Below, in pieces: positions 1 to 64,000 of a stretch of DNA of 64,000 nucleotides (positions within the stretch are counted from its first letter, which is position 1; every line of letters begins with the position of its first letter). The notes under the pieces are model-generated. The model had not been told where the DNA came from, did no database searches, and saw only the letters and a program-made list of their open reading frames with translations. The translations under genes and the position numbers were made by a program. The DNA comes from Bacteroidales bacterium (GTDB lineage: Bacteria; Bacteroidota; Bacteroidia; Bacteroidales; UBA4417): contig JADJGZ010000001.1 in the NCBI GenBank assembly GCA_016707785.1, positions 324,484 to 388,483 of the forward strand, in the 5' to 3' direction.

Positions 1-611
1 TGTCGTACCTGATCTCTGTACTACTTCTCAATATATTCAGAAAAGGCAATCCTCATATACTTGAAAAATATTTCAAACAATTTCAGCTCTTATCTTCTGC
101 CCTATTCAGTCTGGGGCATGGAGGAAATGATGCACAGAAAGTAATGGGTATCATTGCTGCAACTTTGCTGGTGTATTTCAACGGAGTAGACCCTTCTGAT
201 ATCCCAGCCTGGGCCCATATCACATTTAATGATGCCGGTAAGATTCATGCGATTCCTCATTGGGTAGTTTTTGGATGCTATGCAGCGATTGGTGCAGGCA
301 CTCTATCAGGAGGATGGAGGATTGTGAAAACAATGGGTTCCAAAATCACCAAACTAACTCCATTTGAAGGCGTGGCTGCTGAAAGTGCAGGTGCTATTCT
401 CTTATTTGGGACTGATGCTTTTGGAATTCCTGTCAGCACAACTCATACTATAACCGGTGCTATTATGGGGGTTGGTCTTACAAAAAGAATTACTGCTGTA
501 AGGTGGGGTGTTACTATTAACCTGCTTTATGCCTGGATACTCACAATTCCTGTATCCATGATCCTGTCGGCCCTGATCTATATGGGGTTCAGATTGTTCA
601 ATTTTGGTTAG
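1..611 (+). CDS. PiT-family inorganic phosphate transporter, C-terminal part (5' end outside window)
   Basis: The frame of the 144..611 ORF stays open back to nt 3 and reads ...SALFSLGHGGNDAQKVMGIIA..., a G-N-D-containing PiT/PHO4-type signature. The rest is polytopic hydrophobic helices. Confidence 0.85.
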   Translation, partial: SYLISVLLLNIFRKGNPHILEKYFKQFQLLSSALFSLGHGGNDAQKVMGIIAATLLVYFNGVDPSDIPAWAHITFNDAGKIHAIPHWVVFGCYAAIGAGTLSGGWRIVKTMGSKITKLTPFEGVAAESAGAILLFGTDAFGIPVSTTHTITGAIMGVGLTKRITAVRWGVTINLLYAWILTIPVSMILSALIYMGFRLFNFG

Positions 612-635
612 TCTTCCTGGCGGGTTGATAAAAAT

Positions 636-1331
636 TCATCGTTCACCAAATATGAGTGAACCAACCCTTACCATGGTACTCCCCTCTTCGACCGCAATTT
701 TGTAATCGCCGGACATCCCCATTGAGACCTCACTGAAGGTCTCTCTTTCTTTGAAATAGTTTGATTTCAGGTATTCATAATGACTTCGGAGGCTTTTAAA
801 CTCTTGGCGGACTTGTTGAAAATTTTCAGTAAAAGATGCCATTCCCATTACCCCTTTTATATCGATATTCCTGAGACCTTTAAATTCGTCTGATTCAAGC
901 ATCTGGCATGATTCCTCCAGGCTGAGTCCAAACTTTGTCTCTTCCTGGGCAATATAGAATTGTAATAACACTCCCACCACCCTATCCTGGCGCTCAGCTT
1001 CCCTGTTAATTTCCTTCAAAAGCCTGAAACTATCCACACTCTGGATAAGTTTAGTAAAAGGAATCAGGCTTTTTATTTTATTGGTTTGCAAATGGCCTAT
1101 AAAATGCCAATGGATAGCTTCCGGGAGCAAAGGAGCTTTTTGCAGCAATTCCTGAACCCTGCTTTCAGCAAAATCCAAATGCCTGGTATTTTCATATATT
1201 TCTCCAACGGAATCTACTGGTTTGAATTTTGAAACTACAATTAATTTTACTTCTCCAGGTAAGGATTGCCGTATGCTGAGAAAATTCTGTATTAAAGTCA
1301 TTTCCGGAATAATATCTTTTAATAATGTCAA
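636..1331 (-). CDS. yggS: YggS/PLPBP-family pyridoxal-phosphate-binding protein
   Basis: 231-aa ORF with LIVVSKFKP (PLP-lysine context) and HFIGHLQTNK motifs typical of YggS. An alternative start at 1301 (MTLIQNF...) is equally plausible. Confidence 0.85.
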   Translation of the reverse strand: MTLLKDIIPEMTLIQNFLSIRQSLPGEVKLIVVSKFKPVDSVGEIYENTRHLDFAESRVQELLQKAPLLPEAIHWHFIGHLQTNKIKSLIPFTKLIQSVDSFRLLKEINREAERQDRVVGVLLQFYIAQEETKFGLSLEESCQMLESDEFKGLRNIDIKGVMGMASFTENFQQVRQEFKSLRSHYEYLKSNYFKERETFSEVSMGMSGDYKIAVEEGSTMVRVGSLIFGER

Positions 1332-1472
1332 AATTATGCAATTTGATCCTAGGCGAAGATATTACCTATTTATATATGAGTAAATAAATGTTAATAAGGC
1401 TTTGAAGTTGGCGTTTAAGATTTAATTTCTTATTCAAATAAACCAAAAAACCATAATAATGGTTATATTCGT

Positions 1473-4304
1473 GTGATAAAGCCGGAGAAAAAAAATAAAC
1501 CCATAAACATGAATTTGATTAAGTTCAATAATAATAATTCAGATAAAAGCCCTTCAGGTACACCAAGCCTTTCAAAGATTTTTTTCCTTATTTCTTTGTT
1601 TGTAGCTATGTTGACAGTTCTCTGCCTGATAACTTATATCGCTATTTCAGATTATCAACATTATAAAGCTGAAACTGAATCACTCAGGATTAAATTCCCT
1701 GAACAACAAAAGCATGAGCTTAAGTACAGGATTCTGGCTGCCAAGGATTATATTCATTTCGTTAGGACCCATTCCGTTGACTTTATCAATGCACATATTA
1801 ATAATAAAATATCCAAGGCTATTGATTTATTCAACCGTGGAAAGATCATCACACCTGGTGAACCTTTGAAAATAAAACCCGAAATTGCAGATAGTCTTTA
1901 CCTGTTATTTCTTACTTCCAAGTTACAGATAGCCATTTCAGATTCAACAGGTCAGCCTGTCTTTACCAGTGAACCCGATTCATCTGTTGAACTCACAAAT
2001 AGTTCAATTTGGAAGAGATATAAAGAGTTCAGCGCAACCTCCAAGTCCTCTCCAATTTTTGATGGCTGGAAATATTTTGCACAAAATAAACAGCCAAAAT
2101 GTATTTCATTCGGTACTATTCCTGGCAGTAACTTCCAACTTCATGCTGTTTACCAACTGTCTGATTCTACCAGTCTGATGCAGGAACTGGTATTGGATAG
2201 TCTTGTTACCATCAGGTATGAAAATGGAGAATACATTTTCATCAATACTTTTGATGGATTTGGGTTGATCACTAAAGGTGTTTTGCAGCATATACCACTT
2301 AAAATTACTCAAGGACAGGATACAAACTGGATCAATATCTTTCAGAAAGAACTGGAGTTTGCCAATAGTCTTTCAGGTAATTACCTAAATTATTCCTGGG
2401 CAAAGGATTCTTCATCAGGTTATTCAGAAAAAGTATCCTATATATCCGGTATTGCTGATTGGAAATGGATTTTAGGAACAGGGATGCATACCAATGATAT
2501 CCATCCCATCTTACAGGCCAGGAAAGCTGAACTCAGGCAATCGATGATTTCAAAATTTATCAGTCTGGTCATATTCATGATTGTATTGGTTCTCATCATA
2601 TACTTCATTACCCGGTATATAACCAATCTTTCATCGTCAAATATCAGGTTATTTGTAAAATTCTTCAAGAATGCATCTATAAACTTGCAGCAAATTGATG
2701 AGTCACAGATCCATTTCAGGGAATTTCAAACCCTGGCAAAAGCAGCCAACCATATGATCAGTGAGCGCGATCGTATTAAAACTGATTTAGAAACTGAACA
2801 AAGCAGGTTAAAGTATATGATCGACTCTATTCCTGATATGATATTTTTCAAGGGTACTGATAGCCTTTTTGTTGGATGTAATAGGGCTTTTGAGAAATAC
2901 ATCGGAAAAAAATCTGCCGAAATCCGTGGTTTAACTGAATATGATCTTTTCTCAAAGGCACATGCTGATCTTTATACTGAAACAGACAGAAGGCTGATGA
3001 GTAACCTGGAACCTATCCGATCCACTGACTGGGTTACCTATCCAGATGGCAGGAAAGTATTGGCAGACACCTTAAAAACACTTTATTTTGATACAGAAGG
3101 AAAGGTTTTAGGAATTATCGGCATAAGCCGGGATATTACTGAAATGGAGGAAACCAGGCAGCGATTGATCATGGCAAAAGAAAAAGCCGAAGAATCTGAT
3201 CGGCTGAAGACTGCTTTTCTTGCTAATATGTCTCATGAGATTCGGACTCCCATGAATGCAATTATCGGATTCTCTGACCTGCTTTCCGATGAGGATCTTG
3301 CACCAGAGGACCGGGAAGATTTTATCTCAAAAATTAAATTATCCGGCGAATCATTAATGAATATCATCAATGACATTATTGATATTGCAAAAATTGAAGC
3401 CGGTCAACTTAAAATAACTGATGCTGAATGCGATATAGATAAATTACTGGCAAACCTTTATGGTACATTCTCTGAAATAAAGAATAGAAGCCATAAGAGT
3501 GAACTGGAATTAAAACTTAATCTCCCTTCATCTGATACACCCCTGGTTACCATTGCAGACCCATTGCGATTGCACCAGGTTTTAACGAACCTTTTGAGTA
3601 ATGCATTAAAATTTACCGAGTTCGGTCAGATTGAATTTGGCTATACCTTTAAGGATTCCATTATTCAGTTTTTTGTCCGTGATACGGGCATTGGGATATT
3701 GCGATCAAAGCAGCAGCTTTTGTTCCAACGTTTCAGTCAGCTGGATCAAAGCACAACCAGGAAATATGGAGGCACCGGACTTGGATTAGCTATCTCAAAG
3801 AATATTGTTGAATTGATGGGAGGTTCTATCTGGCTTGAGTCGGAGCCCGGCCAAGGTTCACTTTTCCAGTTTACACTTCCTTACAGGGCTGTAGAAGTAG
3901 AAAATATAGCAGCATTTTCTGTTGACGATACCATTAACTGGAAGAATAAAAAGATTCTGATTGCGGAAGATATTGATCAAAATTACATCCTGATGGAAGC
4001 AGTTCTGAAGTTTACACAGGTAACCCTTTTGCATGCGCCTAATGGACAGGTAGCCATTGATCTTGTTAAGGAACATTCTGACATCGATCTGATTCTTATG
4101 GATATCCAGCTTCCAGTTAAGACCGGTTATGAAGCCATTCAGGAAATCCTTCAGATATACCCTGAACTTCCTATCATCAGTTTTACTGCTTATGCATTAC
4201 CCAGGGAAAAAGAGAAGAGCCTTGAAGCCGGTTGTGTTGATTTCCTTAATAAACCCATCAAACCCGACCAACTGTTGAACGTGATCAGGAAGTATATGAA
4301 CTGA
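1473..4304 (+). CDS. Hybrid sensor histidine kinase / response regulator with large extracytoplasmic sensor domain
   Basis: 943-aa ORF with a GTG start at 1473 (ATG alternative at 1509). Two TM helices flank a roughly 300-aa external region. It has a PAS-like segment, the H-box FLANMSHEIRTPMNAI, HATPase G-boxes (RDTGIGI, GGTGLGLAIS) and a C-terminal receiver (KILIAEDI...LILMDIQLP). Confidence 0.9.
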   Translation: MIKPEKKNKPINMNLIKFNNNNSDKSPSGTPSLSKIFFLISLFVAMLTVLCLITYIAISDYQHYKAETESLRIKFPEQQKHELKYRILAAKDYIHFVRTHSVDFINAHINNKISKAIDLFNRGKIITPGEPLKIKPEIADSLYLLFLTSKLQIAISDSTGQPVFTSEPDSSVELTNSSIWKRYKEFSATSKSSPIFDGWKYFAQNKQPKCISFGTIPGSNFQLHAVYQLSDSTSLMQELVLDSLVTIRYENGEYIFINTFDGFGLITKGVLQHIPLKITQGQDTNWINIFQKELEFANSLSGNYLNYSWAKDSSSGYSEKVSYISGIADWKWILGTGMHTNDIHPILQARKAELRQSMISKFISLVIFMIVLVLIIYFITRYITNLSSSNIRLFVKFFKNASINLQQIDESQIHFREFQTLAKAANHMISERDRIKTDLETEQSRLKYMIDSIPDMIFFKGTDSLFVGCNRAFEKYIGKKSAEIRGLTEYDLFSKAHADLYTETDRRLMSNLEPIRSTDWVTYPDGRKVLADTLKTLYFDTEGKVLGIIGISRDITEMEETRQRLIMAKEKAEESDRLKTAFLANMSHEIRTPMNAIIGFSDLLSDEDLAPEDREDFISKIKLSGESLMNIINDIIDIAKIEAGQLKITDAECDIDKLLANLYGTFSEIKNRSHKSELELKLNLPSSDTPLVTIADPLRLHQVLTNLLSNALKFTEFGQIEFGYTFKDSIIQFFVRDTGIGILRSKQQLLFQRFSQLDQSTTRKYGGTGLGLAISKNIVELMGGSIWLESEPGQGSLFQFTLPYRAVEVENIAAFSVDDTINWKNKKILIAEDIDQNYILMEAVLKFTQVTLLHAPNGQVAIDLVKEHSDIDLILMDIQLPVKTGYEAIQEILQIYPELPIISFTAYALPREKEKSLEAGCVDFLNKPIKPDQLLNVIRKYMN

Positions 4305-4367
4305 TAATAGGGATTAGTATTTTGTGATACTGTCCTTTCCTTTGAAATTCCATTCTTTTAAAAAAAA

Positions 4368-4409
4368 GTATCCCGGGAAAATTGATAAAATCAACATTCC
4401 CGGGATATT
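4368..4409. terminator. Bidirectional hairpin between convergent genes
   Basis: tatcccgggaa (4369-4379) pairs perfectly with ttcccgggata (4398-4408). An A-run lies upstream and AT-rich sequence downstream. It sits between the kinase stop (4304) and the DUF1015 stop (4430). Confidence 0.6.
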
Positions 4410-4429
4410 AAATAATAGGATGATCCTTA

Positions 4430-5680
4430 TCAATCAAGTGAATGAACCACTAATCCACTTCTTAGCTTTGGCTCGAACCAGGTTGTTTTAGGAGGCATTA
4501 TATTACCGGTATCTGCAATATCTATCAGTTGTTTCATAGAAACCGGATATAAGGCAAAAGCAGCCACATGGTCTCCTTTATCTACCCTTTTACTCAGTTC
4601 TGATAAACCTCTTATTCCGCCTACGAAATCAATTCTTTTAGAAGTGCGAAGATCTTTGATATCCAGAATGGGTTCGAGGATGAGATTGGATAAAATGGTG
4701 ACATCCAGAATACCAATAGGATCAGCATCGTTGTAATGCCCGGGTTTGGCAGTGAGTGAGTACCATTCGCCTCCCAGGTACATTGAAAAGTTGTGAAGTC
4801 CAGAAGGTTTATAAATTTCTTTACCGGAGTGTTTGATAATGAAAACATCCTCCAGTTTGGAAAGAAATTCATCTGTACTCAATCCATTGAGGTCTTTGAC
4901 AAGCCTGTTATAATCAATGATTTTCAGCTGATTATCCGGGAATAAAACAGACATGAAGTAATTATATTCTTCCTTTCCTGTATGAGAAGGATTGTTTTGT
5001 TTTTTCTCCAGTCCGACCCTGGCAGCCGCAGCTGTTCGGTGATGGCCGTCTGCAACATAAATACTGGGGATTTCTTTTTCAAAGATTTCTACTATCCTGT
5101 TGATGGTATTTTTATCATTGATAATCCAGAAGTGATGCCCGAATCCATCATCTGAAATAAAATCATATACAGCTGCTTCCTTTGTTACAATCGCAGCCAC
5201 CATACTATCTATTTCAGGATTGGACGGATAGGAAAAAAAGACTGGTTCCACATTTGCATTTGTGATCCTGACATGGATCATTCTGTCTTCCTCTTTATCT
5301 TTCCTGGTAAGTTCATGCTTTTTAATGTGATTATTGAAGTAATCTTCAATATGCGTACAACCTACGATACCATACTGGGTCCGTCCATCCATGGTCTGAG
5401 CATATATGTATAACTTTTCTGCCTCATCCTGTATCAGCCAGCCATTCTTTTTAAAGGACCGGAAATTTTCGACCACTTTATCATAAACCTCCTGGCTATG
5501 TTCATCAATTCCAACTGGAAGGTCAATTTCAGCTTTAGTGACATGAAGCAATGAATATGGATTTCCATCGGCTTCAATGCGAGCTTCATCTGAGTTCAGC
5601 ACATCATAAGGACGTGAGGCTAATTGTTTTACCAGCTGTACCGGAGGGCGCAATCCCCTGAAAGGTTTAACTATTGACAT
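4430..5680 (-). CDS. DUF1015 family protein
   Basis: 416-aa ORF. It shows the family pattern I recall for DUF1015: N-terminal KPFRGLRP, PYDV, YIYAQ...G, then IYVADGHHRTAAA. Confidence 0.8.
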   Translation of the reverse strand: MSIVKPFRGLRPPVQLVKQLASRPYDVLNSDEARIEADGNPYSLLHVTKAEIDLPVGIDEHSQEVYDKVVENFRSFKKNGWLIQDEAEKLYIYAQTMDGRTQYGIVGCTHIEDYFNNHIKKHELTRKDKEEDRMIHVRITNANVEPVFFSYPSNPEIDSMVAAIVTKEAAVYDFISDDGFGHHFWIINDKNTINRIVEIFEKEIPSIYVADGHHRTAAAARVGLEKKQNNPSHTGKEEYNYFMSVLFPDNQLKIIDYNRLVKDLNGLSTDEFLSKLEDVFIIKHSGKEIYKPSGLHNFSMYLGGEWYSLTAKPGHYNDADPIGILDVTILSNLILEPILDIKDLRTSKRIDFVGGIRGLSELSKRVDKGDHVAAFALYPVSMKQLIDIADTGNIMPPKTTWFEPKLRSGLVVHSLD

Positions 5681-5874
5681 GGTATTACAGGTTAATTATT
5701 AATTAGGACATTGTTTTTCAACACTATAGACTGGTATAAAAAATATTTTGGGCAGATTGAATAAAGCTGCAAAATAATAAAAACCGGCACAATGTGACTT
5801 GAACCGGTTAGAAATTATAAAGATTTTTTTCAGAAATATTTGATCTGAAAATGTCAGGTCATTGAAGGACAGGA

Positions 5875-6285
5875 TCAATCGTCATCGGTATCGACTATAC
5901 CGGCTGATCTTTGCAATGATCCAATTAATGCTCCCAGCATTTTGGTCATTTCCATTAATTGATGCCTTGACTCATCTTGTTCAACTGTTGAAATAAGCTT
6001 TTGTTTTTCAGCGAGTGAGGTGTGTACTACACATTCCCTGACCGAACTTTTGGCCATTTTGAGATAATAAATAAACTGGCTTTTGTTCCTGGCTGAACCT
6101 TCCGCTATATGGAGGGCAATAGCCTGGGCAGAGTCGTAATATCTTTTAGACAGGGAAGAATGTCCATTCTCGGAGAATATACTTACCTTCTTATAAACCC
6201 AATCAATATAATCAAGTGCTTTGTGATAGACCCTGAGGTCTTCAAAGCGAAAAAATGTTGTAGTTTTTTCAAGATCAGTCTCCAT
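5875..6285 (-). CDS. Four-helix-bundle protein (23S rRNA intervening-sequence protein family)
   Basis: 136-aa ORF beginning ...FRFEDLRVYHKALDYIDWVYK and later IAEGSAR...F..YL..A.SS..E, typical of the TIGR02436-type four-helix-bundle family. Confidence 0.75.
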   Translation of the reverse strand: METDLEKTTTFFRFEDLRVYHKALDYIDWVYKKVSIFSENGHSSLSKRYYDSAQAIALHIAEGSARNKSQFIYYLKMAKSSVRECVVHTSLAEKQKLISTVEQDESRHQLMEMTKMLGALIGSLQRSAGIVDTDDD

Positions 6286-6396
6286 GTTAATTAAAATTTA
6301 AGTTTGATGGGTTTTTGGTAACATCCGAAAATACTAATACGCAGATTTGGTAATAAAAACATGCTAATATAAAGAAAAAAATAAATAAAATAATTC

Positions 6397-6507
6397 AAGG
6401 CAACCTGATTTCTTTGTTTTTTTTAAAAATCTAGAGTTTCTTATTTCACGAACATCGCAAAACAAAAGAAAAAAAAACTTCTATTCTATTGGAAATCAGG
6501 TTGCCTT
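6397..6507 (-). terminator. Long imperfect hairpin downstream of serA (possible terminator)
   Basis: 16-bp perfect inverted repeat aaggcaacctgatttc (6397-6412) / gaaatcaggttgcctt (6492-6507), with further partial pairing inside (ctttgtttt / aaaacaaaag). On the minus strand it is followed by a T-rich tract. Confidence 0.35.
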
Positions 6508-6543
6508 ATTACACTTTTTAATCAAAATACCCGAGGTCGTCTA

Positions 6544-7467
6544 CTATTTATTGACCTGGAATGATTTGTCACCCTTTTCAAAGAAATCAACTATTTGGTT
6601 GGCAGCAGCTAATCCGGCATTATTATTTGCTTCAGAAGTCTGTGCCCCGATTTTCTTAGGGGTAAAGAAGAACCTCCCGGAAAATGTTTCAGCAATCATC
6701 GATTTACAATCGGGTTCCACATCAGAATAGTATTTAAAATCAGGCCTGTCTGTGAAAATCTTAACCAGAGATTCTTCATCAACAACTTCCTTTCTGGCGG
6801 TATTTACCAGGGTAGCACCTTTAGGCATTTTTGAAAGGAGGTCGTAATTGATAGACTTCTTGGTATTAGCATTTGCCGGCATATGCAGAGAAATATACTG
6901 ACATGTCTGGTATAATTCATTGGCCGTTGCCATCCAGTGGATTCCTTCTGCATTCATGGTTTCTTCTGATACAAATGGATCGTAGGCATAAACTTCCATT
7001 CCAAATCCTTTGGCAATGGTTGCTACGGCTTTTCCAACATATCCGAAGGCATGTAAACCCAGTTTTTTCCCTTTCAATTCAGTACCTGAGGTGCCATTAT
7101 AATTGTTACGGGCAGCCATTACCATCATACCAATTGCGAGTTCTGCAACGGCATTTGAATTCTGACCGGGGGTATTCATTGCGACTACTCCTTGTTTTGT
7201 TGCGGATTCAAGATCAATATTGTCATAACCAGCTCCTGCCCGAACAACAATCTTTACTTTTTTGGATGCTTCAAGTACATCTTTATCGACAATATCGCTA
7301 CGGATGATGATGGCATCGGCTTCTGCAGCAGCAGCAATTAAATCTGATTTCAGAGTATAGTTCTCCAGTAGCAGTAACTCATACCCGGCATTATCAATAA
7401 TCTTGCGGATACCTTCTACTGCAACTTTGGCAAAAGGTTTTTCTGTTGCAACTAAAATCTTTCTCAT
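6544..7467 (-). CDS. serA: D-3-phosphoglycerate dehydrogenase / D-isomer 2-hydroxyacid dehydrogenase (short form, no ACT domain)
   Basis: 307-aa ORF with the Rossmann motif GLHAFGYVGKAV and a 2-hydroxyacid dehydrogenase layout. It lies directly downstream of serC. Confidence 0.8.
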   Translation of the reverse strand: MRKILVATEKPFAKVAVEGIRKIIDNAGYELLLLENYTLKSDLIAAAAEADAIIIRSDIVDKDVLEASKKVKIVVRAGAGYDNIDLESATKQGVVAMNTPGQNSNAVAELAIGMMVMAARNNYNGTSGTELKGKKLGLHAFGYVGKAVATIAKGFGMEVYAYDPFVSEETMNAEGIHWMATANELYQTCQYISLHMPANANTKKSINYDLLSKMPKGATLVNTARKEVVDEESLVKIFTDRPDFKYYSDVEPDCKSMIAETFSGRFFFTPKKIGAQTSEANNNAGLAAANQIVDFFEKGDKSFQVNK

Positions 7468-7525
7468 AGGTATGTTTTTAGTGTAAGAATGGACATTTAA
7501 CCATTAACTGTCCGGATCAAATCAA

Positions 7526-8596
7526 TTAAGCGTGGATATTCTCAAATTCATTCATACAATCGACCAATGCCTGGACACTTTCAATAGGTAGTGCATTGTA
7601 AGCTGAAGCCCTGAAACCTCCAACTGACCGATGGCCTTTGATACCAATCATTCCTTTGGTTTTGGCGAATTCCATGAAAGCGTCTTCCTTATCGGCATAC
7701 TTTTCTTTCATGACAAAGCAAATATTCATGATTGAACGGGCTTCCTTCACGGCGGTACCGACAAACATCCTGCTATTATCAATGGCATTATACAGAAGGT
7801 TGGCCTTTGCATTGTCAAGCTCTTCCATTTTCTTTACACCACCCATATCCTTTACCCATTTAAGGGTTTCCTTTAAAGTGTAGATATTAATACAAGGAGG
7901 TGTGTTGAACATAGATCCTTCTTTAATATGTGTGCGATAATCAAGCATAGTAGGAATAACCCTTTCAACTTTGCCCAGCATATCTTCACGAACAATAACG
8001 AAAGTAACACCAGCAGGACCTGCATTTTTCTGCGCGCCACCATAAATCATGGCATATTTTGAAACATCAACCGGACGGCTTAGGATATCGCTCGACATAT
8101 CAGCAATCAATGGAACCTTACAATCAAAATCTGTTCTGATTTCTGTCCCATAAATCGTATTATTGGTAGTGATATGGAAATAATCTGCGTCTGCAGGAAC
8201 TTCCCATCCCTGGGGAATATATGTGAAGTTTTTATCAGAAGATGAGCCCACAACAGCTACTTCTCCAAATAATTTAGCTTCCTTAATAGCTTTCTTTGCC
8301 CAAACACCTGTCTCCAGGTAGGCAGCTTTCTTGTTCATAAAATTGAAAGGCACCATGCAGAACTGAAGACTGGCTCCACCTCCAAGGAAGAGAACCTGAT
8401 AACCTTCAGGAATATTTAGTACTTCTTTAAAGAGACTAACTGCTTCATCCATTACAGCCTGGAAATCTTTGCTTCTATGAGAAATCTCCAGAATTGACAT
8501 CCCAATTCCATTGAAATCAAGAATTGCTTTGGCAGTATTCTCAATAGCCACCTGGGGAAGGATACATGGACCGGCATTAAAATTGTGTTTTTTCAT
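7526..8596 (-). CDS. serC: Phosphoserine aminotransferase
   Basis: 356-aa ORF with N-terminal [11 protein letters not shown] and class-V aminotransferase length and layout. It is adjacent to serA. Confidence 0.92.
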
Positions 8597-8883
8597 ACGA
8601 AAAAGGTTTAGTTAATTCTTTAAAAAGTTATTATTCTGTGAGTTGACTAACAATCAAAAATAACTGTTACTCTTATAGATACCTTCTGAATCTTGATACA
8701 AAGCTATAAAACAAATAATTCATTCAAAAAAAAATCAGATACTTTTTATACTCATTCCTGGAAGGTTTGCGAAAGCAATTCTGAATAGAAAAAGTTATCC
8801 CGGAAAGAAGTCTTGCAAACCCTTTCAAATTCAGCATTTCCAATCGAAATGAAGATTAGAAACAAGCCTTTAAAACATGAAAA

Positions 8884-9792
8884 TCATCTCGTTTTGGCTT
8901 TCTTTCCGGGAGCTTGGAGGGTTGGATTCTCAACCATAATATCTTCTGCCAGAACCCAGTATCCTTCTTTAAAAATATAAGCATCATATGTATCTCCAGC
9001 AGGGACATAAAACCTTCCTATTCCTGTCAAACTAGGATCCATTGGTGCCAGTCGGTCCATTACTATCATCCATTCAGGTACTTCCCTGGTTCGACGCCCT
9101 TTCTGAACCATCAATTTCTGGTAATCATACCTTAATAATGCATTTGCATTTTCAGCATACTCAATGAGAACCCTTGATTTTAATCCTTCCTTGGTTTTAA
9201 AAACAGCTTCACCAAGAAAAGGAGTGCCTGAATCATCAAAGCTTAGAATATCAATTATTTTGAAATTTGAGGTCGCATTATGTCCATCCCAACCTAACAG
9301 TGTATAATAGGTTCTATGATTGTAAGACTTTTCGACAAGAGAATAATATATGGCACCATACCATTGATCCAGGGGAATCTTCTCCTTTGGAAATCCGGTA
9401 AGGTTGGATTCTCCTGACTTCATCAAAACGATATTACCCCTTTCTGTCAGCAGAATACCATTATAATGAAAGAATCCTTCTGAAAGTGGAACATTCCAGG
9501 TAAAAAGCCTGAAGCGGGAGTCTTTGTCCTTGAGTTTTGATATTCCTTTCAGCGAATCAAATGGATATTCAAAGGCTCCTTCCGAAGATAGCACAGCCAT
9601 GAGTTTATTTGTCATTTTCTCATTAAGCTGTAGTTTTACAGAGTCACTTTTAGTTTTCCATAGTTGAGTCCCCATTTTCACCAACGTGTCTTCCTGCTGC
9701 TGAAATTCGCCTGGAATCTGAGCCTTTAAAGATTTATGGCCTGAAATAACAAGCAAGAATATGATTAGAATGAAGCTGTTTTTTAAACTCAT
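8884..9792 (-). CDS. Secreted hypothetical protein
   Basis: 302-aa ORF with an N-terminal signal peptide (ILIIFLLVISGHKSLKAQ). I recognise no family. Confidence 0.55.
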   Translation of the reverse strand: MSLKNSFILIIFLLVISGHKSLKAQIPGEFQQQEDTLVKMGTQLWKTKSDSVKLQLNEKMTNKLMAVLSSEGAFEYPFDSLKGISKLKDKDSRFRLFTWNVPLSEGFFHYNGILLTERGNIVLMKSGESNLTGFPKEKIPLDQWYGAIYYSLVEKSYNHRTYYTLLGWDGHNATSNFKIIDILSFDDSGTPFLGEAVFKTKEGLKSRVLIEYAENANALLRYDYQKLMVQKGRRTREVPEWMIVMDRLAPMDPSLTGIGRFYVPAGDTYDAYIFKEGYWVLAEDIMVENPTLQAPGKKAKTR

Positions 9793-9980
9793 AAGTATTG
9801 TAATGAATTATCATACAAAAGTATACGATTAAGCGGTAATTTTGCTATCCAAATCGCCTGATGCAAGCCCGGTACCCGGATTCAGGGAGAAGTTACTGAT
9901 TATCAATCCTTCCGGTTTGAAGATTACTGTTGAATATTAACAAAGTCTCTTAAAAGGAAGACCCATAAACACCTCAAAAT

Positions 9981-11042
9981 ATGACAACAGTTCCAACCCT
10001 GGAAAATAGAATTCAGAGTTTCGTTCGCCTGGGCACCATTATTAAAGAGTACTACCTTGGCATTCTTTCAGGGACATCAAATGAATGTGTTATACTGGAT
10101 TCTGCAATCGCTAAGGCATCCCTTATGAATCCCTGGTTTACAGGTACCAACATCCATTTTGCGATGTCAACATGGGCTGAAACACTCACAGAATCGAATT
10201 TGCAGCAATGGATATTTCCCTATAGCGGGTCAATGGATCCGGTTGTGATGAAAAAAATTGCTGTAATCATGGCTGGAAACATTCCCCTGGTGGGCATGCA
10301 TGATTACTTATGTATACTTCTTTCAGGAAATAAATTCATTGGGAAACTTTCAAGGAATGATTCCATTCTTTTGCCAGCGATTCATGAACTTCTTTGCACC
10401 ATCGAACCAGGGTTTATTCAAATGGTAGAATTTGAAAATGAAAAGCTGAAAGGGTATGATGCTGTGATTGCTACTGGCAGCAATAATACTGCCCGCTATT
10501 TTGAGTATTATTTTGCAGATGTTCCTCATATTATAAGGAAAACCAGGAATGGGGTAGCCATTATACAAGGTAATGAGACGGAGAAGGATTTGCAGGCATT
10601 AGGAATTGATATTTGCCAGTTCTTCGGATTAGGCTGCAGAAGTATCTCAAAAGTTTACCTGCCCCGTGGATATAATCCTCAATTGATCCTGGAGGCCTGT
10701 ACTTCATTTTCAGCACTTCTCAATGATCACCATAAGTATATGAATAACTACATTTATCAAAAGACGATTCTTCAGATGAACCTGGCTTACTTTTATGACA
10801 ATGGCACCCTTATTATGGTTGAAAATGATGCTTTTGCTTCACCGGTTTCCGTTGTAAATTTCGGCTATTATGACAGTATTGAGGTGCTGGATACTTTCCT
10901 TGAAGCAGAAAGCTCCAATATTCAGTGTATTGTAATGGCCGGACATCCGGATGGTAAAACAGAGCCGGGAACCTCCCAGAAACCAGCATTATGGGAGTAT
11001 GCAGATGGAGTAGATACATTAAAATTCCTCATTGGACTATGA
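9981..11042 (+). CDS. Acyl-CoA reductase (LuxC-like) family protein
   Basis: 353-aa ORF. NPWFT and IAVIMAGNIPLVGMHDYL segments match the Bacteroidota LuxC-like acyl-CoA reductase family as I recall it. Confidence 0.55.
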   Translation: MTTVPTLENRIQSFVRLGTIIKEYYLGILSGTSNECVILDSAIAKASLMNPWFTGTNIHFAMSTWAETLTESNLQQWIFPYSGSMDPVVMKKIAVIMAGNIPLVGMHDYLCILLSGNKFIGKLSRNDSILLPAIHELLCTIEPGFIQMVEFENEKLKGYDAVIATGSNNTARYFEYYFADVPHIIRKTRNGVAIIQGNETEKDLQALGIDICQFFGLGCRSISKVYLPRGYNPQLILEACTSFSALLNDHHKYMNNYIYQKTILQMNLAYFYDNGTLIMVENDAFASPVSVVNFGYYDSIEVLDTFLEAESSNIQCIVMAGHPDGKTEPGTSQKPALWEYADGVDTLKFLIGL

Positions 11043-11077
11043 TTTCAATGCTTCTTTGCAAGAAAATTCCAACAATA

Positions 11078-11108
11078 TTTGTTTCTATTTAAAAAAAGCA
11101 TAATTTTG
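11078..11108 (+). promoter_or_regulatory. Putative Bacteroidota sigma-A promoter of rpmE2
   Basis: TTTG at 11078-11081 and TAATTTTG (TAnnTTTG -7 box) at 11101-11108, with a 19-nt spacer. It lies 29 nt upstream of the ATG. Confidence 0.4.
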
Positions 11109-11136
11109 CAGCCCTCAAATAAAGCAGGAAATTTAT

Positions 11137-11409
11137 ATGAAAAAAGACATCCATCCCAAAGAATACCGACTGGTCGTATTTAAAGATATCTCAAATGATC
11201 ATTCATTCATGACCCGTTCAACGGTTGCCACTAAAGAATCAGTTGTTTGGGAAGACGGCAAGGAATACCCACTTGTCAAGCTTGAAATTTCAAACACCTC
11301 TCACCCTTTCTATACTGGTAAGATTAAACTGGTTGATACTGCCGGTCGTGTTGATAAGTTCCGTCAGAAATTTGAGAAACATCTCCAAATGAAAAATAAA
11401 GCCAAATAA
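11137..11409 (+). CDS. rpmE2: 50S ribosomal protein L31, type B (no Cys, zinc-independent form)
   Basis: 90-aa [13 protein letters not shown]...SHPFYTG. It has no CxxC motif, so it is type B. Confidence 0.9.
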
Positions 11410-11426
11410 AACGGCTTTCCAGATAT

Positions 11427-11457
11427 AAAAGCTGCCTTGATGGCAGCTTTTTTTTTA
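11427..11457 (+). terminator. Rho-independent terminator of rpmE2
   Basis: aaaagctgcc / ggcagctttt stem with a 5-nt loop, followed by a T-run. Confidence 0.8.
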
Positions 11458-11626
11458 CCAATATTCTCTAATTCCCTTATTTTTATCTGAACAACGCAGG
11501 AATTACCTTGTTCTCCTTCTGTGGCATGATTATTGACTTTTCCTCACCACTCATCCTGATAGCAGGAGGTTTCGGGTGTATGTCATAATGACATGTCCTA
11601 ATAAGTTTATAATTTGAAAGAAAAAG

Positions 11627-14050
11627 ATGTCGAACTTGCTTGAAGATGAAACTGAATTCATTCCTTTGCTTTCAGCGGAGGACGAAGAATTAATCAATGC
11701 AGAAAAAGTACCTGCAGATTTACCCATATTACCTTTACGAAATACTGTTCTTTTTCCCGGTGTTGTGATTCCCATCACAGTTGGAAGGGATAAATCAATT
11801 CGACTGATAAAGGAATATTATAAAGGAAGCCGGATCATTGGAGTTGTTTCCCAGAAAGATCCTGAAATCGAAGACCCGGCATTTGAAGATCTCAACAGGA
11901 TTGGTACGGTAGCCTATATTATCAAAATACTCCAGATGCCTGATGGCAATACTACCGCCATTATCCAGGGAAAGAAACGATTTGAATTAGGGAATCTGCT
12001 TCAGAGTGACCCTTATTTCAAGGCCTCGGTTGCTGAGTTTGATTCTCCTTCTGCCTATTTAAAGGATGACAAATCTTTTGAAGCACTTATAGCTTCCATC
12101 AAAGATTTATCTATTCAAATCATCAGCCAGTCACCTAATCTGCCCAGTGAAGCGGCTTTTGCAATAAAAAACATTGAGAGTTCTGTCTTCCTGGTGAATT
12201 TTGTAGCTTCTAACCTTAATATTGAGCTTTCAGAAAAGCAGAACTTACTTGGTATAAAGGATCTGGATCAGCGGGCAAATATGGTATTGTCGCTGCTTAC
12301 CAAGGAATTACAAATGCTTGACCTAAAGAACCAGATCCAGAATAAAGTGAAGGTTGATATGGATAAGCAGCAGCGTGATTATCTGTTAAACCAGCAACTA
12401 AGGCTTATCCAGGAAGAACTTGGAAATAATCCCAATGAGCAGCAGCTGAATGATTTAAAACAAAAGGCTGCTTCCAAAAAATGGCCCGAATCTGTAGGGG
12501 CTACATTTGACAAGGAAATGAGCAAAATCATCCGGATGAATCCTGCTGCAATGGAATATTCCATGCAGTTGAATTACCTGGAAGCTATTGTTGATCTGCC
12601 ATGGGAAAGCTATACAGAAGACAATTTTGATCTGAAAAATGCCCAGGATGTTTTGGATAAAGACCATTACGGAATGGACAAAGTAAAGGAACGTATCATT
12701 GAATACCTTGCAGTGCTTAAGCTCAAAGGTGACATGAAATCACCCATTCTTTGTTTGGTGGGCCCTCCGGGTGTTGGTAAAACTTCCCTCGGAAAGTCTA
12801 TCGCCAAAGCATTAGGACGCAGTTATATTCGAATGTCTTTAGGGGGCCTGCATGATGAATCAGAAATCAGAGGCCACAGACGCACCTATATTGGAGCTAT
12901 GCCCGGCAGGATCATACAAAGTATTCGGAAAGCAAAATTTTCAAACCCTGTATTTGTTCTTGATGAAATCGATAAAGTTTCAGGTATGACGGTAAATGGT
13001 GACCCTTCGGCTGCTTTGCTTGAAGTACTGGATCCTGAACAAAACCTGGCTTTCTACGATAATTTCCTTGAAATCGAATATGACCTCTCTAAGGTAATGT
13101 TCATTGCCACAGCCAATACATTGAGTACCATCCATCCCGCTCTTCGCGACAGGATGGAGATTATTGACCTGAGTGGTTACTTACTTGAAGAGAAGATTGA
13201 AATAGCCAAAAGGCACTTGATTCCCAAGCAATTGAGAGAGCATGGCATGACTACAAAAACGATCTCCTTCCCTAAAGCAACACTGGAGAAACTTATTGAA
13301 GACTATACCAGGGAATCGGGTGTTCGTCTGCTGGAAAAAAATATTGCCAAAGTTATCCGAAGCAGGGCAAAATATATTGCTATGAATGAGACTTTTAATA
13401 AGTCTATTACCCCTGATAACCTCCAGGGTATTCTTGGAAATTCGATTTTCCAGCAAGAAAAGAGCTTTTCCAATAAAGTTGCCGGTGTGGTGACAGGATT
13501 AGCCTGGACTGCAGTGGGTGGTGAGATCCTTTTTGTTGAAGTCAGTTTAAGTCCGGGAAAGGGTAATCTCACAATTACCGGAAACCTTGGAGATGTCATG
13601 AAGGAATCAGCAACCATTGCTTATGAATACCTGAAAGCACATGCCTGGATGCTCAGTATTCCTGTTGAAATATTCGAAAAATGGAATGTTCATATTCATG
13701 TTCCTGAGGGTGCCACACCAAAAGACGGTCCTTCCGCAGGGATCACAATGTTCACGGCCCTGGCTTCTGCATTTACCCAACGAAAAGTAAAGAGTAAACT
13801 TGCCATGACCGGCGAAATCACTCTTCGGGGAAGGGTTCTTCCTGTAGGAGGAATCAAGGAGAAGATACTGGCCGCAAAACGTGCAAGGATTACAGATATC
13901 ATCCTTTCTTCAGATAATAGAAAAGAGATTGAGGACATCAAGAAAGAGTACATTAAAGGGGTGAATTTTCATTACATCAATGAAATGATCGAAGTGATTG
14001 AACTTGGACTTACCAAAGAAAAAGTTGACTCCCCCCTTAATCTGAATTAG
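11627..14050 (+). CDS. lon: ATP-dependent Lon protease
   Basis: 807-aa ORF with Walker [10 protein letters not shown], the catalytic-serine context [10 protein letters not shown] and an N-terminal LON substrate-binding domain. Confidence 0.95.
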
Positions 14051-14075
14051 CTTAGCTTACTACACAATAAATGAA

Positions 14076-14113
14076 TCGCCCGGGAATCTGTTGCATGACA
14101 GTTTCCCGGGCGA
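14076..14113. terminator. Bidirectional hairpin between lon and the convergent M1 peptidase gene
   Basis: tcgcccgggaa (14076-14086) pairs perfectly with ttcccgggcga (14103-14113). Confidence 0.65.
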
Positions 14114-14180
14114 AAAGTTTTATTCAGTATTGTGATTAATTAAGCCTCTGCTGTTTATGGCCAGAACACCATATTCATTG

Positions 14181-16163
14181 TTATTGCCTGATAATTTTAA
14201 AAGATTTTACCTGGTTTCCGGAACTAAAGTTTAGGAAATAAAAACCAGAGGGCAAATTACTACCATCCCATTCGAATTCATGGATTCCGGCTGATTGTTT
14301 TGGCAGCGACTTCTGAAAAACGACCCTACCCATTGGATCAGTTACAGTTATATTTGAATTAGAAGGCTGGTCAAGTGAATACCTTATAATTACCTGACTA
14401 TCAAACTGCGTTGGAAATACTGATATTCCCGGATTCTGAGCTTCAGGTTCATCGATAGAGACAATGGTACTGGCTTGTTTTAGGACAATATCATTATGAG
14501 GATCAAACTGTAGGTTGGCGGGTTGCTGATCAAATTCAAAAGTAAAAATCTGGTTATTATAACTGTTGAAAACCCTGATTATGGTGTCAGTGAGGTTCAT
14601 AAAACTGATTCTTAATTCAATGGGCATCTGCCAATAATATAATGAAGCCTGTTGCTGGCGTGCAGTAAAGGTCACCTGCCATTTACCATCCTGTAGGGGT
14701 TTAAAAGAATAGACATTTTTATAAGAGGGATGGTTAGGTTTGTATATCCAGGCATCAAAGAACCAATCCAGCTCCTGTTCGGTGACAGTTTCCATCTTGG
14801 TTTTAAAATCACCTATTGTTGCAGATTTATATTTGAAATCTACTGTATCAGTTGCATAGGCTTTGATACCTGCAAAATAAAGGCTGTCACCCAATACATA
14901 TCTTAATTGGTGCAACACACAGCTACCTTTCATGTATGTGATGGCATAATTAAACAAGGTATTGGAACTTGGCGTGTTAACCGCCCAGTCAGGGTTAGAA
15001 ATTGCCCAACCCGGGTTCGCTGACAGGTAATAGCTGGCATTTCCATCTATTTCATTTTTGTAGGCACTATATCCGGACACATTCTCAGTCCAGTGAGCTT
15101 CAGTCCATGTTGCAAAACCTTCATTTAGGAAAATATCTGCCCAGGTAGCACAAGTGATCATATCACCAAACCACTGGTGGGCAAATTCATGCGCTACTAA
15201 CCATTCGTCCCAGCAATCCGGACAAAGACTGGTTAATGTCTGGTTCTCCATTCCGCCCCATGCAAATTGATTATTTAAAGTGGCAAAACCATTCTTTTCA
15301 AAAGGATGATCCCCAAATTCATGAGAAAAGAATGTAGTCATATCCCCTATGATAGCCTCCATAGGTCCGGGGTTTTCATTGTTGTTATAATAGAAACGCA
15401 TGGGTACCACTTCATTGGTATTGGGGTTGGTCCAATAGACAATATCCAGTTTATAATTCACTTTAGAGGTAAGGATAACAAGGTAAGTTGCCACAGGATC
15501 ACGGCTTATCCAATGATAGGTAATTGAATTGGTTCCGGGAATGGAATCCTGCAGCCTGCCATTGGAAGCCAATTTGACATTAGCAGGGACCTTAGCCTTA
15601 ACTGAGACTGTGGCTTTATCACTGGGATGATCGTAACAGGGGAACCATTTCCTTGCACCTTCCGGTTCACAATCGGTGAAAAGGAATCCTCCGGATACAT
15701 ATACTGCATTGTCTTCCACATTATTATGCTGATAATAAATTTTAATCATTGCTATTTCACCAGGCAGATAGGTCCTGTCGAGTGAAATATTTAAAAGATT
15801 ATTTGAATGTGTAAAAGCAGATGCTGCCATACCGACCGAATCAATCGTAAGTGACAGAGTATTTGCATTAAGTTCTATCGCGTTTAAAGCAGTATCAATT
15901 CTGAATTGAATCACTATGTTACCCTGAAAATTCCTGGGATATGGGGATGAATAGTTATTCATCAGGTCAAGTTCCATGGAGTAGTCCAAAACATCAAAAG
16001 AATGAGCCGGGGCATTTGGAGAGAATTGCTTCGACATGCCGGATAATTCATTTTGGATTTTTTTTGCATGGCAGTATTCATGTCCCCTTGAGAATTTCTG
16101 GACTTGTGCAGTCGTGAGCAAAGAAATAAGAAGGAAAAAAGTAAGTAAGGAGATGCGATTCAT
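14181..16163 (-). CDS. M1-family zinc aminopeptidase with type-A T9SS C-terminal sorting domain
   Basis: HEFAHQWFGD plus downstream NEGFATW (gluzincin). The C-terminal roughly 80 aa end ...GFYFLNFSSGNQVKSFKIIRQ. I place the start at MNRISLLTFFLL (16163, signal peptide) rather than at the track start 16214. Confidence 0.85.
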   Translation of the reverse strand: MNRISLLTFFLLISLLTTAQVQKFSRGHEYCHAKKIQNELSGMSKQFSPNAPAHSFDVLDYSMELDLMNNYSSPYPRNFQGNIVIQFRIDTALNAIELNANTLSLTIDSVGMAASAFTHSNNLLNISLDRTYLPGEIAMIKIYYQHNNVEDNAVYVSGGFLFTDCEPEGARKWFPCYDHPSDKATVSVKAKVPANVKLASNGRLQDSIPGTNSITYHWISRDPVATYLVILTSKVNYKLDIVYWTNPNTNEVVPMRFYYNNNENPGPMEAIIGDMTTFFSHEFGDHPFEKNGFATLNNQFAWGGMENQTLTSLCPDCWDEWLVAHEFAHQWFGDMITCATWADIFLNEGFATWTEAHWTENVSGYSAYKNEIDGNASYYLSANPGWAISNPDWAVNTPSSNTLFNYAITYMKGSCVLHQLRYVLGDSLYFAGIKAYATDTVDFKYKSATIGDFKTKMETVTEQELDWFFDAWIYKPNHPSYKNVYSFKPLQDGKWQVTFTARQQQASLYYWQMPIELRISFMNLTDTIIRVFNSYNNQIFTFEFDQQPANLQFDPHNDIVLKQASTIVSIDEPEAQNPGISVFPTQFDSQVIIRYSLDQPSNSNITVTDPMGRVVFQKSLPKQSAGIHEFEWDGSNLPSGFYFLNFSSGNQVKSFKIIRQ

Positions 16164-16377
16164 ATCAGTAGTATTTGTTATTGACACAAAGGTAAAGGTT
16201 ATTTGAATAGCCAAAATGATAACTATTGCTTATACTATTGCCAAATGTTGTAATCTGTTAAGGGTACAATCTGTATCCATGTGGCTAACCAGTTCTAAAG
16301 GAAAATTGCATTGCATTTACAATTAGGTTCTCTGTACGTCCTTCCTTTAATTAATTTTGAAGCTTAAATAAGTTTCT

Positions 16378-18033
16378 ATGCCCAGGTTCTTAGCATTATT
16401 CTTTGTTTTGATGATTTTCTGTTTGATTTCTTCCTGCAGGCATTCACAAAAATCAGACAACAAACGAACAGTTTTCAGGTACAATGAATCCTCAGGAATC
16501 AGTTCTCTTGATCCGGCATTTGCAAGGAACCAGGCTAATATCTGGGCTATTAACCAGCTTTTCAATGGTTTATTACAGTTAGATGAACAGCTTTCCCCAC
16601 AACCTTGTATTGCTAAAAGCTGGATTATTTCGGAGAATGGATTAGTTTATACTTTTCATTTACGCAATGATGTTTATTTTCATGACTCCGGAATTTTCAC
16701 TTTCGGGAAAGGCAGAAAAGTGGTTGCGAATGATTTTGTATATAGTTTCAACCGACTGACAGACCCCACTACAGCATCCCCAGGCGCCTGGATTTTTAAC
16801 CAGGTTGAACAGGTTAATAACAAATATGCCTTTAAAGCATTGAATGACACTACCCTGGAAATCAGGCTAAAATCACCATTCCCACCCTTTCCAGGCTTAT
16901 TATGTATGCAATACTGTTCTGTAATTCCAAGGGAGGCTATTGATGCCTATGGAGCTGATTTCAGAAAAAATCCGATTGGAACAGGTCCATTCAGATTGAA
17001 ATATTGGAAAGAGGGTGTAAAACTGGTAATGGAAAAGAACCAGCACTATTTTGAGAATGAAAATGGAGCCACCCTCCCCTACCTGGATGCCATTTCCGTA
17101 AGCTTTATTGTTGATAAGCAATCAGCATTCCTGGAATTTATCAAAGGGAACCTCGATTTTATGTCTGGAATTGATGCCAGTTATAAAGATGAATTACTTA
17201 GTCGTTCAGGAGAGTTAAACCCGAAGTATGCATCGAAGATTTCACTTACTAAAGCGCCATACCTTAATACTGAGTACCTGGGCATACTGGTGGATAGCAG
17301 TATGAGGTCAAATGCAAACAATCCACTTTCCGATCAATATATCAGGCAGGCAATCAATTACGGATTCGACAGAGTTAAAATGATGCAATATCTTCGCAAT
17401 AATATTGGTATTGCAGGCACTGCAGGATTTATTCCACCCGGTTTGCCCTGGTTCGAGACCTCTGAGATACCCGGTTATAATTTCAACCCAGCCCTGGCAA
17501 AGGAACTAATGGCAAAAGCCGGTTACCCCGGTGGGGCTGGATTGCCCCCTATAACTCTATCAACCAATGCATCCTACCTGGATCTGTGCAAGTATATACA
17601 GAGCCAGCTGAATGAATTAGGTTTCGATATTCGCATTGATGTTTCCCCTCCGGCTACCCTTCGTGATATGATTGCCAAATCGGAAGTGCCTTTTTTCCGC
17701 GGTTCATGGATTGCCGATTATCCTGATGCTGAAAACTACTTATCACTTTTTACCACTGCTAATTTCTGTCCGGTTGGGCCCAATTATACTCATTTCTCTG
17801 ATAAAGAATTTGACAAACTTTATAACCAGGCTTTAACAGAAAGGAATGACAGTGTAAGAGGAAAATTATATATGAAGATGGATCAGCTGATCATGAAAAA
17901 AGCGCCGGTGGTTGTGTTGTATTATGATCAGGTGCTACGATTTAGTGGAAATAATATCAGGAATCTTGGAAGCAATCCACTTAACCTGCTAACATTGAAA
18001 AAAGTACAGAAAATAAACCTTAGTAATCAATAG
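16378..18033 (+). CDS. ABC transporter substrate-binding lipoprotein (family 5, peptide/nickel type)
   Basis: 551-aa ORF with lipobox LISSC and an SBP_bac_5-like sequence throughout (FRYNESSGISSLDPA..., DYPDAENYL). Confidence 0.8.
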   Translation: MPRFLALFFVLMIFCLISSCRHSQKSDNKRTVFRYNESSGISSLDPAFARNQANIWAINQLFNGLLQLDEQLSPQPCIAKSWIISENGLVYTFHLRNDVYFHDSGIFTFGKGRKVVANDFVYSFNRLTDPTTASPGAWIFNQVEQVNNKYAFKALNDTTLEIRLKSPFPPFPGLLCMQYCSVIPREAIDAYGADFRKNPIGTGPFRLKYWKEGVKLVMEKNQHYFENENGATLPYLDAISVSFIVDKQSAFLEFIKGNLDFMSGIDASYKDELLSRSGELNPKYASKISLTKAPYLNTEYLGILVDSSMRSNANNPLSDQYIRQAINYGFDRVKMMQYLRNNIGIAGTAGFIPPGLPWFETSEIPGYNFNPALAKELMAKAGYPGGAGLPPITLSTNASYLDLCKYIQSQLNELGFDIRIDVSPPATLRDMIAKSEVPFFRGSWIADYPDAENYLSLFTTANFCPVGPNYTHFSDKEFDKLYNQALTERNDSVRGKLYMKMDQLIMKKAPVVVLYYDQVLRFSGNNIRNLGSNPLNLLTLKKVQKINLSNQ

Positions 18034-18166
18034 TTGTTTCAAGTAAAGGCATAAATAAAATTCGAAGCTTAAATACTGTAAAGTATCAAATTGTTTAACT
18101 TAGCACGTCGATTGATCATAATCGCTACTAAATGCGAAGGATTAAGAAACTTAAATACTTGATTCC

Positions 18167-18718
18167 TTGAGTCTAATAAATAATATCCGGTATCGTTTCG
18201 CGCGTAAAAACCTTGAACAGGAGCATCAGAAGCTCTCGCGTACAAGGAAACCTTTGAATCTTGATAATTCCAGGTATATAGCTTTGCTTTATTATATTCC
18301 TGATGAAGATAGCTATAAAAAAATTGAAGATCTACTTAAGTTACTAGGTGATAGAAACATAAAAGTAAAAGTGGCTTGTTATACTGATCAAAAGGTTATT
18401 CCTCATTATTTCATCCCCAAATTAATGCAGGATATCCTTACTGTAAAGGACACCAATTGGTATTATTTTCCTGTAAAACCTTTTGTTAAGGATTTCTTAC
18501 AAGAAGAATTCGATATATTGATTGATCTTTCCTTAAAGGAGTATATTCCTTTACTATATCTTGCTGCCAATGCAAAAGCAAGTCTTAAAATTGGTCGTTT
18601 TGACGAATCACATCAACACTACTATGATCTAATGATTGACATCCCCCAGGATTCAACATTGGAGTATTTTATTGAACAGGTCATGCATTATCTGAATAAA
18701 ATTAATACAGAATCATAA
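18167..18718 (+). CDS. Hypothetical protein upstream of dapA
   Basis: 183-aa ORF with a TTG start. Its stop lies 1 nt before the dapA ATG, which suggests co-transcription. I recognise no family. Confidence 0.5.
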   Translation: MSLINNIRYRFARKNLEQEHQKLSRTRKPLNLDNSRYIALLYYIPDEDSYKKIEDLLKLLGDRNIKVKVACYTDQKVIPHYFIPKLMQDILTVKDTNWYYFPVKPFVKDFLQEEFDILIDLSLKEYIPLLYLAANAKASLKIGRFDESHQHYYDLMIDIPQDSTLEYFIEQVMHYLNKINTES

Positions 18719-18719
18719 G

Positions 18720-19610
18720 ATGAATTCAAGATTCAAAGGAACTGGTGTTGCCCTGGTCACGCCTTTTCATAAACAAGGAACCATTGATTTCGGCTCACTT
18801 GAGAAACTGGTCGAACATTGTATAGCAGGTGGCATCAATTATCTTGTTGTTCAAGGGACTACGGCTGAAACGGCAACTCTGAACAAAGAAGAAAAGCATG
18901 CCCTCGCTGAGTATATTGTTGAAATTGTCAACAAACGCGTTCCACTCGTATTGGGTATAGGAGGTAATAATACACAGGATGTAGTTAATGTGCTCAGGTC
19001 CTGCACCTGTGATGGCTTTGATGCCATCCTGACGGTTACTCCATTTTATAACAAACCCCAACAAAGAGGATTGTATCTGCATTATAAAAATATTTCAGTT
19101 GTCAGCCCTTTGCCTATTATCATGTATAATGTTCCTTCACGGACAAGTGTGAACATGAAAGCTGAGACAACCCTGCAGCTGGCACATGATTTTGATAATA
19201 TCATCGGCATCAAGGAAGCCTCTGGAAATCTTGAACAGATAATGGATATTGTAAAAGACAAGCCTAAGGAATTTCTTGTTATTTCAGGTGATGACCTGTT
19301 AACATTACCATTGTTATCTATGGGTTGTGAAGGTGTGATCTCTGTTGTGGCTAATGCATATCCACAGGAATTCTCTCAAATGGTGCAATTAGGATTAAAA
19401 GGTGAATTCAAGAAAGCCCGGGAGTTACATTTCAAACTAACTGAATTTATTAAGGCTTTATTCATTGACGGGAATCCGGCAGGAATTAAAGCTGCATTGG
19501 AAATCAAGGGAATACTGGCAAACAACCTTAGACTACCTTTAGTTAAAGTAGAGAAAAACATCTATAACCAGATAGCATCTCTCATTCAGGAACTGGATGC
19601 CAGCAAGTAA
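18720..19610 (+). CDS. dapA: 4-hydroxy-tetrahydrodipicolinate synthase
   Basis: 296-aa ORF with GTGVALVTPF, GTTAE, YNVPSRT and IGIKEASG (Schiff-base lysine) motifs. Confidence 0.92.
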   Translation: MNSRFKGTGVALVTPFHKQGTIDFGSLEKLVEHCIAGGINYLVVQGTTAETATLNKEEKHALAEYIVEIVNKRVPLVLGIGGNNTQDVVNVLRSCTCDGFDAILTVTPFYNKPQQRGLYLHYKNISVVSPLPIIMYNVPSRTSVNMKAETTLQLAHDFDNIIGIKEASGNLEQIMDIVKDKPKEFLVISGDDLLTLPLLSMGCEGVISVVANAYPQEFSQMVQLGLKGEFKKARELHFKLTEFIKALFIDGNPAGIKAALEIKGILANNLRLPLVKVEKNIYNQIASLIQELDASK

Positions 19611-19640
19611 AACTCATTACTGCTTAAAAAACTTTTATAA

Positions 19641-21950
19641 ATGAAACAACTTTTTACCCTAATTGCAGGTATTCTCCTGATCATAAATGTTTCTGCACAG
19701 GATAATTCCAGGAACCTGGAGAGTGCCAACCAACAACTAGATAGCCGTGGAGAAGTCTATTTTCAGTTTAACCTTGAAGACAGGCAAGATATTGGATTGA
19801 TTTCAAGGATGATATCTGTAGATAAAATTACAGGGAATCAGGTCATTGCATATGCCAATAAAAAAGAGTTTCAGAAATTCCTGGAATACACATCGGAGTT
19901 TGAGACACTTTTGCCTCCTTCACTTTCAGTTTATGCCGAGATGTCTGATGATCCAAAACAGGTACTGGACTGGAATTATTATCCTACCTATACTGCCTAT
20001 GAAACAATTATGTCGGATTTTGCAGCCAATAACCCCGATATATGCCGTTTGATCACCATAACCACACTAAGCAGTGGTCGTAAAATTCAGGCTTTAAAAA
20101 TCACAGATAACCCTGACATTCAAGAAAATGAACCGGAATTTTTATACACCTCTTCCATTCACGGGGATGAAACAACCGGATATATCCTGATGCTTCACCT
20201 TATCGATTATCTCCTCACCAACTACACCACTGATCCGCGGATCACAGAGATGATCAACAATACTGAAATTTATATTAACCCGCTCGCTAATCCTGATGGA
20301 ACCTATAAAGGTGGTAATGGTTCTGTAAATGGAGCTACCCGGGGCAATGCCAATAATGTTGATCTCAACAGGAATTATGCAGACCCTGCTGCAGGCCCAC
20401 ATCCTGATGGTAACCCATGGCAACCTGAAACTATTGCCTTTATGAATTTCGCAGGATTTCACCACTTTGTCATGTCTGCAAATTTCCACGGGGGTGCTGA
20501 AGTGCTCAATTATCCCTGGGATACCTGGTCACGTCTTGCCGCAGATAATGACTGGTGGGTACATGTATGCCGGGAATATGCTGATACCGTTCATGCTCAT
20601 GCCCCATCAAATTACTTAAGAGATTTTGATAATGGGATTACCAATGGTTATGCCTGGTATACCATTACCGGCGGACGGCAGGATTACATGAATTTCTTCA
20701 GGAATTGCAGGGAAGTTACTATGGAAATTTCTAACACTAAGCTGCTGCCTGCCAATCAATTGATTAATCATTGGAATTATAACTACCGTTCACTCCTCAA
20801 TTATATTGAACAATGCAATTATGGCCTTCACGGAGTAGTTTCTGATTCAATTACTGGTGCTCCTTTAAATGCGAGGGTTTTTATTTCCGGACATGACCAG
20901 GATAGTTCACATGTTTTTACTGATCCCACAGTGGGTGATTACCATCGATTATTAAAAGCAGGTCAATATAATGTTACTTTTTCTGCTGCAGGTCATTATC
21001 CCAAAACCATAACTGTTCAGATTACAGATTTCCAGAAACTTGATCTCAATGTTCAGTTGTATGATGGTAAACTTCACACCAACTTCACCAGTGATGTGAA
21101 TTATGTGCAGATAGGATCATCTGTTCATTTCCAGGATCAATCAGCAGGGAGTCCGGATAGTTGGAGATGGGAATTTGAGGGAGGCACACCTTCATCCTCA
21201 ATTGACCAGAATCCTGCCATCGTTTATAATGAAATCGGGAATTTCAATGTAAAACTTGTCATCAGCAGGACCGGAAGTAATGACTCACTGGTTAAAGAAG
21301 GTTATATTTCAGTCAAGGAAGGTTTAAATATTGGAAATCAATCAGCTACTATCTGTGACGCATTGTTTTTTGATTCCGGCGGAGCATCAACTGCATATTC
21401 AAATAATGAATCAACTGTGATGACAATATCTCCTACAGGACAAAATAATAAGCTAAAGGCCAGTTTTATAAGGTTCAACCTTGAAGATTCGCAGGACTGT
21501 TTAAATGACTGGTTAAAGGTTTATGACGGAACCACAACTTCATCAGCCCTGATAGGTACCTACTGCGGTAATCAGCTCCCTGCTGATATTCAATCGACTA
21601 ACATACTGGGTGCTCTTACTTTTGAATTCCATTCTAATAATGAGATCACCGCAGAAGGATGGACAATTTTACTTGAATGTGACTCAAATGTTGGAATTGA
21701 AGAAAAAACAACCACCAATATCAAGGTCTATCCCAATCCTGTTACAGATGGTTTTTTTGAAGTTCAGGCAAACAACCCTATTGAAAACATAACTATGTTT
21801 GATGCCCAGGGGCGCAGGGTAAGTTATTCAGAGCCCAACCACAATATTGTACGAGTTTCCACTAAGGTTTCGAATGGCATTTACGTGCTGAAAATCAGAA
21901 TACAAGGCAAAGAATATTCTCAAAAGATCATCATTTCTCAGCCTCAATAA
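19641..21950 (+). CDS. M14 zinc carboxypeptidase with PKD, CUB-like and type-A T9SS sorting domains
   Basis: SSIHGDETTG, NPDG and ANFHGG are M14 motifs. A PKD-like segment reads VHFQDQS...WRWEFEGGTP...GNFNVKLV. A CUB-like segment reads CLNDWLKVYDGTTTSSALIGTYCG...LTFEFHSNNEITAEGW. The C-terminal domain reads KVYPNPV...GIYVLKIRI. Confidence 0.85.
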   Translation: MKQLFTLIAGILLIINVSAQDNSRNLESANQQLDSRGEVYFQFNLEDRQDIGLISRMISVDKITGNQVIAYANKKEFQKFLEYTSEFETLLPPSLSVYAEMSDDPKQVLDWNYYPTYTAYETIMSDFAANNPDICRLITITTLSSGRKIQALKITDNPDIQENEPEFLYTSSIHGDETTGYILMLHLIDYLLTNYTTDPRITEMINNTEIYINPLANPDGTYKGGNGSVNGATRGNANNVDLNRNYADPAAGPHPDGNPWQPETIAFMNFAGFHHFVMSANFHGGAEVLNYPWDTWSRLAADNDWWVHVCREYADTVHAHAPSNYLRDFDNGITNGYAWYTITGGRQDYMNFFRNCREVTMEISNTKLLPANQLINHWNYNYRSLLNYIEQCNYGLHGVVSDSITGAPLNARVFISGHDQDSSHVFTDPTVGDYHRLLKAGQYNVTFSAAGHYPKTITVQITDFQKLDLNVQLYDGKLHTNFTSDVNYVQIGSSVHFQDQSAGSPDSWRWEFEGGTPSSSIDQNPAIVYNEIGNFNVKLVISRTGSNDSLVKEGYISVKEGLNIGNQSATICDALFFDSGGASTAYSNNESTVMTISPTGQNNKLKASFIRFNLEDSQDCLNDWLKVYDGTTTSSALIGTYCGNQLPADIQSTNILGALTFEFHSNNEITAEGWTILLECDSNVGIEEKTTTNIKVYPNPVTDGFFEVQANNPIENITMFDAQGRRVSYSEPNHNIVRVSTKVSNGIYVLKIRIQGKEYSQKIIISQPQ

Positions 21951-21964
21951 ATTCTTCAAAACAT

Positions 21965-22003
21965 AAACAGTAAGAGCAGGCTCAAGGCCTGCTCTTACTG
22001 TTT
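21965..22003. terminator. Bidirectional terminator hairpin
   Basis: 17-bp perfect stem aaacagtaagagcaggc / gcctgctcttactgttt with a 5-nt loop, between convergent genes. Confidence 0.8.
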
Positions 22004-22022
22004 ATGGACTAGTTTGAAACCT

Positions 22023-22919
22023 TTATTTCTTAATCACCAACTTTCGTGTTTGTGCAGCAAACGAAGCATGCATACTGAGAAAATAGAGTCCATTATGTAT
22101 TCTTGCTGAGGAAAGATCCAGCATAACGGTATTCGATCCCGGAGCAACATCAAACTGATACTCTGCTACCCGATTACCGATATTGTCATTTAATATAAAG
22201 TTTACCTGGTCACCTTTAGGACTATAGAAAGATACTTTCACAAATTGCGATGCCGGGTTAGGGAAAACATTAACCTCTAATTTTGTTGTTAATGGTTCAA
22301 CTGATGTAACAGTACCATCGAAAGCCAGATCGTCCAGCCATATAAAGCTATTCTTTACCGGATTTGAAGAGCTGGATGAGATCATAATGACAACAGAATC
22401 AGGAATTGCCGCGGATCGATATGTGAATGGAAAGTTAAAATCACCCCAGGAATGAAGCATTCCACTGGTATTTCCCGATAGTATTGCAATGGTATCGCGC
22501 TGATGAACGGACGTATTCCATTTGGTTAACCAGCCACTAAACGTTGCAACATCAGTTCCATATCCCATGAACTGCCATTTTCCCTTTAGTTTTTCCGGTC
22601 TGCCTGTAAATGGAATACCCGATTTTGGTTTGAGGGTAGCTTCATCCAGCATTCCACTGACAATTATGCCAGGTGTAATGGTTCCAGCTACATCCTTGGT
22701 CATAAGCTTTACAAAAGCTGCACCTGAAGCTGGTCCGGAAACGCCTTTGGTAATAGTATAAACTCCAGAACCAGAAGTAGATGCGTTCATATTCCCCCAA
22801 AAATCAGGTGTTTCAAAGCTTCCTACTGTTGTCCAATTCTCAAAACCTGGATTGGGTAGTTGCGCTGAAATTGAGAGAGCAAGTCCAAATGTCAGAAAAA
22901 ATAAATAGATCTTTTTCAT
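22023..22919 (-). CDS. PCMD-like secreted protein with type-A T9SS sorting domain
   Basis: Signal peptide, then NPGFENW...GIPFTGRPEKLKGKWQF, which follows the pattern of the putative carbohydrate metabolism domain. The C-terminal domain reads VNVFPNPASQ...GLYFLSMH. Confidence 0.6.
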   Translation of the reverse strand: MKKIYLFFLTFGLALSISAQLPNPGFENWTTVGSFETPDFWGNMNASTSGSGVYTITKGVSGPASGAAFVKLMTKDVAGTITPGIIVSGMLDEATLKPKSGIPFTGRPEKLKGKWQFMGYGTDVATFSGWLTKWNTSVHQRDTIAILSGNTSGMLHSWGDFNFPFTYRSAAIPDSVVIMISSSSSNPVKNSFIWLDDLAFDGTVTSVEPLTTKLEVNVFPNPASQFVKVSFYSPKGDQVNFILNDNIGNRVAEYQFDVAPGSNTVMLDLSSARIHNGLYFLSMHASFAAQTRKLVIKK

Positions 22920-23026
22920 AGTATCCGGGATTAAAAATCCTTTATCAATAACAACTATTGCACCATTATGACTTATAGAACAGCAAAAAAAGATTAAAAT
23001 CTGTTAAAGCTATTTTGAATGATGAA

Positions 23027-25240
23027 TCAGTTGTATCTCAGGTAATCAGAAATCATGGGCAATTCTTCTTCATTAACACCATTCATCAAAAGGAATTCAG
23101 AATCCGATGCCAGGATTTCATTAAATCGGGCAAAGCTAATTTCATCCCCTGCGACTGACTGTCGGTAATACTCCATCGCCCTGGATTTATTTTCCAAACA
23201 CAACTCAATATGGCCGGCATTTATGAAGTCATGAGCAGATGGTTCATCAAGAAGAACCTGGTTCGAATAGTTCTGTGCCAGTTCGAGTTTATTTAAAACC
23301 AGGCAGCACCAACTAATAGGTCGCAGAATTTTCTTATTGTCAGGTGAAAGAAATTCAACCCTGAAATAATGATCCAGGGCTTCATTAAATTGCTTTTCAT
23401 CGAGCAGGCAATTTCCGGCCATAGTGTGCAGGTAAATATCATCCTGAGCTATTAGGAGAGCATCCTGACACCATTTCAATGCAGAGAGATTATCATTCAA
23501 TTTCCGATAGCAAAATATGATCTTTTTAACACTCCATAATCGGTTAGTCTCGTATATTTCGGCCTTTTTATAATATTTTAATGCATTTTGATAATCACCC
23601 AGCAATTGGTAGCAATAGGCAAGTTTTTCAATCACAGCCTGCTCAGGGTTCTGAATAGTGGAAAGATATTCAAAAATATGAATGGCTTCCTTGTAATGTT
23701 CCTTTTCGAAAAGGAAATGACCCGCCTTTTTTAATACCTCTGGAGAATCTTTGATCAGGTTAAAGAGTCCCGATCCCTGAATATCCCAATCCAGGGCGAA
23801 AATATCCCTGAAATCATTTCTGAAGGGATGCAGTTTGAAGAAGCGGTAAAGATCCTGAATATACTGAGTGAAAATATAATTCTCCCTTTCAGGCTTATGC
23901 AGTATTTTATCCTCCAGACTGATTTCATGAAGACTCTCAGCCTCTAAATTAAAGAGCCCCATAAGATTCTTGCTATGTTCTTCTGGCAGGTGTCCTACAT
24001 TAAGACAAAATGAATATTTATCAGAATTGCACATGTAAAATGATTCTTCCATTCCGGTAAGGAACCGTTCTCGTTGAACAGGATCACCCTGGATCGATTC
24101 GATAGCAGTATCATTTTCCTTATAAAAAGGCCTGAACCAGTTAGACAGCTCACGGAAAAAATCAAAATTCTTAAGCATTGCAAAAGTGCCCATGAACAGG
24201 TCTAACCCTTCCATCTGCATTTCAGACATTTTCTCGATTTTACCCAATAAATCTGGACTATCTTCGAAAATTTTCTCCCAGTCAGGATTTTTATCTTCAA
24301 TTAAATCATTAGCTAAAAGGTTGTCAAGATCAAGTTTTTCTTTAATCTTTGATTCAAATTTCTGGACATCAGGAAGAATTTCATCTTTGAACCGGGTGGT
24401 AAGTTTTTCCGTTTCCCTGGCTTTGAGAATCTGGATCAACACCATTTGGATGTGCTGAAAAAAGGACTCTTCCTGAATACATTCCCCCAATTTTTCCTTA
24501 ATGGCCGGATATAGTTCAATTCGGTGCCCATACAAATAAATAGCTATTACCAAGCCTGTTAAAGCCCTTTGCCATACCTGGTCCTGCTGGTCATTGTAGA
24601 AATCAATCAATACCAGGAATTTTTCTTTATCAAAGCAGTTTAAAAGGCTTAAAGTCAAAGCACTAACTGCCAAACTTTTTTCATACCAGGGCAACTCATC
24701 TGTTTTCCTGATAGTTGCCAGCAGACGAAGATCAGTATCTACATATTTATCTGTAAGCCAGATCAACTGAAATAAGCGGGGAGAAATGTGAGGAACAGTG
24801 GAATCTATTTCTTCTCCTTCTACATCGGTTTCATGCAGCAGCCTGGCTAATTCCTTATCAAAGTGCAAAGAATCCAGCTTTCTGGCAGCTTCTTCCTTTG
24901 CCATTTCCTTTTCTTTCTCAAGGACTGATTTTAATGAGTAGATATGCATCCCGGTATTGGAGAGTGCTTTCTGCTGAATCAAATCAGTGAGTTCTAAAAT
25001 AGAGACCCTTAAAGATTGATAAATTTTATTTCGCTGAGGATCCGGAACACTCCTGAATGTGTATTCAAGGAGCATCCTGTAGGTTTGATCCAGGTTCTCA
25101 TACTGCAATGTATGATCAGCAATATGAATGCCTTCCATTAGGGAAGAGAGCTTAATCAAAGCCTCTTTCAATCGGTTCAAATGAACGAGTGAGTGGATAT
25201 CAGAACTGAGTTTTTCTATTTCCTTTTTGCTGCGCATCAT
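23027..25240 (-). CDS. TPR-repeat protein
   Basis: 737-aa ORF. The C-terminal roughly 250 aa contain tandem TPR-like repeats (A..YY.KA...). The N-terminal two thirds are unassigned. Confidence 0.65.
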   Translation of the reverse strand: MMRSKKEIEKLSSDIHSLVHLNRLKEALIKLSSLMEGIHIADHTLQYENLDQTYRMLLEYTFRSVPDPQRNKIYQSLRVSILELTDLIQQKALSNTGMHIYSLKSVLEKEKEMAKEEAARKLDSLHFDKELARLLHETDVEGEEIDSTVPHISPRLFQLIWLTDKYVDTDLRLLATIRKTDELPWYEKSLAVSALTLSLLNCFDKEKFLVLIDFYNDQQDQVWQRALTGLVIAIYLYGHRIELYPAIKEKLGECIQEESFFQHIQMVLIQILKARETEKLTTRFKDEILPDVQKFESKIKEKLDLDNLLANDLIEDKNPDWEKIFEDSPDLLGKIEKMSEMQMEGLDLFMGTFAMLKNFDFFRELSNWFRPFYKENDTAIESIQGDPVQRERFLTGMEESFYMCNSDKYSFCLNVGHLPEEHSKNLMGLFNLEAESLHEISLEDKILHKPERENYIFTQYIQDLYRFFKLHPFRNDFRDIFALDWDIQGSGLFNLIKDSPEVLKKAGHFLFEKEHYKEAIHIFEYLSTIQNPEQAVIEKLAYCYQLLGDYQNALKYYKKAEIYETNRLWSVKKIIFCYRKLNDNLSALKWCQDALLIAQDDIYLHTMAGNCLLDEKQFNEALDHYFRVEFLSPDNKKILRPISWCCLVLNKLELAQNYSNQVLLDEPSAHDFINAGHIELCLENKSRAMEYYRQSVAGDEISFARFNEILASDSEFLLMNGVNEEELPMISDYLRYN

Positions 25241-25291
25241 CTATAAGTTTTGTGTGCATCAACTCAGTCAGAAAGAGTAAATGAAAGGAAA

Positions 25292-28881
<3,590 letters not shown>

Positions 28882-29066
28882 AAAAACAGCTTAAAATGAT
28901 AAGTTAACAGAGATATAAAATTACGAATAGATGTGATCCCTATTGATCTTCACCTAATTTGCGTAAAAATTACCCGCAATGCAAAAGTGGGGAAAGTTTT
29001 AATAATTTGTGTCCCGAAATCGCATTTCAAGTATTTTCGTTGCTCATAAACTCAATCTAAAGCCAG

Positions 29067-31109
29067 ATGAAGAAGCTATTTCTAATTGCCCTGTCTGCAT
29101 TAATTTTTCTACATACTGAAGCTCAGCAAAGTATGACCCCTGAAAGGTTTACACCAGAGTTCCTGTGGAAACTAGGCAGGGTTAGTGAACCACAACTATC
29201 CCCGGATGGAAAAAATGTGATGTATGGCATTACACGTTATGATCTGGCTGAAAACAAAGGGAACCGCGATCTTTTCCTGATTCCGGTTACCGGAGGTGAC
29301 AGCAGGAATATTACCTCATCGAAAGGAAGTGAATATAATGGGGTTTATAAACCTGATGGAACAAAGATTGCTTATTTAGCCTCCAAAAATGGATCCATGC
29401 AAATATTTGAAGCCAACCCTGATGGCAGTGGTGTGATTCAAATATCAGATGTTAATGGTGATATTACAGGATTTTCCTATTCACCTTCAGGAAATGCAAT
29501 TCTATATACACTTCGGGTGAAACTGGATCAATCTGTTATTGATATGTATCCTGATCTGCCTAAAGCAAATGCCAGGATTGAAACAGATCTGATGTACAGG
29601 CATTGGGATTCGTGGAGTGATTATTCTTACAGTCATATTTTCATTGCCTCTATTGTACAGGGTAAAATGGCAGCAGGAGTTGATATTATGCAAGGAGAGC
29701 GATTCGACTCCCCGATGCTTCCCTGGGGAGGTATGGAACAAATTGCCTGGAACCCGGAAGGAACCATGGTTGCTTATACCTGTAAGAAGATGGTAGGGAA
29801 GGATTATTCCCTCAGCACTAACTCAGATATCTTTCTGTATGATATTGCCAGGCAAAATGTTCGAAATATCAGTGCCGGGAATATGGGATATGACCAGGAC
29901 CCTGTTTTTTCACCTGATGGTCGGAAAATCGTATGGAGATCCATGGAAAGGGATGGTTTTGAAGCAGATAAGGATAGGATAATGATTTACCAGACTGAGA
30001 ATGGTAAATATGAGGATTACTCGGTTCATTTCGATCAAAGTTCGAGCAACTTTGTATGGTCGTCAGATAGCAGGTCACTCTATTTCCTTAGCGGGCATCA
30101 TGGGACCACCCAAATCTATACATTGAATCTTTCAAATAAAAATATTAAACCCCTCACTGAAGGGATGCACGATTACCTGTCAATACTCCTCGCCGGGAAA
30201 GATATCATTGGAGCACGCCAATCCATGCTTGCCCCTGCAGAACTCTTTAAAATAGATGCCAGCGGAACGGAAAAGCAGTTGACTTTCACCAATACAGATT
30301 TATTAAAAACGGTCCGCTCTGCTACAGTGGAAGGACGTTGGATTACCACTACCGACAATAAAAAAATGTTGGTTTGGATCATCTATCCCCCTGATTTCAA
30401 TCCCAACAGAAAATATCCCACACTGCTCTTCTGTGAAGGAGGTCCTCAAACGATGGTGAGCCAGTTCTTCTCCTACAGATGGAATTTCCAGCTAATGGCT
30501 GCCAATGATTTTATTATTGTTGCCCCTAACAGAAGAGGTTTACCAGGGTTCGGACAGGAATGGAATGATCAGATCAGCGGTGATTATGGAGGTCAGAATA
30601 TGAAAGACTATCTTGTGGCTATTGATTCACTTTCGAATGAACCATTTGTTGACAAACAAAAACTAGGTGCTGTAGGAGCTAGTTATGGCGGATTCTCAGT
30701 GCTTTGGTTAGCAGGACATCATGAAAAGCGATTTAAAGCATTTATCTCTCATTGCGGAATGTTTAACCTGGAAGATCAGTATCTTACCACTGAAGAGATG
30801 TGGTTTGTCAATTGGGATCTTGGTGGACCCTACTGGGAAAAGAATAATCCCAAAGTTGCTCATTCCTATGCCAATTCACCGCACAATTTTGTTGATAAAT
30901 GGGATACTCCAATTCTTATCATTGAGGGAGAAAATGATTACCGTATCCCTTTTACCCAAGGAATGGCGGCTTTCAATGCAGCACAATTAAGAGGGATTCC
31001 TTCGAAATACCTGCATTTCCCGGAAGAGAATCATTGGGTATTGAAACCCCAGAATTCGGTATTATGGCAAAGAGAGTTCTTTAACTGGCTCAATAAATGG
31101 CTTAGATAA
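29067..31109 (+). CDS. S9-family serine peptidase (beta-propeller plus alpha/beta hydrolase)
   Basis: 680-aa ORF with a signal peptide, the nucleophile elbow GASYGG, the Asp context GENDYRIP and the His context EENHW. Confidence 0.88.
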   Translation: MKKLFLIALSALIFLHTEAQQSMTPERFTPEFLWKLGRVSEPQLSPDGKNVMYGITRYDLAENKGNRDLFLIPVTGGDSRNITSSKGSEYNGVYKPDGTKIAYLASKNGSMQIFEANPDGSGVIQISDVNGDITGFSYSPSGNAILYTLRVKLDQSVIDMYPDLPKANARIETDLMYRHWDSWSDYSYSHIFIASIVQGKMAAGVDIMQGERFDSPMLPWGGMEQIAWNPEGTMVAYTCKKMVGKDYSLSTNSDIFLYDIARQNVRNISAGNMGYDQDPVFSPDGRKIVWRSMERDGFEADKDRIMIYQTENGKYEDYSVHFDQSSSNFVWSSDSRSLYFLSGHHGTTQIYTLNLSNKNIKPLTEGMHDYLSILLAGKDIIGARQSMLAPAELFKIDASGTEKQLTFTNTDLLKTVRSATVEGRWITTTDNKKMLVWIIYPPDFNPNRKYPTLLFCEGGPQTMVSQFFSYRWNFQLMAANDFIIVAPNRRGLPGFGQEWNDQISGDYGGQNMKDYLVAIDSLSNEPFVDKQKLGAVGASYGGFSVLWLAGHHEKRFKAFISHCGMFNLEDQYLTTEEMWFVNWDLGGPYWEKNNPKVAHSYANSPHNFVDKWDTPILIIEGENDYRIPFTQGMAAFNAAQLRGIPSKYLHFPEENHWVLKPQNSVLWQREFFNWLNKWLR

Positions 31110-31135
31110 TCTACCAATATTACCGGTTAATATCT

Positions 31136-32041
31136 TTATTGTACTCCCAGATTATTGAGTAGTTCCATTACTTCCTTAATTTGGGAGGGTTCAAACCAAT
31201 GATAATCCGGATCTTTCCTGAACCATGTTAACTGGCGTTTGGCATAGCGCCTGGAATGTGTTTTAATATCCAGCACCGCTTGTTCCAGGGTGGATTTATG
31301 ATCCAAATAATCAAATAGCTCCTTATATCCCACTGTATTCAAAGCATTCAACTGCTGGTATTGTTTCAGACTTTTTACTTCATCCAGCAATCCCATTTGC
31401 ATCATTACATCCACCCGATGATTGATGCGCTCAAATAGCTGTAACCTTGGCAGGTTTAAGCCAATTTTAATGATATTAAAAGATCTTGTTTTGGATTGAT
31501 TTAGCCGTTGTTCAGAATAAGGAACTGAAGTTTCTATGCAGACTTCCAATGCTCTTAGGATACGGTTTGGATTTGAAAGATCAACCTGCTGATAATAAGC
31601 AGGATCGTATTTCTGCAATAATTCCCTGAGTCCTTCAATTCCTTTATCTGCCAGAACCTTCTTCAGATCATGACGAATTTGAGGATCCGGGTCTGGAAAC
31701 TCATCTACACCATTACAAACAGCATCAATATATAAACCTGATCCCCCTACCAGGAGGACTACTTTTTTATTGACAAATAATTCTTTCAGGATCGAAAGAC
31801 AATCCTGTTCAAACCTGGAAATATTGTAGTAATCATTAACAGAGAGGTGGCCAACAAAAAAATGCTTAATGGCTGCTAATTCACTTTCAGAAGGTTTAGC
31901 AGTACCTATATTAAGTTCTTGATAAAATTGCCGGCTATCCGCTGAAATAATGACTGCATCAAGACTTTTAGCAAGTTCGATGGCAAAAGCAGTTTTGCCC
32001 ACTGCAGTAGGGCCTGCGATAACAAGAAGTGTGGTCAGCAT
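31136..32041 (-). CDS. miaA: tRNA dimethylallyltransferase
   Basis: 301-aa ORF with P-loop GPTAVGKT and DSRQFY. Confidence 0.92.
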   Translation of the reverse strand: MLTTLLVIAGPTAVGKTAFAIELAKSLDAVIISADSRQFYQELNIGTAKPSESELAAIKHFFVGHLSVNDYYNISRFEQDCLSILKELFVNKKVVLLVGGSGLYIDAVCNGVDEFPDPDPQIRHDLKKVLADKGIEGLRELLQKYDPAYYQQVDLSNPNRILRALEVCIETSVPYSEQRLNQSKTRSFNIIKIGLNLPRLQLFERINHRVDVMMQMGLLDEVKSLKQYQQLNALNTVGYKELFDYLDHKSTLEQAVLDIKTHSRRYAKRQLTWFRKDPDYHWFEPSQIKEVMELLNNLGVQ

Positions 32042-32085
32042 CTGAAATCAGATATTAGAAGATGCTGTGAATGACTTTAATAATT

Positions 32086-32676
32086 CTACCATTCCGGTTC
32101 TGTAGAGAAATTTTCATCAACTTCCTCTTCCATATCACCATCTTTGATAAGATCGTTAAGTTCGCTCAGCATTGCTTCTTCGTCGGGATCGTCGAGGAAG
32201 GACTCATAATTGGGTATAACCATTGCGGCGAGGGTACCTTCCTGTTTTACGCAGAGAGGATAAACCTTTTTCTCATCGGCATCGAGTATCCGGATGAGTT
32301 CAATGAAAAAAGTACGCGGATTGAGAAAATCATACTCATAAAGTAGTCTCTGGTGAGGATCTTCAATGATATCCCTGATTTTTACATCATCCATTACCAT
32401 CACCGGAATATGATTCTTTACCGGTGCATCTTCATCATATTCATCGATTGTTTGCGGGGCATCTGCTTCAGCAAGCATGTTGATGAGAGTGATTTCTTTA
32501 CTTTTATTCCATTTTCGGTCACAAACAAAGAAAGATGCGAGTTCTTGTCCTTCAATTCCAACAGATTTCTGGACAATTTCGTGAAACTCCTTAAATGTTT
32601 GACCAGGCTTGATCTCAATATCTCTTAGGAAATCTTCCTGATCATCGTACAACAGCCTGAATCGGTAAGCTTGCAT
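32086..32676 (-). CDS. pRiA4b ORF-3-like (MM3350-like) domain protein with acidic C-terminus
   Basis: 196-aa ORF. YRFRLLYDDQEDFLRDIEIKPGQTFKEFHEIVQ and YEYDFLNPRTFFIEL resemble the family that annotation pipelines label 'IS1096 element passenger TnpR'. No IS is adjacent. Confidence 0.5.
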   Translation of the reverse strand: MQAYRFRLLYDDQEDFLRDIEIKPGQTFKEFHEIVQKSVGIEGQELASFFVCDRKWNKSKEITLINMLAEADAPQTIDEYDEDAPVKNHIPVMVMDDVKIRDIIEDPHQRLLYEYDFLNPRTFFIELIRILDADEKKVYPLCVKQEGTLAAMVIPNYESFLDDPDEEAMLSELNDLIKDGDMEEEVDENFSTEPEW

Positions 32677-32725
32677 AGTGTGTTGGTGGTTTAAATCAGA
32701 CGTAAAGTTACAAAAAAATACAAAA

Positions 32726-34195
32726 TTATTTTTCTAGTTTATTGCTTTCAGATGGATTTGTAACATTAGATTCGGTAACAGTTTTGAATCCCAATTTCCG
32801 GCCTTCAGCCAGCATCATATGATAGGCATCTTCAAAACAGTTTTCAATAATTCCGTCGAGTATTGCTTCACGGATAGAAGTCTTGATGATTCCTACCTCT
32901 TTACAGGGAGAAATACCAAAGGTTTCCATGATCAATTCCCCTGAAATCGGTGGTTGCCAGTTCCGAAGCTTATCCTTTTCTTCTATTTCTTTAAGTTTTT
33001 TCCTGACGATCTCAAAATTACCCATGTATCTTTTAACTTTCTCGGGATTTTTTGAGGTTATATCTGCTTCACAGAGGGTCATCAAGTCGTCAATGTCATC
33101 TCCGGCATCGAACAGGAGACGCCGGATTGCTGAATCAGTGACTTCTTCTTCCGATAACACAATTGGACGAAGATGCAATTGAACCAGTTTCTGAACATAT
33201 TTCATCTTTTCATTCAATGGCAGTCGCATGGAAGTGAAAATTGCAGGGATCATTTTCATCCCCTTGAATTCATGTCCATGAAAGGTCCAGCCGGTACCCG
33301 GATCAAAACGCTTGGTAACCGGTTTGGCAATATCATGCAGGAGAGCAGCCCAACGGAGCCAAAGATTATCTGTGTTTGGGGCAATCCGGTCCACCACTTC
33401 GAGCGTATGGTAGAAATTATCCTTATGACCCTTACCATCAATATTTTCGGCACCTTTCAATGCAACAAAATGTGGAAAAATTCTTTCCAGAAGATGGGAA
33501 TCATCCAACAACAGGAAACCAGTTGAAGGACGGGATGAGAGAATTATTTTATTTAATTCTTCGGTAATACGTTCTTTGGAGATGATTTCTATTCGCTCAG
33601 CATTTCGCCTGATTGCCTGGAAAGTATCCGGATAAATCGTAAATTCCAATTGGGTAGCGAAACGGATTGCCCTCATCATTCTGAGAGGGTCATCAGCAAA
33701 GGTGATATCCGGGTTCAATGGCGTCTTGATAATCCCTTCCGATAAATCTGTCAATCCGTTAAAAGGGTCAATAAGATCACCGAATTGAGCAGTACCAAGG
33801 TCAAGTGCAAGTGCATTAATAGTAAAGTCACGTCTTAGCTGATCATCACTGATTGTACCAGGGCTAACGGCAGGCTTCCTGGATTCTTTTCTATAAGATT
33901 CTTTCCTTGCACCTACGAATTCAAGCTGCAAATCATCAAGCATGAACATTGCTGTCCCAAAATTCTTAAAAACAGTCACTTTCCTTACTCCCAAGGCTTT
34001 GGCTGTTTTTTCAGCAAGCTCAATTCCGTCTCCAGAAGTAACAATATCTATATCCTTCGAAGGGCGTTTCAGGAGCATATCCCTCACAAAACCACCAATT
34101 ACATAGGCATCAGTGCTAAGCGAAGCTGCAGTATCTGATATAGTTTTAAAAACGGGGGTAGTAAGGTAACTGCTATAATTCGGTCGATTCATCAA
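32726..34195 (-). CDS. cca: tRNA nucleotidyltransferase / poly(A) polymerase family protein with HD domain (CCA-adding enzyme-like)
   Basis: 489-aa ORF with GGFVRD...DIDIV (the nucleotidyltransferase DxD), RRDFTINA and LLHDIAKP (HD). Confidence 0.82.
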   Translation of the reverse strand: MMNRPNYSSYLTTPVFKTISDTAASLSTDAYVIGGFVRDMLLKRPSKDIDIVTSGDGIELAEKTAKALGVRKVTVFKNFGTAMFMLDDLQLEFVGARKESYRKESRKPAVSPGTISDDQLRRDFTINALALDLGTAQFGDLIDPFNGLTDLSEGIIKTPLNPDITFADDPLRMMRAIRFATQLEFTIYPDTFQAIRRNAERIEIISKERITEELNKIILSSRPSTGFLLLDDSHLLERIFPHFVALKGAENIDGKGHKDNFYHTLEVVDRIAPNTDNLWLRWAALLHDIAKPVTKRFDPGTGWTFHGHEFKGMKMIPAIFTSMRLPLNEKMKYVQKLVQLHLRPIVLSEEEVTDSAIRRLLFDAGDDIDDLMTLCEADITSKNPEKVKRYMGNFEIVRKKLKEIEEKDKLRNWQPPISGELIMETFGISPCKEVGIIKTSIREAILDGIIENCFEDAYHMMLAEGRKLGFKTVTESNVTNPSESNKLEK

Positions 34196-34368
34196 TACTA
34201 TTTGTCAACATTCTCCTATTACCAACCAATTTGGAAGGGCCACAAAATTACAAATTTCGATGTGAATAGTTCTAGTTTTTTTTTCTTCAGGATGCTTGCA
34301 ATGTTCCGCTGATATTCTAATTTTGACCATAAATAGAGAAGTAGTTAACACCTGTTAAAACCAAGTTT

Positions 34369-35559
34369 ATGGCAAAAAGGACAATTGTAGCGATGCCCGG
34401 AGATGGCATCGGGAAAGCAGTACTGGATGAGGCTATCCGCGTGTTGGATGCAGCCGGTTTTGATGCTGAATATGTAAATGGTGACATTGGATGGGAATTC
34501 TGGTGCAAGGAAGGAAACCCTCTTCCTGATCGCACAATAGAGCTTCTCAAGAAACACAAAATAGCGCTTTTTGGAGCTATTACTTCCAAGCCAAAGGACA
34601 AAGCTGCATCTGAACTTGCTCCTGAACTTCAGGGCAAAGGATATACCTATTATAGTCCAATTGTTTCCATGCGCCAGATGTTTGATCTGGATATCTGCCA
34701 GCGTCCATGCCGGACTTTTAAAGGAAACCCTCTGAATTTTATCAGAAGGGGAAAGGGCGGAACGATTGATGAGCCTGTTATCGATACCATGATTTTCCGT
34801 CAAAACACTGAGGGATTATATGGTGGTGTTGAATGGACAAATCCTTCGGATCTTGTTTATGAAGCCCTCATGAGCCATCCTAAATTCAAAGAAAATTTTG
34901 CATGGTGCCCTCGTCCTGAACTAGCTGTTTCAACTCGTATTTTCACAAAAAAATATACTACCCGGATCGTAAAAGCTGCATTTGAATATGCTAAAGAAAA
35001 AGGGTTTAAAACAGTTACTGTTTGCGAAAAGCCTAATGTGATCCGTGAGACTTCCGGAATGATGCTGAAAGTTGCACAGGAAATGTCGAAGAATGAATAC
35101 CCTGATATTCGTGTTCAGGATGTAAACATTGATGCCCAAATGATGTGGCTGACAAAGAATCCTGAAACTTATAATGTTATTGTTGCCGGAAATATGTTCG
35201 GAGATATCGTTTCCGATGGATTCGCCGGACTTGTCGGAGGTCTTGGATTTGCATGCAGTGCCAATATTGGTCCTGAAGTTGCTGTTTTTGAGCCTACACA
35301 TGGTTCAGCACCTAAGTATGCAGATTACCCAGTTTCCATAGTCAACCCGATAGCCATGGTGATGTCAGCCTGTATGATGCTTGACCATATTGGTGAAGGT
35401 GAGATGGCTACCCGGATCAGGAAAGCAATTTCCATGGTGGTTGAAGAAGGTAAGGTGATGGCGTACGACATGTTGAAAATGGGAGGTTCACCTGATGTAG
35501 TAAATCAGGGTGCCGCTTCAACCCGTCAGATGGCTGATGCCATTATTGCAAAGCTCTAG
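34369..35559 (+). CDS. Isocitrate/isopropylmalate-family beta-decarboxylating dehydrogenase (substrate unassigned)
   Basis: 396-aa ORF with PGDGIG, SPIVSMRQMFDLDICQRP, IFRQNTEGLYGG and NMFGDIVSD motifs. Confidence 0.85.
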   Translation: MAKRTIVAMPGDGIGKAVLDEAIRVLDAAGFDAEYVNGDIGWEFWCKEGNPLPDRTIELLKKHKIALFGAITSKPKDKAASELAPELQGKGYTYYSPIVSMRQMFDLDICQRPCRTFKGNPLNFIRRGKGGTIDEPVIDTMIFRQNTEGLYGGVEWTNPSDLVYEALMSHPKFKENFAWCPRPELAVSTRIFTKKYTTRIVKAAFEYAKEKGFKTVTVCEKPNVIRETSGMMLKVAQEMSKNEYPDIRVQDVNIDAQMMWLTKNPETYNVIVAGNMFGDIVSDGFAGLVGGLGFACSANIGPEVAVFEPTHGSAPKYADYPVSIVNPIAMVMSACMMLDHIGEGEMATRIRKAISMVVEEGKVMAYDMLKMGGSPDVVNQGAASTRQMADAIIAKL

Positions 35560-35578
35560 TATTTAAAGCTGAATGAAT

Positions 35579-35613
35579 AATCCCCTTTGTTTATTACTTA
35601 GACAAAGGGGATT
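35579..35613 (+). terminator. Hairpin after the dehydrogenase gene
   Basis: aatcccctttgt / acaaaggggatt is a 12-bp perfect stem with an 11-nt loop. The T-tract is weak. Confidence 0.5.
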
Positions 35614-35655
35614 ATATTAAGAAATACATTAATTTCAATCAAAAGATATAAGTAT

Positions 35656-36222
35656 ATGGTGATTAAACCTGAATTTATCGAACAAGCCAGGGAATTATGG
35701 CCTGAACTTGAATGGATCAATGATTCATCACTTAAAGAACAAACTACCCATACCTGGGCACTGGCACTTCAAAAGAGTGTGCTGACTCCCAAGGATTTGA
35801 ATACCATTCCTTTCACCCTTCTTTGTGGGCCTGACCTCAAGGTTACCTTCATGGGACATAAGAGGGCGGTTGTGCATATTGCCAAAGATTGCGGAGATCA
35901 GATGAATAAATTCTTCAAAGATGATCTCCCTGTAAATATGGATGTCCTTATTGCAGGTGCTATTCTGGCCGATGTTGGAAAATTGCTTGAATATGAATTA
36001 AAGGATGGAAAATCTGTACAAGGAAGTTATGGTAAATACGTGCGTCATCCCTTTTCAGGCGTTTCTCTGGCAGAGCAGTGCGGTGTTCCCGCCAGTGTTT
36101 GTCACATCATTGCAACCCATGCAGGAGAAGGCGACATGGTAAAGCGTTCAGTTGAAGCATATGTAGTGCATCATGCTGATTTCATGACATTTGAACCATT
36201 TCGTGAAAGACTAAAGCTCTAA
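35656..36222 (+). CDS. HD-domain-like protein with atypical metal dyad
   Basis: 188-aa ORF with an HD-superfamily layout (H...x...LADVGK...H...HH.D). The position that normally reads HD reads AD. Confidence 0.65.
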   Translation: MVIKPEFIEQARELWPELEWINDSSLKEQTTHTWALALQKSVLTPKDLNTIPFTLLCGPDLKVTFMGHKRAVVHIAKDCGDQMNKFFKDDLPVNMDVLIAGAILADVGKLLEYELKDGKSVQGSYGKYVRHPFSGVSLAEQCGVPASVCHIIATHAGEGDMVKRSVEAYVVHHADFMTFEPFRERLKL

Positions 36223-36376
36223 ATCTTCTGATTTTCGTGTTAACCGGTAACTCAACATCTGTGTTGAAGATACTGTTTAGGAAGAATCCATGTCAGGAAT
36301 TGCAGCAAAATCAACTGCTTTTTAATAAAATAGTGACAGATCAATGTTAACTTATTAACCCATAACCTTATATAAT

Positions 36377-38179
36377 ATGATGACCATCATAGAGAAAATT
36401 ATTGCCCAACATTCGAACCAGTCGATTGTGAAACCAGGGGATATTGTGGATGTATTTATTGATGCCCGTGCTGCCAGGGATTTTGGAGGAGCCAATGTTG
36501 TTGAAAATATTCTTAACAATGGGTTAACTGTACATGATCCATCCAGGACTTTCTTCACTTTCGATTGCAATCCTGGAGGCAGTGATCAGAAATATGCTGC
36601 CAATCAGCATTTTTGCAGGCTGTTTGCCAGGCAGAATGACATAAAGGTTTATGATATTGATTCAGGAGTAGGTACCCACCTTGCCATTGATAAAGGGTTA
36701 GCTTTTCCTGGCAGTACTTTTGTATCCACTGATTCGCATGCCAACATTATGGGTGCAATTGGGGCATTCGGACAAGGGATGGGCGACCAGGATATTGCTG
36801 CTGCATGGGCAAAAGGATCTGTTTGGTTTAAAGTACCTGAATCAGTAAGGCTTATACTAAATGGGAAAAAACCTTCCAATGTATCTGCCAAAGATGTGAT
36901 CCTAAATCTTCTGGCCATTTATGGCGCCAATAAACTTTTGGGCTATTCTGTAGAGATTAGTGGAATTCCTGTGGAAGAGTTTACCCTGGATGAAAGAATC
37001 ACCATTGCCTCTATGGCGACAGAGATGGGGGCAATTATTCTGCTTTTTACTCCAAATGATAAGATACTGGGAGAACTCTATGCAAAGACTGGCAAGCTTT
37101 TCCAAGCGGTTACCCCGGATGAAGGAGCAAGCTATGTTTTTTCCCATGAAATCGATATGTCGGCCTTTGTTCCGATGGTTGCCAACCCTGGTCATCCGCA
37201 TGACGATTCACCAGTTTCGCTGGTTAAAAACACAAAGATTGATTCTGCATTCCTGGGCAGTTGTACAAATGGGAGAATTGAGGATCTCCGCATAGCAGCT
37301 GATATCCTAAAAGGAAGGCGGGTTGCCCCCGGAGTAGTATTCAAGGTAGTCCCTTCAACTGATGCTATCTGGCGTCAGGCCTTAGATGAAGGCCTTATCC
37401 AGATTTTTAAGGACGCAGGTGCCTTAGTTTCCAATGCAGGTTGTGCGGGTTGTGCTGCAGGGCAAGTGGGACAAAACGGCCCCGAAGAGATCAGTATCAG
37501 CACAGGAAACAGGAATTTCTCAGGCAAACAGGGAAAAGGTTCCATGTATCTTGCTTCCCCTGAAATTGTTGCTGCTTCAGCCATCGCCGGATTCATTACC
37601 ACTCCCGATGAAATACCAGATGAACCCGCTTTATTTGCTAAGAAAGAGATGAAAGCCCGGGAAGTAGTTACCAGGGAGATCACTGAAAAGCCTTTCATAT
37701 TTGAAGGAAGAGCATGGGTAATCCGCAGAGATGATATCGATACTGATATGATCTTCCATAACAGGTACTTAACCATCACTAATATTAAAGAGATGGGACA
37801 GTATTCATTCGACAATCTGAAAGGCTATGAAGACTTTGCCAAGAAAGCGCAGCCAGGAGATATCATATTTACAACCAAGAATTTCGGGGCAGGAAGTTCA
37901 AGACAGCAGGCGGTGGATTGCTTCCTTTCCCTGGGTGTATCTGCCATTATTGCTGAATCGTTTGGTGCCATATATGAGCGAAATGCTATTAATGCTGCCA
38001 TGCCAATCCTCACCTATAGTGCCGGTCAACTTGAAGAACTCGGACTGGAGCAGGATGACAAAGTCAGAATCAATATTCAAACAGGGGAATTAAATAACCT
38101 GACCCGCAACAAAACAGTTATGATCAATAAGTGTTATGATGCACAATTACAGATCTATAAAAATGGAGGACTCTTATAA
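36377..38179 (+). CDS. Aconitase-family hydro-lyase, fused large (LeuC-like) and small (LeuD-like) subunits
   Basis: 600-aa ORF with DSHANIMGA, GSCTNGRIEDL and NAGCAGCAAG (Fe-S Cys ligands). After about aa 430 comes a swivel domain with NFGAGSSRQQAV. Confidence 0.85.
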   Translation: MMTIIEKIIAQHSNQSIVKPGDIVDVFIDARAARDFGGANVVENILNNGLTVHDPSRTFFTFDCNPGGSDQKYAANQHFCRLFARQNDIKVYDIDSGVGTHLAIDKGLAFPGSTFVSTDSHANIMGAIGAFGQGMGDQDIAAAWAKGSVWFKVPESVRLILNGKKPSNVSAKDVILNLLAIYGANKLLGYSVEISGIPVEEFTLDERITIASMATEMGAIILLFTPNDKILGELYAKTGKLFQAVTPDEGASYVFSHEIDMSAFVPMVANPGHPHDDSPVSLVKNTKIDSAFLGSCTNGRIEDLRIAADILKGRRVAPGVVFKVVPSTDAIWRQALDEGLIQIFKDAGALVSNAGCAGCAAGQVGQNGPEEISISTGNRNFSGKQGKGSMYLASPEIVAASAIAGFITTPDEIPDEPALFAKKEMKAREVVTREITEKPFIFEGRAWVIRRDDIDTDMIFHNRYLTITNIKEMGQYSFDNLKGYEDFAKKAQPGDIIFTTKNFGAGSSRQQAVDCFLSLGVSAIIAESFGAIYERNAINAAMPILTYSAGQLEELGLEQDDKVRINIQTGELNNLTRNKTVMINKCYDAQLQIYKNGGLL

Positions 38180-38197
38180 TTTATCCTCCGAATTATG

Positions 38198-38730
38198 AAA
38201 AAGAGGCTGTCTCAAAACTTTTGAGACGGTCTCCTTTTTTTAGAGAGACATTTACATCTTGTAACCCCAGCCTTTAGGCTGGGGACATGCTGCTCAACAA
38301 AAACCGTGGCCTTTAGGCCTGACAGATTGGTTTGAAGTTGAGCAGAAAAATGTTTCCTGTTTGTTCTTTCAATATTCACTAAAACAATGCCCGAAATTTC
38401 ATACTGAAACAACAACAATTATGAAGGTAAATGTTATCATAATAGGTTAATTATTCATTCCATAAGTCAGGCCTAAAGGCCGCTCTTACTTGGTATTGAC
38501 AACCCCAGCCTAAAGGCTGGGGTTTCAAGATGATTTATGAATATTTTCTGATTAAATAGGCCTGAACTCCTGAGTTACAGTATCATCTTTCAAGTCAATA
38601 AATGAAGATGTCTCAAATTCAACATTTTGTCATAATCTCGTCTTCACTCGATTTGAAAAAATGGATGAGATTTAGTGGTCAGACTGTGCGGAGCCGAAGT
38701 TGACTACGCCTTTTGAGACAGCCTCTTTTT
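38198..38730. repeat. 533-bp hairpin-rich element bounded by 20-bp perfect inverted repeats (MITE/REP-like or structured RNA)
   Basis: aaaaagaggctgtctcaaaa at 38198-38217 and its exact reverse complement at 38711-38730. An inner inverted pair (38258-38323 and 38466-38529) each carries hairpins ccccagcc-N4-ggctgggg and ggcc-N4-ggcc. Confidence 0.6.
38203..38241 (+). terminator. Rho-independent terminator of the aconitase-family gene
   Basis: gaggctgtctca / tgagacggtctc forms a 12-bp stem (two G-U pairs) with a 7-nt loop, followed by a T7 run. Confidence 0.75.
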
Positions 38731-38814
38731 TTAGTTGAAGTGAGCTATATTAGCTACTATTAGTTTGAGATAAACCTCAAAAAATTTGGCAAGAAATAAC
38801 TCAATGAATCATTT

Positions 38815-39204
38815 TCACTTAGACTCATGAACTTTTGCAGGGGACATTAAAAGAACACCCGGAAGAACAAAAGGCAAAGAAAATAGCAATGCCATTTGCC
38901 ATCCCTGGAAGCCGCCGGAAATTAACAGGTATATCCCCATGATCACTCCACCTGCGATCATCACTATACCACCTTTTTTTTGTCTTTTCCAGGCTAATAC
39001 ATACCCGGAAACTGTAAGCAGCATCATGATTAAAATAGGGACAACACCCAATTTGCCATCAATTATTTCTGCTACACCATCACCTATCAGGAATAGAAGG
39101 AAAAACAAAGAGGGTAAAAAACCCAGCACCAAGGCCAGAACATGCAGTATAGTAAAGTTCGGGAACCAGGATTTAATGGATTTCATATTAATTGTTTCAG
39201 ACAT
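38815..39204 (-). CDS. Small integral membrane protein
   Basis: 129-aa ORF with four predicted hydrophobic helices. I recognise no family. Confidence 0.5.
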   Translation of the reverse strand: MSETINMKSIKSWFPNFTILHVLALVLGFLPSLFFLLFLIGDGVAEIIDGKLGVVPILIMMLLTVSGYVLAWKRQKKGGIVMIAGGVIMGIYLLISGGFQGWQMALLFSLPFVLPGVLLMSPAKVHESK

Positions 39205-39231
39205 TCAAAGATAACAGTTTCACTTATATCC

Positions 39232-39843
39232 TTAATTACCGGAAAACTCAGTACCGAAAGTAATGTAACCGGGATAGGTAATAGGAAAACCAGAAACATT
39301 TATCGTTGGTTGAAGTTTCATAGTAAATCTGGTAGGTTTATTTCCGGTACCAGCAAGATTTAATCCGAAATTCACAATAGCATCAAGGCTTTTGCCGGAA
39401 AGGGCTTGCTTCAGATCAACACTCATCTTCATAGGAATAACAGCGATGCCATTATTGGCGGGTATTGTAACCTGCTGATTTACGACTCCTTTAGTCATTT
39501 CTATCCCGTCAATGAAGAGAATCCAATCTAACTTTGTAATTCCTGCAGCGGCAGTATTTGGATTTTTAGCCTCAATATTGAGCGTAAAGTCGAGAGGGAA
39601 TTGTCCTGAGGCAACTGCTGCAGTAAGCTTAGCGGCATCTTTTAGTGTGAGGTCAGAGTATTTATGAATGCTCTGTACATTAATCCCAGCCAAGGTTAAT
39701 TGATTGACTGACTGTAATTTAAATTCGCACTTGGAAAGATTTGCCATTTGAGATGCTTGTTGAAGAACATCGCAGGAATTCATCGTAAGCGCGGAGAGCA
39801 AAATAATGAGGAAACCAGTAATTTTATACTTATACGTTTTCAT
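39232..39843 (-). CDS. Lipoprotein, LEA_2/NDR1-like beta-sandwich candidate
   Basis: 203-aa ORF with a signal peptide ending LTMNSC (lipobox-like). The family assignment is tentative. Confidence 0.5.
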   Translation of the reverse strand: MKTYKYKITGFLIILLSALTMNSCDVLQQASQMANLSKCEFKLQSVNQLTLAGINVQSIHKYSDLTLKDAAKLTAAVASGQFPLDFTLNIEAKNPNTAAAGITKLDWILFIDGIEMTKGVVNQQVTIPANNGIAVIPMKMSVDLKQALSGKSLDAIVNFGLNLAGTGNKPTRFTMKLQPTINVSGFPITYPGYITFGTEFSGN

Positions 39844-39980
39844 GATTTATAGATTTTATGGGATGGGAAATAGCAAAAACCATTCCTGAAATTATTTAGA
39901 ATGATTCGAAATTTATGAAAAGTCAAACTTAGTAATAAAAAAGTATCGACATTTGAGCAAATAAATACCCAATTATCAAA

Positions 39981-40379
39981 ATGGCAAAAATAGTTTCATA
40001 TTCAGAAGCAGCTTCAATAGGAATGCATGGAATGGTGCTGGTTGCACGTGCAGGAGAAACAGTGAATGTACAGAAAATCTCTGATATTACCGGCTCAAGC
40101 CGCCATCATGTTGCCAAAGTGATGCAACGCCTTGTGAAAGAAGGTTTTTTGCTCTCAAACAGGGGCCCTTCGGGAGGATTTCAACTGAGTGTTGATCCTG
40201 GTAGTGTTACCTTACTTCAGATTTATGAATCTATTGAAGGGCATGTTAAAGTTGTAGAATGTCCTCATGACAAGCCTGTATGCCCTTTTGGCAAATGTAT
40301 TCTTGGGACCGTTGTACTACAGATGAGTCAACTATTCAGAGATCACCTAAATAGCCATACACTGGCCGATTTGCTCTAG
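39981..40379 (+). CDS. Rrf2-family transcriptional regulator (Fe-S type), copy 1
   Basis: 132-aa ORF with a winged-helix N-terminus (...SSRHHVAKVMQRLVKEGFLLSNRGPSGGF) and a C-x6-C-x4-C cluster motif (CPHDKPVCPFGKC). Confidence 0.88.
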   Translation: MAKIVSYSEAASIGMHGMVLVARAGETVNVQKISDITGSSRHHVAKVMQRLVKEGFLLSNRGPSGGFQLSVDPGSVTLLQIYESIEGHVKVVECPHDKPVCPFGKCILGTVVLQMSQLFRDHLNSHTLADLL

Positions 40380-40460
40380 AACTAAAGGTTTGTTCTTCTC
40401 CCCTTTCAAATTGTAATAAAAGATTTTTTTAACAAAAACACCAAAAGTCTAAAAACAATG

Positions 40461-40468
40461 TATATTTG
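40461..40468 (+). promoter_or_regulatory. Candidate -7 box (TATATTTG) of Rrf2 copy 2, bracketed by a 6-bp inverted repeat
   Basis: TATATTTG matches TAnnTTTG. ACAATG (40455-40460) and CATTGT (40471-40476) flank it. I see no clear -33 TTTG. Confidence 0.3.
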
Positions 40469-40499
40469 CGCATTGTAATACTTAAATTCCTATTTAGAA

Positions 40500-40937
40500 T
40501 TGAGCAAGATTGTACATATTTCTGAAGCGGCTTCAATAGCTATTCATAGCCTGGCAATCATTGCGTCCAGTCCTGAGATGTTGAATGCAAGGCAGATTGC
40601 AAAGCTGACTGGCTCATCTTCGAACCATCTTTCAAAGGTGATGCAACTCCTGGTAAAAAATGATTATCTAAAATCGACGCGTGGTCCAAATGGAGGATTT
40701 ATTCTCAATAAACCAGCCAACCAGATCACCCTCCTGGAAGTTTATGAATTTATTGAAGGTGAGATAGATTGTAAGTTTTGTGGCATACCCGAGGAAAAAT
40801 GTCCATTTATTAGTTGTGTTTTTGGTCTTAAAGCTGAAATTTTTTCAGAAGAATTTGTTTTATACCTGAAACAGACCATGATATCAGATCTAACAACCAA
40901 ACCAAAAATATATGCTTCGAAAGATCATTCAAATTGA
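40500..40937 (+). CDS. Rrf2-family transcriptional regulator (Fe-S type), copy 2
   Basis: 145-aa ORF with a TTG start. It has the same N-terminal layout as copy 1 (SSSNHLSKVMQLLVKNDYLKSTRGPNGGF) and C-x2-C-x6-C-x4-C. Confidence 0.85.
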   Translation: MSKIVHISEAASIAIHSLAIIASSPEMLNARQIAKLTGSSSNHLSKVMQLLVKNDYLKSTRGPNGGFILNKPANQITLLEVYEFIEGEIDCKFCGIPEEKCPFISCVFGLKAEIFSEEFVLYLKQTMISDLTTKPKIYASKDHSN

Positions 40938-41808
40938 TGAAGAGAAATGCAATGGATGTGGCTTATGCATTCCAAATTGCCATGAAGGTGCCTTACAAAT
41001 TATTGATGGAAAGGCAAGATTAATCAGTGACCTGTTTTGTGATGGATTAGGGGCCTGCATCGGGCATTGTCCTGAAGGTGCCATTGAGATCATTGAAAGG
41101 GAAGCAGAGGCTTACAACGAAACCAAAGTAATGGAGATTATCTCTAAGCAGGGTAGAAATACCATACTTGCCCATCTTGAACATTTAAGAGACCATAAAG
41201 AGTTTGAACTTTTAAAGGAGGCAATCGCCTATATAAAAGAAAATGACATCGATCTTAGTCCGGAAGCTGCTGTTGCCCAAGCCTCAGTAGTTCATAATCT
41301 GCAGGCTGCCATTAAGGAATCCAAATCGTCCCCGATGTGCGGTTGTTCCGGGTCACAACCGATGGATTTCAAGATTGATATGGATAAATTAAACCAATCG
41401 GTTGCTGAAACTACTACTCCTTCTCATGTACCTTCAGAACTAAGGCAATGGCCTGTTCAGCTTCATCTCCTGAACCCCCAGGCTTCTTATTTTCAAAACG
41501 CTGATGTACTTCTGGCCGCAGATTGTGCAGCTTTTGCCATGGGAGATTTCCATGGCACTTTTATGAAAGGAAAAGCATTAGCCATTGCTTGTCCAAAACT
41601 CGACTCCAATAAAGAATCCTATATTGATAAAATTGCTGCCATGATTACCCTGGCAAATATTCAATCCATAACGGTTGTTATGATGGAAGTTCCGTGTTGT
41701 GGCGGACTGCTTCAATTGGTGAAACTAGCTGTTCAAAAAGCCAATGTGACCATACCGGTCCACAAATCTATCATCAGCATTAAAGGTGAGGTCATTAGTT
41801 CTGAATGA
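40912..41808 (+). CDS. 4Fe-4S dicluster ferredoxin-domain protein with Cys-rich C-terminal domain
   Basis: 298-aa ORF with CNGCGLCIPNC and CDGLGACIGHCP motifs, then CGCSGS, CPKLD and VPCCGG. It overlaps the Rrf2-2 stop by 26 nt. Confidence 0.8.
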   Translation: MLRKIIQIDEEKCNGCGLCIPNCHEGALQIIDGKARLISDLFCDGLGACIGHCPEGAIEIIEREAEAYNETKVMEIISKQGRNTILAHLEHLRDHKEFELLKEAIAYIKENDIDLSPEAAVAQASVVHNLQAAIKESKSSPMCGCSGSQPMDFKIDMDKLNQSVAETTTPSHVPSELRQWPVQLHLLNPQASYFQNADVLLAADCAAFAMGDFHGTFMKGKALAIACPKLDSNKESYIDKIAAMITLANIQSITVVMMEVPCCGGLLQLVKLAVQKANVTIPVHKSIISIKGEVISSE

Positions 41809-41820
41809 GTTAAAAGGGCC

Positions 41821-41857
41821 AGCTCCTTTCATTTGCATTGAAAGGAGCTTTTTTTAT
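41821..41857 (+). terminator. Hairpin plus T-run between the Fe-S protein gene and norB
   Basis: agctcctttc / gaaaggagct is a 10-bp stem with a 9-nt loop, followed by a T7 run. Confidence 0.7.
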
Positions 41858-41898
41858 AGTTTTAATTAAGTATTTAAGTACTCATAAATAAACACAAA

Positions 41899-44142
41899 AT
41901 GAAAAACAGAAAACTTTGGTTTGGCTTTATTGCTGTTATGGTAATTTCTTTCGCCGTTCTAGGGTATTATGGAAAGGAAATTTACCGTCAGGCTCCCCCG
42001 ATCCCTGATTTTGTTAAATCAACGGATGGAAAAATTCTCTTTACCGGACAGGATATCAAGGATGGACAAAACATCTGGCAATCAATTGGAGGACAAGAAG
42101 TTGGGACGATATGGGGACATGGATCCTATGTTGCACCAGACTGGTCGGCAGATTGGCTGCACCGGGAAGCAAGTTTCATGCTGGAATCCTATGCATTGAA
42201 TAATGATAGCACCACTTTCTCAGCTTTGGATTTGGAAAAGCAGGCGGCATACAAGGCAAGGCTTCAAAAAGACATTAGGACAAATACTTATGATCCTGAT
42301 AAAAAGGAGTTGACGATTTCGGTGGTTAGAGCTGAAGCAATCAGGCAGGTTAGCGAGCATTACACCGGGCTCTTCATGAGTGACACTTCAAAATCGGCTT
42401 TGAGAGATGCTTATGCAATTCCTGCCAACACCATCAAAACATTGGACAGGATGCAGAAAATGAATGCATTCTTTTTCTGGACATCATGGGCATGTGTCAC
42501 CAACAGGCCAGGCAGTGATATCAGTTATACCAATAACTGGCCGTCAGAAGAGTTGGTAGCAAATACACCTACAAGTTCACTGATACTATGGACAGGTTTC
42601 AGTGTTATCGTATTATTGGCAGGTATTGGATTGCTTGCCTGGTATTATGCCCGGACCCGGGAAGAAGAGGAAATAGAACGATTGACCAGAGACCCATTTT
42701 TAGGTCTGGCCATGACTCCTTCGATGAAAGCCACTCTCAAATATTTCTGGGTAGTGACCGGATTAATCCTTGTTCAGGTCCTGATGGGAATTATAACAGC
42801 ACATTATGGTGTGGAAGGACAAGCTTTCTATGGTTTCCCGCTTTCCGACTTCCTCCCCTATTCCTTATCCAGAACCTGGCATGTTCAGCTGGCAATATTC
42901 TGGATAGCTACTTCATGGTTAGCCACCGGTTTATACCTGGCACCTGCAATTTCGGGGCATGAGCCAAAGTTTCAGAGGTTTGGAGTTAATTTCCTGTTCA
43001 TGGCACTCCTCGTCATTGTTGTTGGATCATTAGCAGGGCAATGGTTTGGAATCATGCAAAAATTAGGACTTGTCTCGAATTTCTACTTTGGTCACCAGGG
43101 ATATGAGTATGTTGACCTGGGAAGGTTCTGGCAGGCATTTCTTTTTATAGGCCTTATTTTATGGTTACTCCTGATGGGTAGAGCCATCTGGCCAGCCATT
43201 ACAAAAAAGGATGAAAACAGGCATTTGCTTACCATGTTCCTGATCGCTTCCATAGCTATTGCTGCTTTTTATGGTGCAGGGCTTATGTGGGGACGACAGA
43301 CCAACCTGGCTATTGCTGAATATTGGAGATGGTGGGTTGTTCACCTATGGGTTGAAGGCTTCTTTGAAGTATTTGCAACAGTTGCCATCGCCTTTCTTTT
43401 TGTCAAATTAAACCTTGTCAGGACTAAGACAGCGACAAGTAATGTTTTATTCTCTACCATTGTTTTTCTTTCAGGAGGTATCATCGGCACCTTCCATCAT
43501 TTGTATTTTACCGGTACTCCAACAGCCATCCTTGCTTTAGGGGCAACATTCAGTGCCCTGGAGGTTGTTCCCCTGGTTCTTTTAGGTTTCGAAGCCCATT
43601 CAACTTTAAAAATTGCAAAATCTGACACCTGGATCAGGAATTATAGGTGGCCGATTTACAGTTTCCTGGCAGTAACATTCTGGAACCTGGTAGGAGCCGG
43701 AATCTTTGGATTTCTGATCAATCCTCCAATTGCCCTCTATTATATGCAGGGGTTGAACACCACCCCGGTGCATGGCCACACGGCATTATTTGGTGTATAC
43801 GGAATGCTGGGAATTGGGCTTATGTTATTTGTCCTTAGAACGATGAACCCTGATGCCACCTGGAAATCAACCTATATCAGGTTTGCATTCTGGTCGATCA
43901 ATATCGGTTTAGCATTGATGGTTCTTCTGAGTGTTTTACCTGTCGGACTTGCTCAAACCTGGGTGAGTGTGAAATACGGTTTATGGTATGCACGTTCTGC
44001 AGAATTCCTTCAGAGTGATATTTTATCAACATTCCGTTGGCTAAGGGTAATCGGAGATACTATATTTGCTCTCGGAACATTATCCCTGGGCTGGTTTATC
44101 ATTGGACTAAAAACCGGCTGGTCAATTGAAAAGAAAAATTAA
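41899..44142 (+). CDS. norB: Quinol-dependent nitric-oxide reductase (qNOR, single-subunit NorB/NorZ type)
   Basis: 747-aa ORF. The N-terminal extension EIYRQAPPIP...GQNIWQSIGGQEVGTIWGHGSYVAPDWSADWLHRE is followed by a 12-TM heme-copper-oxidase-like core with conserved His residues. Confidence 0.92.
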   Translation: MKNRKLWFGFIAVMVISFAVLGYYGKEIYRQAPPIPDFVKSTDGKILFTGQDIKDGQNIWQSIGGQEVGTIWGHGSYVAPDWSADWLHREASFMLESYALNNDSTTFSALDLEKQAAYKARLQKDIRTNTYDPDKKELTISVVRAEAIRQVSEHYTGLFMSDTSKSALRDAYAIPANTIKTLDRMQKMNAFFFWTSWACVTNRPGSDISYTNNWPSEELVANTPTSSLILWTGFSVIVLLAGIGLLAWYYARTREEEEIERLTRDPFLGLAMTPSMKATLKYFWVVTGLILVQVLMGIITAHYGVEGQAFYGFPLSDFLPYSLSRTWHVQLAIFWIATSWLATGLYLAPAISGHEPKFQRFGVNFLFMALLVIVVGSLAGQWFGIMQKLGLVSNFYFGHQGYEYVDLGRFWQAFLFIGLILWLLLMGRAIWPAITKKDENRHLLTMFLIASIAIAAFYGAGLMWGRQTNLAIAEYWRWWVVHLWVEGFFEVFATVAIAFLFVKLNLVRTKTATSNVLFSTIVFLSGGIIGTFHHLYFTGTPTAILALGATFSALEVVPLVLLGFEAHSTLKIAKSDTWIRNYRWPIYSFLAVTFWNLVGAGIFGFLINPPIALYYMQGLNTTPVHGHTALFGVYGMLGIGLMLFVLRTMNPDATWKSTYIRFAFWSINIGLALMVLLSVLPVGLAQTWVSVKYGLWYARSAEFLQSDILSTFRWLRVIGDTIFALGTLSLGWFIIGLKTGWSIEKKN

Positions 44143-44161
44143 TCCATTTAAACATAAAACT

Positions 44162-44503
44162 ATGGAACCCAATGTATTTGAAACCGGAAAAACTTTTAGT
44201 TTTTCAGAAAAAGTTGACTACTCTGCCGGAGGGATTGTAAGCAAAAAAGTCATCCAGAAAGAAAATGGGAATGTCACCTTATTTGCTTTTGATGAAGGGC
44301 AAAAGCTAAGTGAACATACTGCTCCGTTTGATGCCCTGGTGCAGGTACTGGATGGTGAAGCTGAAATAGTGATCAATGGAAATCCCAATCTGCTCAAGGC
44401 TGGTCAGAGCATTATTATGCCGGGCGGTATTCCACATGCTGTTAATGCCATCAAACCTTTTAAGATGTTACTTATCATGATCAGGAATCTGCCAGCAGTT
44501 TAA
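44162..44503 (+). CDS. Cupin-domain protein
   Basis: The track ORF starts at a TTG (44126) overlapping norB. The ATG at 44162 (MEPNVF...) is more plausible. Cupin motifs present: LSEHTAPFDALVQVLDGE...GGIPHAV. Confidence 0.72.
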   Translation: MEPNVFETGKTFSFSEKVDYSAGGIVSKKVIQKENGNVTLFAFDEGQKLSEHTAPFDALVQVLDGEAEIVINGNPNLLKAGQSIIMPGGIPHAVNAIKPFKMLLIMIRNLPAV

Positions 44504-44520
44504 TTCTTTGAACAGTCATC

Positions 44521-44835
44521 ATGCTATTGTTTCAAAACAGGCGGAAGAGAGAATTCATCATTGTAACAACCATGATCAGAATGTATTGCAAAAAAAATCA
44601 TTCCACTGATCAGGTTCCATGTATTGAATGCCAGGATTTAATCCGCTATGCAGATACCAGGCTTGAAAGATGTAAATTTGGTGATGAGAAGCCTGTTTGT
44701 AAAGATTGTGTGGTTCATTGTTATTCAAAAGAACAAAGAGAAAAAATGAAGACTGTCATGAAATGGTCAGGACCAAGGATGATATATCTGCATCCACTCT
44801 TCGCCCTGGTACATTTATTTGATTCCAGACACTAA
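44521..44835 (+). CDS. Nitrous-oxide-stimulated promoter (YgbA-like) family protein
   Basis: 104-aa ORF with MIRMYCKKNH...PCIECQDL...RCKFGDEKPVCKDC.VHCY...MK.VM..SGPRM, the Cys pattern of the YgbA_NO family. Confidence 0.8.
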   Translation: MLLFQNRRKREFIIVTTMIRMYCKKNHSTDQVPCIECQDLIRYADTRLERCKFGDEKPVCKDCVVHCYSKEQREKMKTVMKWSGPRMIYLHPLFALVHLFDSRH

Positions 44836-44847
44836 AAGAAATCAAAC

Positions 44848-45162
44848 ATGAATATTTCGATTAAAAATCTGAAAAACGCTGAGAAACTTGCCACTGAATT
44901 TGAGGCCTTTAGAATGTATCAGTCTGAACGTCTCGAAGTAGTACATATATGCCTCAAACCAAACGAGAGTATTCCTTTACACAAGAACCCGGTCAGGGTA
45001 GTATTCTGTATTTTACAGGGTTCTGGAATCCTTGTCACTGAAGAAGGAAAATCTGTTGTTTCGCCATTTGACAGCATAGAGATATTGGAAAATACCTCCA
45101 GGAGCCTTGAGAATCCTGGTGAAACAGAGTTAAGGGTATTAGTATTGAAGCAAATAAATTGA
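44848..45162 (+). CDS. Small cupin-domain protein
   Basis: 104-aa ORF with a beta-barrel pattern (PLHKNPVRVVFCILQGSG...). Confidence 0.65.
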   Translation: MNISIKNLKNAEKLATEFEAFRMYQSERLEVVHICLKPNESIPLHKNPVRVVFCILQGSGILVTEEGKSVVSPFDSIEILENTSRSLENPGETELRVLVLKQIN

Positions 45163-45180
45163 TACTGAAAACTTAGGATG

Positions 45181-45212
45181 AAAGCGCCTCAACAGGCGCT
45201 TTTTTATTTTTT
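45181..45212 (+). terminator. Rho-independent terminator ending the NO-stress gene row
   Basis: aaagcgcc / ggcgcttt stem followed by a T-run. Confidence 0.75.
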
Positions 45213-45438
45213 GCAGCTATCTCATCTTGCATTAATACCATGGTAGATCTAGGAATGAACCCAGGTAAAACAACTGAAATATCGAATATTTTTGGTAAGG
45301 GAATCTTAAAAAGGGCTAATTCCATGCATACCAGGACTATTAAAAGATCGAATTAATTAAGGCAGATGAATAACAAGAACCTTTACTTTTGATCCCTTTT
45401 ATGTAATTTCGTCATTCAATAACCCAATAACCTGAATA

Positions 45439-46248
45439 ATGGAGAAAGCTAAAGAAATATTTGAAAAGTTGTGGCAGGATTATATCATTCAAAACCCTGA
45501 AGCTAAGCAAGTTTATGATGCTTTTGTTGCAGAAGGAGAGATCGTTGAGAATGATCATATTGCATTCCGCACATTTTATCATCCTCATATTAATGTGGAT
45601 GTTCTGTCCCGTCCGTTCCTGCTGGCCGGATACGTTCAGAAAGGCTACTACGTTTTTGAAGATAAACACCTGACGGCCAAGCATTATGAACACCCTGACT
45701 GGGCAGAAGCTCCAAGGGTTTTTATCAGTCAGCTGATGACTGAACATTTCAGCCCGGAACTTCAGCAGGTGGTGAGTGGAATTATTGCCCGATTACCTGA
45801 ATCTCTATATTTCAGTAATGAGGTGATCTATGCAGGCGATGTATGGGGTATGCCTTCCTATTCAACTTATGAGATGTTGAGAAAGGAGTCGGAATATGCA
45901 GCATGGTTGTATGTTTACGGATTCAGGGTAAATCATTTTACCGTCAGTATCAATCATTTAAAAAAGCTGAATACCATTGAAATTGTGAATCAATTTCTGA
46001 ATGACAAAGGATTTCTCCTGAATGAATCCGGAGGACGTGTAAAAGGCACCCCTGCTGAACTTCTTGAACAGTCGAGCACAAAAGCCGGTATACTTCCGAT
46101 CCAATTCATTGAAGGGATTTATCATATCCCTTCCTGTTATTATGAATTTGCCCGCAGGTACCCGGATACAGATGGCGAGCTTTACTCCGGTTTTATCGCA
46201 AAATCAGCGGATAAAATCTTTGAAAGCACCGATTTCTACAAAAAGTAA
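45439..46248 (+). CDS. DUF1338 family protein (HglS-like 2-oxoadipate dioxygenase/decarboxylase family)
   Basis: 269-aa ORF with N-terminal LWQDYI..NP and the DHIAFRTF metal-site context typical of DUF1338/YdcJ/HglS. Confidence 0.78.
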   Translation: MEKAKEIFEKLWQDYIIQNPEAKQVYDAFVAEGEIVENDHIAFRTFYHPHINVDVLSRPFLLAGYVQKGYYVFEDKHLTAKHYEHPDWAEAPRVFISQLMTEHFSPELQQVVSGIIARLPESLYFSNEVIYAGDVWGMPSYSTYEMLRKESEYAAWLYVYGFRVNHFTVSINHLKKLNTIEIVNQFLNDKGFLLNESGGRVKGTPAELLEQSSTKAGILPIQFIEGIYHIPSCYYEFARRYPDTDGELYSGFIAKSADKIFESTDFYKK

Positions 46249-46293
46249 TACTGAAAATGGGTACTGAATACCCTGTATATAAAAAAGAAGTAA

Positions 46294-47010
46294 ATGCATA
46301 AACGAATATTTCAGTACCTGTTGTTGATGCTGCTATGGATAGGCCCGATTGCTGTGTTTTCCCAGCAAAGGCCTTTCTGGTTGGGTGCCAGATATGGTTT
46401 TTCCCTCCCTTTAGGCCAGTTTGCATCACATGAATTCAAAAAGGATAATGTTGAATACGGTGCTTATGCGCTGCTCGGAAGTAATTTCACAGCTGAGGGT
46501 GGGTGGCATTTTTCCAAATCTTTAAGTGTTAGTGGAAGTGCATCAGTATCATATTTTCCTATAGCTTCCGGCTATTATGTCAAGGATAAAAAAGCCGATG
46601 ACCCTGCATTGGAGGATCTTTGGATAAAATCAGGAGCCTATGAGATTTCTAAGTATTTGATTGGAGGCGCTTACTCTTTACCAATGGGCGAGCGATTTAA
46701 CCTGGCATTGAATGCCCAGGGTGGAGTTTGCAGAGCGAAGTCCCCTGACCAGCTCTATGCAGCAACCTATTTTTTTATTGGAAAACTATCCTGGGTCAAA
46801 ACCCAGGCTATTAGCACTACCCCTGCATTCTCGGCAGGTCTCAACCTCAGGTACAAGCTTTTTGACCATGTGGAACTATTCCTTCAGTCGGAATACAGTT
46901 ACTCTGAAGCTGTGTTCACTTTCTGGGATGCCAACTTTATAATAAAAACTGACAGAATCCTGAAAATGCCGATGATAACGGTACAACCAGGTTTAAACAT
47001 TACTTTCTGA
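46294..47010 (+). CDS. Putative outer-membrane beta-barrel protein
   Basis: 238-aa ORF with a signal peptide, alternating hydrophobic beta-strand pattern and a terminal aromatic residue (…LNITF). Confidence 0.5.
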   Translation: MHKRIFQYLLLMLLWIGPIAVFSQQRPFWLGARYGFSLPLGQFASHEFKKDNVEYGAYALLGSNFTAEGGWHFSKSLSVSGSASVSYFPIASGYYVKDKKADDPALEDLWIKSGAYEISKYLIGGAYSLPMGERFNLALNAQGGVCRAKSPDQLYAATYFFIGKLSWVKTQAISTTPAFSAGLNLRYKLFDHVELFLQSEYSYSEAVFTFWDANFIIKTDRILKMPMITVQPGLNITF

Positions 47011-47014
47011 AATC

Positions 47015-47395
47015 ATGAAGAACTTAAAAAAGATCTATCATATCAAATCCCTCCCTGAGGATGTTTTTACAGCATTAACTAACCCATTGACCATTGAAAT
47101 GTGGACCGGGGCTTCGGCTGTCATGATTCCGGAAGCCGGTACCGAGTTTTCACTATGGGATGGTGATATCACAGGTATTAATCTTGAAATTATACCTAAT
47201 AAACTTTTGAAACAGAAATGGGATTTTGAAGGTGAAGAAGGCAATTCAATTGTAACCATCACCCTTGAACCGGAAGGTAAGGATACCAGGGTAGAAGTTC
47301 TGCATCTTGATATTCCTGATGATGCATTTGAAAATATTGCAGATGGATGGGACAGATACTATTTCAAGCCACTGAAAGATCTTTTGGAGGAATAG
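47015..47395 (+). CDS. SRPBCC/AHSA1-like small protein
   Basis: 126-aa ORF. VFTALTNP..IE.W and a START-like layout resemble the Aha1-domain family. Confidence 0.7.
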   Translation: MKNLKKIYHIKSLPEDVFTALTNPLTIEMWTGASAVMIPEAGTEFSLWDGDITGINLEIIPNKLLKQKWDFEGEEGNSIVTITLEPEGKDTRVEVLHLDIPDDAFENIADGWDRYYFKPLKDLLEE

Positions 47396-47511
47396 CTATC
47401 TGAGTCATATACTGCTATTAATAAATCACTTACATATAATCACCTGAAGTCTTTCATGATGTATTGAAAGTGTTTTCATGGCATTTGTACCAAAGAATAG
47501 TGATCACGCAT

Positions 47512-50436
47512 ATGATTCCTCATAACAAACTTTCGGAACTCAAAACTCACCTTAAGGGAGATGTGCTGGTTGATGAGGCCAGCCTATTAATGTATGCAAC
47601 AGATGCTTCAGCCTACAGGGAACTTCCGTTAGCTGTAACCATTCCTGTTGATGATGCCGATCTCAAATACCTGGTTGGATTTGCCAGGCAGATGAAAATA
47701 CCTCTTATTCCCAGAGCAGCAGGAACTTCATTGGCCGGACAGGTCGTTGGGAAAGGGATAATTGTTGATATTTCAAAGCATTTTACCTCCATTATTGAGA
47801 TCAATGAGTCTGAACATTGGGTAAGGGTTCAACCTGGAGTAGTACTTGATGAATTAAACAAAGTACTATTGCCGAAAGGATTATTTTTTGGCCCTGAGAC
47901 CTCGACTTCCAGCCGGTGTATGATTGGTGGGATGGTAGGCAATAATTCATGTGGTTCACATTCTCTAGTTTATGGGAGCACGCGTGACCATACCCTCGAA
48001 ATAAAGGCCATTTTAAGTAATGGCCAGGAAGTGGTTTTCAATTCGTTGACAAAAGAAGAATTTGCAAAGAAATGTCTTCAGAAAGATCTTGAAGGGAGTA
48101 TCTATCAGAATATTAATGAAATATTATCCGATCCCGGCCATCAATCAGAGATCATTCAACAATACCCCGACCCATCGATTCATCGCAGGAATACCGGGTA
48201 TGCTTTAGACTTACTCCTTGATTCAAACCCTTTTATTGCCGGTAGCCAGCCATTCAATTTCTGTAAATTAATTGCAGGCTCAGAAGGCACTTTATGCCTG
48301 ATAACAGAAATCAAGCTCAATTTGGTTCCCCTTCCACCTCCTGAAAAAGCTCTTTTGTGTGTTCACTGCAGTTCACTTGAAGATGCTTTCAAAGGAAATC
48401 TAGTGGCATTAAAACACAATCCTGTTGCTGTTGAACTGATGGATGACATCATTCTTCAGCAGACCAAATCAAATATCTCTCAAAACAAGAACCGCTTCTT
48501 TTTGCAGGGAGATCCTGCTGCGATACTCATCATTGAACTGGCAGAACAAACTAAGGAAGCACTTGATTTTAAAGCCAGCAAGCTTGAATCCGATTTCAGG
48601 ACTGCGGGTTATGGATACCATTTCCCTTTGATAAAGGGTGAAGATATTAATAAAGTATGGGCATTGCGTAAAGCAGGATTAGGATTGCTTTCCAATGTAC
48701 CGGGCGACGCCAAGCCCGTGGCAGTTGTTGAAGATACCGCAGTGAATCCGGAAGTGCTACCTGAATACCTTGCGGAATTCAAGTTGATGCTCGACCAGTA
48801 TGGATTAAGTTGTGTATATCATGCTCATATTGCAACGGGAGAACTTCATCTGAGGCCTGTTTTGAATCTGAAAGAAGCAAAAGATGTTGAACTTTTCCAT
48901 ACCGTAGCGCTTGAAACGGCAAAACTTGTAAAAAAATACAGGGGATCCCTCAGCGGAGAACATGGTGATGGCAGGTTAAGAGGTGAATTTATCCCCCTGA
49001 TGATCGGAGAAAAGAACTACCGCTTGCTGGAAGAGCTCAAACAGTGCTGGGATCCGGAAGGGATATTCAATCCGGGTAAGATTACCCGAACGCCTAAAAT
49101 GAATTCCCAGCTGAGGTATAACAGCGGACAACAGGTTGATGAGCCTGAAACCTATTTCGATTTTTCAAGGACACATGGATTGCTGAGGGCAGCCGAACAG
49201 TGCAATGGTTCAGCTGATTGCAGGAAATCTTCCATCATGGGAGGTACGATGTGTCCGAGTTATATGGCTTCTTTCGATGAAAAGAACTCCACAAGAGCCA
49301 GGGCAAACATTTTAAGAGAATACCTGACTCATTCAACGAAGCCCAATCGTTTCGACCACAAGGAAATTTATGATGTGATGGACTTGTGCCTTTCGTGCAA
49401 AGGTTGTAAAAGCGAATGCCCGTCGAATGTTGATATGGCCAGGTACAAGGCTGAATTCCTTCAACATTGGTATAAGAACCATGGAATACCCATTCGTACA
49501 CGGCTCATAGCCAATATTACACTGATTAACCAACTCGGGATGATCCTGCCTTCAGTTTTCAACTGGGTAGTTACCAACCCATTGACCAGCAGCCTGCTTA
49601 AGAAAACACTAGGCTTTGCACCTAAGCGATCCATTCCCGTACTTCATAAATATACCCTTCGTGCCTGGCTTAAAATAAACGGGAATAAGGGAAGTAATTT
49701 CAGCAATGGAGGTGTTTATCTTTTCGCTGATGAGTTCACTGATTACAATGATGTGACCGTGGGAATCAAAGCCATACAGTTGCTGAATAAACTTAATTAC
49801 AAAGTTGAAATACCGGCGCATACACAAAGTGGCCGCACTTACTTATCGAAGGGTTTAGTCAAAGCATCCAAAAAGTTCGCCATCCGGAATGTGAATTCTT
49901 TAAAGGATATGGTGAATGATGCGACTCCTTTGATAGGCATTGAACCTTCTGCCATTCTGTCATTCCGCGATGAGTACCCTGACCTGGTCGGAAGCGAATT
50001 AAAAGATGCTGCCATCAAACTATCAAGAAACTGCCTGATGTTTGATGAATTTATAATGCAGGAGGTAGCAAAGGGAAAGATACAATCGAATCAGTTCTCC
50101 AGCAGGCAAGAAAGCATTAAACTGCATGGACATTGTCATCAGAAAGCACTTGCATCTACAGGACCCACAAAAGAGATGTTGTCGTTACCTGCCAATTACA
50201 GGATAGTAGAAATCAAATCCGGATGTTGCGGTATGGCGGGTTCCTTTGGATATGAGAAAGAGCATTATGAATTTTCCCAGAAAGTGGGAGAACTGGTATT
50301 ATTCCCTGAAGTACGAAATTCTTCAGAAAACGTAATAATAGCAGCTCCCGGGACCAGTTGCAGGCACCAGATCAAGGATGGCACCGGAAGGAAGGCATTT
50401 CATCCGATTGAAATATTATATGATGCTTGTTTATAG
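47512..50436 (+). CDS. FAD-linked oxidase fused to Fe-S/CCG domains (YdiJ-like, candidate D-2-hydroxyacid dehydrogenase)
   Basis: The track ORF starts at a TTG (47464). The ATG at 47512 (MIPHNKL...) fits YdiJ-like N-termini. It has an FAD_binding_4 region (PRAAGTSLAGQ), a 4Fe-4S motif (CLSCKGCKSECP) and C-terminal cysteine-rich CCG-type repeats (GHCHQKA, SGCCGMAG). Confidence 0.87.
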   Translation: MIPHNKLSELKTHLKGDVLVDEASLLMYATDASAYRELPLAVTIPVDDADLKYLVGFARQMKIPLIPRAAGTSLAGQVVGKGIIVDISKHFTSIIEINESEHWVRVQPGVVLDELNKVLLPKGLFFGPETSTSSRCMIGGMVGNNSCGSHSLVYGSTRDHTLEIKAILSNGQEVVFNSLTKEEFAKKCLQKDLEGSIYQNINEILSDPGHQSEIIQQYPDPSIHRRNTGYALDLLLDSNPFIAGSQPFNFCKLIAGSEGTLCLITEIKLNLVPLPPPEKALLCVHCSSLEDAFKGNLVALKHNPVAVELMDDIILQQTKSNISQNKNRFFLQGDPAAILIIELAEQTKEALDFKASKLESDFRTAGYGYHFPLIKGEDINKVWALRKAGLGLLSNVPGDAKPVAVVEDTAVNPEVLPEYLAEFKLMLDQYGLSCVYHAHIATGELHLRPVLNLKEAKDVELFHTVALETAKLVKKYRGSLSGEHGDGRLRGEFIPLMIGEKNYRLLEELKQCWDPEGIFNPGKITRTPKMNSQLRYNSGQQVDEPETYFDFSRTHGLLRAAEQCNGSADCRKSSIMGGTMCPSYMASFDEKNSTRARANILREYLTHSTKPNRFDHKEIYDVMDLCLSCKGCKSECPSNVDMARYKAEFLQHWYKNHGIPIRTRLIANITLINQLGMILPSVFNWVVTNPLTSSLLKKTLGFAPKRSIPVLHKYTLRAWLKINGNKGSNFSNGGVYLFADEFTDYNDVTVGIKAIQLLNKLNYKVEIPAHTQSGRTYLSKGLVKASKKFAIRNVNSLKDMVNDATPLIGIEPSAILSFRDEYPDLVGSELKDAAIKLSRNCLMFDEFIMQEVAKGKIQSNQFSSRQESIKLHGHCHQKALASTGPTKEMLSLPANYRIVEIKSGCCGMAGSFGYEKEHYEFSQKVGELVLFPEVRNSSENVIIAAPGTSCRHQIKDGTGRKAFHPIEILYDACL

Positions 50437-50455
50437 CAATTAATTATGGCATCTG

Positions 50456-50986
50456 ATGAGCAAATTAAACTTCCCCATCCAAGTTTTTAAGTTTTGTCCA
50501 AGGTGTGGATCTGCCCGGATAAAAGAGGCCAGTATAAGATCGATGAAGTGCCCGGATTGTGGGCTCGATTGGTATTTCAATATGGCAGCTGCAGTAGCTG
50601 GGCTAATTTTCAATGAAAAGGGTCAGCTCTTACTGACTATCAGGGCTAAAGATCCGGGAAAAGGATTGCTTGATCTTCCGGGAGGATTTGTGGATATGGG
50701 TGAAAATGCTGATCAGGCATTAAGAAGGGAAATCAAAGAAGAGCTTGACCTGGAAATCTCCACAATGGATTTTATGGGCTCTTATCCGAATCAGTATCTT
50801 TTCAGTGGAGTGATTTATGAAACCCTCGACCTGGTATTCAGGTGTAAAGTGGACAATTTTGACAATCTCTCAGCAGGGGATGATGTTGCCGGGTATATTT
50901 TCAAGAATCCCGACAAGATTGATATACAAGAAATTGGCTTACAATCCATTAAACAAATAATCCTAAAACTTCAATCGAAATCCTGA
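50456..50986 (+). CDS. NUDIX hydrolase with N-terminal zinc ribbon
   Basis: CPRCGS...CPDCG, then the Nudix box GGFVDMGENADQALRREIKEELDL. Confidence 0.85.
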   Translation: MSKLNFPIQVFKFCPRCGSARIKEASIRSMKCPDCGLDWYFNMAAAVAGLIFNEKGQLLLTIRAKDPGKGLLDLPGGFVDMGENADQALRREIKEELDLEISTMDFMGSYPNQYLFSGVIYETLDLVFRCKVDNFDNLSAGDDVAGYIFKNPDKIDIQEIGLQSIKQIILKLQSKS

Positions 50987-51032
50987 AGGGGATTGAGTTG
51001 CTTTTTCATTCTACTGAAGATGTTTAAAACGA

Positions 51033-52865
51033 TTAGTTAAATTCAACAATTTCAGGTTTTCCGGTTTCAAACTCTTTTAAACCGAAGTCTCTTGTGTTAA
51101 ATGTGTTCATTTTGATCACATTATTTCCCTGCGAGGGTATAACAGGATAATATGATAGTGATATCTGCAAGAAACTGGCATTCAGGAAATCGTTTTTGAT
51201 AAGCACTCCTATTCCAAGGTGCGTATAAATCTTACTGCCCCTGAAACTCCCATTGGCATCCGACATCATACCTAAACTACCAAGCAGGTATGGGCCAAAC
51301 CTGAAGCCGATGACACTCCATGGGGCATAGGATTGCGTCTGGAAGGTAAGGATACACTTAGCAGTGCTCATTTGTGCTTCCAGGTCAAATCCACTGCTTC
51401 CCATATAGGAATTAAAGGAAGTCGATTCCAATGGCAAACGATTGAAGCCCATTACGAATTCTGATTTTACAAACTGCCTGAATTTCCAATTTCCTATCTT
51501 CCTGAGTTTTGTGAAATAGGTACTTCCTGCAAGAAGGCTTCCCTCCTGCCGCTTGAGTCCGGTATAAAATGTACCTAGTTCGAACCTGAATGCCAGGTAG
51601 CCAAAATTGTAATAATCAGCCCAAAGACTTTTATACCCAAGGTAGTATGAAACCACTGAATTCCTGTTCCTGATCCCGGCCAATACGGTATATGACCTTC
51701 CAATCGGGATATCTTCGATGAAACCATACCGAAAGAGAAACCGGTCCTGAATATACTTCCTGGAATTAAGGCTTATACCAAGCAGATAAAGGGATTCATC
51801 AGCATATCTGAATGAAGTATCGATTGTTTCTGAAGGTTTTTCAAAGAATCGTTTTTTTATCCATCGGTTGGAAAGTATCAGATGTGTATTTCTTTCCACT
51901 TCGGATGTGCCCCGGAAAACAGGAATTGAATTTCCCACCCAATAGTCCTGAGTGTTAAAGCGATAATCCTGAAGGAATTTGCCTGAAGTCAGTAAAAGGG
52001 AATCCCTTCCGTATTTCTGCTCCAAAGAAAGTCCACCGGCCCATTGTGTATAGGTTGAATAAAATGGACGGTCGATATGAAGGTATTTATTATAACCCCC
52101 ATTTTCTGATTGAGAATACCGAAGCTGTGCACTTATAAAGGTATTATACACATTAGGTATCTGGTATCCAACATCATACCAGGTTCTGAATATATCGAGG
52201 TTTCTCATTTGTTCCACCCTGAGTTGGTGACCTGATCCCAGGAAATTCTGTTCTTTAAGCGAAAGAGATAGTTGATTCCCGGAAAGGGCTCCATCAGGAA
52301 CAATACTCCAGACATCCTGAATTTTGAGCAGGACATTAATGGAATCGTTTACTACTGCCAGCTCCATATATACCTCTCTGACATAAGACTGTTTACGCAG
52401 CAGTCGCAATGACTCCATAACTGACAAGGAATCGAAGGCCTGGTGCCGTCTGAAAAGGAGTAAGTTCTTTACAGCAAGAGGCAAAGTCTTCACATGCAAA
52501 TAATTACCGGTTTTAGCTACCCTATCTACAGGTTTTCCGGCAGAATCTGATACCCTGTAACCAAATGGATCCAATACTTCAACCCGGACTGAACGGATGA
52601 TTTTATTTTCACATTCCAGGTATGCTGGAGTTAGGCTACTGTTATCATGCCCTTCAATTCTATCCTGTAATTCAGCAGGGGCCGATTTAAAAAAAACAGG
52701 ATAGATCAATCTTGTCAATCCTCTTTTGTTCGAATAATTCTGAATCTTTCTATATACCCTGCTACTATCTTTCCAGTCGAAACCCACTGAATCCTGACCA
52801 GTTACCGAAAGGTGCATAATTAATGCACAAAGGAATGCGAGTATCCTTCCGGGTTTTATTATCAT
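51033..52865 (-). CDS. Omp85/BamA-like outer-membrane protein (tentative)
   Basis: 610-aa ORF with a signal peptide, a POTRA-like N-terminal region and a C-terminal two thirds with beta-barrel strand periodicity ending ...EIVEFN. It lies downstream of PorP/SprF. Confidence 0.45.
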   Translation of the reverse strand: MIIKPGRILAFLCALIMHLSVTGQDSVGFDWKDSSRVYRKIQNYSNKRGLTRLIYPVFFKSAPAELQDRIEGHDNSSLTPAYLECENKIIRSVRVEVLDPFGYRVSDSAGKPVDRVAKTGNYLHVKTLPLAVKNLLLFRRHQAFDSLSVMESLRLLRKQSYVREVYMELAVVNDSINVLLKIQDVWSIVPDGALSGNQLSLSLKEQNFLGSGHQLRVEQMRNLDIFRTWYDVGYQIPNVYNTFISAQLRYSQSENGGYNKYLHIDRPFYSTYTQWAGGLSLEQKYGRDSLLLTSGKFLQDYRFNTQDYWVGNSIPVFRGTSEVERNTHLILSNRWIKKRFFEKPSETIDTSFRYADESLYLLGISLNSRKYIQDRFLFRYGFIEDIPIGRSYTVLAGIRNRNSVVSYYLGYKSLWADYYNFGYLAFRFELGTFYTGLKRQEGSLLAGSTYFTKLRKIGNWKFRQFVKSEFVMGFNRLPLESTSFNSYMGSSGFDLEAQMSTAKCILTFQTQSYAPWSVIGFRFGPYLLGSLGMMSDANGSFRGSKIYTHLGIGVLIKNDFLNASFLQISLSYYPVIPSQGNNVIKMNTFNTRDFGLKEFETGKPEIVEFN

Positions 52866-53047
52866 TAGTGTGGTTCAGTGCTAAATCTAATTGTAAAGAT
52901 AGCTGATTTCAGGAAACAGGTTTTAATGAGAAGTCCTGAGAACTTTTACAATAAAATAAAGATAATAGGAATGGTATCTCTTTGATTCAATTTACACTGA
53001 GAAAACAGTAGAAAACCAGAAGTAATAAAGGAGTAAAAAGGCTGGGA

Positions 53048-54040
53048 TTAGAAGCTGGGACATTTCAGTTCCCTGATATGGAAATTTTTCTTAGGTGCAT
53101 TAAACAGGTATGTAACAGAGAATTCATGAGCTCCGCCTGATTGAACACCTAGCCTGGAAATAGTATAATCAAAACTGTAACCTAATTTGAATTGTTTTTG
53201 CTGGAATCCTAGTAATACGATGACAGCATCTGAAGTTTCAATATTGTTCCTGAACCAAAGGCCGCCTACAAAAGGATACATATTTACTGACATCCCTAAA
53301 TTCAGTTGATGGAATTTACCTTGTTGGAAGTAAACAACATTTGGTGAAAGGGAGAAATTACGAAGATCTTCTCCTTCCATACCCTGAACAAAATCGAACA
53401 ATGCACCGGCATGAATGGTGAGTCTGTAGTCCATTCTTAGGGTATTGTTTCCGTAAAATGACATTTCCGGCTTGTTAAGGTGATCAACAGCCAGACCAAA
53501 ATACAAGCTTTCTTTATATCCAGCCAAAAATCCTGCTGAAAGGTCGATATCACCATAATTAGGTCTGCTGGGTGCAGTTTCGGATGTTTGTTTAAGCACA
53601 CCGGTGTTAACATTGATTTGATCACCAAAAACGAACTTATCCCAATTTAAGCGGTACTGGGTATAACCAACCTTGAAAGCTGCATTGAAAACAAGACTTC
53701 TGGATGCTTGCAAGCGATAGGAATAAATTCCGCTTCCGCTGAAAATATTATAAGCTCCACCTGCAGCCACTGTTGAGGTAGCCATCAAACCAACACCACC
53801 TGAAACAGATTCAAGGTGATCATCATAAGTAGCACTATAGGTAACATAGCCATCACTAATGGTAGGCCATTGATTGCGAAAGTTAAGGGTAAGACGCGGA
53901 CAAAGTTTTGCTCCTGCAAGAGCTGGATTCAAATAAAGAGGATTGGCATAAAACTGGGAAAACGCAACATCCTGACTAAAAGACCTTATTGAGGCAGCCA
54001 GAAGTATGAAAAGAAAAAAGATGTTCGTTTTTGATTGCAT
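53048..54040 (-). CDS. PorP/SprF-family type IX secretion system membrane protein
   Basis: 330-aa ORF with a signal peptide, then the hallmark FSQFYANPLYLNPALAG. It lies downstream of a gene with a type-B sorting domain. Confidence 0.9.
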   Translation of the reverse strand: MQSKTNIFFLFILLAASIRSFSQDVAFSQFYANPLYLNPALAGAKLCPRLTLNFRNQWPTISDGYVTYSATYDDHLESVSGGVGLMATSTVAAGGAYNIFSGSGIYSYRLQASRSLVFNAAFKVGYTQYRLNWDKFVFGDQINVNTGVLKQTSETAPSRPNYGDIDLSAGFLAGYKESLYFGLAVDHLNKPEMSFYGNNTLRMDYRLTIHAGALFDFVQGMEGEDLRNFSLSPNVVYFQQGKFHQLNLGMSVNMYPFVGGLWFRNNIETSDAVIVLLGFQQKQFKLGYSFDYTISRLGVQSGGAHEFSVTYLFNAPKKNFHIRELKCPSF

Positions 54041-54417
54041 TGTAAGAGTAGTAGTAATGTAGTGAAACTAGCTAAGCAGTAGTAAAAGCAGTAGGACTCT
54101 TGGGTTGCAACCTTAGCCGGATTGGAATAAACTTATTCTTCTTCAGGCTTATACAAAGATAATGAACTTTTTATGAAAACCTTTAAACTATTTGATTCTT
54201 ATTAAAAAGTCTATCTTGTGTAGGTGCGATTAGCATATTTCAATTCTTATGCCAAAATTTACAAACACCTGTATTTCAATATAATATATAATATATTGAT
54301 AATAACTTCACCTTTTCAGGAATCTATACTTATTACAAATAGTACAATTTTGGGACATTTTCCCAAAATATCTAACCCTCTTAAGACAAAAGAGAGTTTC
54401 ATAAAAAAGCTAAAGGA

Positions 54418-57400
54418 TTATTTCATGAGCATCACAACACCGCGGAGTGGCGATTCCTGTTCCATTTGATAATATGGTGGAACACTAAAGTAAACCAACC
54501 AGGTATAAAGGTCAGTCTGACAAGGTTGGCCATTAAAGGTTCCATCCCATCCCTGTTTGATATCATCAGATTCAAATATCTGTTGTCCCCATTTATTAAA
54601 GACAATCATCTTGTATGTAAATTCAATATCCAGATTTGTATAAGCAAGGAAAACATCATTCAATCCATCGCCATTAGGTGTGAAAGCACTCGGTACTTCG
54701 ATTCTTGATAGCTGCCGGCTACCTACACTAATCCAGGCAGTATCATCGGTCATGCAGCCATTTTTGTCGATAATAAAAATGGAATAGAATCCCTGGTCTG
54801 ACTCCCTGACATGATCAATTGTCAGAGAATTGCCATGAGTAGTAGCATTACCCGGACTCTTCCAAGAAATGTCCACAGGGTTACCGGTCCAGATCATTCC
54901 CAATGAGTTCCAGTGGATCACCGGCTTCCAGCATCTTATCCCCAATAATCTCAACAGTAGCAGGTCTTATAACATTCACCTGTCCAGCCTCAAACTGAAC
55001 ATTGATCTGGTGATGATCCTGATTAAAGAAGATGTTATATCCTGGTATTGAATCATCAAGATCCACATGACATTTTCCAGGTTCATTGGTTTTGAAAATA
55101 AGCCTGATCAGTTGTCCACTATCAGCAATGGAAGCAGGAGTGCTTTGAGTCCACTGAATGGAAACCCTGCCACTCAATGAATCGGCTTTTACTGACAAGG
55201 CATCTTTAATGTCAGGATCAGCATAGTTGAATCCTTCACAATTCATGATTTCCGGATCATATTTCAGATTCAGTCCGAAGGAAACAATGTCCTTGAAACC
55301 ATATACCATAATGGGTAATTCGACATAATCTCCGAGACAGGCTGCCACATCTTCTGCCATTAGCTTCCCGGCATCAGGAACATTTATTGTTACTTCATCC
55401 GTACAGAAATTTGAATCCACCACGGTAAAGGTTTGGACACCCGGAGATACAAAGAACTGGCCAGTTCCAACATATGGTGGCAATCCGCCATTTGCAGTAA
55501 CAGTTATCTCTGCAGAGCCGCCAATGAGTTGAACGGCTGTGGTAATTTCAGCAATGGCTTCCAGGCGTTCAGGTTCCAGAATCCGGAAAAGAGTATCGAT
55601 CTCACAACCTGCATGATCAATTAGATGGAGTTGGTACCAGCCTGCACCCAGGCTATCTATTCCATTATTACCTTCGATGCCATTCCAACTGTACTCGTAA
55701 GGTGCAATACCTCCTGAAACAGCTAATTGAATCGAACCTGCCTTATCACCGAAGCATAAATTATGTGTTAATGCAGCCTGGAAAATAAGCAATGAATCCG
55801 GCTGTGTCAGAACGATTGAATCTGTATCAATGCAGCCATTGATATCAGAAACTACAACAATATAGGTAGAAGCTACCAAACCGACAGCGCGGGCAGTATG
55901 CTGATTTGCCGGATCATTCCATGAATAGGTAATTGGTGCAACTCCACCTTCAACAATAGCTTCTGCATAACCATCATTCCCTCCATGACAACTTATTCCT
56001 GAAGTTTTCATTTCAGTGATCCGTGGTCCTGCAAGATCTTGTATTACAATTGGTTCATGATCCCGGAATTCACAGTAGGAATCTTTGATCCAGAGCTGGT
56101 AAGTTCCCGGATCCAAGTTGAGGAATGCACTGTCAGATGTCCAACTAACTCCATTGTCGATGCTGAACTGCAGGGTTCCGGTTCCGGTGGCTGAGATTTG
56201 GATGCTGCCGTTCGATTGTCCGCAGGTGGCATCAGTTGCAGTGACGGCCAGAATCTGCGGGCCACCCAGGCTGTTGATGATTACAGGGTTATTCAGATAA
56301 GGTGTTTCACAGAAATCATCCTTTACCTTAATAGTATAGGTTCCGGCTGATAAATTCGTAAACAGGCTGTCGGATGACCAGCTTGTTCCATTGTCGATGC
56401 TGAACTGCAGGGTTCCGGTTCCGGTGGCTGAGATTTGGATACTGCCGTTTGATTGTCCGCAGGTGGCATCAGTAGCAGTGACGGCCAGAATCTGCGGGCC
56501 ACCCAGGCTGTTGATGATTACCGGGTTATTCAGGTAAGGTGTTTCACAGAAGTCATCCTTTACTTTTATATTATAGGTACCGGCTGACAGATTCGTAAAC
56601 AGGCTGTCGGATGACCAGCTTGTTCCATTGTCGATGCTGAACTGCAGGGTTCCGGTTCCGGTGGCAGAGATATGGATGCTGCCGTTCGATTGTCCGCAGG
56701 TGGCATCAGTAGCAGTGACGGCCAGAATCTGCGGGCCACCCAGGCTGTTGATGATTACCGGGTTATTCAGGTATGGTGTTTCGCAGAAGTCATCCTTTAC
56801 CTTAATAGTATAGGTACCGGCTGATAGATTCGTAAACAGGCTGTCGGATGACCAGCTTGTTCCATTGTCGATGCTGAACTGCAGGGTTCCGGTTCCGGTG
56901 GCAGAGATATGGATACTGCCGTTCGATTGTCCGCAGGTGGCATCAGTAGCAGTGACGGCCAGAATCTGCGGGCCACCCAGGCTGTTGATGATTACAGGGT
57001 TATTCAGGTAAGGTGTTTCGCAGAAATCATCTTTTACCTTAATAGTATAGGAGCCGGCTGACAGATTCGTAAACAGGCTGTCGGATGACCAGCTTGTTCC
57101 ATTGTCGATGCTGAACTGCAGGGTTCCGGTTCCGGTGGCGCTGATCTTGATACTTCCGTTTGATTGTCCGCAGGTGGCATCAGTAGCAGTGACGGCCAGA
57201 ATCTGCGGGCCACCCAGGCTATTGATAATGACAGGGTTATTCAGATAAGGTGTTTCGCAGAAGTCATCCTTTACCTTAATAGTATAGGTACCGGCTGACA
57301 GATTCGTAAACAGGCTGTCGGATGACCAGCTTGTTCCATTGTCGATGCTGAACTGCAGGGTTCCGGTTCCGGTGGCTGAGATTTGGATACTGCCGTTCGA

Positions 57401-58977
57401 TTGTCCGCAAGTTGCATCTGTAGCATTGACGGCCAGAATCTGCGGGCCACCCAGGCTGTTGATGATTACCGGGTTATTCAGATATGGTGTTTCGCAGAAG
57501 TCATCCTTTACCTTAATAGTATAGGTGCCGGCTGATAAATTCGTAAACAGGCTGTCGGATGACCAGCTTGTTCCATTGTCGATGCTGAACTGCAGGGTTC
57601 CGGTTCCGGTGGCGAGATTTGGATGCTGCCGTTCGATTGTCCGCAGGTGGCATCAGTAGCAGTGACGGCCAGAATCTGCGGGCCACCCAGGCTGTTGATA
57701 ATTACAGGGTTATTCAGATAAGGTGTTTCGCAGAAGTCATCCTTTACCTTAATAGTGTAGCTTCCGGCTGATAAATTCGTAAACAGGCTGTCGGATGACC
57801 AGCTTGTTCCATTGTCGATGCTGAACTGCAGGGTTCCGGTTCCGGTGGCAGAGATTTGGATACTGCCGTTTGATTGTCCGCAGGTGGCATCAGTAGCAGT
57901 GACGGCCAGAATCTGCGGGCCACCCAGGCTGTTGATGATTACCGGGTTATTCAGGTAAGGCGTTTCGCAGAAGTCATCCTTTACCTTAATAGTATAGGTG
58001 CCGGCTGATAGATTCGTAAACAGGCTGTCGGATGACCAGCTTGTTCCATTGTCGATGCTGAACTGCAGGGTTCCGGTTCCGGTGGCTGAGATTTGGATAC
58101 TGCCGTTCGATTGTCCGCAGGTGGCATCAGTTGCAGTGACGGCCAGAATCTGCGGGCCACCCAGGCTGTTGATGATTACCGGGTTATTCAGGTAAGGTGT
58201 TTCGCAGAAGTCATCCTTTACCTTTATATTATAGGTACCGGCTGACAGATTCGTAAACAGGCTGTCGGTTGACCAGCTTGTTCCATTGTCGATGCTGAAC
58301 TGCAGGGTTCCGGTTCCGGTGGCTGAGATTTGGATGCTGCCGTTTGATTGTCCGCAGGTGGCATCTATTGCCTGAACGGATAAGATTGAAAGATTATCGA
58401 TAGTAACTTCCAGTGATGAAGTTGAGGGGATACATGCGTTAGAGTTCCCATTGCCATAGGCTGTTAGTGTAAGAATGACTGTTCCTTGAAGTATATCATC
58501 CGGACCAGCAAAATATTCGGGATTAAGCAGGCTTGAATCACTGAAATAGCCGTCTCCATTGCTACTCCAGACTAAATAACTGTAATCGGATGCCTGGGCA
58601 CCGGTAACAGAAACCTGTAAAGTATTGCACAATATGAATCCAGGGCCTGCATCAGCAAAAGGCTGAGCAAATACTTCAATAGTACCTAATTCCATGACTG
58701 CATCACAATCATTTGCTGAATGTTGTATGCAAGAAAGCTGATAAAGTCCTGCAGTGACATTCCATTCAATTTCAACTGTGTCGGCGGTACTTAGAAGTAT
58801 ATTTTGAGTGCCTGAAGGATCTTCGATCTTCCAGGTATAAGTTGCATTTGGTTCACCATCGATCCTGTAATGGCGAACGGCTCCAATACATACCTTGTCG
58901 ATACTATACTGGCTGAATGATTGGAGTCCAATCACCAACAGTATAGCGAACAATATGTATCTGAGCACTTTATGCAT
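54418..58977 (-). pseudogene. Giant repeat adhesin (about 1520 aa) with T9SS type-B sorting domain, interrupted by two frameshifts as assembled
   Basis: Three collinear reading-frame pieces: 58977-57508 (signal peptide plus repeats), a Met-free open frame continuing into 56116-54881, and 54954-54418. It contains SprB-type Cys repeats (CHGGNDGYAEAIVEGG, CFGDKAGSIQLAVSGG) and a cohesin-like segment. The C-terminal type-B domain reads VPSAFTPNGDGLNDVF...WGQQIFES...GWDG. Confidence 0.8.
56151..58380 (-). repeat. Tandem array of ten 237-bp (79-aa) near-identical coding repeats
   Basis: The anchor ccattgtcgatgctgaactgcagg recurs at 56151, 56388, 56625, 56862, 57099, 57336, 57573, 57809, 58046 and 58283. 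Confidence 0.95.
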
Positions 58978-58982
58978 TTCTA

Positions 58983-59639
58983 TCAGTATTGATATATATG
59001 TGAACTCACAGGGCGAGGTTTAACCATAAGTTCGACCGGCAGTGTGGGTACGTTATTGGTTCCGTTAGCATCACTTACTTCAAGTACCTGGTAAGATGTT
59101 GTTACCGAAGGATTCAAAGGAATGATGAAAGGGCTGGAAGTTATATCAGAGTATGTTTGAGATGTGGTTCCATCGAACAGCGTCACAGACCAGGGGCCTT
59201 CGCCGGTTAACTGGATATTAAGTGCAGAGGTATCTCCTGTACAGATGGGTTCAGGTTGTGCAATAACTGCAGTTGGAAGAGATTCAAGTACTGTCATTTT
59301 ACCCACTTTCAGGTTCATTGTACATCCGGCCCGTGAGGCAGTTACTTTGTAGAAGTATGTACCCGGAATGAGCCAGGTAACACTTACATCAGGGCCAGTT
59401 GAGACACCATTTAAGAAGAAAGCTTCAGAATTCGGACAATTTCCGGGAGTATTGGCGAGGTTAATTCCATCGACCTCATTATAGAGTTCCCAGGAATAGG
59501 TATCACCTGGAACGGCAATCACAGAAAGGTTATAAGTCTGACCAGCTGACACAGATACCTGGGCCATGGCAGAAGCCATAGTCATTACCAGTATTCCTAC
59601 CAGTAATAATCGGTACCCTATGTGTTTAAACTGTGTCAT
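58983..59639 (-). CDS. Secreted two-module Ig-like protein (adhesin-locus accessory)
   Basis: 218-aa ORF with a signal peptide ending AMAQ. The module pattern (DTYSWELY...VSVTW..PGTYFYKV...GC) is shared with the N-terminus of the adhesin. Its stop lies 5 nt before the adhesin ATG. Confidence 0.6.
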   Translation of the reverse strand: MTQFKHIGYRLLLVGILVMTMASAMAQVSVSAGQTYNLSVIAVPGDTYSWELYNEVDGINLANTPGNCPNSEAFFLNGVSTGPDVSVTWLIPGTYFYKVTASRAGCTMNLKVGKMTVLESLPTAVIAQPEPICTGDTSALNIQLTGEGPWSVTLFDGTTSQTYSDITSSPFIIPLNPSVTTSYQVLEVSDANGTNNVPTLPVELMVKPRPVSSHIYQY

Positions 59640-59760
59640 TCAGACGAGTAACTGTTATTTTTTTTCGTGAAAAAGTACTTTCGAGCAGCCAGGATAGTTT
59701 TCTGACATTTCTACTTCTTTTTTTTACATTTTATCACCTATTCACATTATTATCAAGCAT

Positions 59761-60120
59761 TTAATTCCAGGTTAAGTAGGACCCAAGAGGGCATACCTCT
59801 CCCATTACCGGTCTTAAGGGCCGGTTTCCTGCCATCTTTTTTCGCCATCGGAACCTGATTTTTCGCCAGATTTGACTGAATATCAGATCATGATGTTCAG
59901 GGAGAATTCTGCGATTATTCCGTTTGAATACAGCAATGATTGTGGCATCCCTGGGCATTGGACCGGAACTTTGCCTGAGCTTAATTGCCCTATAAGAGGC
60001 AAATGTTCCATCTCTTGCATGGGTTATGCTACTATCAGCTCCAATTCCATCCCTTGCATGCCTCGTTAAGATCTGGCCATGACCAGGGAGTGGACCATGT
60101 TTATTATAGAATCTATTCAT
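59761..60120 (-). other. Doubtful 119-aa ORF in a 956-bp gap (possible decayed gene)
   Basis: Arg/His/Gly-rich, uses AGG, CGG and CGA codons, and is visibly GC-richer than its neighbours. I see no recognisable family and no convincing ribosome-binding context. Confidence 0.2.
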
Positions 60121-60595
60121 TTGACTTCAATTGAGTCAGATTTGAATCATTCAATCGCAATACTAGTGTACATCACAGGATATGATTATACAATGCATGA
60201 AGCTCATCTTCATCCTACATCAGTTATAATGATCGGATGAATACCAGTTCCAATAAATACAATAAGGCCCCTACCCTTTTCAAGAAAGAGAAGCTGCCAT
60301 TGCACTCATGTTATGGTGCATGATTCATGATGTCATGATTGCATATTTCAGATCATATCTTTCAGAAATGTTTCTTCCAGGATCGTCTCCTGAATTTGAA
60401 GTTCTTACAGAAAGTGCATCAAATCGACCAGGAAATGCCTGTATTTTTCCTGAGCCACAAGGCTCACATGGCATCTGCCGGTTTTATATCCGCTCATTCT
60501 ATTTGTTTCTCATACTACCTCTCCTTTAACCTGCCATTCAACTGCAGGTAAAAGGAGTCATTAGTATGAAAAAGCAACAAGGTATGATCATGCCG

Positions 60596-61684
60596 TTATG
60601 GCTTAACCGGTAAGAAAGGTGTTGGTGTAACAGCCTGTACATCCGGTCTTGGAGTGATCGTTTGGTAGGCGATATCATTGGTAAAGCCATCAACCACCAG
60701 GTTTGGACAAGGAGGTGAATTGGGGCCATTATCATGATGAACGTCACCTAATGGAGGAGTAGCTGACAGCATTGTAATACCATCGACAGCAACTGCAACC
60801 TGCTCAGCAGTAAGTCCTTCGTAATTGCTGGCACCATTTGAATGGTCGATGATGATGCGAATAAAGATGGATTCCCCTGCTGCACCAATGGTAGTTCCTG
60901 TGCCAGGTACAACGGGATCAACAGAAGTATAAACACCTGCTGCCAAAGTCATTGCATGAGTTGCAGCAAAAGAGGTAGCGGAAGACCATACTACTTCTGA
61001 AACTGTTTCTTCAGGATCTAAACCGGCAATGGTGATGCTGGGTAACCAAGACACAGACCAGTTAGCAGCAGACACTTCATAATAGAGTGTATCTGCACCG
61101 AAATCATATATAACTCCTTCAGGTGCTGTTGCATCATAATCAGCACTTACAATGTCGGAGATACAACGGTCGATGTTTGTTCCGTAACCCGGCTGAAGCA
61201 CTTTACTTGCATTAAGGTTAGCAATATCAAGGGTGAAAGCATTGATAGGCTGGATCTTGTAAACCTTCATATTATTAGGGCTACAGGTGCCATTATCATT
61301 CACCACATTGATGATTACGAATACAGGGTTTGCCGGATCGTAGGTAAAACTGTTCCAGGTAAGTGAAATTGAGTTACCATCAACTGTTCCTACGTTATAA
61401 TTGGCACCTGCTGCTGCCAGGAATGCACTGGTACCGGGAACTTCCGGGGTGGCAACCAGTACTTTATTTGTGATAAAAGTCTGGTCTTGTGTAACTCTCC
61501 ATAAATAGGTCTTAGTACCCGGAGGGGTGGGAACATTCACTTCATAAGTGTAAGGTGTACCTGCAATAGGATGCAGAGCATCAGCGGGAAGACAGGTGAT
61601 CGTTCTTGGAGCTAACTGAGCCATGGATGTAGAGATACCTATGGCCAGGAAAGCTGCCAACATTAATAAAAGTTGCTTTTTCAT
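60596..61684 (-). CDS. Secreted Ala/Thr/Gly-rich protein of unknown family (adhesin-locus accessory)
   Basis: 362-aa ORF with a signal peptide ending SMAQ. Ig-like module cues: TYLWRV...ISLTWNSF. Confidence 0.6.
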   Translation of the reverse strand: MKKQLLLMLAAFLAIGISTSMAQLAPRTITCLPADALHPIAGTPYTYEVNVPTPPGTKTYLWRVTQDQTFITNKVLVATPEVPGTSAFLAAAGANYNVGTVDGNSISLTWNSFTYDPANPVFVIINVVNDNGTCSPNNMKVYKIQPINAFTLDIANLNASKVLQPGYGTNIDRCISDIVSADYDATAPEGVIYDFGADTLYYEVSAANWSVSWLPSITIAGLDPEETVSEVVWSSATSFAATHAMTLAAGVYTSVDPVVPGTGTTIGAAGESIFIRIIIDHSNGASNYEGLTAEQVAVAVDGITMLSATPPLGDVHHDNGPNSPPCPNLVVDGFTNDIAYQTITPRPDVQAVTPTPFLPVKP

Positions 61685-61851
61685 GTTTTTAATTTTTAAT
61701 TGATTGTGAATGAAACTTTGTTTTCTTTGCTTTTTTCAAAATTGTTGTTAATGTTCATAATTCATTGAATTAGTGATTGAGTTGGGTCAGATGTTAATTT
61801 TTTTTATTTATCCATAGGCATACTATTAGTTTGACATCAGTTGATTTTTTA

Positions 61852-64000
61852 TTATTGTTTAATTACGTTTGGACGAGGAGTTATGGTTATATTGACTTCA
61901 TAAATTGCAGATGCATTTCCATTGCAGTCCACCACCTGGTAGCTGATTTTATGGATCAGGTTACCGGTTAATATTCCCGGGAACTGAATATCACTGCTGT
62001 AGGTGGATGGTTGTCCGGTGAAATACAATGAGGGTAAAGCAGGGAGGATACTTCCATCAGCAAAATCGATGTGCCAGCGGATTTCCGGAGTACAACCCAG
62101 GCTGCAGTTATCGGTAATAGCGGAAATATCCAGGTCAAAAGTTGTACTTCCTGCTATAAATGTGTAATACTCAGGTCGATCTGGCTGAATATCCATGGTT
62201 GGGTCATAATAAACTGCTGTATTAATCGACTCAACGCAGAAACTAAAGGGTCCCGGCAATACAAATGCAGGTGGCTGATCATCAACTACTGTTATTGTTT
62301 GGTAGCATGTATCAGAACCTGAGATATTGGAAGCAATCCAACGAATCGTGGTTGTACCCAGGTTAAAGGTATAGGGGTTTGGAAGAATCGGAATCCCGGT
62401 ACCGGAGCCTGTTGTTGCCCCAGACATTTGCCATTGCCAGCTTACAGGTAAAGCCCCGGAATTGAGAGCAGGTATCCCTGGATCTAATGAAGCTATGCAT
62501 AAACCGGATTGTGTATTCTGCAAAATATCAGCCGGACAGGTGATATCAGGAGGGTCGTTAGGTGTAATTGTTACAGTAAAGCTGCAGTATGATGAATTTC
62601 CACATAAGTCGGTCACAGTATAGCTTACGGTCGTTGTTCCAACATTGAACTGGTAGGGTGACGGAATAAAACCGGTCCCTGCCCCCGTTGAAGGTGCTGA
62701 CAGGCTCCATGAAAAGATCAATGAATCTGCAACAGAACAATTATCGGCAGCTGAAGGAGCTGATAAAGAAACGTTGGCAAATTCTTCTCCCGGTTCAGCA
62801 GGAAGTGTTACAGATGCAGGGCAAGACAATGCGGGAGGATTAATATCTTCAACCAGAATTTCTTCCTGGCAAATTGCATTACAGCCATTAACATCAGTTG
62901 TCATTAATGTCAGCAGGAATGTTTCATCACAGAGGTCACCTGCAGTGACACTTACTACCTGAGCATTAAATGGACCAGTAATAGCACCATTTCCTGAGAT
63001 CGACCAGGCATAATTGCTCATTGCTGCCTGTCCTGAATATTGATTTCCGGAAGTCCCGGGACAAACCGGGCTGGAACCACTGATGATACAAGTGGGCAGG
63101 GAATTGATCGTGATGGTATGACTTACATTCTGAGTTTGGGAACAGCCATTATCTGAACTGATTGAAACGATGGTATAAATATATGTCCCGGGCATATTAG
63201 TGGGAACTGACAGTTCCACTGATGAACCAAATGTTGTGGTGATGGATTGCTGTGCACCACCATTGATGGTATAAAGGAAAGTATAAGGTGCTGTCCCATC
63301 TGTTCCTGTGAAAGTAAGGATCGGGGAAATGGAATACAGACAAGCAGAAGTGGGTCCTGTGATAGATGCTGAAGGTAATGGATAGACAATAATATCAATG
63401 GAATCGGTAAGTGGAGGACAGCCATAACCATCAGATACAGAAAGATAATACCTTCCGCTGCCATTCGTTGTAATCCCATTGATTACAGGATCTTTCAGAG
63501 TGGAGGTAAATCCTCCCGGACCTGTCCATGAGTAGGAAACCGGGGGCTTTCCACCTGTCAGGTTTGCAAACAGTTGAACGTTTTCACCTTCACAGAATAT
63601 ACCATCTCCACTACAAGTAGGGTCAGTAGAAAATGGGATTGGGGCCAGGGTTCCAAACGAGATATCATCAATACCAAAATCGTTTCCGTTTGCTGATGTA
63701 TTGAGGTCAAGAATTTCAATTATAGCAGTGGTTGAAGCCCCTGAATTCCAGGTACCATAGAATCTATCCTTGAGCAGCCAGGGATTATTGAGTATATTTT
63801 GTCCAGCGGTTAGAAAAGCAGTAGTTCCAACCTGAGTACCATTTACTGAGAATCTAAGTTCAGCATAGGGAGATACATTATTCAAGCTGATGGCCCAGGC
63901 AGAAAAGTAATAATCTGTATTCGGAAGGACAGTTACTGTTTCTCTCCAAACAAAGGGCTGAGGAGCATATTTAGCTCCGTTAACAATAAGGAAATTGGCA
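61852..64000 (-). CDS. Large HYR/Ig-repeat surface protein, 5' end outside window
   Basis: The frame stays open from the track start (a TTG at 63885) up to nt 63999. It has at least three HYR-like modules (P.L.CP...DNC...GTTTVSYTV.D..GN...C.F.V.I) and a jelly-roll-like segment ending GNDFGIDDISF. I recognise no T9SS C-terminal domain at its C-terminus. Confidence 0.8.
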   Translation of the reverse strand, partial: ANFLIVNGAKYAPQPFVWRETVTVLPNTDYYFSAWAISLNNVSPYAELRFSVNGTQVGTTAFLTAGQNILNNPWLLKDRFYGTWNSGASTTAIIEILDLNTSANGNDFGIDDISFGTLAPIPFSTDPTCSGDGIFCEGENVQLFANLTGGKPPVSYSWTGPGGFTSTLKDPVINGITTNGSGRYYLSVSDGYGCPPLTDSIDIIVYPLPSASITGPTSACLYSISPILTFTGTDGTAPYTFLYTINGGAQQSITTTFGSSVELSVPTNMPGTYIYTIVSISSDNGCSQTQNVSHTITINSLPTCIISGSSPVCPGTSGNQYSGQAAMSNYAWSISGNGAITGPFNAQVVSVTAGDLCDETFLLTLMTTDVNGCNAICQEEILVEDINPPALSCPASVTLPAEPGEEFANVSLSAPSAADNCSVADSLIFSWSLSAPSTGAGTGFIPSPYQFNVGTTTVSYTVTDLCGNSSYCSFTVTITPNDPPDITCPADILQNTQSGLCIASLDPGIPALNSGALPVSWQWQMSGATTGSGTGIPILPNPYTFNLGTTTIRWIASNISGSDTCYQTITVVDDQPPAFVLPGPFSFCVESINTAVYYDPTMDIQPDRPEYYTFIAGSTTFDLDISAITDNCSLGCTPEIRWHIDFADGSILPALPSLYFTGQPSTYSSDIQFPGILTGNLIHKISYQVVDCNGNASAIYEVNITITPRPNVIKQ

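Follow-up and report, generated by a model that had tools for sequence, protein, structure and literature searches.

In Flavobacterium johnsoniae, SprB and the other type-B CTD proteins combine a PF13585/TIGR04131 C-terminal domain (CTD) with an adjacent PorP/SprF gene, and binding of SprB to SprF, like that of PG1035 to PorP, has been reported (PMC9143113). SprB itself (669 kDa; PMC9143113) has a long, highly repetitive extracellular region made of SprB-type, Cys-framed Ig-like repeats. The gene described here, which lies in a 64,000-nucleotide stretch of a Bacteroidota metagenome-assembled genome (MAG; this stretch is called the window below), codes for the same type of CTD, has the same kind of neighbour and contains a comparable repetitive region. 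In contrast to SprB, its product is far smaller (1519 aa), has a distinct head that belongs to no Pfam family, contains nine units that are near-identical at the DNA level, comes with no evidence linking it to motility and is disrupted in the assembly.

Similar folded domains, mostly Ig-like, are also arranged in tandem between a distal N-terminal head and a surface anchor in the Periscope Proteins and fibrillar adhesins, such as SasG/Aap, Rib/alpha-C, Esp, CdrA and Sgo_0707 (Whelan et al. 2021, PMC8201768). In these proteins as in ours, the high identity of the repeats in DNA promotes recombination within the gene and gain or loss of copies, and a unit length divisible by 3 preserves the frame; the window repeats are long and highly identical, and each is predicted to be a folded domain. 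The differences lie in the anchor, which would here be a T9SS type-B CTD bound to PorP instead of a sortase/LPXTG or T1SS anchor, and in the host, an environmental Bacteroidota MAG, Bacteroidetes being unmentioned in the main text of PMC8201768. Moreover, the counts of 10, 11 and 12 units, from imperfect assemblies, are no more than a hint that the length varies between strains.

The best structural match to the model of two units was the grappling-hook protein GhpA of Aureispira (PDB 9flw, 9flu and others; TMq 0.5-0.56), a Bacteroidota surface-filament protein that also consists of Ig-like domains in a row. GhpA is far larger, and with 15-21% sequence identity the likeness is one of fold and not of family. 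The array belongs to a known kind, and nothing in it is surprising to a specialist. Very probably it provides the stalk for a surface protein that is T9SS type-B cargo and belongs with the fibrillar adhesins or 'Periscope' proteins, which would extend the idea of variable-length 'Periscope' proteins to T9SS type-B cargo. By analogy with the described systems, the protein would be displayed at the cell surface, with a rod-like stalk and an adhesin function.

Gene architecture and secretion setting

The preliminary description of this DNA placed the repeats in a T9SS type-B gene, and the profile searches bear this out: the CTD scored 47.7 bits against PF13585 (CHU_C; cut-off 27, E=1.7e-12) and 49.8 bits against TIGR04131 (cut-off 35, E=2.9e-13), and a PorP/SprF-family gene adjoins. 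The features of the locus are as follows (window coordinates).

54418-58977, minus strand: whole adhesin-like surface-protein gene, 1519 aa once two frameshifts are repaired
58909-58977, minus strand: predicted Sec signal peptide MHKVLRYILFAILLVIGLQSFSQ, hydrophobic, read from the sequence and kept in the relatives L001 and L003
58366-58908, minus strand: N-terminal non-repeat head (aa 24-204), with the conserved module QYSIDKVC...RHYRIDG
56231-58362, minus strand: array units 1-9, 237 bp and 79 aa each, except unit 4 (236 bp)
55994-56230, minus strand: unit 10, a hybrid, its first 81 nt like units 1-9 and the remainder like an old, diverged terminal unit
55361-55993, minus strand: diverged SprB-type repeats, ~78 aa each, Cys-framed (PF13573, 83.2 bits, 4 stretches)
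54487-54702, minus strand: T9SS type-B C-terminal sorting domain (CHU_C / Bac_Flav_CTERM), aa 1426-1497 of 1519
53048-54040, minus strand: PorP/SprF-family outer-membrane protein gene, directly downstream (TIGR03519, 207.3 bits, cut-off 90.55, E=3.4e-61)

The protein thus runs from the leader through a head of ~180 aa, 10 stalk domains, the diverged SprB repeats, a further, unassigned region and an Ig domain to the type-B CTD. The order of the cargo gene and its PorP/SprF neighbour is syntenic in L001, a MAG 97.5% identical to the window which is, with L002, a close relative, and in L003 (Bacteroidetes bacterium Cfx3-02 MAG, JACAAZ010000001.1). As for SprB and SprF, the CTD would be recognised by the T9SS and the protein then held at the surface by the PorP/SprF protein of the adjoining gene. 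Among genome contigs, a scan with PorP identified one relative only, L003 (62% identity).

L003 carries, at positions 4500-9566, an intact, colinear and syntenic ortholog in one ORF of 1688 aa, with the same locus order and the same succession of leader, head, 79-80-aa units, SprB repeats, Ig domain and type-B CTD. Its 12 units are diverged, being 46-88% identical to each other, whereas those of the window are near-identical (95-100%) and the gene is broken. Compared by length (1688 aa) and by number of matched stretches (12), P0062 agrees with this ortholog. The head region (aa 24-204) matched no entry in Pfam or NCBIfam and is 55% identical in L003; a homolog search with it returned a single short, uninformative match. 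A metagenome scan with the head domain identified 40 loci of 37-55% identity in which it is joined to differing repeat stalks; as all are at 55% or below, these 40 loci include no same-species array beyond those compared here.

Elsewhere in the window, two ORFs of 677 aa (14181-16214 and 61852-63885) were considered as a duplicated element; they are unrelated to each other, one resembling M1 peptidases and the other being an HYR/PKD protein.

The tandem array and its unit

The 24-nt anchor CCATTGTCGATGCTGAACTGCAGG occurs, exactly as first described, at ten positions (56151, 56388, 56625, 56862, 57099, 57336, 57573, 57809, 58046 and 58283), with 0 expected from 100 shuffles, and the minus strand codes for the 79-aa unit that had been quoted. 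TRF delimited the array to 56150-58365, with a period of 237 bp, 9.4 copies and 95% matches. The spacing of 237 bp with one interval of 236 bp was confirmed; in contrast, the array could not be called in frame throughout, since the 1-bp deletion breaks the frame as assembled. The former count of ten units and a diverged half-unit also needs correction. Nine units are full and near-identical (92.4-97.9% at the nucleotide level, mean 95.1%, and 95-100% at the amino acid level), and the tenth is a hybrid, which makes that count ~0.65 unit too high. Compared with the consensus, the first 81 nt of unit 10 are 98.8% identical and the remaining 156 nt ~40%. Judging from this pattern, unit 10 appears to be the site of a conversion or crossover boundary. 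The terminal unit of L001 shows only 4 nt differences from unit 10, and the terminal unit of the L003 array is likewise the odd one out.

As had been noticed, non-synonymous changes recur at the same codons of the unit: codon 11 varies between Q, K and H, codon 43 between T and S, reached via two different nucleotide paths, and codon 45 between T and N. In addition, the array keeps 33 variable sites that are unit-specific.

We then considered the nature of the unit. The AF2 model of two units is all-beta, with a pLDDT of 93.1, and Foldseek returned tandem Ig-like domains as its closest folds; a PDB sequence search with the unit gave insignificant cadherin matches only. The unit shows a conserved Cys pair, an Asp-box-like SIDNGxSW hairpin and an NLxAGxYxIKVKD strand, and the two cysteines (C3 and C53) are kept in every unit and almost invariant across homologs. 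At E<=1e-3, 9495 representative proteins match it, many with 10-59 matched stretches, so that its multi-repeat relatives number in the thousands. On this model, each 237-bp unit is predicted to be one complete 79-aa Ig-like beta-sandwich domain of the SprB-repeat type, a very common kind, and it conforms to the Cys-framed Ig-like domains of ~75-80 aa found in tandem in large Bacteroidota surface proteins. Comparison with Pfam gave a divided answer: two units scored 27.7 bits against SprB (PF13573), with a cut-off of 28, and 30.5 bits against Y_Y_Y, and PF13573 is present in 38 of the 56 closest database matches to the unit. The Pfam SprB model spans only the first 37 of the 79 unit residues, and the ~79-aa domain is under-described by it. 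The unit had been presented as an enlarged relative of the SprB repeats; this view has to be abandoned, since the downstream SprB-type repeats and the ortholog units share a period of 78-80 aa and the Pfam model merely covers the first part of it.

Two frameshifts in the assembled gene

As assembled, the gene consists of three reading-frame segments (58977-57511, 57652-54884 and 54966-54421, from a three-frame analysis), a disruption by two frameshifts that had been overlooked in the preliminary description. The positions concerned are the following.

57613-57614, minus strand: frameshift 1, one base missing in unit 4 (unit nt 39), at the sole 236-bp interval
57508-57510, minus strand: premature stop reached after frameshift 1, which ends a 489-aa ORF
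54895-54905, minus strand: frameshift 2, CATTGGGAATG in the window and CATAGGAATG in L001 and L002, net +1

Frameshift 1 reads TCTC^GCC where the other units have TCTC[A/T]GCC, a site that is polymorphic among units. The ORF track shows only 3.3 copies of the repeat because this frameshift leads to the stop at 57510-57508, and not, as first proposed, because the unit contains no Met; the absence of any in-frame ATG, GTG or TTG from the repeat stretch until the TTG at 56116 explains why the remainder of the array is not listed as a separate ORF before that point. A three-way alignment places frameshift 2 where the Ig domain begins, upstream of the CTD, and repair of this frameshift yields LELIGMIWTGNPV, which matches LELSTMVWTGNPV of L003. 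Lying near 54900, this second frameshift would cut the secretion domain off from the gene; the type-B CTD is out of frame with the gene start in the assembly. Compared with L003 the frame is thus interrupted twice, and compared with L001 and L002 once. The product as assembled would be limited to 489 aa and devoid of the CTD (an exact look-up of these 489 aa gave no match), and with both frameshifts the organism may fail to make the protein altogether. Phase variation and programmed frameshifting were rejected as unsupported: the two sites are neither simple-sequence tracts nor known slippery motifs, and the relatives are intact there.

All that is said here of copy number, unit order and the two frameshifts comes from one assembly, and we regard a very recent inactivation or variant allele and a residual assembly error as roughly equally probable. 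The chances are evenly balanced that the gene is truly inactive in the strain, both the 1-bp deletion in unit 4 and the +1 before the CTD being real, which would leave the array as a decaying relic. A comparison with two relatives over ~20 kb revealed only four indels private to the window, two of them intergenic and two in the adhesin gene. The other window genes that were checked match near-whole Pfam profiles, the only partial match being at 45439-46248. Nine ORFs that adjoin or overlap others and have a Pfam match are separate genes, 8 of which span essentially the whole profile. Homopolymer deletions are many in L001, unlike in the window. Since the window is otherwise free of coding indels, two indels in one gene look non-random. 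Frameshift 2, furthermore, sits in unique sequence 1.1 kb outside the array and combines a substitution with an insertion, which is no plain homopolymer slip and does not favour an assembly error. However, the relaxed constraint of a pseudogene was not seen: in the middle region, the window branch has ~10 synonymous and ~1 non-synonymous changes, and pairwise dN/dS between strains in the unique regions of the gene is 0.03-0.13 (0.46 in the N-terminal region, a value based on only 14 changes). Any inactivation would therefore be very recent, and two independent frameshifts of this kind are unlikely. The intact state of L001 and L002 at the site of frameshift 2, and of the L003 ortholog throughout, also speaks against a pseudogene.

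This strong purifying selection argues instead for a functional gene, and it is nearly as probable that the frameshifts, and possibly the copy number, the unit order and part of the homogeneity, are artefacts of metagenomic assembly or polishing. The missing base of frameshift 1 falls exactly on an inter-unit variable site, as if conflicting reads had misled the consensus caller. The array is hard to assemble, since that of L001, the only close relative that spans it, contains junk, namely a foreign insert of 35 bp and a unit made up of garbage; L002 stops short of the array. At homologous loci there are 207-267-bp arrays, and several of their short-read contigs terminate inside them. Against an artefact, the 33 unit-specific sites imply that assembly did not just merge the units into one consensus, and a count near 10 is plausible because the L003 ortholog independently has about 12 units. 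The mosaic sharing of variants described below could partly arise from polishing with multi-mapped reads. Such arrays break short-read contigs and draw errors in long-read MAGs, which is why this gene is seen in three pieces and annotation would get it wrong.

Origin of the near-identity and copy number

The array is probably ancestral, since the syntenic ortholog carries 12 diverged units. Comparison of the units suggests that, with purifying selection at work, intragenic recombination or gene conversion homogenised it in the window lineage. Unequal crossover or gene conversion would have made units 1-9 alike, together with the first third of unit 10, the terminal unit having escaped; with a unit of 79 codons, gain or loss of copies would keep the frame and alter the stalk length only. 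In a four-gamete test, all four combinations were present in 41 of 78 informative site pairs, variants being mosaic among units. Within the array, pS is 0.162 and pN 0.013 (pN/pS 0.08), values which point to purifying selection on the units. The locus would thus be a clean example of concerted evolution in a surface-protein stalk from an uncultured Bacteroidota lineage, with the conversion boundary visible.

Recent expansion or gene conversion had been put forward from the start. The diverged ortholog units, the mosaic site pairs and the unit-10 boundary do fit recombination or conversion, and 'recent' holds in a relative sense only, since pS among units (0.16) is about twice the synonymous divergence between the two strains (0.07-0.09). 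A recent de novo amplification, in which the array was first reduced to one or two units and duplication then rebuilt it, seems unlikely to us. It would account for the nine units being about equally similar, and one unequal crossover could have left hybrid unit 10 as its junction; however, it has to accommodate a synonymous divergence that is higher among units than between strains, an ortholog that keeps a similar unit number, and a sharing of variants that is mosaic and not nested, for which repeated exchange is needed. Amplification and gradual conversion are not sharply separable, and the biology is the same either way.

The suggestion that copy number is hypervariable is weakly supported by the counts of 10 anchors in the window, 11 units in L001 and 12 in the more distant ortholog of L003, the 11-unit array containing obvious assembly junk; the contig, metagenome and homolog searches yielded no further same-species sequence. 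Units of the window and L001 gave no clean pairing, marker units being in a different order, and positional orthology is not resolvable because minimum distances overlap those within the array and L001 is error-ridden. It is improbable that both frameshifts, which are of opposite sign, are real and that the differing unit order at 97.5% identity reflects a T9SS 'Periscope' adhesin in rapid population-level turnover. Were this true, intragenic recombination would reorder the stalk domains and raise or lower their number, the gene would be off in some cells or strains, and variable-length surface proteins, possibly with on/off variation, would extend to environmental T9SS type-B cargo. Near-identical units are also found in P0059, which has 16 of them, each of 80 aa.

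Anatomy of the array and its reading frame

The main corrections to the preliminary description of this repeat array (56040-58380) are a composition of nine units and a hybrid tenth, a unit domain of normal size, a probably ancestral origin of the array and two frameshifts in the assembly. The ten positions reported for the anchor, a 24-nt string marking the units, were all exact (none is expected in shuffled sequence), and Tandem Repeats Finder returned a single array at 56150-58365 (period 237, 9.4 copies, 95% matches, indels absent from the summary). Divided at each ATCGQSNGS motif, the minus strand gave ten units of 79 codons, numbered in that direction. Units 1 to 9 (58362-56231) differ pairwise at 5-18 of 237 nt (identity 92.4-97.9%, mean 95.1%); 24 of their 33 variable nucleotide sites lie at third codon positions, and the encoded sequence varies at only five residues. 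Unit 10 (56230-55994), a hybrid, carries the anchor because its first 81 nt match the consensus (98.8% identity, compared with ~40% for the other 156 nt). The array is made of nine near-identical units and the first third of a tenth, and not of ten units and a further half-unit as previously proposed. The recurrent substitutions were confirmed at codon 11 (Q/K/H), codon 43 (T/S, reached through two distinct base changes) and codon 45 (T/N); the same three codons are variable in L001, the closest relative, and in the diverged ortholog (L003).

The sole 236-bp interval arises in unit 4, which has lost one base between 57614 and 57613 (TCTC^GCC in the window, TCTC[A/T]GCC in the other units). As a result, the ORF starting at ATG 58977 loses frame and, after 489 aa, ends in a stop at 57510-57508. 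The true frame stays open from 57652 to 54884 (923 codons) and appears as a listed ORF only from a TTG at 56116, since the units have no in-frame ATG, GTG or TTG. It is this frameshift, and not the absence of Met that had been held responsible, that limits the ORF track to 3.3 copies. A second frameshift is found at ~54895-54905, outside the region first described, where the window has CATTGGGAATG and both close relatives, L001 and L002, have CATAGGAATG. Because of it, the middle of the gene is read in a different frame from the Ig domain and from the T9SS type-B C-terminal sorting domain; past it, the original frame resumes through both domains (54966-54421). When both sites were repaired, we obtained a 1519-aa protein colinear with the intact 1688-aa ortholog of L003, and at site 2 LELIGMIWTGNPV aligned to LELSTMVWTGNPV of that ortholog. 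The gene (54418..58977, minus strand) is thus disrupted twice in the window assembly, which had been missed.

The unit domain and its host protein

The features, from the N-terminus of the repaired protein to the next gene downstream, are as follows.

Hydrophobic leader, at the N-terminus
N-terminal region of ~180 aa, after the leader and before the units; no Pfam or NCBIfam family
Ten units, the repeat array
Diverged SprB repeats, after the ten units (PF13573, 83 bits)
Region without assigned family, between the SprB repeats and the Ig_3 match
Ig_3, a weak match before the sorting domain
T9SS type-B sorting domain, C-terminal (PF13585, 47.7 bits, cut-off 27; TIGR04131, 49.8, cut-off 35)
53048-54040, PorP/SprF-family gene, next downstream of the adhesin gene (TIGR03519, 207 bits)

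Against Pfam, two units scored just under the threshold for SprB (27.7 bits, threshold 28), a model of only 37 residues, and just over that for Y_Y_Y (30.5, threshold 26.6). An Asp-box-like motif, S-I-D-N-G-T-S-W, present at aa 23-30 of every unit (56231-58362) within the Ig-like domain, accounts for the weak BNR, PSII_BNR, Sortilin and Y_Y_Y matches. Leaving out a sister-MAG fragment, the closest database proteins are at most 48% identical to the unit, and PF13573 is present in 38 of 56 database matches; membership of the Pfam SprB family is borderline by score and supported by homology. The unit had been regarded as an enlarged relative of the SprB repeats, but the downstream SprB repeats of the gene and the units of the L003 ortholog share its period of 78-80 aa, which points to a SprB-type domain of normal size. 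At E<=1e-3, an exhaustive search with the unit retrieved 9495 representative proteins; many have 10-59 copies and are 1000-7500 aa long. The AlphaFold model of two units (input alignment of 56 sequences) is confident (pLDDT 93.1) and all-beta, and Foldseek matched it in the PDB to tandem Ig-like domains, with the best TM-scores (0.5-0.56) for the Aureispira grappling-hook protein GhpA.

Judged from its sequence, the repaired protein appears to possess the features that define type-B cargo. Two such cargo proteins, SprB and PG1035, bind a cognate PorP-like protein, which has been proposed as the surface anchor (PMC9143113); by analogy, the T9SS would export the protein studied here, and the neighbouring PorP/SprF protein would then hold it. 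Functionally and architecturally it would be a 'Periscope'-type surface protein, resembling Periscope proteins in its fibrillar, variable-length type (PMC8201768) and SprB in its SprB-type domains and T9SS type-B delivery route (PMC9143113). Length variation from strain to strain is only suggested.

The head (aa 24-204; QYSIDKVC...RHYRIDG) has homologs of 37-55% identity in metagenome loci L004-L043, joined to quite different stalks, with unit lengths of ~65-89 aa and protein sizes from 600 to >2300 aa. These combinations suggest a modular head-plus-stalk family, the head of which has no Pfam entry.

History of the array and status of the frameshifts

Three relatives gave useful information. 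L001, from the 'Bacteroidales bacterium' MAG GCA_016708515.1, shares 97.5% identity with the window, and its array has 11 units, ten with anchors and one without. Within this array, the stretch at 6880-7630 contains a 35-bp foreign insert with a 9-bp duplication either side (AAAAGAGCAAAACATAGAATGTTACA plus duplicated ATCAGCCGG) and about one unit of low-quality, garbage sequence, followed by more 1-bp deletions in the next unit; many homopolymer deletions are found outside the array. L001 thus mainly shows how difficult the array is to assemble. The short-read contig L002, also 97.5% identical, ends before the array. L003 (MAG Cfx3-02) has the same gene order, a PorP 62% identical and an ortholog that is intact and contains 12 units; these are 46-88% identical among themselves, 51-68% to window units 1-9 and less (38-47%) to unit 10.

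These 12 diverged units in a syntenic ortholog argue that the array is ancestral and that the near-identity of its units probably reflects homogenisation in the window lineage. Repeated intragenic exchange is supported by the presence of all four allele combinations at 41 of 78 informative site pairs (units 1-9), by the homogenisation boundary inside unit 10, by the position of the diverged unit, which is the terminal one in both species, and by the marker units (K variant, N-boundary), whose order differs between the window and L001 and which show no clean orthology by position. The expansion or conversion had been called recent. This holds only when the split from L003 is the reference, since pS among units (0.162) is about twice the between-strain synonymous divergence (0.07-0.09). 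Within the array pN/pS is 0.08, indicating purifying selection on the unit domains. Homogenised arrays of this domain type recur elsewhere: P0059, a 1245-aa metagenomic protein fragment, has 16 almost identical 80-aa units with sub-blocks of identical copies. Head-domain homologs carry arrays of 207-267-bp units (74-99% identity), and several of their contigs end within the array.

Whether the frameshifts truly inactivate the gene or are artefacts is, in our estimation, close to an even call. In a comparison of ~20 kb with L001 and L002, only four indels were private to the window, two intergenic and two in the adhesin gene, and site 2 lies in unique sequence; none of ten other window ORFs scanned against Pfam resembles a split-gene fragment (eight matched approximately whole profiles, one matched a family partially and one had no match). 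These observations favour real inactivation. An artefact would better fit the strong constraint that the gene shows along the window branch (in the middle region, ~10 synonymous changes for 1 non-synonymous) and the pairwise dN/dS of 0.03-0.13; moreover, the base missing from unit 4 coincides exactly with a position that is polymorphic among units, and the sister assembly L001 is visibly corrupted within the array. The interpretation as a stalk array is the same in both cases.

Neighbouring and other genes of the window

Upstream, 58983-59639 (minus strand) encodes an intact 218-aa secreted Ig-like protein with weak Ig_7/PKD matches. In its L001 counterpart (4129-4784), a single deletion in a C-run, at the equivalent of window 59196, breaks the ORF into pieces of 151 and 67 aa; L003 keeps the gene as a 214-aa ORF. 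Two minus-strand ORFs without Pfam family, 51033-52865 (610 aa) and 60596-61684 (362 aa), flank the adhesin-PorP pair; L003 has both at the corresponding positions (609 and 372 aa), and they may be part of the same surface-protein locus.

Two further minus-strand ORFs, 14181-16214 and 61852-63885, both start at TTG and encode exactly 677 aa, yet they are unrelated: the former resembles M1 metallopeptidases and the latter covers the C-terminal portion of a large HYR/PKD protein, the rest of which lies past the window edge. On the plus strand, a four-gene cluster (40500-44503) encodes a Rrf2-family regulator, a 4Fe-4S protein, a NorB-like nitric-oxide reductase (cytochrome-c-like domain and COX1) and a cupin protein.
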